From Mobula hypostoma (lineage: Eukaryota), in contig NC_086108.1 in NCBI RefSeq assembly GCF_963921235.1, forward strand, positions 75,394,001-75,458,000: a DNA stretch of 64,000 nucleotides, in the 5' to 3' direction. The notes beneath the pieces are model-generated. The model had not been told where the DNA came from and did not search any database. It was given only the letters and a program-made list of their open reading frames with translations. The position numbers and the translations under genes are program-made. The stretch's first letter is position 1. Every line of letters begins with the position of its first letter. Positions 1 through 64,000 of this stretch are shown here, piece after piece.

Positions 1-3000
1 AGTACAAGCAGCTGACAGCTGAAACCCAATGCAGTACAGAGACGCCACAAGGTTTCTTAATACGTGTTTCTGATCTGAAGCAGAAAGTACCGCTTGCCTC
101 ACAGGAAGGGGAGTCTGGTCTGAAATATGATCCAGCCTTAGTGCGGAGTATGTTTTTACATACTGTACTCACCAGCTTACAAAGTGATTGCATTCAAAAT
201 TACCTCCAGCCATACCTTTTAGATCCCAAAACCTCAGATGAAGTACTATTAGAGAAGCTAAACACTGCATGTGCAAATAAACAGAAAAAGAATAAACGGA
301 AGCCAGCTGGGTCAGCCTGCACTGCCACTGTTAACTCTACACAGGCAGAGGAGCATCCTGTTGAGTGTAAATGTCAGATGGAAAGGACTCATATAGACCT
401 AGTCTCACCATTGAAAACATTCAGTGAAGACATTGCACAGGTCAAGGAGCAACTTCAGCAGCCCATACCTGTGTGTCAACAATGTTCTCAGTTTCAAATT
501 AAAAGCAGGAGGTAAGAGCAACTCCTTCTCAGCCGCAGGACCTAGCACAGAGTGACCAGCAGCCACCGGAGTGGGGTACAAAGACCAGTCTGTAGGGAAA
601 AACATAGTCAGATCTGAACTCCAGAGATGGCCAAGCAGCAAACAGAAACAGTGGTGGAGAGAGCAAAACCACTCAATCGAACCAGCTCTGCTTCAATCAT
701 ACCCAGCCCCACAACAACAAAATGTTCCCCCATCTCAGCAGTATGTAACAGTATCATATGCATTGCCATCTGAAGCTCAGCAGCCATGTCAAGTAGCTCC
801 ACAGAATGATTCATTTTTACCATGGCAGCATGGAGTTGTAGAAGAGTATCCAGTCCCAGTATGTCCTTATCCTGGCCTGCCTCAGCGACCTCATTCACTA
901 TGAACTAGAAGGTGTTTCCACTGTCAGCAGAGAGGGTGTGTGGAAAGCACGAGGAGTAAGACAGCCATTCACCAGTGTTTTAGCTGCACAGTGCCAAGTC
1001 AATCAACATTTGTCTGTAACTTCACTGGTGGGCATTCAGTGCCTCATAGAATGCTACTTACATGGACGTTGAAGTGAAGTGATATGGAACCCAGGTTTAC
1101 AGGTGTGCATTGTAAATGAGCAGTGGAAAACTAAGCACTTACCTGCAATCAAACTGAAGGATGTTTCAGAGACAGTAGGGGCACCTGAGGCATTACAGCT
1201 GGTGGCAGCCAATGGCGCAAGCATGCCACGGGTAGGATGGGTTGAAATCACTTTCAAATTAGCTTCGCCTGGTGCAAAAGAATTAATCATACCAGTTCAG
1301 GTTCTGAAAGGCAGACCTCTACAGCATCCCTTCATTGCAGTCAACGTGATTGAACTGATTATAAAGGAGAGTGAGAAAGAAAATTTAACGACAGGGAGGG
1401 CGAGCCTTTGTATGAAACAATAAGAGCTGCGTTCCCAAGCCTGAAGAGAAGCAAAATTAAAGCATTCATCAGTCTGATTAGCATTGAGAATCCTTGTGAG
1501 TATCGTGTAAAGACAATAAAGGAGAGAATTAACATACCAGAACGTACAACAATGCAAGTTCAAAGCCATGTAGAGGTTCCATTTGTGAGGGAAGACAGAA
1601 CAATGCTCTTTGAACCACAAGTGAACCCACAGCAGGCAGAAGGCCTTGAACTGTGTGAAGCACTTGTAACACTCCAGAGGAGTGCATGTCATACATTGTA
1701 TTGATGTGCACAACAGAATAGACCATGACATCGTGCCTGCTGAGGAGACAGTGCTCTGGACATTGCAACCAGTTAAGTCCGTGTTCCCTGTCAATGCACA
1801 AGAACGAACCATAATCGACCCAGCCACTCGACACCAAATAGAGGATGATATGGGTGAACTTGACTCTGATTTATGGGATCCCCCAGTCGATGTGAGCCAC
1901 CTAAGTATACAACAGCAGCAGATTGTGAGGCAGATCCTGCAAGAAGAATGCCAATCTTTTTCAAAATCAGACAATGACATTGGATGCATCCAAGCTTTGC
2001 AGCTGAGCATCTCTCTCAAAGTTGATGAATGGATTGCCCACTCTGATATTTCAGGTCCAAAACCCCACTACAACTGAATGAAGGATTACTTACATGACCT
2101 AATTGTCCACAGGTGGATCGAGAAATCTAACTCTCCTTACACCTCATCAATTGTATGTGTCAGAAAGAAAGATGGAAGCTTTTGTCTCTGCATTGATTAT
2201 AGGGACCTGAATAGGAAAACTTTTCCTGACTGCCAGCCCATTCCAAGAGTGCAAGACATCACGGACAGCTTACGGGTGAATGCTTGGTTCTCGTAAATTG
2301 ACCAAGGGAAAGCATACCATGAAGGATTCATGATGAAGGAAAGCAGGCCACTAACAGCCTTCATAACCTGTGGGGCTTGTATGAGTTTGAATCCCCTTTG
2401 GACTCATGAATGTGCCAACAGCCTACCAATACTTCATGGAGGGGCGCCTTGAAGGATTAAGAGATGGAGTCTGTGCACCATACCTGGATGACAGGCTGGT
2501 GTTCACTAAGATCTTCAATGAGCATGTTGATGTGCTGAGAAGAGTGCTACAGTGAATACAGGCACATGGAGTGAAACCTAAACCCGGCAGGTGGGAGTTC
2601 TTTAAGCAGAGGTTCACTACCTGGGGAGAATTGTGCTGGCAGGGGGATATCGGATGAATCCTGCAGACACAGTGGCAGTAACAGCACTGAAAGAGAAGAG
2701 GCCAGACACAGTGGAAGAACTGAGAAAGGTTCTGGGCCTACTAAGCTAATATCAGCAGTACACGAAAGGTTTCTCACAAATCACAACACCCCCGCCATGA
2801 CCTGTTAAAAAGCAGAGACAACAGTGTCCAAAGTCAGCTTAGTAGGGGTAGCATTAGAAAGAAAATAAGAGGAGGAACTGTGTGCCCTCTTGCAAACCGA
2901 TCATTTGGACAGAAAGGCATCAAGAAACTTTGGAGAAGCTGATTGACTGCCTAGTAGAGCCACCTGTGCTGGGGTTCCCAGACGTCGCACAGCCATTCAT

Positions 3001-4351
3001 TCTCCAGATTAATGTCTCCGGTCAGGGGTTGGGAGCAGTCCTCTATCAAAAGCAAGATGACAAATTGCGAGTAATAGCCTATGGTTCATGAACATTGACA
3101 AATGCAAAAAAAAACACCACCTACGCAGCAGGAAGTTGGAATTCCTTGCCCTGAAGTGGGCAATTACTAAAATATTTAGAGATTACCTGTACTATGCCCC
3201 AACATCCACAGTTCACAGTGACAACAACCCCCTCATGTATGTTCTGTCTTCAGCAAAGTGGAATGCAACCACATCTAGATGGGTTGATGAACTGGCCGAT
3301 TTCTACTTCACTATCTATTATCGACCTGGAAAAGAAAATGTTGATGCTGGTTCTTTGCCCCAAATGTTAGTAGCCATGGAAATGACTAGAAATGTGTACA
3401 CAGAAGAAATCCCATCCGTTTCAGTGGGAGCCACAGCTCAGGTTATTGAAGTGCAGCAAAGTACAGACATACCCTGGTCCGTGGCAGTATCTATACAGTT
3501 GGACACAATAAACGTCAACTTGGTGAACATGCCAATTCCACCAGTGTCCAGGAGAGAGATTTGTCAAGCACAGAAGAGGATGGCAACATCACAACAGCAA
3601 TCGACTTTGTATGCTCAGGTTCGAAGCATACTTTTCAACAAATATAGACATTGAGCAAGTGAGCCAGGTGCTCTCTGTGAAAGCGGGATAAATTAGTATT
3701 GGATGAGGATGGTATCCTTCATCAGAAAACTACCCAACGAACATAATTGGCGCTACCTGAGAAGTTCAAGTGTACAGTTCTGAAAGAGCTACATGATAAA
3801 ATGGGGCACCAAGGCATTGATTGCACAACAGGTCTGGTAAGAGAGAGATCTTTCTGGCCTCAATGCATAAGGACATTGAGCACCATGTGCGAAGAGTCTG
3901 TACCTGTCTCAACCAAAAGAAGCCATTTTGGGAAACAAGGGCATCACTCAAGAGCATCATGGCAACGCAGCCATTTGAACTTGTCTCAGATGACTTTCTT
4001 CACCTAGACAAGTGCAAGGGTGGATACAAGTACATTCTAGTGATTACTGACCATTTTACATGATTTGCACCACAACTTCAAAGTCAGGAAAAACTATTGC
4101 TGTGCATCTTTTCAATGACTTTGCCCTGAAGTTTGGGTTCCCATCACGAATACACCATGACCAAGGGGCCGAATATGAGAACCAACTCTTCACACCACTG
4201 AGAAAGCATAGCGGTGAGGCTGGATCAAGAACTACACTGTACCACCCCCAGGGAAATGGACAAGTTGAGAGCTTTCAACCAGACCCTTCTGCAAATGTTG
4301 AAAATTCCAACAGAAAGACAAAAAGAAAATTGGGAAGTGTCATTAAATAAA

Positions 4352-4579
4352 ATTGTAAACACAAAATAATCTGCAGATGCTGGGGCCAAAGCAACACTCA
4401 CAACACGCTGGAGGAACTCAGCAGGTCGGGCAGCATCCGTGGAAAAGATCGGTTGACGTTTCAGGCCAGAACCCTTCGTCAGGACAGTCCTGACGAAGGG
4501 TTCTGGCCCAAAATGTCGACCGATCTTTTCCACGGATGCTGCCCGACCTGCTGAGTTCTTCCAGCGTGTTGTGAGTGTT
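4352..4579. mobile_element. Palindromic mini Penelope-like insertion inside the Gypsy integrase
   Basis: 93-bp inverted arms 4393-4485 and 4487-4579; 12-bp TSD TCATTAAATAAA (4340-4351, 4580-4591); removing it restores integrase WEVSLNKVVYAY. Confidence 0.9.
4452..4485 (-). ncRNA. Minimal type-I hammerhead ribozyme motif (core intact, stem I weakened)
   Basis: Minus strand reads GUC-CUGACGA-A-GGG-UUCUGG-CCU-GAAA-CG-UC-AAC. Confidence 0.55.
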
Positions 4580-5800
4580 TCATTAAATAAAGTAGTCTAT
4601 GCTTATAAATCTACAAGATCGGTTAAGTAGCAGGATTCTCTCCATTCTACCTTCTCTTCGGTAGATCGCCAAGTTTGCCCATAGATATATTCTTTGGCCT
4701 GAACACTGACAAAAGTCCTGCAACCCACAGTGAATATTTGGAATGATGGGAAAGAGGCATGCAAGAAGCCTATCAGATTGTCAAGGAGTATATACAAAAA
4801 GGGTTTGGGGAGAAATAAGAGAAATTATGACAGCACAGTGAGATTTACAGGGTTACAACCTGGGAATCATGTCCCAGTAAAGAATCTGACACCCTGTGGA
4901 GGTCTGGGAAAGCTTCAGAACTATTGGGAGGACTGTATCCATATTGTTCTATGAAATGTTGGGGAGGATGTGCCAATCTATGAAATAAAAGCTGATCCAG
5001 ATCCAGAGTACTACATCACAATCCTCTCAGGCCATGTGAACACCTGCCTTTGGATGCTGAACCACAAATAGATACCGCAACAAAGCAAGGGTTTCTGCCA
5101 AAACAAACCACCAGGGCTCATTCTCCTAAAGAAAGGGAATGACAGTGAGGATGAATATTACTACCAAGTCAAATGTCCCCAACCTCACAGTAGTAAGACA
5201 GCAATAGTTTTGAAGTAGAGCCTATACAACTTGCTGAGTAGCAAACGAGGATTGAGGATTCACAATACTTCCAGCGACAAACGTCTGAGAATGAACAGTT
5301 GTTAAGTTTACCCGCATGTGAACCAGTCCCAGTCCCTGTATCTTCGTCTGTACCAAGTAACCTAGATGACTTACCCGACTGTGAATCATTACCAGTCCCT
5401 GTACCTTAATCCAAACCAAATGATTTTTCTGTATGTGAACCAATACCAGTTCCTGTATTTACTCCTGTGAATGATGAGCCCAACAACCTGATGGAGCAAA
5501 GACAAGTGAGCTCAGAGTTTCCTCAGGGAGGATGACGAGCACAAAATGCTTTACTTACGATAGAGTTGGGACCCCCATATGTCACAGCTTACAGACTGTA
5601 GACTGGAGGCCACATCAGTATCAGGCCTTGCCTTGTTATTGTGTAACGTCAATAACTTCATGGCTATCTGTACCTCAGTTCCTACATCGATTACCATGTG
5701 CCTACTACAAACCAAAGGAATGTTTCATACAAGGAAACTAGTGATTGCAAGTCTAACACTGGGAGAAGATGTCGGGACAAGATCTACTTTTGAGGGGAAG

Positions 5801-6400
5801 TGTATGGCTAGGTTGAAATCTGTTAAATAATTGTTCAAATAATTTTTAAGAGTTAAAATAATTTATTTAATGTGAATATCATTTCACATTGAGAAAAAAG
5901 GGATATTACTTCAAAAACGTTGAAAAGTGCTTAGTTGAAAATTCTGAGAATCTGTGTGCAAGGTATACTTTTAAAGTATTAAGCATTAACTTGTAAGGGC
6001 TTGCATCAATCTTCAGCAGCGATTGATTACTCATACCTACGAGAATGCCGAGGTGGTACACGTTGTGCTCCTTCACCAAAGTTACTGATGTATGAACATT
6101 ACAGAGTTCATGTTTTGTTTGCCTCCCTTTTTCAGGGGTACTAAAACTTGTATACAATTACAACCAAAAACTCTTGTTCTTTGCAGACATCCACGAAAAT
6201 AGAAGAGTGCCCCAACGAATGAATGACAGTAAAATCGTTAGAACCCTTACCACCAACCCCACGCACAAGCAACAGCAGAGCAACGACCGAAGACTAAGTG
6301 TTCCGTGCATTGAGATTGCTTAATACGTTGGTCTACTCAGCAGTATTGTTAATGGAATGTTGACTAGCTTCAATAAAGGATAAACTCAAGTGATTCCACA
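5801..6400 (+). mobile_element. Probable 3' LTR of the Gypsy element (contains a small insertion ~6160-6290)
   Basis: Polypurine tract GAGGGGAAG (5792-5800) directly before TGT; AATAAA at 6372; ends ...TCCACA; 3' boundary not confirmed by a second LTR. Confidence 0.6.
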
Positions 6401-6407
6401 GATGCTG

Positions 6408-7010
6408 TGAAATGCCCTGGTTCATATTTTTTTTACTGTTATGCTGTTCTGTATTTGATTTTGGTGCTGTTCTCTGCAAGCTGCTTGTTTGGGTTACTGT
6501 TGAGATAAGAGATAGGAGAATTGTGTGCCATCCGATTAGGGTGGCCGGATTAAGGGGAAGTTTCTCTGGTGAAGGACACTAAAGTTGGGCTTGGGGTCTT
6601 TTGTTAAGGAGATGAAGAGAGAAACGCTGGAGAGAAGAGGTTGTGGGATTCGACCTGGAGTGGGGCCATGATTCAACGAAGCCCAGGGTGGGATCAAAGG
6701 AGGATCGGCGAAGGGGAAACCATGAGCTCCAACTTGTGCACATTAGACTGTGTCATTAAAATTAGCCTTTTGTTTTTTCTTTCTTTACTAACCCTTTAGT
6801 CAAATTAAGAATTATAACGCGAGATCTTTTAATTGTAAGCAGTGTGCTGTCTGTTATTTCGTGGCACTTATTTGTAACAGGGTAACGAATCGGGCAGCAT
6901 CCACACAAACAGGGGGTTTGGGGTGGGCTCACGTCTCAATCTCACACGTTCGGTGGGGCTGGAGACTGTCTTCCCTAGACTTACATAGCCGACAGAACCA
7001 GAGTGTTTCA
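6408..7010. mobile_element. Solo LTR
   Basis: TG...CA ends, 16-bp imperfect terminal inverted repeat (TGAAATGCCCTGGTTC / GAACCAGAGTGTTTCA), 4-bp TSD GCTG (6404-6407, 7011-7014). Confidence 0.8.
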
Positions 7011-7024
7011 GCTGTAAATCTTCA

Positions 7025-7865
7025 CCAAAACACACAAAATTCTGGAGGAACTTAGCAAGACAGGCAGCATCTATGAAGGGGAATAAACAGCCAACATTTC
7101 AAGCTGAGACCCTTCATCAGGACTGGAAAGGAAGGGAGAACAATCCAGAATACGTGTGGGTCCAAGGGCAGGATCCCTAAATGTTAACTTGCAGGTTTAG
7201 CTGGTAATAAGGAAGACAAATGTAATATTAGCAGTCATTTCAAGAGGACTACAATATAAAATCAAAGGTGTAATGCTTGGATTACAAAACATTGGTCAGA
7301 AAACATTTAGAGTATTGTGAGAAATTTTAGGCCCCTTATTGGAGAGGGTCCAGAGGAGATTCACAAAAATGATCCCAGGAATAGAAGGGGTAACATATGA
7401 GAAGCACTTGATGGCTTTAGGCCTATACTCAGCGGATGTTAGAAAAATGATGTGGGGTTTCATTGAAACCGACCGAATATTGAAAGATCCAGATCAACCA
7501 GACCCAATGGGCAATGTGGCCTAATTCTGCTTCTATACCTTATAGTCTAAGAAGTACCACCTTGCAGGTGATAGGTGAGACCAGCTGAGGGGAAAGTGAT
7601 AGGTGGAAGCAGTAAAGGGTTAAAAAGAAAGAATCTAATCAGAGAAGACAGTGGACAATGGAAGAAAAGGACAGAGGAGGGGAGCCAGAGGGAGGTGATG
7701 GGAAGGTGAGGAGAAGAAAAGAGATGAATGGAAAATGGAAAATGAGGGGGAGGGGGGTAGTAATTACCAGAAGTCATGTTCATGCCATCAGACTGGAGGC
7801 TATCCTTATGGAATATGAGGTGTTGCTCTTCCAACCTGAGTTTTATCTGTTCTAGACAGGTTGGG
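7025..7865 (-). mobile_element. Penelope-like element 3' fragment, interrupted by a CR1 piece
   Basis: GIY-YIG C-terminal remnant KLRLEEQHLIF..SLQSDGMN on minus strand; decayed hammerhead/pLTR at ~7030-7125. Confidence 0.75.
7155..7547 (+). mobile_element. CR1 LINE 3' fragment
   Basis: ERVQRRFTKMIPG motif and CR1-type 3' tail. Confidence 0.8.
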
Positions 7866-7899
7866 CTATAATGGTAACAGGACTTGGATATTCCATGGG

Positions 7900-9110
7900 A
7901 CCACACGTTCCCAAAGAAAGTAATTGTGACATCAGTCAGGTTTGTCATGGCTGCAAGAGGGCAGAGGTAAGGAATAATTATTAATGGAGTGGCACACAAA
8001 AAATGAAAATGCAAATATTCATCTATTGCAGACAGAAAGATGATAAAGACAATATGTTTAAGGACTCTATATTACTTCAGAAAGCCAATCCACCTTAAAG
8101 AAGTATATTGATACTGCTGCACATTGGTCTGATGTGGACCGGGACGTGTGTTAGAACTACCTCAATCAATTTCTACTGAAGCAGAGCAAAATGATGTGGG
8201 CACATCTGGAAAAGAGATTCTTCAGATTATGTGGAGGTAGAATACCAGCCACAAACCAATCTTCCGTCCTTGGACTTACTTTACACTGCACGCTGTCGGA
8301 GCAGTGCTGCCAGGATAATCAAGGACACGACCCACCCAGCCAACACACTTTTCGTCCCTCTTCCCTCTTCCCTCCGGGAGAAGGCTCAGGAGCTTGAAGA
8401 CTCGTACGGCCAGATTTGGGAACAGCTTCTTTCCAACTGTGATAAGACTGCTGAACGGATCCTGACCCGGATCTGGGCCGTACCCTCCAAATATCTGGAC
8501 CTGCCTCTCATTATTTTTTTGCACTACCTTACTTTCCATTTTTCTATTTTCTATTCATGATTTATAATTTAAATTTTTATATTTACTAATTATTACTATT
8601 TTTTAATATTTTTAGTATTTTATATTTGTAATCCAGGGAGCGGGAAGCGCAGAATCAAATGTCGCTGTGATGATTGTATGTTCTAGTATCAATATAGTAT
8701 AACAACATAGAGATCACAAACGCTGATGGATCTGAGTTACTAGAAACCATGGTAACCAAAGATTGATAGATACCAAACCACAACTGGTATAGATCACACA
8801 AAGCTTAAAACATCTCTCATCCAGCCGGTGTCCTGCATCTCAGAACTATTTTAAAGCGCTTCACTATACCATCAATTTCAGATGAAGTGTAGGTTATTAA
8901 CTATTATTGATTAACAGTGTAGATTATGAGTGATTATATACATTTAGGAACTGACCTTACCCATGATGTAATCTACAATAACAAATGATCATAGAAGGTT
9001 TTCATAATTTGATTCTAGATGTCATATGACTTGCTCAAAGAGTAGAATGAAGGCAAGCTGCCATCCTAAAGAGGACCGATGTAAGTAGTATGATGGTATT
9101 GGGTATGCTG
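7900..9110 (+). pseudogene. Very old Gypsy (Mag-like) protease/RT-start remnant
   Basis: YIDTAAHWSDV (aspartic protease DT[G/A]-like) ...LKQSK...VEVEYQPQT, resuming after the Rex1 insertion as NADGSELL; resemblance only, heavily degenerate. Confidence 0.35.
8258..8695 (+). mobile_element. Rex1/Babar LINE 3' fragment
   Basis: AARIIKDTTHPANTLF..LPS, GRRLRSLKTRTARFGNSFFPTVIRLLN, followed by AT-rich 3' UTR. Confidence 0.85.
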
Positions 9111-9751
9111 ACCGAGATGTTCTAAAGCAGTGTTTCCCAACCTTTTTTGGCTCTAAAGCACCTTCACACTTTCCAGCACCCCCCATAGTGTAAAAACATG
9201 TCTACCATATGCTCACACGAGTAAAATGATTCTTCTTTAAATTTTTATTTATCTTTAAACCTAGCTTACACAGTACCTGTGCACTGTACAGCAGCTTCGA
9301 TATCAATGTGATCCTTGAGCTTGATGGTTTTTAGCAAGAGATCAAATATTTGGTTCAAGTTGTGACAGCAAAAGACCCATGCGTAATAATGACCAAGTGG
9401 TTTCTGTTTTGTGTGAGTATGTAGTTCACTGCACTGAAGCCTCTTTCAACAAGGTAGGAGGATGGAAATGCAATGAAGAGCAGTTTAGCTCTTCTCCAAA
9501 GACCAGGGAACTTTCTAATACAAAGTAGCCAAATACCATAAAAGCCAACATCTTTGAAAAGCATTTGATAATTTCTTCTTGCAAGGTCTCTTCCTGTTCT
9601 TCCACCTTGCAAAGAAATGGGTTAATTACCCAGTCCGAAATTTCCAGATTGTTCAAATCCTTGAATCGATTCTGAAAATCCTTCTTCAGTGACCGCAGGT
9701 GTAAGCAGTACTCTTACAAATCACCATCTGTGAAATAGATCTGTTTTTTCC

Positions 9752-11062
9752 ATGCAGGGAAACTGTGAGAACATCCTTCTCCCAATGTTTTGCCTGAGGC
9801 TCCGGAGGGTTCCTGTACTGTGGAAGAAGTCCTGCCTCGTCCCTGTGCCGAAGACCCCACACCCCAGCGGCCTCAATGACTACAGACCAGTGGCATTGAC
9901 CTCCCACATCATGAAGACCCTGGAGAGACTTGTTCTGCAGCTGCTCCGGCCTATGGTCAGGCCACACTTAGATCCCCTCCAGTTCGCTTATCAGCCCCGA
10001 CTAGGAGTTGAGGACGCCATCGTCTACCTGCTGAACCGTGTCTACGCCCACCTGGACAAGCCAGTGAGCACTGTGAGGGTCATGTTTTTTTATTTCTCCA
10101 GTGCATTCAACACCATCTGCCCTGCTCTGCTGGGGAAGAAGCTGACAGCGATGCAGGTGGATGCTTCCCTGGTGTCATGGATTCTTGATTACCTGACTGG
10201 CAGACCACGGTACGTGTGCTTGCAACACTGTGTGTCCAACAGAGTGATCAGCAGCACTAGGGCTCGACAGGGGACTGTCTTGTCTCCCTTTCTCTTCACC
10301 AGTTACACCTCGGACTTCAACTACTGCACAGAGCCTTGTCATCTTCAGAAGTTTTCTGATGACTCTGCCATTGTTAAATGCATCAGCAAGGGAGATGAGG
10401 CTGAGTACAGGGCTACGGTAGGAAACTTTGTCACGTGGTGTGAGCAGAATTATCTGCAGCTTAATGTGAAAAAGACTAAGGAGCTGGTGGTAGACCTGAG
10501 GAGAGCTAAGGTACAGGTGACCCCTGTTTCCATCCAGGGGGTCAGTGTGGACATGGTGGAAGATTACAAATACCTGGGGATACGAATTGACAATAAACTG
10601 GACTGGTCTAAGAACACTGAGGCTGTCTACAAGAAGGGTCAGAGCCGTCTCTATTTCCTGAGGAGACTGAGGTCCTCTAACATCTGCCGGACAATGCTGA
10701 GGATGTCCTATGAGTCTGTGGTGGCCAGTGCTATCATGTTTGCTGTTGTGTGCTGGGGCAGCAGGCTGAGGGTAGCAGACACCAACAGAATCAACAAACT
10801 CATTCGTAAGACCAGTGATGTTGTGGGGATGGAACTGCACTCTCTCACGGTGTCTGAAAAGAGGATGCTGTCCAAGATGCATGCCATCTTGGACAATGTC
10901 TCCCATCCACTACATAATGTACTGGCTGGGCACAGGAGTACATTCAGCCAGAGACTCATTCCACCGAGATGCAACACTGAGCGTCATAAGAAGTCATTCC
11001 TGCCTGTGGCCATCAAACTTTACAACTCCTCCCTTGGAGGGTCAGACACCCTGAGCCAATAG
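9752..11062 (+). CDS. Rex1/Babar reverse transcriptase ORF, 436 aa (no endonuclease; first ~14 codons are antisense hAT sequence)
   Basis: DYRPVALTS, LDPLQFAYQP, QGTVLSPFLF, LQKFSDD, LNVKKTKE, YKYLG motifs. Confidence 0.8.
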   Translation: MQGNCENILLPMFCLRLRRVPVLWKKSCLVPVPKTPHPSGLNDYRPVALTSHIMKTLERLVLQLLRPMVRPHLDPLQFAYQPRLGVEDAIVYLLNRVYAHLDKPVSTVRVMFFYFSSAFNTICPALLGKKLTAMQVDASLVSWILDYLTGRPRYVCLQHCVSNRVISSTRARQGTVLSPFLFTSYTSDFNYCTEPCHLQKFSDDSAIVKCISKGDEAEYRATVGNFVTWCEQNYLQLNVKKTKELVVDLRRAKVQVTPVSIQGVSVDMVEDYKYLGIRIDNKLDWSKNTEAVYKKGQSRLYFLRRLRSSNICRTMLRMSYESVVASAIMFAVVCWGSRLRVADTNRINKLIRKTSDVVGMELHSLTVSEKRMLSKMHAILDNVSHPLHNVLAGHRSTFSQRLIPPRCNTERHKKSFLPVAIKLYNSSLGGSDTLSQ

Positions 11063-11208
11063 GCTGGTCCTGGACTTATTTCATAATTTACTAGCATAAT
11101 TTGCATATTACTATTTAACTATTTATGGTTTTATTACTATTTATTATTTATGGTGCAACTGTAACGAAAACCAATTTCCCCCAGGATCAATAAAGTATGA
11201 CTATGACT
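9796..11208 (+). mobile_element. Young 5'-truncated Rex1/Babar LINE inserted in the hAT transposase
   Basis: Uninterrupted RT frame; AATAAA plus (TATGAC)n tail; removal rejoins hAT peptide KLEIY|RQNIGRRMFSQFP. Confidence 0.93.
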
Positions 11209-12944
11209 ATATATTTCCAATTTTCTGATAAAAGAGGACACTGCACTTTTTGCCTGGATTAACTTGAAATTTTCACCCTGCAGTTTGATATTTATAATGT
11301 TCATTTTGTCATACAGATCATTTAGGTATGTCGCATCTCCACATAAAAATTCATTCTTGTTTCCCAAGCTCTTGTGAAAATTGAGCAAAAATTTAACCAC
11401 AGTGTCAAAAAGATCAAAGGGCGTTTTAAGCGGCAGGCTTTTGACAGGCATCACACTTCAGTGTGAAGAAGCAGGTGTTCAAACTCCTCATCATTATCTT
11501 GGTATAACTGGCAAAATATTGTCCTCTTTAATAGATGAGCTTTAATTTTGTTGATAGCAGATATTACGAGAGTCATGCTTGAAAAAAGTCACTGGCTGAG
11601 GTTTTTGGCTGTGAGATGTTGATAACAGAGTACACAATGTATTAAAAACAGACTTGGAACTACTTTTTTCATAAATGCCACCAAACCTTCATGGCAACCT
11701 GTCATATATGGTGCTCCACTGTTGCACAAGAAATCATGTTCCTAATCGGAATACTTTTATCCTCAGTATACATTTTGAGCTCATCTTAGATTGATTCTCT
11801 GTTGATATTTGTTTTAAACTTTTTACTAAAGAGAATCTCTTCATAAACTTTTCCATTTTGATAAACCATATATATGCCATTAGCAATGCCTCATTGTCTC
11901 ACACAGTTGACTCATCCAGTTGTATCCCAAATTCTGTTTTTTGGAGCTCTATGCATAGTTGATACTCAATGTCTTCACTCATTTTGTCAATATGACGGGC
12001 TACAGAGTTATTACTCACAGGAATTGATTATAAAATACTAGTATCCATTTTAAGAACAGTGGTGAGCACTTCTGGCACAGCAGGAATTATTAATTATTAA
12101 AATGAGATGTCCCACACTTTGCTATCATTTTAGAAATGTTTTAAGAAGCAATGAGACCACTATTCACATCACTTTTAGCTTTCTTGGCAAATGATTTCTG
12201 TCATCTTCTGGAACTGCATAATACCATAAGTAGCCTTTTCAGGGTGTCTTTTACAGAAGTGTTCCTGCAATCTTGATGGTTTCATGGTTTCATTAGACAG
12301 TACAGTATTACAAATAAGAAATATGAGGCATCGCTGATCTGATGAGAATGGAATAAAATCACACTCTAGGTATGTAACATTGTACTGACGTGCTTTCTGT
12401 AGTTTCTGTTTCTTAGCGGAATTAGAATTCAAGGCTTCATCACCTTCAGACTCATAGAGATCGTGCTATATATACTTATCCATCATCAACAGGGCTAAAT
12501 TAAAATTAAAAGTTAACACAAACTGGAAATGCCCATCAGATATTGATGATGGCAGCAAGTTGACATGGATGAAATGATGGTAGTGGCACACAAAGGAACA
12601 ACGAGTCAAAAATGAAGATGATCACAACAGCAAAGATTACATCAGTAAAGTCTCATGCCTCAAGTTAGGGTGTTGCTTACTGCCACTCCCAAGAATCTTA
12701 AATGCCCCCTGATGACATCTTTTCTCCCTAACACCCCCTTAGGACACATAACTGCCCCTGTTGGAAATTACTGTTCTAAACAAATAATGACCTTAAGTAA
12801 GCCTATCTGATATAGATAATCATGGGTATCCTCACAAAAAAATTTTAAAGTTCAAAGTAAATTTATTATCAAAGTAATATGTCACCATACACAACCTTGA
12901 GATTTACTTTCTTGCAGAAATCAATGAAAGAATGGAGGTTATAC

Positions 12945-13434
12945 TGTAATTACCCAATCTTCCCAGATAGGTGACTACCCTGTTTAACCTCCACAGGGAG
13001 TTTAGGATAAGACCTATTATTTGAGTGGTGAGCCCCCCTGTTAGAGTGATTTTTGGGTTTAGGCCATTTACATTTAGCAAATGGCTTTGGCTACCAGTCT
13101 TCTGTTCCTTGATAATGTATTGTGGATTTAATTTGGGACAATGCTTTGCCTAAAAGCTGTGGATCCCAGTCCAGACACTGCTGGCGCCTGTGGGATGGAT
13201 GGAATCAGAAGGTGTGAAGTTTGTATGTAGCTTCAAAAGAAAGCATTGTCTATACTTTGTAAATATGGAGTTGTCCTTTGTGTTTAGCAAATAAATATCG
13301 AGCTCCACGTTGGGCCAGCAGACCGTTCCACTGAAAGCATCTCCGTATGATGCCTGCTGTACCTGGTTTTGTCGAATAAAGAAGCTGCTTTGTATCTACC
13401 ACTAACTCTCTCCAGTGATTTCATTCATGCAACA
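12945..13434 (+). mobile_element. Probable solo LTR
   Basis: TGT...ACA ends, AATAAA ~55 bp before the 3' end, imperfect 4-bp TSD ATAC/ACAC. Confidence 0.55.
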
Positions 13435-13964
13435 ACACCCCCCTTCCTTCCAAGGAGGAGATACTTCCAGCTAACAAAGTAGTTTAAACACAGTTCATTT
13501 ATTTTCAGTGATACACATTTAAATCCAAACAACACTCTTCAAACACATTTAAAACTCACAGAGAACTTTTACCTTATAAAAGACTTCCAAATAGCAAACG
13601 GTTTCTAAGACAGGATTTCCAAAGGTACAAGTCCTTTCAGCTAAAAAGACACACCCACGAGCCATTGATGAATCAGTCATCCATTGCAGAAATTGAAACA
13701 GATGAATAGTTTCTAATTCGCCCTGTTTCTGTCATTCTTCTTGATGTTCTTCAACCATACCACAAAAGCCTGACAGCTTTCTTAACATTTACGCCATTTC
13801 TTTGTTACTTGGGTGACTTATTCATAGCACCAGCGATCGTCGGTGACTTTCTGTGGGCTGAAGAAAATTGTTCCAGATTTCCTCTTAAATATACATCTTT
13901 TGAATTACTTTCGCTGCAATCTGCAGCATGTAAATTTTCTCTTAACAATGGACTCCTAAATCAC

Positions 13965-16838
13965 ATCAATGACCTTCAGATCTCAAGATCGACTAAAGAA
14001 ACCGTGTCAGTCAGGCACAGCACCTTTAAGGCCCTTTGCCATGGCTGGAGAGGGGAAATCCAAGCCAGGCTGAAACACAGAGGGATGAGGCCTCCTCTAC
14101 CCAGCGTCTTGTTAGTGAATGTGCAGTTGCAGGAGAATGAAATTGACAATCTGAGGGCACGAATGCTGTACCAGAGGCAGATGAGGCAAATCTCAATTGT
14201 TTGCAGTACCGAGACTTGGTTATCTGTGGGCACGCCAGAAACTGCAGTCAGACCGGAAGGATTTACGATTTTCAGAATGGACCGATCTGCAGACTGTGGT
14301 AAGTCAAAAGAAGGTGGCGTGTGTTTTATGGTCAATTCTCCTTGGTGCTCCATGTGGCGGTTATGTTGAACTCATGATCCCCTGATTTGGAGCACCTAAT
14401 GGTCAAATGTGGACCATTCTATTTGCCTCGAGAGTTCTCATCTGTGATTCTGATTGTGGCTTATATACCACCAGGGGCCGACTATAAGCAAGCACTTGCG
14501 ACACTGCACAATGCTGTCTGCAGACAAGAAACAGCCCATCCTGATGCATTTCAAATTATAGTTGGAGACTTCAACCAGGCCTGTATAAAGAAATCACCAG
14601 CATATAACCTGTTGCACCAGAGGTCCCAAAACACTATTCCTGCCATTCCTTGCCCAGACCTCATTTCGGTAATTCAGATCACTTGGTTGTCCTCCTCCTA
14701 GCTGCATACAGGCAGAGCCTAAAAAGCAGGGCACCAGAGATTAGGACAACTAGGAGGTGGTCACGGGACTCAGGATTGCTTTGAGTCAGTAGTCTGGGCT
14801 GTGTTCAAGCACTCATCTAGAGTTTTGAATGAATACACCAGGGTTGTAACGGACTTTATTAAAACAGTTGTAGATGAGTGTGTCCCCACTAAATCAGTCA
14901 TAGTCTTTCCCAGTCAGAAGCCCTGGATGAATCATGAGATCTGAAATTGGCTGAGGGTCAGATCAGAGGCATTCAAGAGGTGCAGGTATGATCTCTGGAA
15001 AGCAATCTCACAGGGGAAAGAGATTCCAAACCAAACTGGAATTGACAAGCGCTGCTAGTCAATTGTGGCAGGGTTTGAATGCTATAACCTAATACAAAGT
15101 TAAGTCAAGTGACATGGGGGACAGCAGGGCTTCACTTCCAGATGGGCTCAATGCCTTTTATTCTTGTTTTGACCATCAGAACATGGAGGAACCATCACGA
15201 ACCCCAACATCTCCTGATGATCCCTTGATCACAATATATGAAGCTGATGTGCCTTCAGGAAGGTGAATCCAAGGAAAGCACCTGGATGAGATGGGGTACC
15301 TGGCCATGTACTAAAGACCTGTGCTGACCAACTGGCTGGTGTGTTCACTGAGATCTTTAACCTCTCACTTTGGCAATCTGAGGTACCCACCTGCTTTAAG
15401 CAGGCTTCAATTATCCCGGTGCACAAAAAGAGCTTGATGACCTGCCTCAACGACCATCACCCAGTTGCACTTACATCCACAGTGATCAAATGTTTTGAGA
15501 GGATGGTGATGAAACATATCAGTTCCTGCCTGAGAGCTGACTTAGATCCACTCCAATTTGCCCACCGCAGCAACGGGTCCACAGCAGATGCCACCCCTAG
15601 CATCTGAACATCTGTACAGCAAAGATATATAGATCAGGATGCTCTTTATCGATTACCACTTAACATTTAATACTTTCATCCCCTCAGAACTAACCAATAA
15701 GCTCCAAGACCTTGGCCTTGATACATCAAGTGCAATTAGATCCTGGATTTCTTCACTTGGAGACCCCAGTCAGTTCGGATTGGCAAAAACATCTCCTCCA
15801 TGATCTCCAACAGCATAGGTGCACCACAGGGCTGTGTACTTAGCCCCCTGCTCTATTCCCTTTATACCTATGACTGCGTGGCTAAGCACAGCTCCAATGT
15901 CATATTCAAGTTTGCTGATAACACTGCTGTTAATGAGCGTATCAAAGATGGTGATAAATCAGCATACAGGAGGGAGATTAAAATCTAGCCGAGTGGTGCC
16001 ATAACAATGACCTCTCACTCAATGTCAGCAAGACCAAGGAACTAATCATAGACTTCAGGAAAGGAAAGCCAGAAGTCCATGAGTCAGCCCTCATCAGAAG
16101 ATCAGAGGTAGAGAAGGTTAGCAACTTTATATTCCTGGGTGTTACTATTTCAGAGGACTTGTCCTGGACCCAGCACATGAATTCAATTACAAAGAAAGCA
16201 TAACAGCACCTCTACTTCCTTATGAATCTGTGGAGATCTGGCATGACATCAAAAACTTTGACAAACTTCTGTAGATTTGTAGTAGAGAATATATTGATTG
16301 GCTGCATCACAGTCTGGTATGGAAACACCAATGCCTTTAAACGGAAACTCCTACAAAAAGTAGTGGATTCAGCCCAGTGCATCACAGATAAAGCTGTCCC
16401 AACCATTGAGCACATCTACATGAAACACTGTCGTAGGAAAGCAGCATCCATCATCTGAGATCCTCATTACCCAGGCCATGCTGTTTTCTTGCTGCTGCCA
16501 TCAGGTAGAAGGTGCAAGAGCTTCAGGACTTGCATCATCAGGTTCAGGAACAGTCACTACCCCTCAACCATCAGGCTCTTGAACAAAAGGGGATACAGTA
16601 ACTACATTCGCTTGCTCATCCTCTGAGATGTTCCCACGACCGATGATTTCACTTTAAAGACCCTTTAACTTGTTACTTCATGTTCTTGTTATTCATTTAT
16701 ATTTGTGTTTGCACAGTTTGTCATCATCTGCACTCTACTTGATCTATTGATTTGCTAAGTATATCTGCAGGAAAAGGAATCACAGAGTTGCATGTGGTGA
16801 CATGTATGTAATTTGACAATAAGATTTACTTTGAACCT
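13965..16838 (+). mobile_element. Rex1/Babar LINE, near full ORF (APE endonuclease + RT), degenerate
   Basis: [53 protein letters not shown]; 3' tail ...AATAAGATTTACTTTGAA. Confidence 0.92.
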
Positions 16839-17084
16839 CACACACATGATATTTTTTTCAGATACCTTTTAACACAAGTGGTCTAAAAACTTCTGAAGAC
16901 AGTTCCCAGGTACCCACAATTAATGCTGTGAAGCTGACTCTTGCGTATACAAACCTTACAACTATTAACAGATCAGCTATCGATATGCTAAGTGATAATA
17001 TCAATCTGGTGTGCAAGCTTCCTTGAACTAAACAATTTATTCATTATTGTCTAGTTTGAAACAAGCCAAGTTACAGGTACGTAA

Positions 17085-17388
17085 AAAGGGCCCATAGAGT
17101 CACTGGGGACCCGAGTCCCCCAAACACAATCTATTCCAGCTGCTACCATCCAGGAAACGGTACCACAGTATAAAAGCCAGGACCAACAGGCTCCAGGACA
17201 GCTTCTTCCACCAGGCCATCAGACTGATTAACTCATGCTGATTTGAGCGTACTCTATATTACATTGACTGTTCTATTTATTATAAATTACTATGATTGCA
17301 CATTGCACATTTAGACAGAGACGTAACATAAAGATTTTTACTTCTCATGTATGTGAAGGACGTAAGAAATAAAGTCAATTCAATTCAA
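17085..17388 (+). mobile_element. Rex1/Babar 3' fragment
   Basis: RTNRLQDSFFHQAIRLIN, AATAAA and (CAATT)n tail. Confidence 0.8.
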
Positions 17389-17749
17389 TATTGTCTTACA
17401 CTGCTCCTCTTGAGCAGTAAGTCCAGTTAGTGTGGGGCCAGCAAGTCTGCGCTATATACAGTGCTTGTTTGCAAAGCTGTCTTAACTTCAAACTGATTAT
17501 TGCTTACCATTTACATTAAGAACTGAAAACTGATTCCTGTTTAGGAACAGAAGCTAAACGAAGTATATTGGTTTAATTTATTCAAAATCAATGCTTTGAT
17601 CTTTAGAAGTGTCAGCTGCAATGTTTAGAAAACTGAGCTTGGCAACCTCCTGGGTAGTGAATATCCATTGCAATAGCTGTAGTGACAGTATTGCAAATGG
17701 AATTTCATAAGAAGAATGTGAAGTGAAAAGGTAAGCTAGGTGTATGCTC

Positions 17750-18600
17750 AAAGAATGCTATGGAGATCAAGCAAAATGAGTCAGTGGCTTCGGTGAAATT
17801 GTAAGCAGGTAAATAAGAAGATGAAATTCCAGAAGTGTAGCTGGAAGGCAAATTGGCCACATCAGCAGAGGATATACCTCCAATGGGATGAGAATATGGA
17901 GGCAACTTTTTGAAAGACATAGATTTGCTTGGTATTGTTTGGGCACATATTTATTTTGTAGCTGGTCAGCGGCCGAAATATTTATTGCATTATGATGGCA
18001 ATGAGGTACCAGTGTCCATTACAGAAGCATATGTGTATGTCCACGAGGCTGGAAAACAAACTTGAAGAGAGAAGTAACAAACTGGCCAGACATTAAAACC
18101 AGTGGAAGAAATTCCATTGTGAAAGATTGTTCACTATAAGCAGCCCATATTCTGAGCAATGTTTTTACAGTGATTTAGCATTTTCAAAACAATGGGAATT
18201 CTTACAATCCTTGATAGCAAGAGATTCAGAGGAATTATCTAATCTGTTTGGACAGTATGAGAGAGCCATTTTAGTGGAGTCTCAGCACAATAGTCTTGAT
18301 ATTACAAGTTTGCTTAGGTAATGTGAAAATCATCGACTACAAGGTCAATGTAATTTTAATAAAGTCTAGAAAAGACAATATAGATGGATAGAATGAAATT
18401 TACAAGTTCTGGAGAAGAGCTCAGTGTCTATAAGGCTGTTATTACTTACAGAGTTGTTAAATGAACAGAATCACGCACAGATTGAGCTAGATACTTTAGA
18501 AGTCTGCAATGCATTGCGAAGATTGGTCAAGAGTTCCAAAGATAGGACAAGGGATACTGCAGTGAACTTATACTGATGTCAGTGCAGTACGCCTTAGCTA
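17750..18600 (+). pseudogene. Possible very old Gypsy pol remnant (RT end to integrase start)
   Basis: Weak motif echoes: KL*AGK..PEV..G..SAEDIPP, IVHYKQPIF, EELSVYKAVI. Confidence 0.25.
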
Positions 18601-19494
18601 GTCTGTGTCAAGAAAGACCTCAATCAATTTACACAGATTTGAAGATCAAAAGGGGAAAAAAATCAGAGATTTAATGATTTCAAAAGTGTTCACAGAAAGT
18701 CCACATATGAAATTAACATTGCAGTTTTTCAAAAACAATCAGAAGTTAATTAAATCATTTAGAAGTTTCAATTTGTTAATATTTAGGGGGAAAATCTTGC
18801 TTTTGCCCTCTTAATCTTGTATCACAATACTCCTAAATAGCCCAAATCTTATTATATGTTACCATCAAACCTCAGCATAAACCTCAGGATAAACCTCAGA
18901 ACCTTTAAAAAAATTACTGGAGTCACATCCAACTAACAAAATGAATTACAGTAAAACTTCAAAATTTTATCTCAAAGGATTAAGGAAGTGTCAAAATTGC
19001 TGTTACTCAAGTCTCACCATTAAGACAAAATATTACTTTGTGATCTTTTCCTGTCATACAAATGCCAAATAACATGATCACAAGCATTATTTGATGCAAA
19101 TCTTCACTGCACGAATTGTAGCTTCTAGTTCACTAAACGCTATTCCTTTCTGATAGATAAACAATCCTCTACTTTCAGGATTTCCTTCCTGACAGGGGAT
19201 GTGGATGGGACGGAATTCAATTCAGCATCTGGTCTATCTTAACGTGCACTGTATTTCCAATGATGGGATGGAATAAGCAACGCTGCATTAGAAGTTATAA
19301 CTTTGAATCTGTAACAACAACACTTCAGTTACAAAATATAATAATAATGAACTGAATTTCAAGGTTATATTATCATAATCTGCAAGTGAATTCGGCTGAA
19401 AGTTAACACTTCACTTGCGGTTTGAAATGATTCAAAAATTGTTGACGGGTAACTTGTCCTTCTGAGTATAGCTAACAATCTGTTTACTAATTTA

Positions 19495-22230
19495 TTCAGG
19501 AGGGTTTAAACTAATTTGCAAGGGGGATGGGACCCAGAGCGATAGAGCAGTGAAAGAAGTGCATGGAGTAAAGCCAGATCTAACATATAGAGAGGCTTTG
19601 AGGAAAGAGAAGCAGAATAAACGGTGTAAAGACAGTAAGGTAGAAGGGCTGAAATGTGTGTACCTCAATGCAAGAAGCATCAGGAACAAAGGTGATGAAC
19701 TGAGAGCAGGATCCTCTTTTGAGTCAGTATGGGTGGAAGTCCGGAACAGGAAGGGAGCAGTTACTCTATTGGGGGTATTCTATAGGCCCCCTGGGAGCAG
19801 CAGAGATACAGAGGAACAGATTGGGAGGCAGATTTTGGAAAGGTGCAAAAATAACAGGGTTGTTATCATGGATGACTTTAACTTCCCTAATATTGATTGG
19901 CACCTGATTAGTTCCAAGGGTTTAGATGGGGCAGAGTTTGTTAAGTGTGTCCAGGATGGATTCCTGTCACAGTATGTGCACAGGCCGACTAAGGGGAATG
20001 TCATACTAGATCTAGTACTAGGTAATGAACCAGGTCAGGTCACAGATCTCTCAGTGGGTGAGCATCTGGGGGACAGTGACCACCACTCCCTGGCCTTCAG
20101 CATTATCATGGAAAAGGATAGAATCAGAGAGGACAGGAAAATTTTTAATTGGGGAAGGGCAAATTATGAGGCTATAAGGCTAGAACTTGCAGGTGTGAAT
20201 TGGGATGATGTTTTTGCAGGGAAATGTACTATGGGCATGTGGTTGATATTTGGAGATCTTTTGCAGGATGTTAGGAATAAATTTGGCAGCATACATGAGG
20301 TTTAGGAAGCAAGGATCAGATGGGTCTATTGAGGAATTATAGGGAAGCAAGAAAGGAGCTTAAGAAGGAGCTGAGAAGAGCAAGAAGGGGGCATGAGAAG
20401 GCCTTGGCGCATAGGGTAAAGGAAAACCCTAAGGCATTCTTCAATTATGTGAAGAAAAAAAGGATGACAGGAGTGAAGGTAGGACTGATTAGAGATAAAG
20501 GTGGGAAGATGTGCTTGGAGGCTGGAAGTGAGCGAGGTCCTCAGTGAATACTTCTCTTCGGTATTCACCAATGAAAGGGAACTTGATGATGGTGAGGACA
20601 ATATGAGTGAGGTTGATGTTCTGGAGCATGTTGATATTAAGGGAGAGGATGTGTTGGAGTTGTTAAAATACATTAGGATGGATAAGTGCCCAGGGCCTGA
20701 CGGAATATTCCCCAGGCTGCTCCATGAGGCGAGGGAAGAGATTGCTGAGCATCTGGCTAGGATCTTTATGTCCTTGTTGTCCACGGGAATGGTACCGGAG
20801 GATTGGGGGGAGGCGAATGTTATCCCCTTGTTCCAAGAAGGTAGTAGGGATAGTCCGGGTAACTATAGACCAGTGAGCCTTACGTCTTTGGTGGGAAAGT
20901 TGTTGGAAAAGATTCTTAGAGATAGGATCTATGGGCATTTAGAGAATCATGGTCTGATCAGGGACAGTCAGCATGGCTTTGTGAAGGGCAGATTGTGTCT
21001 AACAAGCCTGATAGAGTTCTTTGAGGAGGTGACCAGGCATATAGATGAGGGTAATGCAGTGGATGTGATCTATATGGATTTTAGTAAGGCATTTGACAAG
21101 GTTCCACACGGTAGGCTTATTCAGAAAGTCAGAAGGCATGGGATCCAGGGAATTTTGGCCAGGTGGATTCAGAATTGGCTTGCCTGCAGAAGGCAGAGGG
21201 TGGTGGTGGAGGGAGTACATTCAGATTGGAGGATTGTGACTACTGGTGTCCCACAAGGATCTGTTCTGGGACCTCTACTTTTCATGATTTTTATTAACGA
21301 CCTGGATGTGGGGGGTAGAAGGGCGGGTTGGCAAGTTTTCAGACGACACAAAGGTTGGTGGTGTTGTAGATAGTGTAGAGGATTGTCGAAGATTGCAGAG
21401 AGACATTGATAGGATGCAGAAGTGGGCTGAGAAGTGGCAGATGGAGTTCAACCCGGAGAAGTGTGAGGTGGTACACTTTGGAAGGACAAACTCCAAGGCA
21501 GAGTACAAAGTAAATGGCAGGATACTTGGTAGTGTGGAGGAGCAGAAGGATCTGGGGGTACATGTCCACAGATCCCTGAAAGTTGCCTCACAGGTAGATA
21601 GGGTAGTTAAGAAAGCTTATGGGGTGTTAGCTTTCAGAAGTCGAGGGATAGAGTTTAAGAGTCACGATGTAATGATGCAGCTCTATAAAACTCTGGTTAG
21701 GCCACACTTGGAGTACTGTGTCCAGTTCTGGTCGCCTCACTATAGGAAGGATGTGGAAGCATTGGAAAGGGTACAGAGGAGACTTACCAGGATGCTGCCT
21801 GGTTTAGAGAGAATGCATTATGATCAGAGATTAAGGGAGCTAGGACTTTACTCTTTGGAGAGAAGGAGGATGAGAGGATACATGATAGAGGTGTACAAGA
21901 TAATAAGAGGAATAGATAGAGTGGATAGCCAGCGCCTCTTCCCCAAAGCAGCACTACTCAATATAAGAGGACATGGCTTTAAGGTAAGGGGTGGGAAGTT
22001 CAAGGAGGATATTAGAGGAAGGTTTTTTACTCAGAGAGTGGTTGGTGCGTGGAATGCACTGCCTGAGTCAGTGGTGGAGGCAGATACACTAGTGAAGTTT
22101 AAGAGACTACTAGACAGGTATATGGAGGAATTTAAGGTGGGGGGTTATATGGGAGGCAGGGTTTGAGGGTCAGCACAACATTGTGGGCCAAAGGGCCTGT
22201 AATGTGCTGTACTATTCTATGTTCTATGTT
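19495..22230 (+). mobile_element. CR1 LINE, relatively young, ORF1 end plus ORF2 with internal deletions and two frameshifts
   Basis: [69 protein letters not shown]; (TTCTATG)n tail. Confidence 0.95.
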
Positions 22231-22552
22231 ATTTTCACACTACTTAAGAAGCATTTACCTGTACACTATGGAAGTACCACTCAGACTTATGCTACAAGTG
22301 GTGGCTGAGTAACCAATTTTTTATTGAAGAGTTCTTTGACAACTAGAAAGGTGTATTAAACACGTTACTGTTCAGGGAAAATGTCACAGCAGTGCTTAGT
22401 CTGTATAGACTGGAAAGCTTGTCTAGTGGGGCTTTATGGGTAGAACTAAGGAAGAAGAAACATATGACCAAATTAATGGGATTATATTATGGACCACCCA
22501 ACAGTCCGTGGGATTTTGAGGAGCAAATTAGTGGAGAGGTCACAAATTGTTG

Positions 22553-23258
22553 TGCAAGGGGTTTCTTCTTTCATGTTACTGCATAGTCTAATTAAATTGG
22601 CTTCTTTGTTATGTTATAATTGAAATGGCTTCTTTGTTATGTTAACTGCTGAGAAAGTCCTCCCGCTAGCAGTTTGTTTGGATCATGTTAATGATAAGAG
22701 AGTGAACAAACCAATTGGGATAGATGTTATTATTTCTGTGTGTCTGTAAGTTAGTGTGATGCGTGGGTTTTTGGGGAGAAGCTGGGAGAGAGAGAGAGAG
22801 ACAGAGGATGAACCAGGTGCTGTGAGTCCGCTAACGGGTTGGACCCCGAGCAGGTGTCCGAAGTCCAGGGTGTTTGGCGAGGAGAGGAGATGGAGACGAA
22901 CTCGTGTGGAGCGTCTGGTCGACCACCGTTGTTGGTCCCAGGTGGCAGGTCGAGGTGGTCTGAGGGGATCGCAGGGTGAAGAAGGAGGGTCCTTTGCTCC
23001 AACTGTTTGTGCACGAAGAGATTGAACTTTGATAAGTGTAGCGCCTTTTAGTTTCCTTTTATATTTTATTCTCTATTAATTATATAGTTCCAGTAACATC
23101 TATAAACTGTAAATCATTTAATCGTATCTGGTGTATTGTCTGTTATTTGGGCAGGGTAGGGTACATCACACAGCATCCACACAAACTATTACCCAGTCTG
23201 GCTGTTTCCCTAGACGATAGCGAGCTGAGCAACCCTGAGGCTGGCCGGGGGGGCTACA
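22553..23258. mobile_element. Solo LTR inserted in CR1 endonuclease
   Basis: TG...CA ends, 4-bp TSD GTTG (22549-22552, 23259-23262); removal restores CR1 peptide EVTNCCKKHR. Confidence 0.85.
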
Positions 23259-23802
23259 GTTGTAAGAAACATAGGGCTATGAAAGTAAGTGATTTTAACT
23301 TTCCACAAATTGACTGGGACTTCCAAACTGTAAGAGGGCTGGATGGGATAGAGTTACTCTAAGTGTTCAGCTAAGTTTCCTTAATCAGTACGTCAGTCTG
23401 AACTAGAGAGAGTGCAATACTAGATCTCCTATTAGGGAATGAGACAGGGCAGATGACAAAAGTTTGTGTAGGGGAACATCTAATGATCATAATGTCATTA
23501 GTTTCAAAGTAATTGTGGAAAAGGATAGATCTGGTCCTTGAGATAAGATTTTAAATTGCAGAAAGGCTAATTTTGATGATATCAGAAAGAATTTGGCAGA
23601 TGTGGATAGGGACAGTTAGCTTTCTGGCAAAGGTGTACTTGGTCATTGGGAGGCTTTCAAAAGTGAAATTTTGAAAATACAGAGTTTGTATGCTCATGTC
23701 AGAAAGAAAGGCAAAGGTTTAGCGAAGCGTACTTTTCAAGCAATATTTAAGAAGGAGGTGCATAGAAGGCATAGGCAGGTAGAAACAAATGAGGTACTTG
23801 AG

Positions 23803-24625
23803 AAGATGGTGCTAGCGAACAATGCGACCAAGGACAACATCCTCCAGATGGTTCACAAAACTACTTCTTTCACCTCTTCTTTTTCTTTCAAATATAGTTC
23901 TGCTACTGTTGGAGCCTGTGCCGTACAGGTTGATGGTGTGTTTTCAGGCCAATTGAGTAATCTGGTGCTTTGCTGTTTCCAAGAAGGTTCCGTGAGGTTT
24001 CGAGCGAAGTGTGTGGCTTCAAGACCAAGAAGCCTAAAGATGGGGCCCAAGTCCATGATTGACTCCATTTCTTGCCAATTAAAGCATCAAGGAAGATTGA
24101 AATCATCGAGGCGAGAGAGGAAGACTAGCGGCTGATCAGTACCGTTTACCAGCCTCTCACTCGCTGCTACTAGAGGAAGATGTTGGTATTTGAATGGTCT
24201 CTCCCTCTCCTTCGATGCTGTCAGAGAATGGTGCCGGAGTCCTGGGTCTTGGGCAAGGTTTAATTGACGCGGTTTGTGGACTGGACTCTGTAGGTCATGT
24301 AATGATGGGTTTTGTGTTTCTGATCTCTCCTTTTTTTTGGGTTGCTATGTTAGGTGCCTTTGGTCAGGGCAGCCTGCTGATAATGAATGACAAGGCACTA
24401 GATTGAAGTGAATATGGCTGGACTCTTTCAATACTGTGTTTTAAATTCTGTGTTTTTTGCTCGTTTTTTAGTTGTTTGCAGGATTTCTTTTTTTGCACGC
24501 GGGTGGGGTTTGATGTTTTTCTTTGAACGGGTTCCATGGTGTTTCTTTGTTTTGTGGCTGTCTGTGGGAAGACAAATCTCAGGGCTGTATACTGCAACAT
24601 ACTCTGATAATAAATGACCTTCGAA
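23803..24625 (+). mobile_element. Non-autonomous retroposon with Rex1-like 3' tail
   Basis: Starts AAGATGG, no recognisable TE protein, ends ...AAATCTCAGGGCTGTATACTGCAACATACTCTGATAATAAA like Rex1 tails in the window; interrupts CR1 ORF2. Confidence 0.6.
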
Positions 24626-26992
24626 GCTATGACTCTTTGAATAAGAAATGCCAGCGAACACTTAAGAAGGAAATCAGGAGCGATAAAAGAAAACACGAGG
24701 TTGCTCTAGTAAATAATGTGAAAGAGAATCCTAAGGACTTCTACAGATACATTAAGAGTAAACGGATAGCAAGGGACAAAATTGGTCCTCTGGAAAATCA
24801 GATTGGTAATATATCCTTAGAGCCAAAAAATTGGGGGTGATCTTAAATGGAGCCTTTGCATCTGTACTTACTTGGGAGATGGACACAGAGTCTATAGATG
24901 TCTGGCAATGCAGCAGCGAGGTCAGATTACAGAGGAGGAGCTGTTTGCTGTCTTGAGGCAAATTAAGTTGGATAAATCCCATGGGCTGACAATATGCTCC
25001 TTCAGACCCTGTGGGAAGCATGTGCAGAAATTTCCGGGGCCCGAGCAGAGATATTTAAATCGACCTTAGTGACAGGAGAGGTAGAAGATTGGAGGATAGG
25101 CAAAGGCTCAAAACATAAGCCAGGAAATGATTGTCCCTTATATCATTAGTATGCAAGTTATTGGAAGGTATTCTAAGGGACCAGATATATAAGTATTTGG
25201 ACAGACAGGGACTGATTTGGGATAATCAACATGGCTTTGTGCATGGTAAGTCGTGTCTTATCAATTTTGTAGAGGTTTTTGAGGAAGTTACCATGAATGT
25301 TGATGAAAGTAAAGCAGTGGATGTTGTCTACATGGACTTTAGCAAGGCCTTTGACAAGGACCTGCATGGGAGGTCGGTCAAGAAGTTTCATTCGCTTGTC
25401 ATTCAAGATTAGGTAGTAAATTTGATTAGTTATTGGCTTCATAGAAGAAGCCAGAGAGTGGTTATAGATGGCTTTCTTTCTGACTGGAGGCCTGTGACTA
25501 GTTGTGTGCTGCAGAGATCAGTGCTGTGTCCATTGTTATTTGTCATCTATATCAATAATCTGGATGATAATCTGTTAAACTGGATCAGCAAATCTGTGGA
25601 TGACACCAAGACAGGGGGCGTAGTGGACAGTGAGGAAGGCTATCATGGATTGCAGTGGGATCTGGACCAGCTGGAAAAATGGCAGATGGATTTTAATGCA
25701 GACAAGCGTGAAGTGTTGCACTTTGGAAGGACCAACCAGGGTTGGATTTACCGGTGAGCAATAGGACACTAAAGAACAAAGGGATCTGGGAATAAAGATA
25801 CTTAGATCCTTGAAAGTAGCGTCACAGGTAGGTAGGGCTGTAAACAAAGCTTTTGGCACATTGGCCTTCATAAATCAATGTATCGAGTGCAGGAGTTGGG
25901 ATGTTATGTTGAAGTTGTATAAGACGTCGGTGAGGTCTAATTTGTAGTATTGTGTGCAGTTTTGGTCACCTACCTGCAGGAAAGATGTAAGTAGAGCTGA
26001 AAGAGTCATGAAAAAGTTACAAAGATATTGGCAGGGCTTGAGGACCTGAGTTATAGGGAAAGGTTGAATAGGTTTGGACTTTATTCCCTGGAACGTAGAA
26101 GATTGAGGGGAGATTTGATAAAATTATGAGGAGTATGGATAGGGTAAACGCAGGCTGGCTTTTCCATTGATGTTGGGTGAGACTACAACTTGAGGTCATG
26201 AGTTAAGGGTGAAGAGTGAAACAAATTAGGTGAGAGTGTGGAACGAGCTGCCAGTAGAAATGGTGGATGCAGGATTGATTTCAACATTTAAGAGATATTT
26301 GGATATGTACATGGATGGAAGGGGTATGGAGGGCTGTGGCCTAGGTGCAGGTCAATGGGATTAGACAGTCTAATGGTTTGGCACAGACTAGATGGGCTGA
26401 ATGTCCTGATTCTGACCTGTAGTGTTCTATTATTCTAACATAGAGCGCAGCATACAATGCAAATCAGATCAAAGGAAGTTTTTACAAAGGGTGACTTTGT
26501 AAATTTCTACTATACGAGAAGCTTAGGCATCACATTCAATAGCACAATTACTGTGCTCGGAGGTGTTTTCAGTCCTGTTTTAGAGAGGACCGAGGAAAAC
26601 TGGTTAGTTACAAGACAGTTAATGAGGACAAGGGACACATAGAGGAATCAGGAGGAGGAAAAAGATTGGGGGGTAGGGGGAATCAGCTGAGCTTCAGAGA
26701 TCCGTGATTGGCTGCTGTGTGGTGTGTTGTGCAATGACTGCAGAGTCAGGTAAGTTTTGAACAAAGGGCGACTTCTTTTAGCCATCTCCCAGAATTCCAC
26801 AGGGTGCAACCTGATCGGGCAGATTTCCTAATAAAAACTTGCTTCTGGATGAATAGCAATCATTGCCCAGGCACCAGGCTGATGAAAATGAAATTTTCTG
26901 TGTAGCATTAGCATCCGTATTTCGGAACCGTGCCTTAGGATGCCATTATTGGCATACAGGTACCTCTGTGCAACAATGCATCACACACTCGG

Positions 26993-27432
26993 CAGCCACT
27001 TTATTATATACGGAAGTTGAACCCACTGTAGTCTTCTGCTGCTGTAGCCCATCTACTTCAATGTTCAATGTGCTGTACATTCAGAGATGCTCTTCTGTAA
27101 ACCACTTTTGCAATGCATGGTTATTTGAGTTACTGTTCCCTTCCTGTCAGCTTGAACCAGTCTAGCCATTCTCTTCTGACCCCTCTTATTAACAAGACAT
27201 TTTCACCCACAAAACTGCCGCTCACTGGATGTTTCTTGTTTCTCACACCATTCTTTGAAAACTCGAAAATGTCACTCGTGAAAATCCCAGAAGATCAGCA
27301 GTTTAAGAGATACTCAAACCACATGTCTGAGATGAACAATCATCCCATGCTCAGAGACACTTAGATCACATTTCTTCCCCATTCTGATGCTTGGTCTGAA
27401 CAACAATTAAACATCTTGACCATGTCTGCATG
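26993..27432 (-). mobile_element. Tc1/mariner deletion derivative
   Basis: Reverse-complement homolog of 41993-42485; CACTTTATTA terminal motif. Confidence 0.75.
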
Positions 27433-28264
27433 GTCATAACATGAAAAACTGAAGACTTCAGAAAGTATACAGTAAGTACTTTGCGGCTGGTTTGCAATAA
27501 TATCTTATCGTATATAGTTCATAACTCTTGAGCAATAGAAATTCCATATTAACAATTTAAATTAACATACAAAAATACCCCAAGATATTTCATATTAATA
27601 TAATCAAACAAGAATTAACACTGAATCATTCAAGGAGATATTGCACTGGGTGACTGATAGTTTGGTAACAAAGGTGCAATATTATTCTATAATCAAGTCA
27701 ACAACCAGTTAACTGCTACGAAAGTGTAGAGCAAGGAAATCCAACTGTGAAATACTGAATATAAATAGAGGGAGAACACAAGAGCAAAAGAATTCCTGGT
27801 GTTTGGAAGATGAATTGTTTGCTAAGTCAGCAAACTAGTCTCCTTGGGATAGAAAAGCAGCTGTCTAAGAAGAAAGGCGTGTCCAGTAAATGCGCAGTTC
27901 CACTTAAAACACAGAGACGGCAGTTTACAGGAAAGTGATCAACAAGAAGAAAAGTGCAAAGGTGATCAAAGAGGATCAATGCTATTAATCTGTTTGTCTG
28001 TCCTATAACAAACAAATATGCTTATTATAGATGTCATGGCTCAAACAGTGCAGTCTGTTTAAGCCTATCCAGAGTCCTGCTGAGAGTGTGGCACAGCAGG
28101 TGAGAAACTGCCCACAAAAGACAGTCTGCAGAAAACTGTGGAGGCAATGCTGGGTTGGTTTGATGAGACAGATACGTTAGCCATCTCTTTGATACTTAAA
28201 ACCCCTCTGATTCTGTGTTCCGATGGACATTTAGATCATTGAGCTGCCTGCCACGTGTTTAATA

Positions 28265-28960
28265 CTTCGGCTTCAAATCCATAGCTCCCTGTAAAGTGAC
28301 AGCACAGGAAGACTGGATGGTGAAGAAGGCCTATGCCTCCAGAGGTCAGGTCATGAAATATATGAGCTGTGATGTCACGTGGTAATTTTACAAAACATTA
28401 GTTAGACTGCACATGGGAAACCGTGTGCATTCTGGTGACCACACAATAGGAAGGATCTAAATATCCTGATGAATGGTCTCAATCCGAACTGTCAAGTGTT
28501 TTTTTCCATCGATAGGTACTGCCTAACCTACTGAGTTCCTACAGCACTTTGTGTGTTTTGCTCTGGATTTCAGCATCTGAAGAATTGCTTGTATTTCTAA
28601 TGAGGCTGGAGAGGATGCAGAGGAGATTCCCCTGGATGTTGCCTGGATTGGTGGACTTTAGTTATGTGAATAAGTTGGACAGGCTGCCTTTATTTCCCCA
28701 GAGCAAAGAAGGCAGAGGCATATATAATTATAAAAAGCATAGCTTGGTTAAATAGACAGAAACTTCTTACCATGGTAAATTGAAGAGGAAGAACCTGAGG
28801 GCATTTTTTTTCCCTTAAAGAACAGAATGGTTGATAGCTGAACTCGCTGCCAGAGGAGACCGTGGAATCAGATTCGATTACTACATTTGAATAGGCAAGG
28901 CAGAAAAAAACATGGATGTAATGTGAGTAAAGGTTCATCATGGCCTGTTTCTGCGCTGTA
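28265..28960 (+). mobile_element. CR1 3' fragment containing a short PLE end (~28463-28590)
   Basis: LERMQRRF..MLPGL; insert starts CCTGATGAA (decayed hammerhead) and ends CAGCATCTG. Confidence 0.7.
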
Positions 28961-29094
28961 CAACTCGAATTGAATTGAATTGAACTGACTTTATTTCTGA
29001 TGTCCTTCACATTAATGAGGAGTAAAAATCTTTACATTACGTCTCCATCTAAATCTCTGTGACTTTATGAAGCAATTGTAAGACTGAATAAACC

Positions 29095-30820
29095 CACGTC
29101 ATCTGTGGGAAGCACCTTGCAAACTTCAGGTAGATTGTGTAGTGTACATGCTCTGGGAAGCTGAAAAATCTGGTCACCTGGACCAGATGGACTACACCTA
29201 AGGGTTCTGAAAGAGGTAGCTGAAGAGATTGTGGAGTCATTAGTATTGATCTTTGAAGAGTCACTAGATTCTGGAATGGTTCCGGTAGATTGGAAAATGG
29301 CAAATATCACTCCACTCTTTATGAAGGGAGGGCAGCAGAAGAAAAATAGAGGGACATGCTGTAGGGTAATTCCAGGCAGTTTCTGGAGTAGATTACTTTG
29401 TCAGCACAACATTATGGGCCAAAGGATCTGTGATGTGCTGTAGAGTTCTATGTTCCAAGAAAGGAAAATTTAGGCCAGTTAGCCTGACTTCAGTGGTTAG
29501 GAAGATGTTGGAGTTCATTTTTAAGGATAAGGTTTTGGGGCACTTGGAGTCACATGATAAAATAGGCCAAAGTCAGCATGGTTCCTTAAGGGGAAATCTT
29601 GCCTAACAAATCTGTTGGAATTCTTTGAGGAAATAACAGGTAAGATAGATAAAGGAGAGTCAATGGATGTTGTTTACTTGGATTTTCAAAAGGCCTTTGA
29701 CAAGGTGCCACACATGAGGCTGCTTAACAAGATAAGAGTCCATGGTATTACAGAAAAGATACCAGCGTGGATAAAAGATTGGCTGATTGGCAGGAAACAA
29801 AGAGTCTGAATGAGGGGGTCTCTTCTGGTTGGCTGCTGGTGTCTAGTGATTTTCCACAGGGGTTGGCATTGGGACTGCTTCTTTTCACGTTATATGTCAA
29901 TGATTAGAGTGATGGAATTGATAGTTTTGTGGCCAGGTTTGCAGACAATACAAAGATAGTGGAGAGGCAGGTAGTGTTGAGGAAGCAGGGAGTCTGCAGA
30001 AGGACTTAGACAGATTGGGAGAATGGGCAAAGAAGTGGAAGGTGGAGCATAGTGTAGGGAAGTGTATGGTCATGCATTTTGTAGAAGGAATAAAGGTGTG
30101 AATGATTTTCTAAATAGGGAGAAAATTCAAAAATCAAAGGTGCAAATGGACTTGTGAGTGCAGGATTCCTTAAAATTTAACTTGCCAGCCGAGTTGATGT
30201 TAAGGAAAACAAATGCAATGTGAGCATTAGTTTCAAGAGGACTAGAATACAAAAGCAAGGATGTAATGCTGAGGCTTTATAAAGCATTTGTCAGACCACA
30301 CTTGGAGAATTATGAGCAGTTTTTTGCCCCTTATTTAAGAGAAGATGTGCTGGTTATGCAGAAAGTCCAGAGGAGATTCATGAGAATGATCCCAGGAATG
30401 AAAGGGTTAACATATGAGGAGCGTTTGATGCCTCTGGGCCTGTTCTTGCTAGAGTTGAGAAGAATAAGGGGGAACACATTGCAACCTGTCAAATATTGAA
30501 AGGCCTAGATAGAGTGGATGTGGAGAAGAGCTTCCTGTAATGAGGGAGTCTTGGACCAGAGGGCACAGCCTCAGAATAGAGGGACATCCATTTAGAACAG
30601 ATGTAAGGAAAAATTTCTTTAGCCAGTGGGTGATGAATCTGTGGAATTCACTGCAAAAGACAGCCATGTAGGTCAAGTCATTAGGTATATTTTAGGCAGA
30701 GGTTGATAGGTTCTTGATTAATCAGGGCATCATAGGTTATGGGGAGAAGGCAAGAGAGTGGGGTTGAGAGGGATAATAAATCTGCCATGGTGGAATGGTG
30801 GAGTATTGGTCTTATGGTTT
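29095..30820 (+). mobile_element. CR1 LINE RT region, degenerate (short CR1-tail insertion ~29347-29456)
   Basis: [38 protein letters not shown]. Confidence 0.9.
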
Positions 30821-30959
30821 GTGGTGCTAGAGAATGAATGCACTATTCTGTGGTTCTTTAATTGAGTATTAGGGGTAATTAAGAAAAGCTGAGGAAAATT
30901 GTACTTTTTTTTGTGGCCACAGCTATGTTTCTCCCTCCTCTCAACAAAATTACAGTTGT

Positions 30960-31090
30960 GTGGTAACTATCCTTCCTTGTCTCTATTAACCTCTCTCTGT
31001 CCTTTTACATACCTGTCTCTAGCTTTTGATCTAGTTGATCACATCACCCTTTCCTATTACCATTCCTCTGATATTAGTCAGATGAGATTG
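30960..31090 (+). mobile_element. Ancient L2 LINE remnant
   Basis: LSLAFDLVDHITL resembles the L2 RT motif LDLSAAFDTVDH. Confidence 0.4.
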
Positions 31091-32029
31091 CCCTTGCCTA
31101 TCTCCTGCCCTCCTAATCCCATCACCGAGAATCACCTGTGACTATTAATGCCCATACATCTGCACTATTTCTCACCCATATTCTCCCTCGTTGACATCAG
31201 TACATACTCATCAAGGGCACCTAGTTTTATTTCATCTTCACCATTCTTGAGACCTTCAAGCTGCAGTTTGCTTTTCAACATCCAATGGTAAATGAGCATA
31301 AATTTCCTCTAGCACCAAAGAGATGAAAGCCAATGAAAGCCAACAATCCCTCCCACAAACTCCATCATACTGCAATAATTCTGCCCGTTACCCAGCAGCT
31401 GTCTGATGCTGATCCAGGTCATTTACAACATTGGTATTCAAGATCATTTGTTGTTATTCTTCAGTGCAGAAGTGTAAAGGAGAATTCTGTTTAATCCTGG
31501 ACCAAACTTGTGAACCTATATCTTCTCTTGCATTATACCTACTTTCAAATCTGGACCATCACCCATTTCTGCACCTCCCTTCAGCAACTGTTGGTACCCT
31601 CACTCATGACTTCACTAAACCCAACTGTCCCAATGCTCTCCTGGACAGCTGCCCACTTTGCCACTCAAATTAAGCTCATGTAAAACATATACTGTTTATA
31701 ATCCAATTTATATCATCCTTTTCTATCATCAATTTTTGCTGAGCTGCATAAGCTCTGTCTGGAAATATTTAAAGTTAAAATTTGTATGCTTATTTTCAGT
31801 GACGACCACTCCCACCTGTATAACCTGACCCAGTTCAACAACCTCCCATGATCTTGATAATACCTCACATTCTAGTATATTTTTGATCTTCCAGTTAAGA
31901 TGTTGCTAACGTATGTTTGTGACAGCTTCTGGGAGTCAAAAAGCTAAAAAATCTAACAAAATCATCGCTAAAAACATCTTTTCTGAGGCAAATTGTGTTA
32001 AATTATCAACGCAAACAATGAAGGGGTAA

Positions 32030-33885
32030 GTGATGACGAGGCGAGTTCGGGAGATGAGCCAAGATGGTGCATTGCAGGTGGAGGTCCGAAGCCCATTTGA
32101 CTGGCCCCAGAATTAGGTTGGATTATTCTGAGTGCTGAAAAGAGAAGTCAGGGCCCAGACGGAGAACATTCAGTGCTCGTTCAATTGACTCAAGAGTGAG
32201 GTTGGATTGATCTGGGCACCGAGCTGATCTGAAGAGCTTGAGAGCAACTTCAGGCTAGACAGTGGAACCCGGGCCTGGAGCGAGTCATTGGGTGGTGTGG
32301 TCATCGTTTAGGTGATGGTTTGTTGCCAAGTTTGCAGTTGATATGAAGATTGGTGGAGGGGCTGGTAGTGTTGAGGAAACAGGTGGGATGCAGAAAGATT
32401 TAGACAGATTAGGAGAATAGGCAAGAAAGTGGCAAATTAAATACAATGTTGGAAAATGCATGGTCATGCACTTTGGTAGGACAAATAAATGTGTGGACTA
32501 TTTTCTAAACGGGGAGAAAATCCAGGAATCTGAGATGCAGAGGGACTTGAGAGTCCTTGTGCAGAACACCCTGAAGGTTAACGTGCAGGTTGAGTCAGTG
32601 GTGAGGAAGACAAATGCCATGTTAGCATTCATTTCAAGAGATCTAGAATACAAGAAGAGGGATGTGATGCTGAGGCTTTATAAGGCACTGGTGAGACCTC
32701 ACCTTGAGTATTTTGAACAATTTTGGACCCTTCATCTTAGAAAAGATGTGCTGGCATTAGAGAGGGTCCAGAGGAGGTTCACAAGGATGATTCCAGGAAT
32801 GAAAGGGTTCTCATATAAGGAAAGTTTGATGGCTCTGGGTCTGTACACACTAGAATCCAGGAGGATGAGGGAGGATCTCATTGAAACATTTCAAGTGTTG
32901 AAAGGCCTAGACAGAGTAGATATGGAAATAATGTTTCCCATGGTGAAAGTGTCTAGGACAAGAGGGTACAGCCTCAGGATAGAGGGCGGCCTTTCAAAAC
33001 AGAGATGCAGAAAAATTTCTTTAGCCAAAGCGTGGTGAATTTGTGGAATTTGTTGCCACATGCAGCTGTGGAGGCCAAGTAGTTGGGTGTATTTAAGGCA
33101 AAGATTGATAGGTTCTTGATTGGACATGGCATCAAAAGTTTTGTGGAGAAGGCCGAGAACTGGGGCTGAGGAGCAGAGAAAAAAAATTATTAGCCATGAT
33201 TGAATGGTAGAGCAGATTCGATGGGCCGGATAGCCTAATTCTGCTCCTATGTCTTATGATCTTATGGTCTCGGCCAGGGCTTTTTGCAGCAGTGATGCCT
33301 GGGTCATATTGTGAAGTACAATGCACTGTTTAGACAATTTAAACACCGACCCAGATTGGAGATGAGAGCCAATTTTGCTCGCTTTTTGAGATGTTTACTC
33401 AACTATCTCGGGTGCCAGAGCCTTTCACTGTTCCACTGTTGGGTCAATTTAAACACCAGCCCAGATACACTGAAAAGATCGGCTGTCGGTCAGGACGAGA
33501 GCCAATTTCACTTGTTTTCTGCAGTGGTCTTCTCCATGGCACTGAAGCAATGAAGACTGTCCCAGCTGCTGTGTTCCATGCCCACTAATATGATGCACTG
33601 ATAAGTGAGGCTTTGGGCCTACTCTGGGCTGCTCTGGGGTTCGGATCTGAGGACTCAGTTTTGGTTTGGAATCCTGTTGCCCTTTGCTTCAATTGTTTGC
33701 GTGATTTTATTTCTTTCTCTGGCATATTGCATGTTGATCTTTTATTTTTATTTTTTTCTTTAATTGGGTACTTTTGGGTTTCTTGCTTTGTGGCTAACTG
33801 TGAGCAAGCAAGTCTCAAGTTTGTAAAATTTATACATTCTTTGATAATAATATATGAATCTTGAAATCTTCTTGAATCTTGAAAT
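32030..33885 (+). mobile_element. Non-autonomous retroposon with Rex1-like tail, split by a CR1 insertion
   Basis: 3' end ...ACATTCTTTGATAATAA followed by (GAATCTT)n; left boundary uncertain. Confidence 0.5.
32312..33268 (+). mobile_element. CR1 3' fragment
   Basis: 192-aa ORF VMHFGRTN..LYKALVRPHLEY..ERVQRRFTRMIPG; (TCTTATG)n tail. Confidence 0.92.
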
Positions 33886-34327
33886 ATTTTAATGTTACTT
33901 TCTCCATTCCGCCATTGATAGCCACTACATTGGAATGGCCACCCTGGACTCCTCTGCTTATTCTTTTGTTCGCTTTCCAATTTTAATAAACACTTGCCAC
34001 ATGCACTTAAATGAAGTGCTTTGGACAAGTTTGTTGCATTAAAAGCATTATAATTGATTTTAGCATTTGGGTTTTGACCCATTGAAACACGCAGACCTTT
34101 CTGAAGCCCTCATTTTTCCACCCAAAAAATCTGACCAGGCAACGAGATCAGCGTTCAGGCCAACTATATTATTTAAAACCTGCAACTAGTCAGCAGCATT
34201 TATTGACAGGTCAAATCCAAAAAAAAACAAAAAAAAATTGGTTGTAAATCATTTGCAGCGGAGTTGGACGATTTTGGTAGATGGTTTATATTTTGAGTAC
34301 CAATGTACTACATGAAAAGTTGCTACA

Positions 34328-34698
34328 GAGAAACAGCATCTATCATCAAAGGTCCTCAACACCCAGGCCATGCTCCTTCCTCACTGCTGCCATTGGGTAG
34401 AAGGTAAAACTGCCTCAGGACTCGCACCAACAGGTTCAAGAATAGTTACTACCCCTCAGCCGTCAGGCTCATGAACAAAAGGACTCATTTAAGAACTCTT
34501 CTGTCTTGTTATTTGATGCTTGTGATTTATTGCTATTTATTTACATCTGTACAGTTTCCACAGTTTGTTATTCATTGTTTACAGTTACTGTCCTATAGAT
34601 CTGTTATGAATGCCCACAGAAAAAGAATCTCGAGGTTGTATGCAGTGACATGCATGTACTCTGATAATAAATTTTACCTGGAATTTTGAACTTTGAAC
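34328..34698 (+). mobile_element. Rex1/Babar 3' fragment
   Basis: SIIKGPQHPGHA..LLP..RTNRFKNSYYP; tail CTCTGATAATAAA..(GAACTTT). Confidence 0.8.
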
Positions 34699-36370
34699 AA
34701 AAAATCAGTCAGTTACAATGGTCTGCAATATCCTGGACGACTGAATCCACCAGAGATTGCTTCAATTCAGTTTTTCTGGTATCATCTTTGAACTGCAAAA
34801 TGATGCAACAATTAAAAGGTAATTCAATCATATTACCTATGCTTCATATCTGGATTATTCAATGAGTTCTGTCACTCAGTTCTTTCACAATGGTACTGGA
34901 AGTATTGTCCCTTCAAGGAGTTATTGACTTTTCACCTGTAACCATTTCGGACAGTCGTAGAGTCAAACCACAGAAATGGTCCATGTCGCCCACCAGCACC
35001 CATTCACACTATTTTACAGTCAGCCTATTTTATTTTCCATATTCTATCACTCACCTACACACTACAGGCAACTTACAGTGGCCAAGCTGCTTGTCATTGG
35101 GGATCTAGCAAATTAATTATATTAATATTATTGTTACGTTTACTAAAGCACAATGCAATCCTTTGTTTTACATGGCATCCATATATATCATTTCATTACA
35201 ATAGTGCATTGAGGTCGTAAAAGGGAAATCAATAACAGAATGCAGAATGATCAATTACCATCAGAGAGAAAGTGCAGTGCAGGTACACAATAAGTGCAAG
35301 GCCATTCCAAAGTAGATTGTGATGTCAAGAGTCCAACTTGTACGGGGAGGGGGGGCACAATGTGAGGGGGTAACCCATGCCATTACAGAAAGAACTCACA
35401 AACTTCACACAGACCACACAATGTTCACAACCGAACCTGGAATTGGGATGTTGCAAATCCACTAACGTTAGAAAGAGCAAGTCTGTTTGGGAAGAAAGTT
35501 GACTTCTGTCTCCCTCTTTTGCCCTCTTTCATCTAACTCAACCCAAGTTAGGCTCTACCTCACAAAACAGGAAGGACAGTATTCGCAGTATTATGCAAAA
35601 TCACAAATTAAGATGGTCAATTCGATTCATGTACGGGCCCATTAAGGAGTTATGTATACCAGTAGCACAAATTGATAACTCATGCTAATCAACTTACTTT
35701 GATAGCTGTGTCAAGGTAGACTGTAGATCTAAGCTACTCTCATTTAGAGGAAATAGAAACTGTACATTATGGATGTTCACAAGTATATGTACAGATGTTT
35801 GCATTATACCTGCCTCTGGTTATAATCAATTTGAACATTAAGGGAATAGCATTCTTCACAGTGAATAAATGCCTTGCAAATCCATACGTGTCTGTATGGC
35901 CACAGTTCATTTTCCATAAAAGACATTTCTACTGTCCATTTGATACCTTGTGATTAATAAAATATGAGTCTAAGATACAGTATAATTTTCAGAAACAAGT
36001 GGACCATGGCCATTTTAGAGGTCAACATGTACGTAATGAGTAACAGGAACAAAATAAACCTCAAACATTTGGCTTTAATGGAAGCAGGACAAGGAGCAGA
36101 TGTAGAGTCAGCCAAACTCTACCTCATCATTAGCCCCCATTCTGGAACCAGCTCCCAACTACAACCTTGAAATTGCATATTCCCTCTTCATCTAAAAACA
36201 TCTCCTTCTTTAGAATTTGTTATACTCCTCACCAGCACACGGCGCTCCCACTTCCCAATTAAAGTCTGTTGTAAACACGGGGAAATCTGCAGATGCTGGA
36301 AATTCAAGCAACACACATCAAAGTTGCTGGCGAACGCAGCAGGCTAGGCAGCATCTCTAGGAAGAAGTAC

Positions 36371-36406
36371 AGTCGACGTTTCAGGCCGAGTCCCTTCGTC
36401 AGGACT
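36371..36406 (-). ncRNA. Minimal type-I hammerhead ribozyme motif, complete
   Basis: AGUC-CUGACGA-A-GGG-ACUCGG-CCU-GAAA-CG-UC^-GACU; stem I AGUC/GACU, palindromic ACGU stem III. Confidence 0.75.
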
Positions 36407-36704
36407 AACTGAACGAAGAGCTAGTAAGAGATTTGAAAGTGGGAGGGGGAGGGGGAGATCCAAAATGATAGGAGAAGACAGGAGGGGGAGGGATGGAGCC
36501 AAGAGCTGGACAGTTGATTGGCAAAAGGGATATGAGAGGATCATGGGACAGGAGGCTTAGGGAGAAAGAAAAGGGGGAGGGGGGGAAACCCAGAGGATGG
36601 GCAAGGGGTATAGTGAGAGAGACAGAGGGATAAAAAGGAGAGAGAGAAAAAGAATGTGTGTATATAAATAATTAACCGATGGGGTACTAGGGGGAGGTGG
36701 GGCA

Positions 36705-37235
36705 TTAGCGGAAGTTTGAGAAGTCAATGTTCATGCCATCAGGTTGGAGGCTACCCAGACAGAATATAAGGTGTTGTTCCTCCAACCTGAGTGTGGCTTC
36801 ATCTTTACAGTAGAGGAGGCCGTGGATAGACATATCAGAATGGGAATGGGACATGGAATTAAAATGTGCGGCCACTGGGAGATCCTGCTTTCTCTGGCGG
36901 ACAGAGTGTAGGTGTTCAGCAAAACAATCTCCCAGTCTGCGTCGGGTCTCGCCAATATATAAAAGGCCACATCGGGAGCACCGGACCCAGTATATCACCC
37001 CAGCCGACTCACAGGTGAAGTGTCGCCTCACCTGGAAGGACTGTCTGGGGTCCTGAATGGTGGTAAGGGAGGAAGTGTAAGGGCATGTGTAGCACTTGTT
37101 CCACTTACAAGGATAAGTGCCAGAAGGGAGATTGGTGGGGAGGGATTGGGGGGACGAATAGACAAGGGAGTCGCATAGGGAACGATCCCTGTGGAAAGCA
37201 GAGAGAGGACAGAAGGGAAAGTTGTGCTTAGTGGT
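36705..37235 (-). pseudogene. PLE ORF C-terminal fragment: Cys-rich linker plus GIY-YIG endonuclease (177 open codons, no initiating ATG)
   Basis: GTYPCKWNKCYTC linker; GVIYWVRCSRCGLLYIGETRRRLGDCFAEHL..PVAAHF..RLEEQHLIF.LGSLQPDGMN. Confidence 0.9.
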
Positions 37236-37618
37236 GGGAGGAACAACACCTCATATTCCGTCTGGGTAGCCTCCAACCTGATGGCATGAACATTGACTTC
37301 TCAAACTTCCGCTAATGCCCCACCTCCCCCTCGTACCCCATCCGTTATTTATTTATAGACACACATTCTTTTTCTCTCTCTCTCTCCTTTTTCTCCCTCT
37401 GTCCCTCTCACTAACCCACTTGCCCATCCTCTGGGGTTTCCCCCCCTCCCTTTTTTCTTTCTCCCTAGGCCTCCTGTCCCATGATCCTCTCATAACCCTT
37501 CTGCCAATCATTTGTCCAGCTCTTGGCTCCATCCCTCCCCCTCCTGTCTTCTCCTATCATTTTGGATCTCCCCCTCCCCCTCCCGCTTTCAAATCTCTTA
37601 CTAGCTCTTCTTTCAATT

Positions 37619-37654
37619 AGTCCTGACAAAGGGTCTCGGCCCGAAACGTCGACT
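37619..37654 (+). ncRNA. Hammerhead ribozyme motif with core mutation (CUGACAA)
   Basis: AGUC-CUGACAA-A-GGG-UCUCGG-CCC-GAAA-CG-UC-GACU; G8 replaced by A. Confidence 0.55.
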
Positions 37655-38079
37655 GTACCTCTTCTTAGAGATGCTGCCTGGCCTGCTGCATTCACCAGCA
37701 ACTTTGATGTGTGTTGCTTAAAGTCTGTTGTAACTCATTTCAGATCCTCCCATATTCCCAACAACTTTCCCCATCATTCTTCTCCTTCTTCTAGTAAAGT
37801 TTAACAACGGCTGGCCGACCAACTTAGGGTGTGTTACCACCAACTGCTGAGGTAGAGTGTGGAGCAAAGAGACAGGAAGTATACCCACTTTAATTTCTTC
37901 CCCCCCCCCAAAAAAAGCTGATATAATATCAGAATATTTTATGCTTTTCAGAAAGTCAATTACGCACTTATATACATCATGACGATATCCTAACTATCTA
38001 TCCATGTTTATCTGTCTAGGATCTGCATTCAAACAATATATGCTACACCATTTCTTGACAAGTGCACGCCCTAAAAAAT

Positions 38080-38307
38080 GCAACATACATCAAAGTTGCT
38101 GGTGAACGCAGCAGGCCAAGCAGCATCTATAGGAAGAGGTGCAGTGGACGTTTCAGGCCGAGACCCTAATGTTAGTCCTGACGAAGGGTCTCGGCCTGAA
38201 ACGTCGACTGCACCTCTTCCTATAGATGCTGCTTGGCCTGCTGTGTTCACCAGCAACTTTGATGTATGTCGCTTGAATTTCCAGCATCTGCAGAATTCCT
38301 GTTGTTT
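38080..38307. mobile_element. Palindromic mini Penelope-like insertion
   Basis: Left arm 38080-38167 is the reverse complement of ~38185-38272; extra ~35-bp tail on right arm; no clear TSD. Confidence 0.85.
38174..38209 (+). ncRNA. Minimal type-I hammerhead ribozyme motif, complete
   Basis: AGUC-CUGACGA-A-GGG-UCUCGG-CCU-GAAA-CG-UC^-GACU. Confidence 0.75.
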
Positions 38308-38769
38308 GCCACATTATGCAAATTAGTTCTGAATAAGGAATTATTCAACCGAGTATTTCCAATATGTAAATATAACTTCTTCCCTTTTGTTATAGCCATC
38401 TCCCAGTTGAGCTCCCACCATCCTCAAAATTTTATATAGATGTCACCCTTTTTTTCTCTTATCCCAACTTTGTTGCCACGGTGATGGAATAGACTTCTTA
38501 CTTATGGCTTTCATCTCCTCCTTATGCAAAGGCACCACTACATTTACATCCTTAATTTTAAGTGATTGCTTGACTAGAATGTCTGTCACCTTGTTTCCTT
38601 CAACCCCAACATGGACACAGACCCATAAGAAATGGATACATGAGCCAAGACCCTACCAGCAGATGTTGTCCAGTCTCTAGAAAGAACATTTGGCCTTTCC
38701 CCATTATTCAGAACACCTACCAACTCTCATAGGCTCTGGCCTTGTGAAGCAAACTTCCTGTCCCAGAAG

Positions 38770-38974
38770 CTTCCTACCTGCCAACCAGGATTCCTGGGCT
38801 GGGAACACCTCTTAAAGGAGCCATGCTTTTAAATTGTGCAGAAGGGTGAGAGAGCACAAGTCCGGGTATTTTTAGCGTTTTTAAGGGGTACAGGGGTTTT
38901 TTAATAGAATATGATGAATAAACAGGAATAGGATACTAGGATGGTCAAAGATGGGAGGGTGAAGTGTAGGTTTG

Positions 38975-39007
<33 letters not shown>

Positions 39008-39135
39008 ACGCGTGCACGCGATTGGGTGAAGGGATTTAGAATGTATGTCTAGTGCACATTCTGGAGCAGAGGGTGGCGGTAATGCACCATTAAGCTGGAT
39101 GCCAACCGCCATAAAACAAGATACAGACAGACAGA
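38770..39135 (+). mobile_element. Nimb/I-group LINE 3' end containing a (TG)n microsatellite
   Basis: RVFLAFLRGTG..NRI* terminus; GGTGGCGGTAATGCACC 3' UTR motif; short-repeat tail. Confidence 0.7.
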
Positions 39136-39639
39136 AATTGTGCAGAATAATTGAGAAAATTCCAGGTTTCTAGACATTCAATTCTATTTCCTCCAACTAC
39201 TTCCACTTACAGAACTTGGCTCCAAGGTGAATTCCAGGCCACTAGCCTATAACCACTTTCAGCATAAGCTCATGAGATCTGTAACCTCTGCAATTTGTAG
39301 AATGATAAACTGGCAAATTTTAACAACTCCTGCTTCATGTTTGAAGAACTCTGTGGCAAAAATCAATAGTCACTTCGTTATATCGACAGAGCAATGCTGA
39401 AGGAGCTTATTGACTAGGTGAGTTTGATTTCAGCAGATCACAATTCGGGCAGAGGAGATTCACCACAACGTTGCCTGGATTGGAGCATTTTAGTTATGAG
39501 GAGATTTTTGGAGAGGCTGGATTTGTTTGTCCTGGAGCAGAGGGACTTGCGAGGTGACCTGACAAAGGTAAATAAAATTATATGAGTGGAACAGATAAGG
39601 TAGGCTTATTTATACGATAAACTCCTTTTATAAACTTAA

Positions 39640-39772
39640 CCCCTGCCAAAGGGTTTCGGCCCGAAACGTCAACTGTACTTTGTTGCATAGATGCTGCCTG
39701 ACTTGCTGAGTTCCTCCAGCATTTTGTGTGTATTGCTCAGATTTCCAACTTCTGCAGATTTTCTCTTGTTTC
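39640..39772 (+). mobile_element. Short PLE 3' end with decayed hammerhead
   Basis: AAGGGTTTCGGCCCGAAACGTC..GATGCTGCCTGAC..CTGCAGATT, homologous to other PLE ends. Confidence 0.75.
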
Positions 39773-41154
39773 CGAATTTAAGGTAACTCACATACCTCCA
39801 AGAAACACCTAAATAGTTTGTATCAAATAACTGTCAGGGATCTTGTCGTTAGTCTATAAAATACTGCACTTCCTTAGGTTAGAATCCTCATCAAGCTTTT
39901 GAAAATAATGTATATTTAAATTGGAAATCATTCCATCTGGTTAAGTATGTTGTCCTCAGGTCAAAGGACAAAGCATTCAAATAGCCCAAAGAGCTGATCT
40001 GCCATGGATTGACCAAGTTTGTTAATTTAAATTATGACTGTGTATTTCCTGCACCTTTTGGATAATGCACAGAGAACACGTTGTATAAGGTGACAGGTTA
40101 CGCAGAAAATCAGAATGCTACGACTCACAATCAAAGTACAACTGTGCACACAAGAAGTGTAAAAAAAACTGCTGTTATCAGTTGAATTTGAAAGAAGGAA
40201 TAAGAGTTATCATTTAGTCTTAGGCATGGGATCCTTTGGGATCTTACTCCTGAAGTTCCACTGAAGAGGAATGATCCATTTTAAAACTGAGGTGTTTTCT
40301 CTGGGCACATTCATCAAAGACATATAAGCTAGAAACAGGGAAAAATCATAAGTATTTCACTGTCCATAGGTCATAGTAGCAGCTTGGAAAGGAACATTAT
40401 GGATTCAGGAAGGTTGCCAAAGTAAGTGTATCATTACTCATGTAAAATTAATATATGGTTTTAGGATGAAAGTCAACAGGAAGTTAGTGTTAACCATCTG
40501 CAATTTCACACAAAATAGTCACATAACCTTAGTTCTCTGATACGTGCATGTGCCTGCTTATGTTGCCATTGGATAGAATGCTGACATGGAAAAATTTTTC
40601 TAACGTTATCCATAATTGTGATAGCCATGCACACTACCAACAGAAGTTAATTGCAGCAATATGTTCATAATCTCCAATGAGGTGGCATTGAAATTGCTGC
40701 TTTGGTGACATGGGGCTAGAAATACTCTCCTTCGAACCAAGCGCAAAAGAGGTCGCACATTGGAACCCGTGTCGATTTGCCACTGGTGAGTGGTTTCCAT
40801 GTCTGCATGTTCTGCAACTGTGTGCCCGCAATGGATTTGTGGAAAACTTTGATTTCCCCGTAAAACATGGGAAACATGAACACCTCTATGATTTCCATCA
40901 CCTGTTGTTGTCAACCAATGCCGACTGGTGTCATGCTGACTACTGAATCTAGACACCACTGGATATTATTGCATTATATCTCAGCTGCTGTGGAAGGTCA
41001 TGTCAAAGCAGAATCAGGCCTAGCGACAGTATTGGGCACTTAGGTTCTCTAGCAGTTTTGTTGATACCTGTGTTTAAGAAACTGCTAGAAGCAAAGGGAG
41101 TCTTCATGCCCTGTGGAGCCGTCCTTGGGCTCGGAAATAACACATTTCTGGAAT

Positions 41155-41690
41155 GACAGAGTTGTCTCACACAGAAATAGACCCTTCACCCTTGCATGTT
41201 TACACCATCCCAGTGTACCTATCTACACTAGTCCTGTTTATCCACATTATGTCCATAGTGTACTATACCTTGGCAATTCAAGTACTTGCCTGATTGTTTA
41301 TTAAATATCACGAGTGTATCTGCCTCTACCACCTCTTCAGGTGGTGCATTCCAGACTCAACGTGAAAAAAATCCCGCTCAGATCCTGTCTAAATCTCCTA
41401 GCTCTCAACTTAATCCCTTGTCTTAAGCATCCCTATTAGATGAAAAATATTTTTACTGTCCACCCTATCTATTCCACTCATAAAGTACCTGTCTCAGCCT
41501 TCCCTCTTCCAGGGAAAATAAACACAGCCTATCCAAAATCTCCTCATAACTAAAATGCTCCAATCCAGGCAATATCATGGTGAAGTTCCTCTGTACACCT
41601 TCTAGCAGAATCACGCACTTCCTGTGACGTAGGAACCAGAGTTACACTCAATAGTCTAGGAGGGTTTTCACTATTGTTCTATAAAGCTGC
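41155..41690 (-). mobile_element. Old CR1 3' fragment
   Basis: VLQLYRTIVKTLLDY on minus strand; CR1-like 3' sequence. Confidence 0.65.
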
Positions 41691-41697
41691 AGTACTC

Positions 41698-41829
41698 CTG
41701 TTGTGAGAGGATGTGGAGAGGGGTGAGACCTTGTAGACGAATTCTGTTGTGAGAGGATGTGGAGAGGGGTGAGACCTTGTAGACGAATTCTGTTGTGAGA
41801 GGATGTGGAGAGGGGTGAGACGCTGTAGA
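41698..41829. repeat. 46-bp tandem repeat, ~2.8 copies
   Basis: Unit CTGTTGTGAGAGGATGTGGAGAGGGGTGAGACCTTGTAGACGAATT at 41698, 41744, 41790. Confidence 0.95.
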
Positions 41830-41992
41830 TTAATTCCCACTGTTGATCATTGGTATTTGGTTTACTATTGTCATATGTACCAAGATACAGCAAAAAATTT
41901 GCTTTCCATGCCGTCCATAGAGATAATTTCAAAACATAGGTACATCAAGGTAGAACAATAGGAAACACAACAACACAATGCAGAACATACAA

Positions 41993-42485
41993 TCATTGAC
42001 CATTTTATTAGGTACACCTGCTCGTTAATGCAAATATCTATCAGCCAGTCCTGTGGCAGCAATTCAATGAATACAAGTATGCAGACGTGATCAAAACATT
42101 CAGTTGTTCAGGGAAACCATCAGAATAAGAAAGAAATGTGATTTATGTAACTCTGACCATGCGATTATTGGTGATGTCAGATGGGGTCGTTTCAGCATTT
42201 TGGAAAATGCTGATCTCCTTGGGTTTTCACATGCAATATTCTCTAGAGTTTACAGAGAACGTTGCATAAAACGAAAAAAAAATTCATGAGTGACAGATCT
42301 GTGAGTGAAAACGCCTTGCTAATGGGAGAGGTCAGAGGAGAATGGCCAGACTGGTTCAAGCCGACAGGAAGGTGACAGTAACTCAACTAACGATGCATTG
42401 CAACAGGGATGTGTAGAAGAGCATCTCTGAACGTACAACATGTCAAACCTGGAGTGGATGGGCCACAGCAGCAGAAGACCAAAGA
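41993..42485 (+). mobile_element. Tc1/mariner deletion derivative with N-terminal HTH remnant
   Basis: TTTATTAGGTACACC terminal motif; KKCDL..DHAIIGDVRWG.FSILENADLLGFSHAIFSRVYRE. Confidence 0.8.
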
Positions 42486-43744
42486 CATAGTATTACAGTT
42501 ATCATCAAAAAAACAGAAGAGCTGGATATGCACTTCAGAATGTGGGGCAGAGTACATACCAATCACTGAGGTGCAGATGGTTGAAAGCTCTTTGGTTTTG
42601 TTGCTAGTGAGAGAAAGGTTTTTGTCTTGACACCATGCCACTAGGCACTCCATCTTGTTGTCAGTTGAGATCTGGCCACTACAGTGGATCAGTAATAACC
42701 TTATTCAACTGGTCAAGATCAGTGAAGGCAACAAATAAACACTATTATGTTCAGATACCAGACTGCTGCAGTCTAACGCGATGCTGTTCATGATGCTAGC
42801 ATAAGAAAAAGGGAGATATATTCCTTTTTGCTAGACAGCAACAGTGACATTCCAGATAGTTGGCTGTAATCTAGGAAATATGACAAGCAGTAGTCACAAC
42901 TGTTTGGTATTGTGCCAATGAAAGGAAATTTCACCTTAAAAGTCACAGGAGTCCAGAAATAAATAGCTAGTTAGAGCTCTGAAGAGGGCAAATGTCTCTC
43001 AGAATCAGAACCAGGTTTAATATCACTGGCATATCTCATGGAATTTGTTGTTTTGTGGCAGCAGTAAGTACATATATAAAAAGAAAATTAAATTAAACTA
43101 GTACAAAAAGAGAGGAAAAAAGAACTGAACTAGTGTTCACGCATTCATTGTCCATTCAGAAATCTGATGGCGGAGGGGAAGAACCTGTTCCTGAAATGCT
43201 GAGTGAGTGGCTTCAGGCTTCTGTACCTCCTCCTTGATGTCTTAGAAAATCTTTGGCTCTGGGTGTATTCCTGCTGGGAATTGCAGGGTGATTCCTGAGG
43301 GAAACTGAAGAGAAAAGCTGTCTTAGCCAGAACCCTTCCCCTCTTCCTTTCACAAGTCATCCTTGTCTTCCGACTCCATTCTCTTGGTCTCAGTAATGCT
43401 GCTGTTTTGCAGCACTAAAACAGCAGCCATTTATAAATTCACTCCATTTCACTTACCTGTTCCCAGAACCTATGGACTCACTTCCAAGGACTCTTCATTT
43501 CATGTTCTCAATATTTATTGATATTTACTTAACATTGCTATTATTTCTTTGTTATCTCCTTCTTTTTGTATTTGGACAGTTTGTTGTTTCTTTTTTTGCA
43601 CAAAGTTGTCTATTGGTTTTGTGTGGTGTTTCATTGGTTCAACTGTGTTTCCTGTATCTACTGCGATTGCCCATAAGAAAATGAATTTCAGGGTTGCATA
43701 TGGTGACATATATATATATTATGATAATAAATTTAGTTTGAACT

Positions 43745-44050
43745 TTATTTATTTATTTGGAGATTATAGTATGGAACAGGCCCTTCCGGCCTAACGAGCC
43801 ACACCACCCAACAACCTACCTACTTAACATCAGCCTAATAACAAGAAAATTTACAATGACCAACTAACCCACTAACTGGTACATCTTTTGACTGTGGGAG
43901 GAAACTGGAGCACCTGGAGGAAACCTGTGTGGTCACAGGGAGAACACAAGGTGTTCTGTGCCTTACGGGCAGCCCCGGAATTGAACTCTGAACTCTGATG
44001 TCCCGAGCTGTAATGGCGTCACACTAGCTGCTGTGCTACCACGGCACCCA
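43745..44050 (-). mobile_element. V-SINE (HE1-like)
   Basis: V-domain complement GTGGGAGGAAACTGGAGCACCTGGAGGAAACC. Confidence 0.7.
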
Positions 44051-44679
44051 AAATGAGTGTTCAGGTTTCCAAATTTGAGCTCTGTGCTCCCTTTGGATTT
44101 GCATCCCACCCCACTCTCCAGATCTGTATGCTGGTCTGCATCTGACTCCCAACAAACTAGCAAATAGTTAATGAACCCATTGAACAATGCATCTCCCTGC
44201 CATTAAGACCTATACATGCTCAATTATACCTCTGTATATCAACTTTAAACACAGTATCCAACAGTGTTGTTAAGCTGATCTACATTCCCACTCATAGAGA
44301 GGAACCAGAATAAAGCCCTCAAAATGCGCTATGTATATTGTGTGCTGTCAATTGCCATTCAAGATTCACTGCATACTTTGCATGTTCAATCAATGAAACA
44401 CCACTTAAAATATGCAGTCATATATGCAGAATCTTTAACTTTCTTAAGATTCACTTCATTGACTAAACCTAATATTTTCTTACTGTCTGGCATCCACATT
44501 TTACACATTGATTACAATCAATGCAGCTATGCTGATTAATCAATGTAATTACACTTCAAAACTGCATTATTGCATTTAAAGTACTGTGGAATGTTCTGCA
44601 ATTCAGGATGGTGATCTATCAATGTAAGGTAGAGAAGAATTTCTACAGGCTACAGTTGAGAATGATCCTCTAAAGTTCC

Positions 44680-45690
44680 TCTCAGTTTTTGGATCAAAGG
44701 CTTTTGCTCAAATGTAGCTGCTCACGGAAATCCATCTCCACACCATGTCGGCTACATGATCTGAACTCTTGAGTCTACAATGGGCTCAACCTCAGTGCAG
44801 GTTGATGTCAAGCAAGATTGGATCGTCCTTCCTTCATTCACTGAGGTATACTTAAGTACAGGCCTTAAATTCAACATCCACAAGACAAAGGAGCTTTACC
44901 AAAGTGTTCTCATTGATAAGAAGTTTAATTAATCAAAAAAAGTGAGGGAGTAGAGGTACAGGATATCAGGGGGAGGAATCAAAGCATAACAGGGAAGGGA
45001 CAGAAAATACAAACAGAGGTGTGCAACAGAAAGTAAACCTAGAGTAAGTATGAGATAAAGAGGAACTAAGAAGTCAAAACAAGGCTCCTTAACTGATTGT
45101 AACAAGCTAGATAAGTTGATGACACAACTAGAAACTAATGTGCGTGATCTAAGAGTATGATCTCAGTTGGTTCGAATGAACAAGCTACATCATTCATATG
45201 GCAAGGGGTTACTTGTCTCACAGGGGAAAAGAGTGAAGAACGTTCTTAACACCTCCTTGAAAAAGTGTAACAGCTCCACTGGCTCATGGGCTCCCTGGCC
45301 TATGCTGCTCAAAGTGAAGAGGAGCATTTGAAATATAACTGACAGCCATGAGTCCATTCAGTGAGAGCACTTGAACTACCTCAGTGTAAAAGGCTTTGGG
45401 CCAGCTGCTGGAAGGTGGGATTAATACAGATGGGTGAACACTAGTCGGCATGGATGTGGTGGACTGAGTAGCCTGTTTCCATGTAGTATGGATCTACAAC
45501 TCTGAGGCATAGAAATTCAGAGAAAACAGCTCCCAAGTACCAAGTCATCTGCCCCATTTTACGTCTCTCGCCCCATCTATGGTAAAATCTGCAGTTCCCA
45601 TATTAGCCTCTATAGCCACCTCAGAACCCATAAAACTGGAGTGAAAGTGGGTGGGTCATTGTCAATTCCAAGTGATTGCTGAAGAAGAGG
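44680..45690 (+). mobile_element. RTE-type LINE remnants interleaved with CR1 fragments
   Basis: GLKFNIHKTK; C-terminal C2H2-like GKICSSHISLYSHLRTHK. Confidence 0.5.
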
Positions 45691-48600
45691 ATATGTTAAT
45701 AAATGTCAGTCTTTTTGTTCCACTGTGATGTGCACTGCAATGCAAAGGTCTAGCTACATTAGTTAACGCAGGTCTCCCGATCAACTAAACTAATCAGATA
45801 CTGGAAAACATCTAAAAGCAAGTTAAAATGTTAGCTTACTATAAGCCTTCTGCAGTTCTATTACACCAAAGTCTTCAAAAGATATAAAAAATTTGTTTCT
45901 ATGTTACAAGTATATTGAAAATCAAATATCCCGATTACATAGTACAAAAGGAAATGTGATCTACAAAGGCTTATCATGAGCTGACATTTTAAATATATTT
46001 CAGATGTATTCCAATATCTGATTAGTCTAGTTGATTAAAATACCTGCATTAACTGATGTAGCTAGACATTACTCATTCATTTTTAGCACACTTGTCAATA
46101 GTCGTCTATTCTTCTATCATATTCCCAGTGTAGATAAAGTCTCCTCTATTCATATTCCATTCTTTTTTTCAGCATGGAAAAAAATAATCTTTGATAAAAG
46201 TTAATTATGAAACTTGACACCTGTAAAACATAACTCCTTTACAAACCAATCTCATTGTACAACACCATCCTTTCAACAGTGATGGTCCACAACAGAACCT
46301 TAGAAAATATGACCTATTTCCCATATCTTGGGAGCCAGCTCTCACTGAAGAAATATACCAGTGATAGCCTTTGGCTATCTGAAAAATGCTTCAGAGATTT
46401 GGAGTTGAAAAGAATAATAGATAAATCAAAATATAACAGCTTAAGAAACAATAATTGAAGTTTAAAAGCTTGTAAATTCTAGTGAGAACACTGAGGGAGG
46501 CCAACAGATTCCCAGTTTTGAGGCTCTGGAAAAAATAAATCATGTGACATTTTACTGACTTTTGGGTCTAATGCAATAGGAACTCCAAAAATGTTTTGGA
46601 TAATATGTTTGTGTACCAGGAAACCAAGAACATTCAGAGGACAAGTATCCCCTATAAGAGCAATGAGGAAAGTTGATCAGAGGAGAAATTACAGCAATAA
46701 AGCCAATGGAAGATGGAGTGTTTTTTTTACCTGTCAGAAAGTTAAGCATGAAGATTGATGGTATCATATTTTCTATAAAATCAGCAAACAATAATGTTCA
46801 TGGATATTACAATCGATATTATTATTAGCATCATTAATATAAGCTAATTTAACTTTACTCTCTGAATGCTGGAGGGGTTGAATGAATATGATCGTGCACC
46901 TATCATTTTCTACCTGCACTGCACTTCATCTGTAGCTGTTGCACATTATTCCACATTCTGTTATTGCTTTAGCTTGTCCTACCTCAATACACAGTGTAAT
47001 GAATTGATCTGTATGATAGGTATGCAAGACAAGCTTTTCAGTGTACTTCGGTACATTTAATAATAACAAATCAATTCCAATAAGCTGCATACAGTTGTAA
47101 TTAATTATATTTGTAAATTAAAACTTAGAAATAAAGAAGCAATAAAATAAAAGTGCAGAACAAATAAATTTGGATTCTGTATAAGTACATCACGGTTATT
47201 GAATTGTGTCTTTTATAAGCTGTGATTTTAAATATTTACTGCAGCTGACACATAGCCTCTTCAAGCTCTTGCCAACAATCTAGAATGCAATCTCACATGC
47301 AACATTGTTACATGGATTAGATTATGATTATAAGGAAAGTAACATAAACACTGACATTGTTAAGCCAAGTCTAAAAATATGTATATTGAATCTGTCAAAT
47401 TAAATGGCTTACTTTAAAATCCTGTCTTAATTTTACTGCCAAATAAGAAAGTATATTTTAGAATGAGGTCAAATAACAAAGTGAAGGGATCTAAAATGAT
47501 TTGTTACCTTCAATGTAACTTAAAAGGGATTGCAAAATGGTGAGAAAAAGCATTACTTTTAGAAAAATCTAAGCAGGAAAGGTGATTTTATGGTGCCATT
47601 GCATTTAGTAAATTTAATGAAAATCAGTCTCTGAACTAAAAGAATAAAAATGTTGTTATTAAAAGTTGATCTGTACAAAATAAAAACGTTTTTATTAAAA
47701 ACTCTTTATAGCACTATGTAGACAATCTCAAAGGATTTGAAAGAAAGACAAATAGGTTACAATATAGTGCCAAATAATTCTGATAAATTGAGTTGTTCTT
47801 TGTAATTATGATAAATTTAAAATAAATTTATAGCTATTTTGTTCATAATGTGATGCAGACTTCTCAAGTATGCTGTGATATTGAGTGAAATTTGAGCTGT
47901 ATTTATTATGTTTAACCATGCATCTGATGAAAACTGCACCATGATATGTTGCAGGCCAGGTTCTGCCATTACTAACATCACAAATTTAAACAACTTTCAA
48001 TTCATGGTGTCAGTACTGAAGGGAACGAGGGACAACAGTTGTAATTAATTATGATTGTAACCTAAGACCATAAGAAAGCATGGAACAAGAAAACATGGAA
48101 TGTGCCTTTAATACAAATTTTGAACAAAACATTTTTGTGTTTTGTCAACCATGACACAATCACTCATTATTTCAACCACTCCATTTCCATGTCATTACTA
48201 TCATTCATTGTAAGCATAGGTTCCTCAACGATTCAGGTCCATGACAAAAGAACATCTATTATCGATGCATTCTTTAACTGCTAGAAGAGAACTGGGTTAG
48301 GATAAAGCGAGATGATTAAGGTAAATAGACCAATACTGAGAAAAATAGTAATGCTGTCTCTAGATTTTATAGCAATTCCAGATAATGCCTATTAATTAGC
48401 AATGCTTCTCCTCAGACCTATCAATTCCATATTTTGGTATTAAGTTTTTGTTGTGTATTTCAGATAACTAACACTGAATCATTTTCCCTCAAATAAAAAG
48501 CAGTTTACATGTTAAGCTCCAGGAATTTCAGGGAATTGAATAAAATCTGCTCTGTATCCATTGTGCATCCAATTCAAACCAATGTATGATGTTTCAAGTT

Positions 48601-50117
48601 TTTCAAACAACGCAGATGTTTCTTAATTGATCCAACAAATGTTAACTTCTCCTTAATGCCCTAGTGATCCTTAATACAAGTGACACAATGGTAATTGAGT
48701 ACCTATGGATTATTGTAACCCATGGATTCTTACAAATACTTAATTCCTTCCTAACGAAGCAGAGAGCTGCAGTCAAATGAAACGTAGTTCAAAAGGTAGA
48801 GTGTAAAACTGGAAGCCAGGAATTAGCAAGTTTACCCAACAGCTGGTAATTCAATCAATACTTCAAACTGGGATGTCATAACTATTTAACGATATTAATT
48901 ATAAATGGACTATTTAGGAATAGGACAGTCACGTGTGACAAGTTATGCTGCTCTGTTGGTGCTAATCCAAGGGAACATAATATTTCCCTCAACCGAATGT
49001 TTTTACTCTCTCCTTGAGGAGTTGATTCTTGATCGGGTTTAGATTCCCAGTCTCAATCCCACTCAAATTACCAATCTTCATAAGTGATCCTAGGCACTGT
49101 GGGTGGGCTAATTACCTGGGGAGGGGTACTGAATTAAGACAATCCAAGCAACACCTGTTTTTCACACAGACTTGGTATTAACTGTGATGGTCTGATCATT
49201 GCAGCCATAATTATATAACATAGTACAATGGCTGCTTTTCAAGTACTGAGCATGCTCAGAGTTATACAGAGACTTAAACAGGAATTCTCACAATCCTCAG
49301 AATAAGGAAATGTACTAATATAACATTTTGAAAACATAAAAATTCTGCATTTCTTCAAAGTTGCAGATTTGATATAGTGTAGGGAAGTGTATGGTCATGC
49401 ACTTTGGTAGAAAGAATAAAGGCATAGACTATTTTCTAAACAGGGAGCAAATTCAGAAATCAGAGCTGCAAAGACACTTGAGAGTCCTAGTGCAGGATTC
49501 CCTAAAGATTAACTTGCAAATTGTTAATTGGAAAAAAAAACACACCTTTTGATTTTTAAAATCTTGCAGATATGAAGGAGGCTTCCATTTGCACAGTGAA
49601 AGTTGTCCAACATTTCCAAGTATGACAGCACTGGCTGTTGTCTCAAACAGAATTGTTCAGTTTCTTCTCTAATCTTGACATTTTCTGTTTCAATCTCACC
49701 GAGTATTTTAGTACTTTGAACCATGACATGTTGTGTGATGATTTGCAAACCACATAATGCTGTGATCGATTATTTTGTGGTGATCACTTTAAGTGGTTGC
49801 ATGTCATACCGATTTGTTTGCTGATCATGGTTTTTGAATTTCACAGGAATTGTATCACAGGTTCTATCGGTGCTAATCTGAATTTTATTTTTGCTTCTCT
49901 GCTTCTGCTTCGGGCTCTAATTAAAAATAAAAGCAAACTGGTGGAAAACTGTAATAAGAGCAGGTCAGGCAGCAGCCATGGAAAGAGAAACATGGCTAAA
50001 GTTTCAGGTCAAGGACCCTTTCGAACTGGGAAAGTGATTAAAAAGGAATTAGTTTTACATTGAATCAGTACTTTATTAAAAACGAGAAGGGGAACTGTGA
50101 AGGTGAACGATGTAAGA

Positions 50118-51274
50118 CAGTGGTCCCCAACCACTGGGCCACGGACTGGTACCGGGCCGCAAAGCATGAGCTACCGGGCTGCGAGGAAACCTTTCCTCAT
50201 TCCCTGTCACGCCCACTGTTGAGTCATTACGTATGCAAGGTCATTACCCGTGCGTCATCCATGTCAGCGCTGGAAGGAGATCAACTTCTCGAGCTTGCAA
50301 ATGACGGCGGGCTGAAAAGTATGTTTGACAGAACATCTCTGCCGGCATTTTGAATCAAAGTCAAGGCTAAATATCCTGAGATAGCCACGAAAGCACTGAA
50401 AACGCTGCTTCCATTTCCAACATATCTCTGCAATGAATGCAACGAAAACTACATTGCGGAATAGACTGGACATAAGGAACCCCCTTCGAGTATTGCTGTC
50501 TCCCATCACCCCTCGATGGCACCATCTTGTTGCAGGGAAACAAGCCCAGGGCTCCCACTGATTCAGCGATATTGGTGTGTTGCAATGATTTTATATGTTC
50601 ATACGGGGAAAATATGTGCTGTGTGTTTAATATCCAAACGTTACTTAAAATGTTATGATGCTATTGACTTATAAGTGACATACTCTATAACCATGTAACC
50701 ATCTCTGTCCTGCTAGTCCGTGCCGAACGCTACTCTCACTTAGTCCCACCGACCTGCACTCAGCCCATAACCCTCCATTCCTTTCCTGTCCATACACCTA
50801 TCCAATTTTTCTTTAAATGATAATATCGAACCTGCCTCTACCACTTCTACTGGAAGTTCGTTCAACACTTACTTCAAGCTCCCCTATCCTCCCCAATAAT
50901 TGACTTATCACTGTATTCATGCGAGGAAAATATGCGCTCTGTGTTTAATATTAAATAAATCCTTTTAGAAACGAAATTGAGTGTATTAGCCACTTATCAC
51001 CTATATTCCGGTCGTGATTAATAACCCCCCCCCCGAACAGAATCGCCAAAAACGATTTGTAGAAAAAAATCGGCACGTACATGCATGCGCACTGGTGCCC
51101 GTGCAAGACTTCGTGGTCATGGTAGTCTTTCTTGGGGTAAACACAAGGTATTTGACTGCTACTCTTGTCCGTTGGCAACCCTACCCCCCACCCCCCCCCC
51201 CCGGGTCGACCGGTCCGCAAGAATATTGTCAATATTAAACCGGTCCATAGTGCAAAAAAGGTTGGGGACTCCTG
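50118..51274 (+). mobile_element. Non-autonomous hAT (Charlie-like) element with transposase C-terminus and internal CR1 tail
   Basis: TIRs CAGTGGTCCCCAACC / GGTTGGGGACTCCTG; perfect 8-bp TSD ATGTAAGA; YPEIATKALKTLLPFPT..RNRLD..KQAQGSH*. Confidence 0.93.
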
Positions 51275-51329
51275 ATGTAAGAGATACAGATGGAAGTATT
51301 GTCAGCGTGAGAAGCAAAATCTATTTAAG

Positions 51330-52480
51330 TTTGACACAGCTGAAAGAGAAGTGGCAGTGAATTCAATGGTATTTTTTTTAATTGTGGCTGTTGAAATCTC
51401 AAATAAAAAGGTAGAAGTTCTTGATCCATGACTTTTCTTAGACATAAGTAATATGGATGACTTTCTTTGTTGTCTGTATAATTCCCTCCACATCACCATT
51501 GGTGCATGACCAGCAAAGTGTTGTTTTTTTGATGTGTAAAACCGAAGTAGGTTGCAAACTTCCTGAGGTCATTACTGTAGAATAGGAGTCTGATATCCTT
51601 TCTGAAAGGAATATGAAGTGGTGTGAAGTTTGCTTTCATGGATATAAAACTAACTGAATTTTAATAAAGGGGAAATCTACTACATTTGACAATTACAAAC
51701 AAGAGGTCCACGTATAATGCAAAAGCAACAAAATTAATACTCGCGTCAATATTCATGACCTTCTACAGATGCACAGCTGTGAGCATCCCAGCATGTTGCC
51801 TCAGTGTGCGGTAAGGACACTACAGTGCAGGAGATAGGAGGGCTCTACAACAGGCAGTTAAAACTGCCCAACCCATCACTGGCATCAGCCAACTCACCAG
51901 CAAGGACATACATATGTACAGAAAGGTGCCGGAAAAAGACCAGCAAAATCATGAAGAATCCCACCCACCCTGCTCATGGACTGTTTGTCCCATTTCCATC
52001 AGGGAAGAGGGTATGCAGCACCCACAACCGAACAACATGATTCAAATGCAGTTACTTCACCCAAGCTGTCTGTCCATCCAACACCTCCACACATTAACTC
52101 ACACCACCCACCCCCCTTGTACATTGTGCTTTATATAATTGCTTTTATATTTATATTTATTGTGCTTTTAAGCTTATTGTGTTTTTATGCTGCATCGGAT
52201 CAAGAGTAACAATCGTTTTGTTCTCCTCTACACTCGTACCAAAGAATGACAATGAACAATCTTGAATCTTGCATCTTGAGTATGAAAGTTAACCCATAAA
52301 CCTTTGCATCAATTCTGGCATTGACAAATTTGGCATTGTGATTATTGATATGCCAGACATTTGTCTTCAACCAAACAATCAGTTCCCGGGAGCCATATCT
52401 TTTCCCTTAACATTTGTTTTGTTTTCGTGATTCCTTGATGACCTTCATGAACAGTATCTCTCAGGCATTCCATTATTGAC
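51330..52480 (-). pseudogene. Ancient Gypsy integrase remnant split by a Rex1 fragment
   Basis: HEGHQGITKTKQMLREKIWLPG; FVIVKCSRFP; FATYFGFTHQK; TNGDVEGIIQTTKK. Confidence 0.65.
51740..52278 (+). mobile_element. Rex1/Babar 3' fragment
   Basis: ERCRKKTSKIMKNPTHPAHGLFVPFPSGKR; (AATCTTG)n tail. Confidence 0.8.
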
Positions 52481-53289
52481 TATAATGTCATGATCCACAA
52501 TGAAAACATTTAAATTTCCTACTCTCCAATAGTTAGTGTAAGACCATGGTAAAAAATGTAGAAGTTAACATAGGTCCCTGAGTTAATTGGTGATCTGGTC
52601 AACTGATGAGCCAGCTTGTTCTTCTCTGGCCATATCTTAAACATTCTGACTAATCTGGTACAAAACTCAAGACCAGTGCAAATAATGTCCGTATTGCATC
52701 AAAATCTTCAATGTGCTTTGATAATTTCTGAAGATTTGGGTATCCTGAGTGATGAACAGTTGAGCTTTTCATATGATTTACAAAATTTTCACATAGCATT
52801 TTGTGTGGGTAGGTACCATCACAATCATAGCATGCTTGTGAACATGTTATCTCACCGATGCTGGTAGTTGTTCACTGTTGAGGAGTTCAGCAAAACATTT
52901 GCCCCTCATGCTCATTTGTACAGGACTTATACAGGATATCACATAATTATAGGCACATATCATTGATTGCACTAGAGTAGGTTACTTTATGATGAGTTTG
53001 TTAGGCCAAGCATGAACAAGACCCTATAAGATTTCAAATGTACAAGATGAGAATTTGCAGAAATTAGAGGCTTCCTCACTTACGATGAAACTATTATTAG
53101 GAAAGAGTAGACATCTCAAAAGGGAAATTTACATCGATTAATGATGGTACAGAGCAAACTAACTACACTGTTCATATTGAATGAGGAAACCACCAAACAG
53201 ATAGAATTTGTTAAAATGGAAATGCTAGTTGTATATATTTTTGTTGTAGTTTTGGACTTTTTTGATTCAAGATGCTTTGCTCATTTTAA

Positions 53290-53535
53290 TTTACTTTTTA
53301 TTTTATTTAATGACACAACACAGTAACAGGCCATTGTGATCCAATGAGCACACACTACACTTGTGTGGTCAATTGTCCTGCTAAACCATTGATCTTTAGA
53401 ATGTGGGAGGAAACCGGGTCACCTGGAGGAAACCCACGTGGTCACGGGGAGAATGTATAAACAGAGCGGGAATTGATGCTGGGTCTCTGGTACTGTAATA
53501 GCATTACACTGAATGCTACACTACTGTGCTGTCAC
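53290..53535 (-). mobile_element. V-SINE (HE1-like)
   Basis: GTGGGAGGAAACCGGGTCACCTGGAGGAAACCCAC. Confidence 0.7.
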
Positions 53536-53579
53536 AATTAGAAAGAAATGTGGCCATCCTTGATTCATAAGGATTGAAA

Positions 53580-54165
53580 AGCTACTAATGCAGAAAATCT
53601 GAAAAAAAAACCAAAAAAAAAATTGCTAGAAACACACAGCAAATCAGGCAGCATCTGTGGGAAGACATACAAAGTTATTGTGTAAGGTTTCAGATTGAAG
53701 ATAATCTATCAGAGCTGGGAAAGAGAGAAAAGAATCTGCTTTCAACTGGCAGGGAGGGACAAATAAGACAAAAGTGCTGTCTTTGAAAGGAAGCTTCCAG
53801 GGCTGCCATTGGGAATAAATAATGGTGGGGCTCTGGTCGAATGGGTGAGCAGGGGACAGTTAAGAGGGTAGTAATACAAACAAAAAGCATAATATGATAC
53901 AAATAACATGGCTATAGGGTGTCCCTCACAGATCGGGCTGTGCTAATGAAGAGAGAAAAACTGGGCCAATATCACAATTGGATGACCAATTGCAGCAATG
54001 ACCAGTTATGATACAGATAGAGAAAGTAAGTAACCTGAAAAATAAACAGAAAGCTTAAAGTGCCGGAAAACTGAAAGAAGTTACCTGAAGTTGGTGGAAT
54101 CAATACTGAATCCAGGAGGCTACAACATACCCAGATGGAAGATCAGATGCTATTCCTGTAGCTTA
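53580..54165 (-). mobile_element. Old Penelope-like element 3' fragment
   Basis: pLTR-like CAGGCAGCATCTGTGG; GIY-YIG end KLQE*HLIFHLGML*PPG on minus strand. Confidence 0.55.
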
Positions 54166-54171
54166 GATCAA

Positions 54172-56950
54172 AGAACATAAAAACATAAGAAATAGGAGCA
54201 GGAGTAGGCCGTCTGGCCTGTCAAGCCTGCTCCGCCATTCAATCAGATCATGGCTGATGTGATCATGGATTTATCTCCACCTACCTGCCTTTTCCCCATA
54301 ACCTTTAATTCCCTTACTATGCAAAAATCTACCCAATCTAGTCTTAAATATATTTACTGAGGCAGCTTCCACTGCTTCATTGGGAAGAGAATTCCACAGA
54401 TTCACCATTCTCTGAGAAAAGCAGTTTCTCCTCATCTCTGTCCTAAATCTACTCCCCCGAATCTTGACATTATGTCCCTTAATTCTAGTCTCACCTACCA
54501 GTGGAAACAACTTTTCTGCCTCTATCTTATCTATCCCTTTCATAATTTTATATTTTTCTATAAGATCACCTCTCATTCTTTTGTTTTCCAGCGAGCACAG
54601 TCCCAGGTGACTCAATCTCTCCTCATAGTCTAACCCCCTCATCTCTGGAATCAACCCGGTGAACCTCCTCTGCACTGCATCCAAAGCCAGTATATCCTTC
54701 CTCAAGTAAGGAGACCAGAACTGCACGCAGTACTCCAGGTACGGTCTCACCAGTACCCTGTACAGTTGCAGCATAACTGTCTGCTCTTAAATTCAATCCC
54801 TCTGGCAATGAAGGCCAACATTCCATTTGCCTTCGTGACAGCCTGCTGCAACTGCAAACCAACCTTTTGTGATTCATGCACAAGCCCTCCCAAGTCCTTC
54901 TGCACAGCAGCATGCTGCAATGTTTTACCAGTTAAATAATAATCTACTCTTCCAGTTTTCCTTAGAAAGTGGATGAACTCACATTTACCAACATTGTCCG
55001 CCATCTGCCAGACCCTTGCCCACTCATTTAAACTATCTATATCTCTCTGCAGACTCTCCGTATCTTCTGCACAATTTGCTTTTCCACTCAGTATCATCAG
55101 AAAACTTAAATACACAACACTCGGTCCCCTCTTCCAGATCGTTAATATATATCGTGAACAGTTGTGGACCCAGCATTGACCCCTGTGGCACACCGCTCAC
55201 CATTGATTGCCAGCCAGAGTAACACCCATGTATCCCAACTCTCTGCTTTCTGTGATCTAGAAATCTGAATCCCTGCCCCTGCTCCAATCCCTCAGCACAC
55301 ATTTATCCTCCACATCACTCTTCCTATACTCACTGTCATGTGGGACAGGCAGTAATCCCAAGATTACTACCTTTGAGGTCCTGCTTCTCAACTTCCTTCC
55401 TAACTCCCTGCAGTCTATTTTCAGAACCTCCTCCCTTTTCCTATCTATGTCGTTGGTACCAATATGTACCACAACCTCTGGCTGTTCTCCTTCCCACTTC
55501 AAGATATCGTGGACGTGATCAGAAACATCTCGGACCCTGGTACCTGGGAGGCAAACTACCGTCCACGTTTCTTTCCTGCATCCACAGAGTTCTGGTAATT
55601 CATCACCAAAGCCTCTACTATAACTTCCGCCATTTCTTTCAGTACCCTGGGATGCATTCCATCAGGGCCAGAGGACTTATCCATCTTCAGGCCCACAAGT
55701 TTGCTCAGCACTACCTCTTTAGCTATTGTTTTGAGGTCCTCACCTCCCATCACATCTATAACATCTCTCTTTGGCATGTTAGACATGTCCTCCACTGTGA
55801 GACTGACACAGAATATTAGACCATAAGACAAAGGAGCAGAAGTCGGCCATTTGGCCCATTCAAAGCCTCTGCCATTTCCTCATTACCCAACATCAATTCC
55901 TCCTTCTTATCATCCAAGGGCCCTACATTCACTTTGGCCACCCTTTTCCACTTTATATAATTACAAAAACATTTACTATCCATTTTTATATCTTGTGCTA
56001 GTTTATTTCCAAAATCTATCTTCCCTTTCTTTATTGCTTGCTTAGTGGTTCTTTGTTACTTTCTAAAGTTTTCCCAATCTTCCAGTTTCCCACTACTCAT
56101 GGCGACTTTGTATACACAAGCTTTTAATTTGTTTTCTTTTATTTCCTTAGTTATCCAATGTTGGCTCTCCCCACCCTTACTGCCCTTGTTTCTAACTGGA
56201 ATATACTTTTGTTGAGCACCATGAGAAATCCTCTTGAAAGTCTTCCACTGCTCCTCAACTGTCCCACCTGTGTTCCCAATCTACACTTACCAAATCCTCC
56301 CTCATCCCATTGTAGTCTCCATTGTTTAGGCATAATACTTTGGTTTTAGATCAAACTATTGCACCCTCTATTTTGTATGAAAAACTCAATCGTACTGTGA
56401 TCACTCTTTTCATGAGGATCCCTAACTACAAGATCACTAATTTTACCTGTCTCATTGGACAGGACCAGATCTAAGATAACACATTCCCTTGTAGGTTCAC
56501 TAACATGCTGTTCAAGAAAGCCATCATGGATGCATTCTATGAAGTCCTCCTCAAGACTGCCTCAATTTGATTCACCCAATCTATGTGCAAGTTAAAGTCC
56601 CCCCATGACAACTGCTGATCTATTCTCACATGCCTCAGATATTTCTCTGTTTATTGCCTGTGTCACCGTAACGTTATTATTCAGTGGCCAATAGACAACT
56701 CACACAAGTGATTATTTCCCTTTACTATGCCTAATCTCTACCCAGATGGATTCAACATTCTGCTCCTTAGATCTTATATCGTCTCTCACTATCATGCTAC
56801 CTCACCTCCCTTACCTTCCAGCCTTTCCTTCCATATTACCTGATATCCTTGGATATTTAATTCCCGATTCTCTCCCCCCTGCGACCACGTCTCCGTAATG
56901 GCCACTAAATCATACCTCTTTGTACTGATTTGTGCCACAAGTTCACTGAA
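54172..56950 (-). mobile_element. Rearranged CR1 LINE (EN - linker - ORF1 esterase piece - RT C-half)
   Basis: VAITETW (EN), KSSGPDGMHPRVLKE, VVHIGTND (SGNH esterase), SGVPQGSMLGP, KFSDD, LYRVLVRPYLEYCVQFWSP; (CATAAGAA)-type tail. Confidence 0.9.
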
Positions 56951-58569
56951 CATAGAACATAGAACAGTACTGCACAGCAACAAAGTTGTGCTGAACCAGT
57001 GACATTAGTATCAAGTGGCCCATTAAACCAATCTCTTCTGCCGACACAATGTCCACATCGTTCCATTTTCCTCACATCCATGTGCTTATCTAAACGTTCC
57101 TTAAAAGTCCCTAATGTATCTGCCTCTCCACCTCTCCAAGCAGCACACTTCTGGTAACTACCACCCCCTGTGTAAAATAATTGCCCCTTACATCTCCTTT
57201 AAAATTACCCCCCCCCCACACACACACACACACCTTAAATACATCCCCTCTGATTTGGTGGTACTTAGCAAATAACAACAGTAGTTTGTAGGAAGCAGCA
57301 GACGGACTGGATAGAGTGGGAGTGGGCTGGGTAATTATAGTGACTGACAGCTCGTAGTCACCATTACTAAATGAACACAGGTACTCTGCGAATCATTCAC
57401 CCTTTGGAGAAGAGCACGGTGAATGCTGCTGTATTGTAAGTGATGTTTGTGTCTGATGGCTCCAGACATTGAATGGCGCTGCCATCATAGTCTGAAACAT
57501 GAAGTCTGTTTCTCTGCCCATAGATGCTACCTGACCCACTGAATACTTGCAGCGCTCCTGCTTCATGTAAAGTTCTTTCCTGACAATTATTGTTATTTAT
57601 TCTGGAACTGAAGCCATATGGGATTTACTAGCATATGTTGTTAAAATGGATAGATACTAAATCTCTTTTGCAAGATTTGGGCAGTGCTGGGAAGGTAATG
57701 TTATATCTTAACGCCAATTATCCCAAGGCAATTGAAAGGAGCATCTTGCTGATTCAGAAGACATTTAAATGTACTACTCAATGTGGCCTTGTTATTTCTG
57801 GAGCAGGCAGTACTGCTGGTCATGTCTTTGTCTGAGTGCCAGCTCGCAAATTACTGGACTTCATGCATTCATGTTCACAAAATACCACAATGGAATTAGA
57901 CCTCTGGATTTCAAGTCTATAAAATCTCATGATGAATGGATATTTTAAAGCTTTGTTGGTTGCGACTTTTATTTTCAAATCAAATTATGCTGAAAGATTT
58001 AGCATTTTTTAAGTAAACAGCCAACTGCTCATGATGAAATCTATGTGTGCAGAACAGGAATGTTTTACTAATACAAGGCGGCCTCAGTCACCTATCCAGA
58101 CTGTCCTCTGCCCCTCAGTCTGCCTATTCGACTGAACAAAATCCCTTAAAGTGTATTTAGCTTGTTTCTAACATTTAATTTCAATAATGTTGCTGCGCTA
58201 CACTGAACAGGTTGCACCTGGACTTATTAATGCTGACCATTTTCAATGCAATGACTTTTGGCAGTTTAAATCCATTGTTAATATAAACATGCCTCGTTGA
58301 GTATTTGTATCATACCAAATATTTGGGAAAGTTCAAAACCCAGATGAAATAGATCTCAATCTGTCTTTTCTAGACAATATAAAACTGGAAATGTTGATGC
58401 AACTAATTATCTATGTGTAAATGAAAATTAATTTGAAAAGTAATTTCTAGACTATATTTGGATAATTGTAGTGGATTAACAAATTGCCATAATTATTTTT
58501 GTTTCATGTAGATTTTGACCCTCTTAGCCAGACACACAAATTCAATAAGAGCTTGAACAAGAATATCTT

Positions 58570-59931
58570 AGCCTGAAACTTCACCAATATATTTATGTAT
58601 CAGAATCCAAAATTATTTAATTCTAGGACAGGACCAGAGCACATGTACTAAGTCCCCTCTATCTACCTCACATTGCCAGCATTCAGGGGTGTTTTTCAAC
58701 CCTAAACTATGTAACCTTGCTGGAGCCCAATAGAAATGGTGTAGGATCTTAAACTGAATAAGGCGCACCCTCAGGTCTCTTGACATCGTTTTGACACTTT
58801 TGCAAATTTTGTCCCATTCTTCTGTCTCAAAAGTCACACTCAGGTCTTTTTCCCATGCTCTTTTAAGACCCAACAGAAATTTGTCCCCAGAGATTTGTGT
58901 TAAAGCTGAATAATAAGTTGAGGCTTTGTGACCTTTACCATATGCAGCCAGTACAGTGGACAGTATCATTGCAACTTGTGGGGATTGCTGTGTAGAACCA
59001 AAAGTTGTATGTAGCAAATGATGCAGTTGAAGATATCTCCAAAATTATGACCTAGAGATATCATACTGTTGGGTTAATTGATTAAAGGATTTTAAACTAT
59101 CACCATTATAAAGGTCTCCCAATTTAATTATACCTTTCCCTTGCCATTCCCTCCAGAAGAAAGGGGACATCAATACACAACTTTGGATTCATCCAGATAC
59201 TCGAGGCTTCATTCAAATATGGATTAAATTTAAATAATCTGGCTAATTTATTCCAGAACAAATGCGTATGCGATATAATTGGGTGAGACCTTGCCTCAGG
59301 AGGTAATTGGATAGACAAACATTGTAATAGAGGAATGGGAGGAAGAGCAGAACACTCAATACGATACCAAGGAGGCGTTCTCTCCGGAGGGAGAGAACAA
59401 TGTGCTAAATGCTTAAGAATAAAAGCATATTAATAGTATATTAACTTTATATCCCCTTCTGCTCCAGACTTTTTGTCTTGGGAGACACAGGATAAACACT
59501 CTCAAAATTGGATTCAGACAAGTATAATGGTAGGAAGACAAATTATACGTAAAGGTTGGAGGAACTTGGGGGAACCATCATTTCAGAATGGGCCACAGAA
59601 ATAGCCAAAGTGGCAGCATTTGAACACATGTCTTACAAACAGTTTGATAGATTGAACATCTACACACAAAAATGGGGCAAATATTTAGGTTTCGGGGGGG
59701 GGCGGAGGAAATAGTGGTGAAACATATTGCTGAATGGCAGTCTTTTCTGTTATTAGAGGTCTAAATAGACACACATGGTTATTATATTGATATTTATTTC
59801 TGCAACATTTGTGTTTTATTTTATGGATAATTTTATGTTTTGTAAGCTATGATTTACATAATTCCAACATTGACTCAAGGGTTCGGGGAAAACCTCTAAA
59901 AGAATTCAATAAAATTTAAACCATAAAAAAG
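58570..59931. mobile_element. L1 LINE 3' portion with twin-priming inversion (58570-59449 minus, 59450-59931 plus)
   Basis: LIQFKILHHFY..CWQC..HVLWSCP (CCHC) on minus; IPFCSRL..IAKVAAFE..QKWGKY, AATAAA and A-tail on plus; TSD AGAATATCTT (58560-58569, 59932-59941). Confidence 0.88.
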
Positions 59932-60384
59932 AGAATATCTTTGCCTCTTCCAACTATCACTTCCCAGCTTCTTACTTCACCCACCCTCCCCCAACCACCC
60001 AAAACCCCCTTCACTCGGTCTCACCTATCACATGCCAGATTACACTCAGCTGAAAGAATATCCTTTCACTGTAACACAGACGTTCTCTTTGTTCTCTCCA
60101 GCTCCACCTCTCTGCAACTTAAAATCATGTTTGCTTTCTCACATGTCCAGTTCCAAAGAAGGGATATCAATCTGACTCTTTACAGAACCCGCCTGACCTG
60201 CTGACTATCGCCAACATTTTCTTCTCTAATTTAAGTGTTGCTTAGGAACATAATCGATCGGGTTATAGATCATTGGATATGGCAGCTTTCCTCCACCATT
60301 CAATATGATCTGTTTTGTACTCTGTTCCTGCCTTCTCCACTGATCCCTTGAAATGCATTTACCCTCCCCTGAATTTTTAAAATT

Positions 60385-60610
60385 ATTTTTATTTAGAAAT
60401 GCAGCTTAGTCCAATAAGCCCGAGCTGTCCAATTACATCCATGTGACCAATTAACCTATGAACAAGTATGCTGTTGGAATGTGGGAGGAAACCAGAGCAC
60501 CTGGAGGAAACCCACATGGTCACAGGTAGAAGTACAAACTCCTTATAGACTGTGGCAGAACTGAACCTGGGTCACCCATGCTGAGCACTAACTGCTATGT
60601 ACCATACTGC
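60385..60610 (-). mobile_element. V-SINE (HE1-like)
   Basis: GTGGGAGGAAACCAGAGCACCTGGAGGAAACCCAC. Confidence 0.7.
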
Positions 60611-61149
60611 TCTAAATGTTCAATGTTCACTGCCTTCTGTGATGGAGAATTCCACAGGTTCACCAGCCACAGGTTAAAGAATGTTCTTCTGATTTTGCTC
60701 CCAAATTGTATCCCCTGAATTTTGAGGCTTTGCCCTATTGTTCTAGATTGTATTGCCATTGGGAACATCATCTCTTCATTTAGTCTGTCTCTTCCTGGTA
60801 TAATATTATGAGTTTCTATGGGATCCTCTTTCATTCAGTGAATATATTACCAATATCCAAATCTCTCCTCTTACATTAATCCTATTATCCATGACTAGCA
60901 TAGGAAAACTTTGTTATACTCTATCCATTGCAAGAACACTTTTAAAAAGTGACTTGAAGGGGCTGGTGTTCCTATCCTCTGCCATTTAATCTTTGGGTGG
61001 TACGGTCACGGGTTTGAGGGTTGCCATGACAGAAATTTGGCTAAATTGCCTTTCAAATGGTGTACATATTTTTTTCTACAGAAATCCTCCCTGTTGAAAA
61101 TACCAAGAAGCAGTGGGAACATATCCATATGGGGACCGCAGTGAAAGAG

Positions 61150-61905
61150 ATTAGACTTGTCTTCATCAATTGAGTGTAAAACACAGAATATCGTGTTGCA
61201 GCTATACAAGGTGTTGGTTAGGCCATAGTTGGAGTACTGTGGCTGTTTGTAGTCACCACATTGCAGAAAGGATATGGAGTCCTTGGCATGTGTATAGAAG
61301 ATGTTCACCAAGAGTCTACCTAAAAGGAACCTGGTGGCAAATTTGGATCATTTTCTGCATGGTGTCAGAGTTTACGAGAAAATCTGATAGGAGTGTATAG
61401 AATGACGAGAGGCATAGACAGAGTAGATAGTTGTGAGCAACCAACAGGAATTCTGCAGATGCTAGAAATTCAAGCAACACACATCAAAGTTGCTGGTGAA
61501 CGCAGCAGGCCAGGCAGCATCTCTAGGAAGAGGTACAGTCAACGTCTCCGGCCGAAACCCTTCGTCAGGACACTTGTGAGGATAGTTGTGAGTCTTTTTT
61601 TCCCCAAGGGTGGAAAGGTCAAATGCAAGAGGATATACAGTAAGTTTAAGATGAGAGGAGGAAAATTTTAAGGAGGTTTGTGAGGCAATCTGGCAGTGTA
61701 TTCCAGTCAACTAGGGAGAGTAGTAGGGTGACTGGAACATGCTACCGGGTAGGAGCAGATTCATTAACAAATTTTAAGGAGAAAATGTCAGGGCATCAAA
61801 GGTTGCAGGAAGAAGGCAGAGAATGCTGTTGAGAGAGAGAATAAATTGGCCATGATGGAATGGTAGAGCAGACTGGATGGACCAGCTGTCTTAATTCTGC
61901 TCTTA
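61150..61905 (+). mobile_element. Old CR1 3' fragment containing a mini-PLE
   Basis: LQLYKVLVRP*LEYC; YRMTRGIDRVD. Confidence 0.75.
61438..61580 (-). mobile_element. Mini Penelope-like insertion (pLTR end only) with decayed hammerhead
   Basis: 12-bp TSD GATAGTTGTGAG (61426-61437, 61581-61592); PLE homology stops at ...TTCGTCAGGAC, followed by filler ACTTGTGAG. Confidence 0.88.
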
Positions 61906-61914
61906 TGGTAATGC

Positions 61915-62130
61915 TATTACAGCACCATCTACCCGTGTTCAGTTCTGCCGCTTTTTCTCCAGGGTTCGTATGTTCTTCCCATGACTGTGTGTGTTTCCTC
62001 TGGGTGCTCCGGTTTCTTCCCATTTCCCAAAGATGGACAGGTTAGTAGATGAATTAGTCACACGGGCAGCATGGGTTCATTAGGCTGGAAGGGCCTGTTA
62101 CTGTGCAGTGTCTCTTGTCTAAATAAAAAT
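61915..62130 (+). mobile_element. V-SINE (HE1-like)
   Basis: GTGTTTCCTCTGGGTGCTCCGGTTTCTTCCCA. Confidence 0.7.
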
Positions 62131-63176
62131 AACTTGTCCAAGCCCACCACTCTATTTGCAGCATGTCTGACACAGTTCTGAGTGTCAGACACGCTGCATT
62201 ATTGTCTGCCTTTTAATGCCAAAAAAAACATTTATAAGATATAAGATGTAGGAGCAGAATTTGGCCATTCAGCCCATTGAGTATGCTCCACCATTTGATC
62301 ATTACTGACTGGTTATAATTTCCTGTCTTTTGCTTCACTCCCTTCTTACAGAGTGGAGTGACATTTGTGATTTTCCAGTCCTATGGAATCATTCCAAAAT
62401 CTAGTGATTCTTGAAAGATCATTACTAATACCTCCACAATCTCTTCAGCTACCTCTTTCATAACCCTGGGGTGCAGTCCATCGAGTTCAGATGACTTATC
62501 TATAGAATTTGAAAGAAATATACTCCTCTTGATATGTAAAACATAATTGCACAATACTGCTTTAATATCTAGTGAAGCAGAGCAAATAGCCGTCCAGGTA
62601 AAATTGGGGTGCAATATGCCACAACGAATTCCTTTTACTGCAGAAATGGGGGGGAGGGGTGATTAAAATCAGAAGACCAAATAAGCTCTTGGATGATTGT
62701 ACATTCCCTGACACTGAACGACTGAGGTTCAACAGAGCACGTTCCTATTGCTCTTATGTTTCATCAGGATAAATCATAAATGGAAGTAATGGAGATTTTT
62801 TCCCAATAAAAATCGAATCTGGGCCAGGCAATGCAAGAATGAGACTGTGGGAAGTGATTTCAATGTAGAGCAAAGGGAAACAGGTCAAACTGGAGATTCA
62901 GATCAGATTTTTACTTTCAAGTCCATTGGAACAGATGTCGTTTGAAGATTTGAATAGGTTTTACACCTTTTGATTCATTCCAGCTGAAATATTTTATGGG
63001 AAATTTTAAAAAAATATTCATAGGCAGCAGAACTTAAAACAACTTTTCTACTTACAGTTAGATTTATTGTTCCATACCTATGGTATGCTTAGAGTCGTGA
63101 TGGTTCTACATTTGGTTTTCTAGTGCAGTAATTCTCAACCTTTTTCTGCCCATGGACCACTTGTGACTTTCATTTA

Positions 63177-63745
63177 GACCATAAGATACAGGAGCAGAAT
63201 TAGGCCTTTTGGCCCATCGAATCTGCTCCGTCATTCCATCGTGACTGAATTATTATCCTATTCTCCTGCCTTCTCTCTGTAACCTTTCTTACCCTGACTA
63301 CTCAAGAACCTAACAACTTCTGCCTTGAATACACCCAATGACCTGGCCACAACAGCTATTTATGGCAATGAATTCCACAGATTTACCACTCTCTGGCTAA
63401 AGAAATTCCTCCCCATCTCCATTCTAATTGGATGTTTCTCTATTCTGATTTTGTGCCCTCTGGTCCTAGACACTGCCCCCCCACCCCAACATCCTCTCAA
63501 CATCCACTCTATCTATGCTTTTCAACATTTGATAGGTTTCAATGAGATCCACCCTCATTCTTCTAAATTCCAGCGAATACAGGCCCAGAGCCATCATGTG
63601 ACAAGCATTTCATTCCCAGAATAATTTTCATGAACTTCCTGTGAACGCTCTCCAACATCAGCACATCCTTTCTTAGATAAGGGGCTCAAAACTACTCACA
63701 ATTCTCCAAGTGAAACCTCAGCAGTGCCTTACAAAACATTGCATC
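63177..63745 (-). mobile_element. CR1 3' fragment
   Basis: Minus strand FEPLI*ERMC..LESVHRKFMKI..VVNLWNSL; CR1 tail. Confidence 0.8.
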
Positions 63746-64000
63746 ATTGTTTTTGTGTTTACCTTGGTGGCTCCCACTCTCCATAGTCTCCGTTATTTGC
63801 TGAAGTTCTATTGGTCAGCTGTACTAATTGTTCTTATATTTACTTTTTTTCAATATTTATGTTTTAACAGGTTATCTTACATGTGTATATGAAAAATAAA
63901 GTATTTCAAAGCTCTGAACAGGATACTTTATTTATAAAGTATATAATATTCTTCCAACCAGCAATGAAAAAGCACTTAATATTGTTACTTTGAATATTTA

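Follow-up and report, generated by a model that had tools for sequence, protein, structure and literature searches.

Two short stretches of Mobula hypostoma DNA read as complete minimal hammerhead ribozymes, and the locus raises the question whether these are self-cleaving RNAs where they now stand or the remains of something that was active elsewhere. The analysis covered 64,000 nucleotides of contig NC_086108.1 (positions 75,394,001 to 75,458,000), hereafter the window; coordinates count from its first nucleotide.

Hammerhead motifs in the window

Both 36-nt motifs named in the preliminary description were found with exactly the letters claimed, and were absent from 100 shuffles. Each contains every part ascribed to it: four of four stem I pairs, the CUGACGA box, the extra A, three of three stem II pairs, a 6-nt loop, the GAAA box, the palindromic ACGU and the GUC triplet.

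36371..36406, minus strand: hammerhead motif 1, intact minimal type-I, predicted cut between 36375 and 36374
38174..38209, plus strand: hammerhead motif 2, intact minimal type-I, predicted cut between 38205 and 38206
37619..37654, plus strand: copy of the hammerhead carrying G8>A (CUGACAA), predicted to be dead from position scoring and depth comparison

Across the window, a core pattern gave three exact matches and a 34-nt pattern with up to three mismatches gave seven, against none in 100 shuffles for either. The decayed copies listed earlier are all present (7089-7124, minus; 28464, plus; 37619, plus; 39641, plus; 61537-61571, minus), but the one given as a single copy at 4452-4520 is a head-to-head pair, 4452-4485 on the minus and 4487-4520 on the plus strand. 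At E ≤ 0.0033 a profile search retrieved 14 arms, including four faint remnants (49959-50021, 53624-53671, 57488-57555, 60176-60247), and added a partial arm at 38079-38167 on the minus strand. When nine copies were scored strictly position by position, two were complete. Scored for CUGANGA, GAAA and a NUH triplet, four of the nine had intact catalytic boxes, and six kept a loopless palindromic helix III ACGU. The intact motifs have 4/4 helix I and 3/3 helix II pairs, an unpaired base before helix II and the G10.1 pair; among the other copies we found G12>A, A14>G, broken palindromes or a broken stem I. The CUGACAA copy, proposed earlier as a natural control, is sound for that purpose, the family majority being G at this position (74-78% of depth).

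An Rfam search of the window returned no hammerhead match at E ≤ 1, and thus none at the Rfam hammerhead threshold. Sub-threshold Rfam matches to miRNAs and scaRNAs fall on hairpins and were rejected. A crude exon scan of the window gave 14 candidate host exons.

In architecture the motifs resemble the minimal hammerheads (min-HHRs) described from the pseudo-LTRs (pLTRs) of metazoan Penelope-like elements (PLEs), including the fish elements Xena, Poseidon and Neptune (Cervera & De la Pena 2014, PMC4209133). Shared are the type-I topology, both boxes, the missing helix III loop with palindromic 15.2-16.2, the unpaired base between 9 and 10.1, G10.1-C11.1(U), the 4-bp helix I, and the occurrence as scattered single copies and opposite-strand pairs. 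Helix II, at 3 bp, is unlike the 7-8 bp of the Schistosoma families in that paper, one supplement file of which yielded no cartilaginous fish terms.

The carrier element

The earlier attribution to PLE pLTRs with minimal type-I hammerheads of the published dimer-type architecture (PMC4209133) was borne out by related PLE proteins and by motif scoring. The motif lies about 300 nt downstream of an endonuclease stop codon and about 100 nt from the element 3' end, which places it in the pLTR.

36275..37239, minus strand: long arm, a 5'-truncated PLE end with endonuclease C-terminus, pyrimidine-rich spacer of ~300 nt, hammerhead and ~100-nt 3' region including a ~40-nt tail
36705..37239, minus strand: GIY-YIG endonuclease remnant (ORF) with VIY..CxxC..YIG core, CCHH and an upstream C-x4-C-x2-C linker, without reverse transcriptase (RT)
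7011..7933, minus strand: old long copy with endonuclease remnant (7763-7933) and hammerhead remnant (7089-7124)

The frame of the endonuclease remnant spans 181 codons from stop to stop on the minus strand, ending at 36705, and a conserved Arg is replaced by Cys. In a protein comparison with 15 matches among 255 candidates, it was 68-85% identical over at least 95% of its length to six Mobula/Hypanus PLE proteins and 52% identical to one Chiloscyllium protein. Pfam gave no match on the remnant itself, and GIY-YIG matches on its relatives only below the cut-off. The telomerase-like RT is absent from the window copies and stands upstream in close relatives (P0004, P0007, P0008); no full-length PLE copy lies in the window. 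A C-terminal GIY-YIG domain with CCHH and a CX2-5CxxC linker characterizes Neptune and Nematis PLEs (PMC8557442). Typed by these endonuclease and linker features, the carrier is a PLE of the Neptune/Nematis type. Heterogeneous loose ends at 36273-36283 mark the 3' terminus of the family.

Parts of the family also surface in predicted host genes. The ray gene models P0016, P0017 and P0018 (an uncharacterised protein, a STARD3NL isoform and a METTL8 isoform) contain a peptide from the hammerhead-tail segment, across which the +1 frame is open for 46 codons, and several further predicted host gene models include pieces of the PLE ORF. No paper on ray or shark PLEs was found in a literature search that lacked most subscription papers.

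Anatomy of the insertions

The copies form solo or inverted insertions:

36259..36274, plus strand: target-site duplication of the large insertion, left copy, 16 bp, exact repeat of 37718-37733
37718..37733, plus strand: target-site duplication of the large insertion, right copy, 16 bp, exact repeat of 36259-36274
37233..37717, plus strand: short inverted arm without tail, matching the long arm at 450 of 480 aligned bases
38080..38167, minus strand: second insertion, short inverted arm without tail, beginning at the A before stem II (+8), 85 of 88 bases matching its partner
38171..38309, plus strand: second insertion, long arm with tail, beginning 7 nt upstream of CUGA
4352..4579, no single strand: fold-back insertion of a second subfamily, long arm (minus) and short arm (plus) meeting at 4486, both from helix I
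61438..61571, minus strand: solo 134-nt copy from helix I with 9-nt filler, inside a LINE remnant, core with GAGA and C17U
39642..39773, plus strand: decayed solo copy of the second subfamily from helix I (profile search)
28464..28597, plus strand: decayed solo copy of the second subfamily from helix I (profile search)

Positions 36275-37717 are a single insertion flanked by the 16-bp target duplications. Its arms are joined through an imperfect 7-nt overlap at 37233-37239, and the long arm extends about 40 nt beyond the short one at the 3' end. Duplications of 12 bp flank 4352-4579 (4340-4351 and 4580-4591) and 61438-61571 (61426-61437 and 61581-61592). Target duplications of 12-16 bp were thus found for three of the seven insertions examined and not for the other four, among them the second insertion (38080-38309); in 2991 random window pairs a length of 12 was reached once and 13 or more never. 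All three inverted insertions (36275-37717, 38080-38309, 4352-4579) combine one long, tailed arm with one short arm. No window insertion holds two motifs on the same strand.

All four features of the published layout of EN+ PLE insertions, namely 5' truncation, an inverted upstream arm, a one-sided tail of 30-40 bp and a target duplication (Craig et al. 2021, PMC8557442; Arkhipova et al. 2013, PMC3846280), occur in the window. The junction palindromes have been read as self-priming on an antisense template (PMC3846280). Double priming would account at least as well for the long and short arms seen here. In vitro, both strands of the target are extended by the protein of an Anolis PLE, which initiates at two internal RNA positions delimiting the tail (PMC11167929). 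By likeness to this element, PAc, the element protein would nick both target strands, reverse transcription would be primed at two internal sites about 40 nt apart, and the resulting long and short arms would be joined head to head; two priming sites would thereby explain the unequal arms. Insertion in vitro does not require the hammerhead of PAc (Frangieh et al. 2024, PMC11167929). PAc belongs to the Penelope/Poseidon clade and has an ORF starting in stem II, whereas the window carrier is of the Neptune/Nematis type.

Any read-through transcript of the three inverted insertions would contain near-perfect double-stranded RNA of 88-480 bp, which may serve as an editing or small-RNA substrate.

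The window is rich in other repeats. A fairly intact LINE RT frame of 442 open codons lies at 9734-11062 on the plus strand (RVT_1, E 4e-21), and decayed LTR-retrotransposon pol remnants at 556-3654 (plus) include an RT-RNase H match at 3061-3654. CR1-like LINE remnants are numerous (19472-22166, 25136-25757, 29959-33170, 54271-55879, 63176-63735), with related pieces at 29959-30768 and 32353-33170 lying 2401 nt apart. One repeat occurs three times (43857-43944, 53366-53453, 60444-60531) and is presumably a V-SINE central domain. At 41698-41835 and 45745-46070 there are, respectively, three units of a 46-nt tandem repeat and a MITE-like 105-nt inverted repeat with a 116-nt spacer.

Conservation of the motif as a structure

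The exact family pattern had no match in viral or in metagenome contigs, which therefore added no copies from rays. A looser pattern retrieved 121 metagenome loci, from 2 of the 64 parts of the collection, and 15 of these loci carried a match to a related PLE endonuclease. Covariation, which the preliminary description had made a touchstone of the motif, was evident between families: across 14 representatives, hand-picked after viewing and retrieved with a common search pattern that left stem I free, 80% of stem I was paired with 18 double changes. None of 500 shuffles scored as high, and slid controls reached at most 49%. After automatic clustering, 15 of 25 clusters were paired against 4.3 in shuffles, several of the clusters being stragglers of one family. 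On this comparison, the hammerhead is real as a structure at the family level.

The looser pattern also gave 19 matches in prokaryote genomes, eight with 3/3 stem I pairs. At least L125 and L135 among them encode a PLE endonuclease and resemble host DNA; none of the 19 entered any count. Contigs with animal-type PLE hammerheads or PLE protein matches in prokaryote bins (L125, L135, L123, L127, L130 and L136) are likely misbinned host DNA.

The 5' ends of copies pile up just upstream of the ribozyme

Start positions were counted from the C of CUGA, which puts the cut site at +29. Arms in the window start at -7, -4, -3, -3, -2, -1, +8, -390 and about -837, and the copy at 7124 is long; none of ten begins at the cut site. 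Five of 13 independent insertions start within the 8-nt interval -7 to -1 (p ~0.01, allowing for the choice of interval). The template for insertion was likely uncleaved RNA, since the whole ribozyme is kept in the copies and no arm starts at the cut.

Promoter signals are read here by the usual distance from TATA to start and the common initiator consensus. The following element immediately precedes helix I:

36407..36413, minus strand: putative initiator-like or 3'-splice-site-like element with A at -8 from CUGA (sequence scan)

In the ray subfamilies, hexamers resembling an initiator place an A at -8 and -4; the 296-nt spacer contains three such hexamers. Neither the ray family nor the small families showed a canonical TATA at the matching place; TATAAA matches at -47 to -59 derive from the inverted tail and were discarded.

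A second PLE family could be followed in the metagenome contigs (L001-L121, e.g. L028, L043, L046, L048, L063 and L117). It shares the hammerhead core but has two 3' termini and a stem I that is 3 bp long and differs in sequence. In this, the main metagenome family, whose tail sequence is unrelated to that of the ray family, 94 arms were found in 88 loci. In 84 loci the upstream sequence was 25 nt or longer; the start lies between 0 and -9 in 63 of them (with a peak of 35 at -6 to -8), between -10 and -23 in nine and further upstream in 12. Starts inside the motif were excluded by the pattern, the peak lies off the pattern edge, and identity is down to 17% at -10. Head-to-head inverted partners occur at 34 of the 88 loci, and 37 of 40 partner starts fall between -7, the measuring limit, and +11, with none at +29. 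At -38/-37 the majority sequence of the long copies is TATAAA, and 7 of 13 match TATAWA exactly. This TATAAA, found in one family only among those compared, lies 30-31 nt before an A at -7 that is initiator-like in one subfamily. A putative TATA and initiator have also been described in a rotifer pLTR (PMC3846280).

The new observation is that 5' ends pile up upstream of the ribozyme in an unrelated PLE family as well, and there about 30 nt behind a TATAAA. The pattern suggests run-off of the reverse transcriptase at the transcription start on uncleaved RNA. An extra cap-derived G at the 5' edge of the metagenome family received no support, being present in 2 of 16 clearly assigned short arms, with 10 of 16 keeping the templated C. 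We found no paper that links a 5'-edge pile-up to a promoter, in an incomplete literature search without bioRxiv supplements.

It is also conceivable, if unlikely, that the pile-up marks a 3' splice site and that the spacer of ~300 nt is a pLTR intron ending at helix I. A pyrimidine tract and YAG stand directly upstream of helix I in both subfamilies. In the old copies at 53613-54164 and 7011-7933 (both minus), the ORF stop has a GT resembling a splice donor, and a pyrimidine tract with CAG comes just before helix I, as in an intron-like spacer. The Drosophila virilis Penelope intron ends at helix I (PMC4209133), and the point of entry into the element is about -7 in two predicted ray proteins. 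However, the metagenome family shows the pile-up with no AG in the 50 nt upstream, helix I is not joined to an upstream exon in any window copy, and no such intron is among the 15 joints listed of 226, in contigs that drop rare forms. Moreover, a spliced template alone would not stop reverse transcription at this place.

Very unlikely, in our estimate, is a separate non-autonomous family, SINE-like or of retrozyme monomers, in which the ~135-nt copies have a fixed 5' end and are not truncation products. The clustered starts would fit it, and animal retrozymes derive from PLE pLTRs (bioRxiv 10.64898/2026.07.22.740005). Non-LTR retrozymes, reported in one chondrichthyan, share with the window copies a PLE-related type-I hammerhead, but are arranged as same-strand tandem arrays (bioRxiv 10.64898/2026.07.22.740005; see also PMC7229834), of which the window has none. 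Both subfamilies possess long copies with an attached endonuclease (36705-37239 and 7763-7933), short arms are partnered with long arms, starts differ by several bases, and the same pattern recurs in the unrelated metagenome family. Passages of PMC8782182 and PMC6155905 yielded nothing further.

Activity of the window copies

The preliminary description had taken the motifs for self-cleaving RNAs; for these copies, that is not supported by our predictions. In a read-through transcript, 35.0 and 27.7 of the 36 bases of the two intact motifs are predicted to be paired with the antisense arm. The two motifs lie on opposite strands, and no insertion offers a same-strand pair. The monomer hammerhead fold has -4.8/-4.6 kcal/mol against minima of -10.6/-10.0, and the dimer fold, although drawable with 12 intermolecular pairs, has -7.1/-6.7 against -26.9/-28.3, in energy models that ignore tertiary contacts and proteins.

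The copies further bear the marks of CpG decay without compensation. Cells in CpG columns depart from the window majority in 22 of 90 cases and all other cells in 18 of 226 (p=2.4e-4). Among the non-CpG cells, 3 of 81 catalytic and 15 of 145 other ones are changed; this contrast is not significant (p=0.12) and is confounded by subfamily differences and motif-based picking. Within the window, the covariation seen between families is missing, as none of seven pairs shows a compensatory change across nine copies. Young copies diverge by 6-11%, so two intact 36-mers among five arms need no selection.

In three runs guessed to be RNA and possibly from other species, 19,225, 13,274 and 11,008 family contigs fell on this stretch. 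In the same runs the flank bins 36150-36226, 37767-37843 and 37921-37997 had zero depth, and no positions with many contig starts or ends were listed, contigs being unable to show RNA ends. The DNA run X21 had only 7 reads on the stretch. Dimer cleavage was reportedly seen by Luense et al. in 2017. A single min-HHR showed no cleavage, and dimers low cleavage (PMC4209133), while in Anolis PAc cleavage occurred only with protein, and RNA-seq ends at the cut site were absent (PMC11167929).

It is highly improbable that the two intact motifs work as ribozymes where they stand and cleave element RNA or host pre-mRNA as trans-dimers with other family transcripts. Both are letter-perfect, family sequence is very abundant in the three runs and a dimer can be drawn, but its fold is strongly disfavoured, antisense arms are predicted to pair with the motifs, the motifs are on opposite strands, three flank bins lack depth in runs perhaps from other species, cleavage by published min-HHRs is poor even for dimers (PMC4209133), and the intact pair needs no selection at the divergence seen.

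We are confident instead that these are minimal hammerheads of PLE terminal repeats in 5'-truncated insertions, probably from double-primed and uncleaved templates, predicted to be trapped in antisense hairpins and probably inert, likely functional in the parent elements and then subject to neutral decay. Inertness of the two intact motifs is likely on the folding models, with the caveat that a transcript starting inside the long arm would be without the antisense arm; abundant family RNAs may also form trans-dimers with one another. The covariation of stem I between families makes it likely that the motif works in active parent elements, cleaving as a dimer or with the help of protein; once inserted, it would decay neutrally.

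Implications

Taken by themselves, the window motifs would be a further dead example of a motif described in 2014 (PMC4209133). The side result, a pile-up common to families with a TATA-to-start distance in one of them, weighs more. As a tentative generalization, somewhat less probable than its negation and drawn from sequence comparison, we propose that in EN+ PLEs of distant animals pLTR transcription starts 4-8 nt upstream of the hammerhead core, that reverse transcriptase runs off there, and that the ribozyme is a cap-removing switch. The ribozyme would then be the first ~40 nt of the element RNA. Reverse transcription primed at internal tail sites would run off the 5' end and yield mini-insertions of 100-140 nt and head-to-head palindromes, and the start of transcription would thereby be recorded in the genome. 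Cleavage would serve to take off the cap, not to produce the template, and the ribozyme would act as a switch of translation or stability. The role of PLE hammerheads has been called unclear (PMC8557442), and the pile-up bears on two parts of it: whether the capped end of the RNA carries the ribozyme, and whether the templates are uncleaved.
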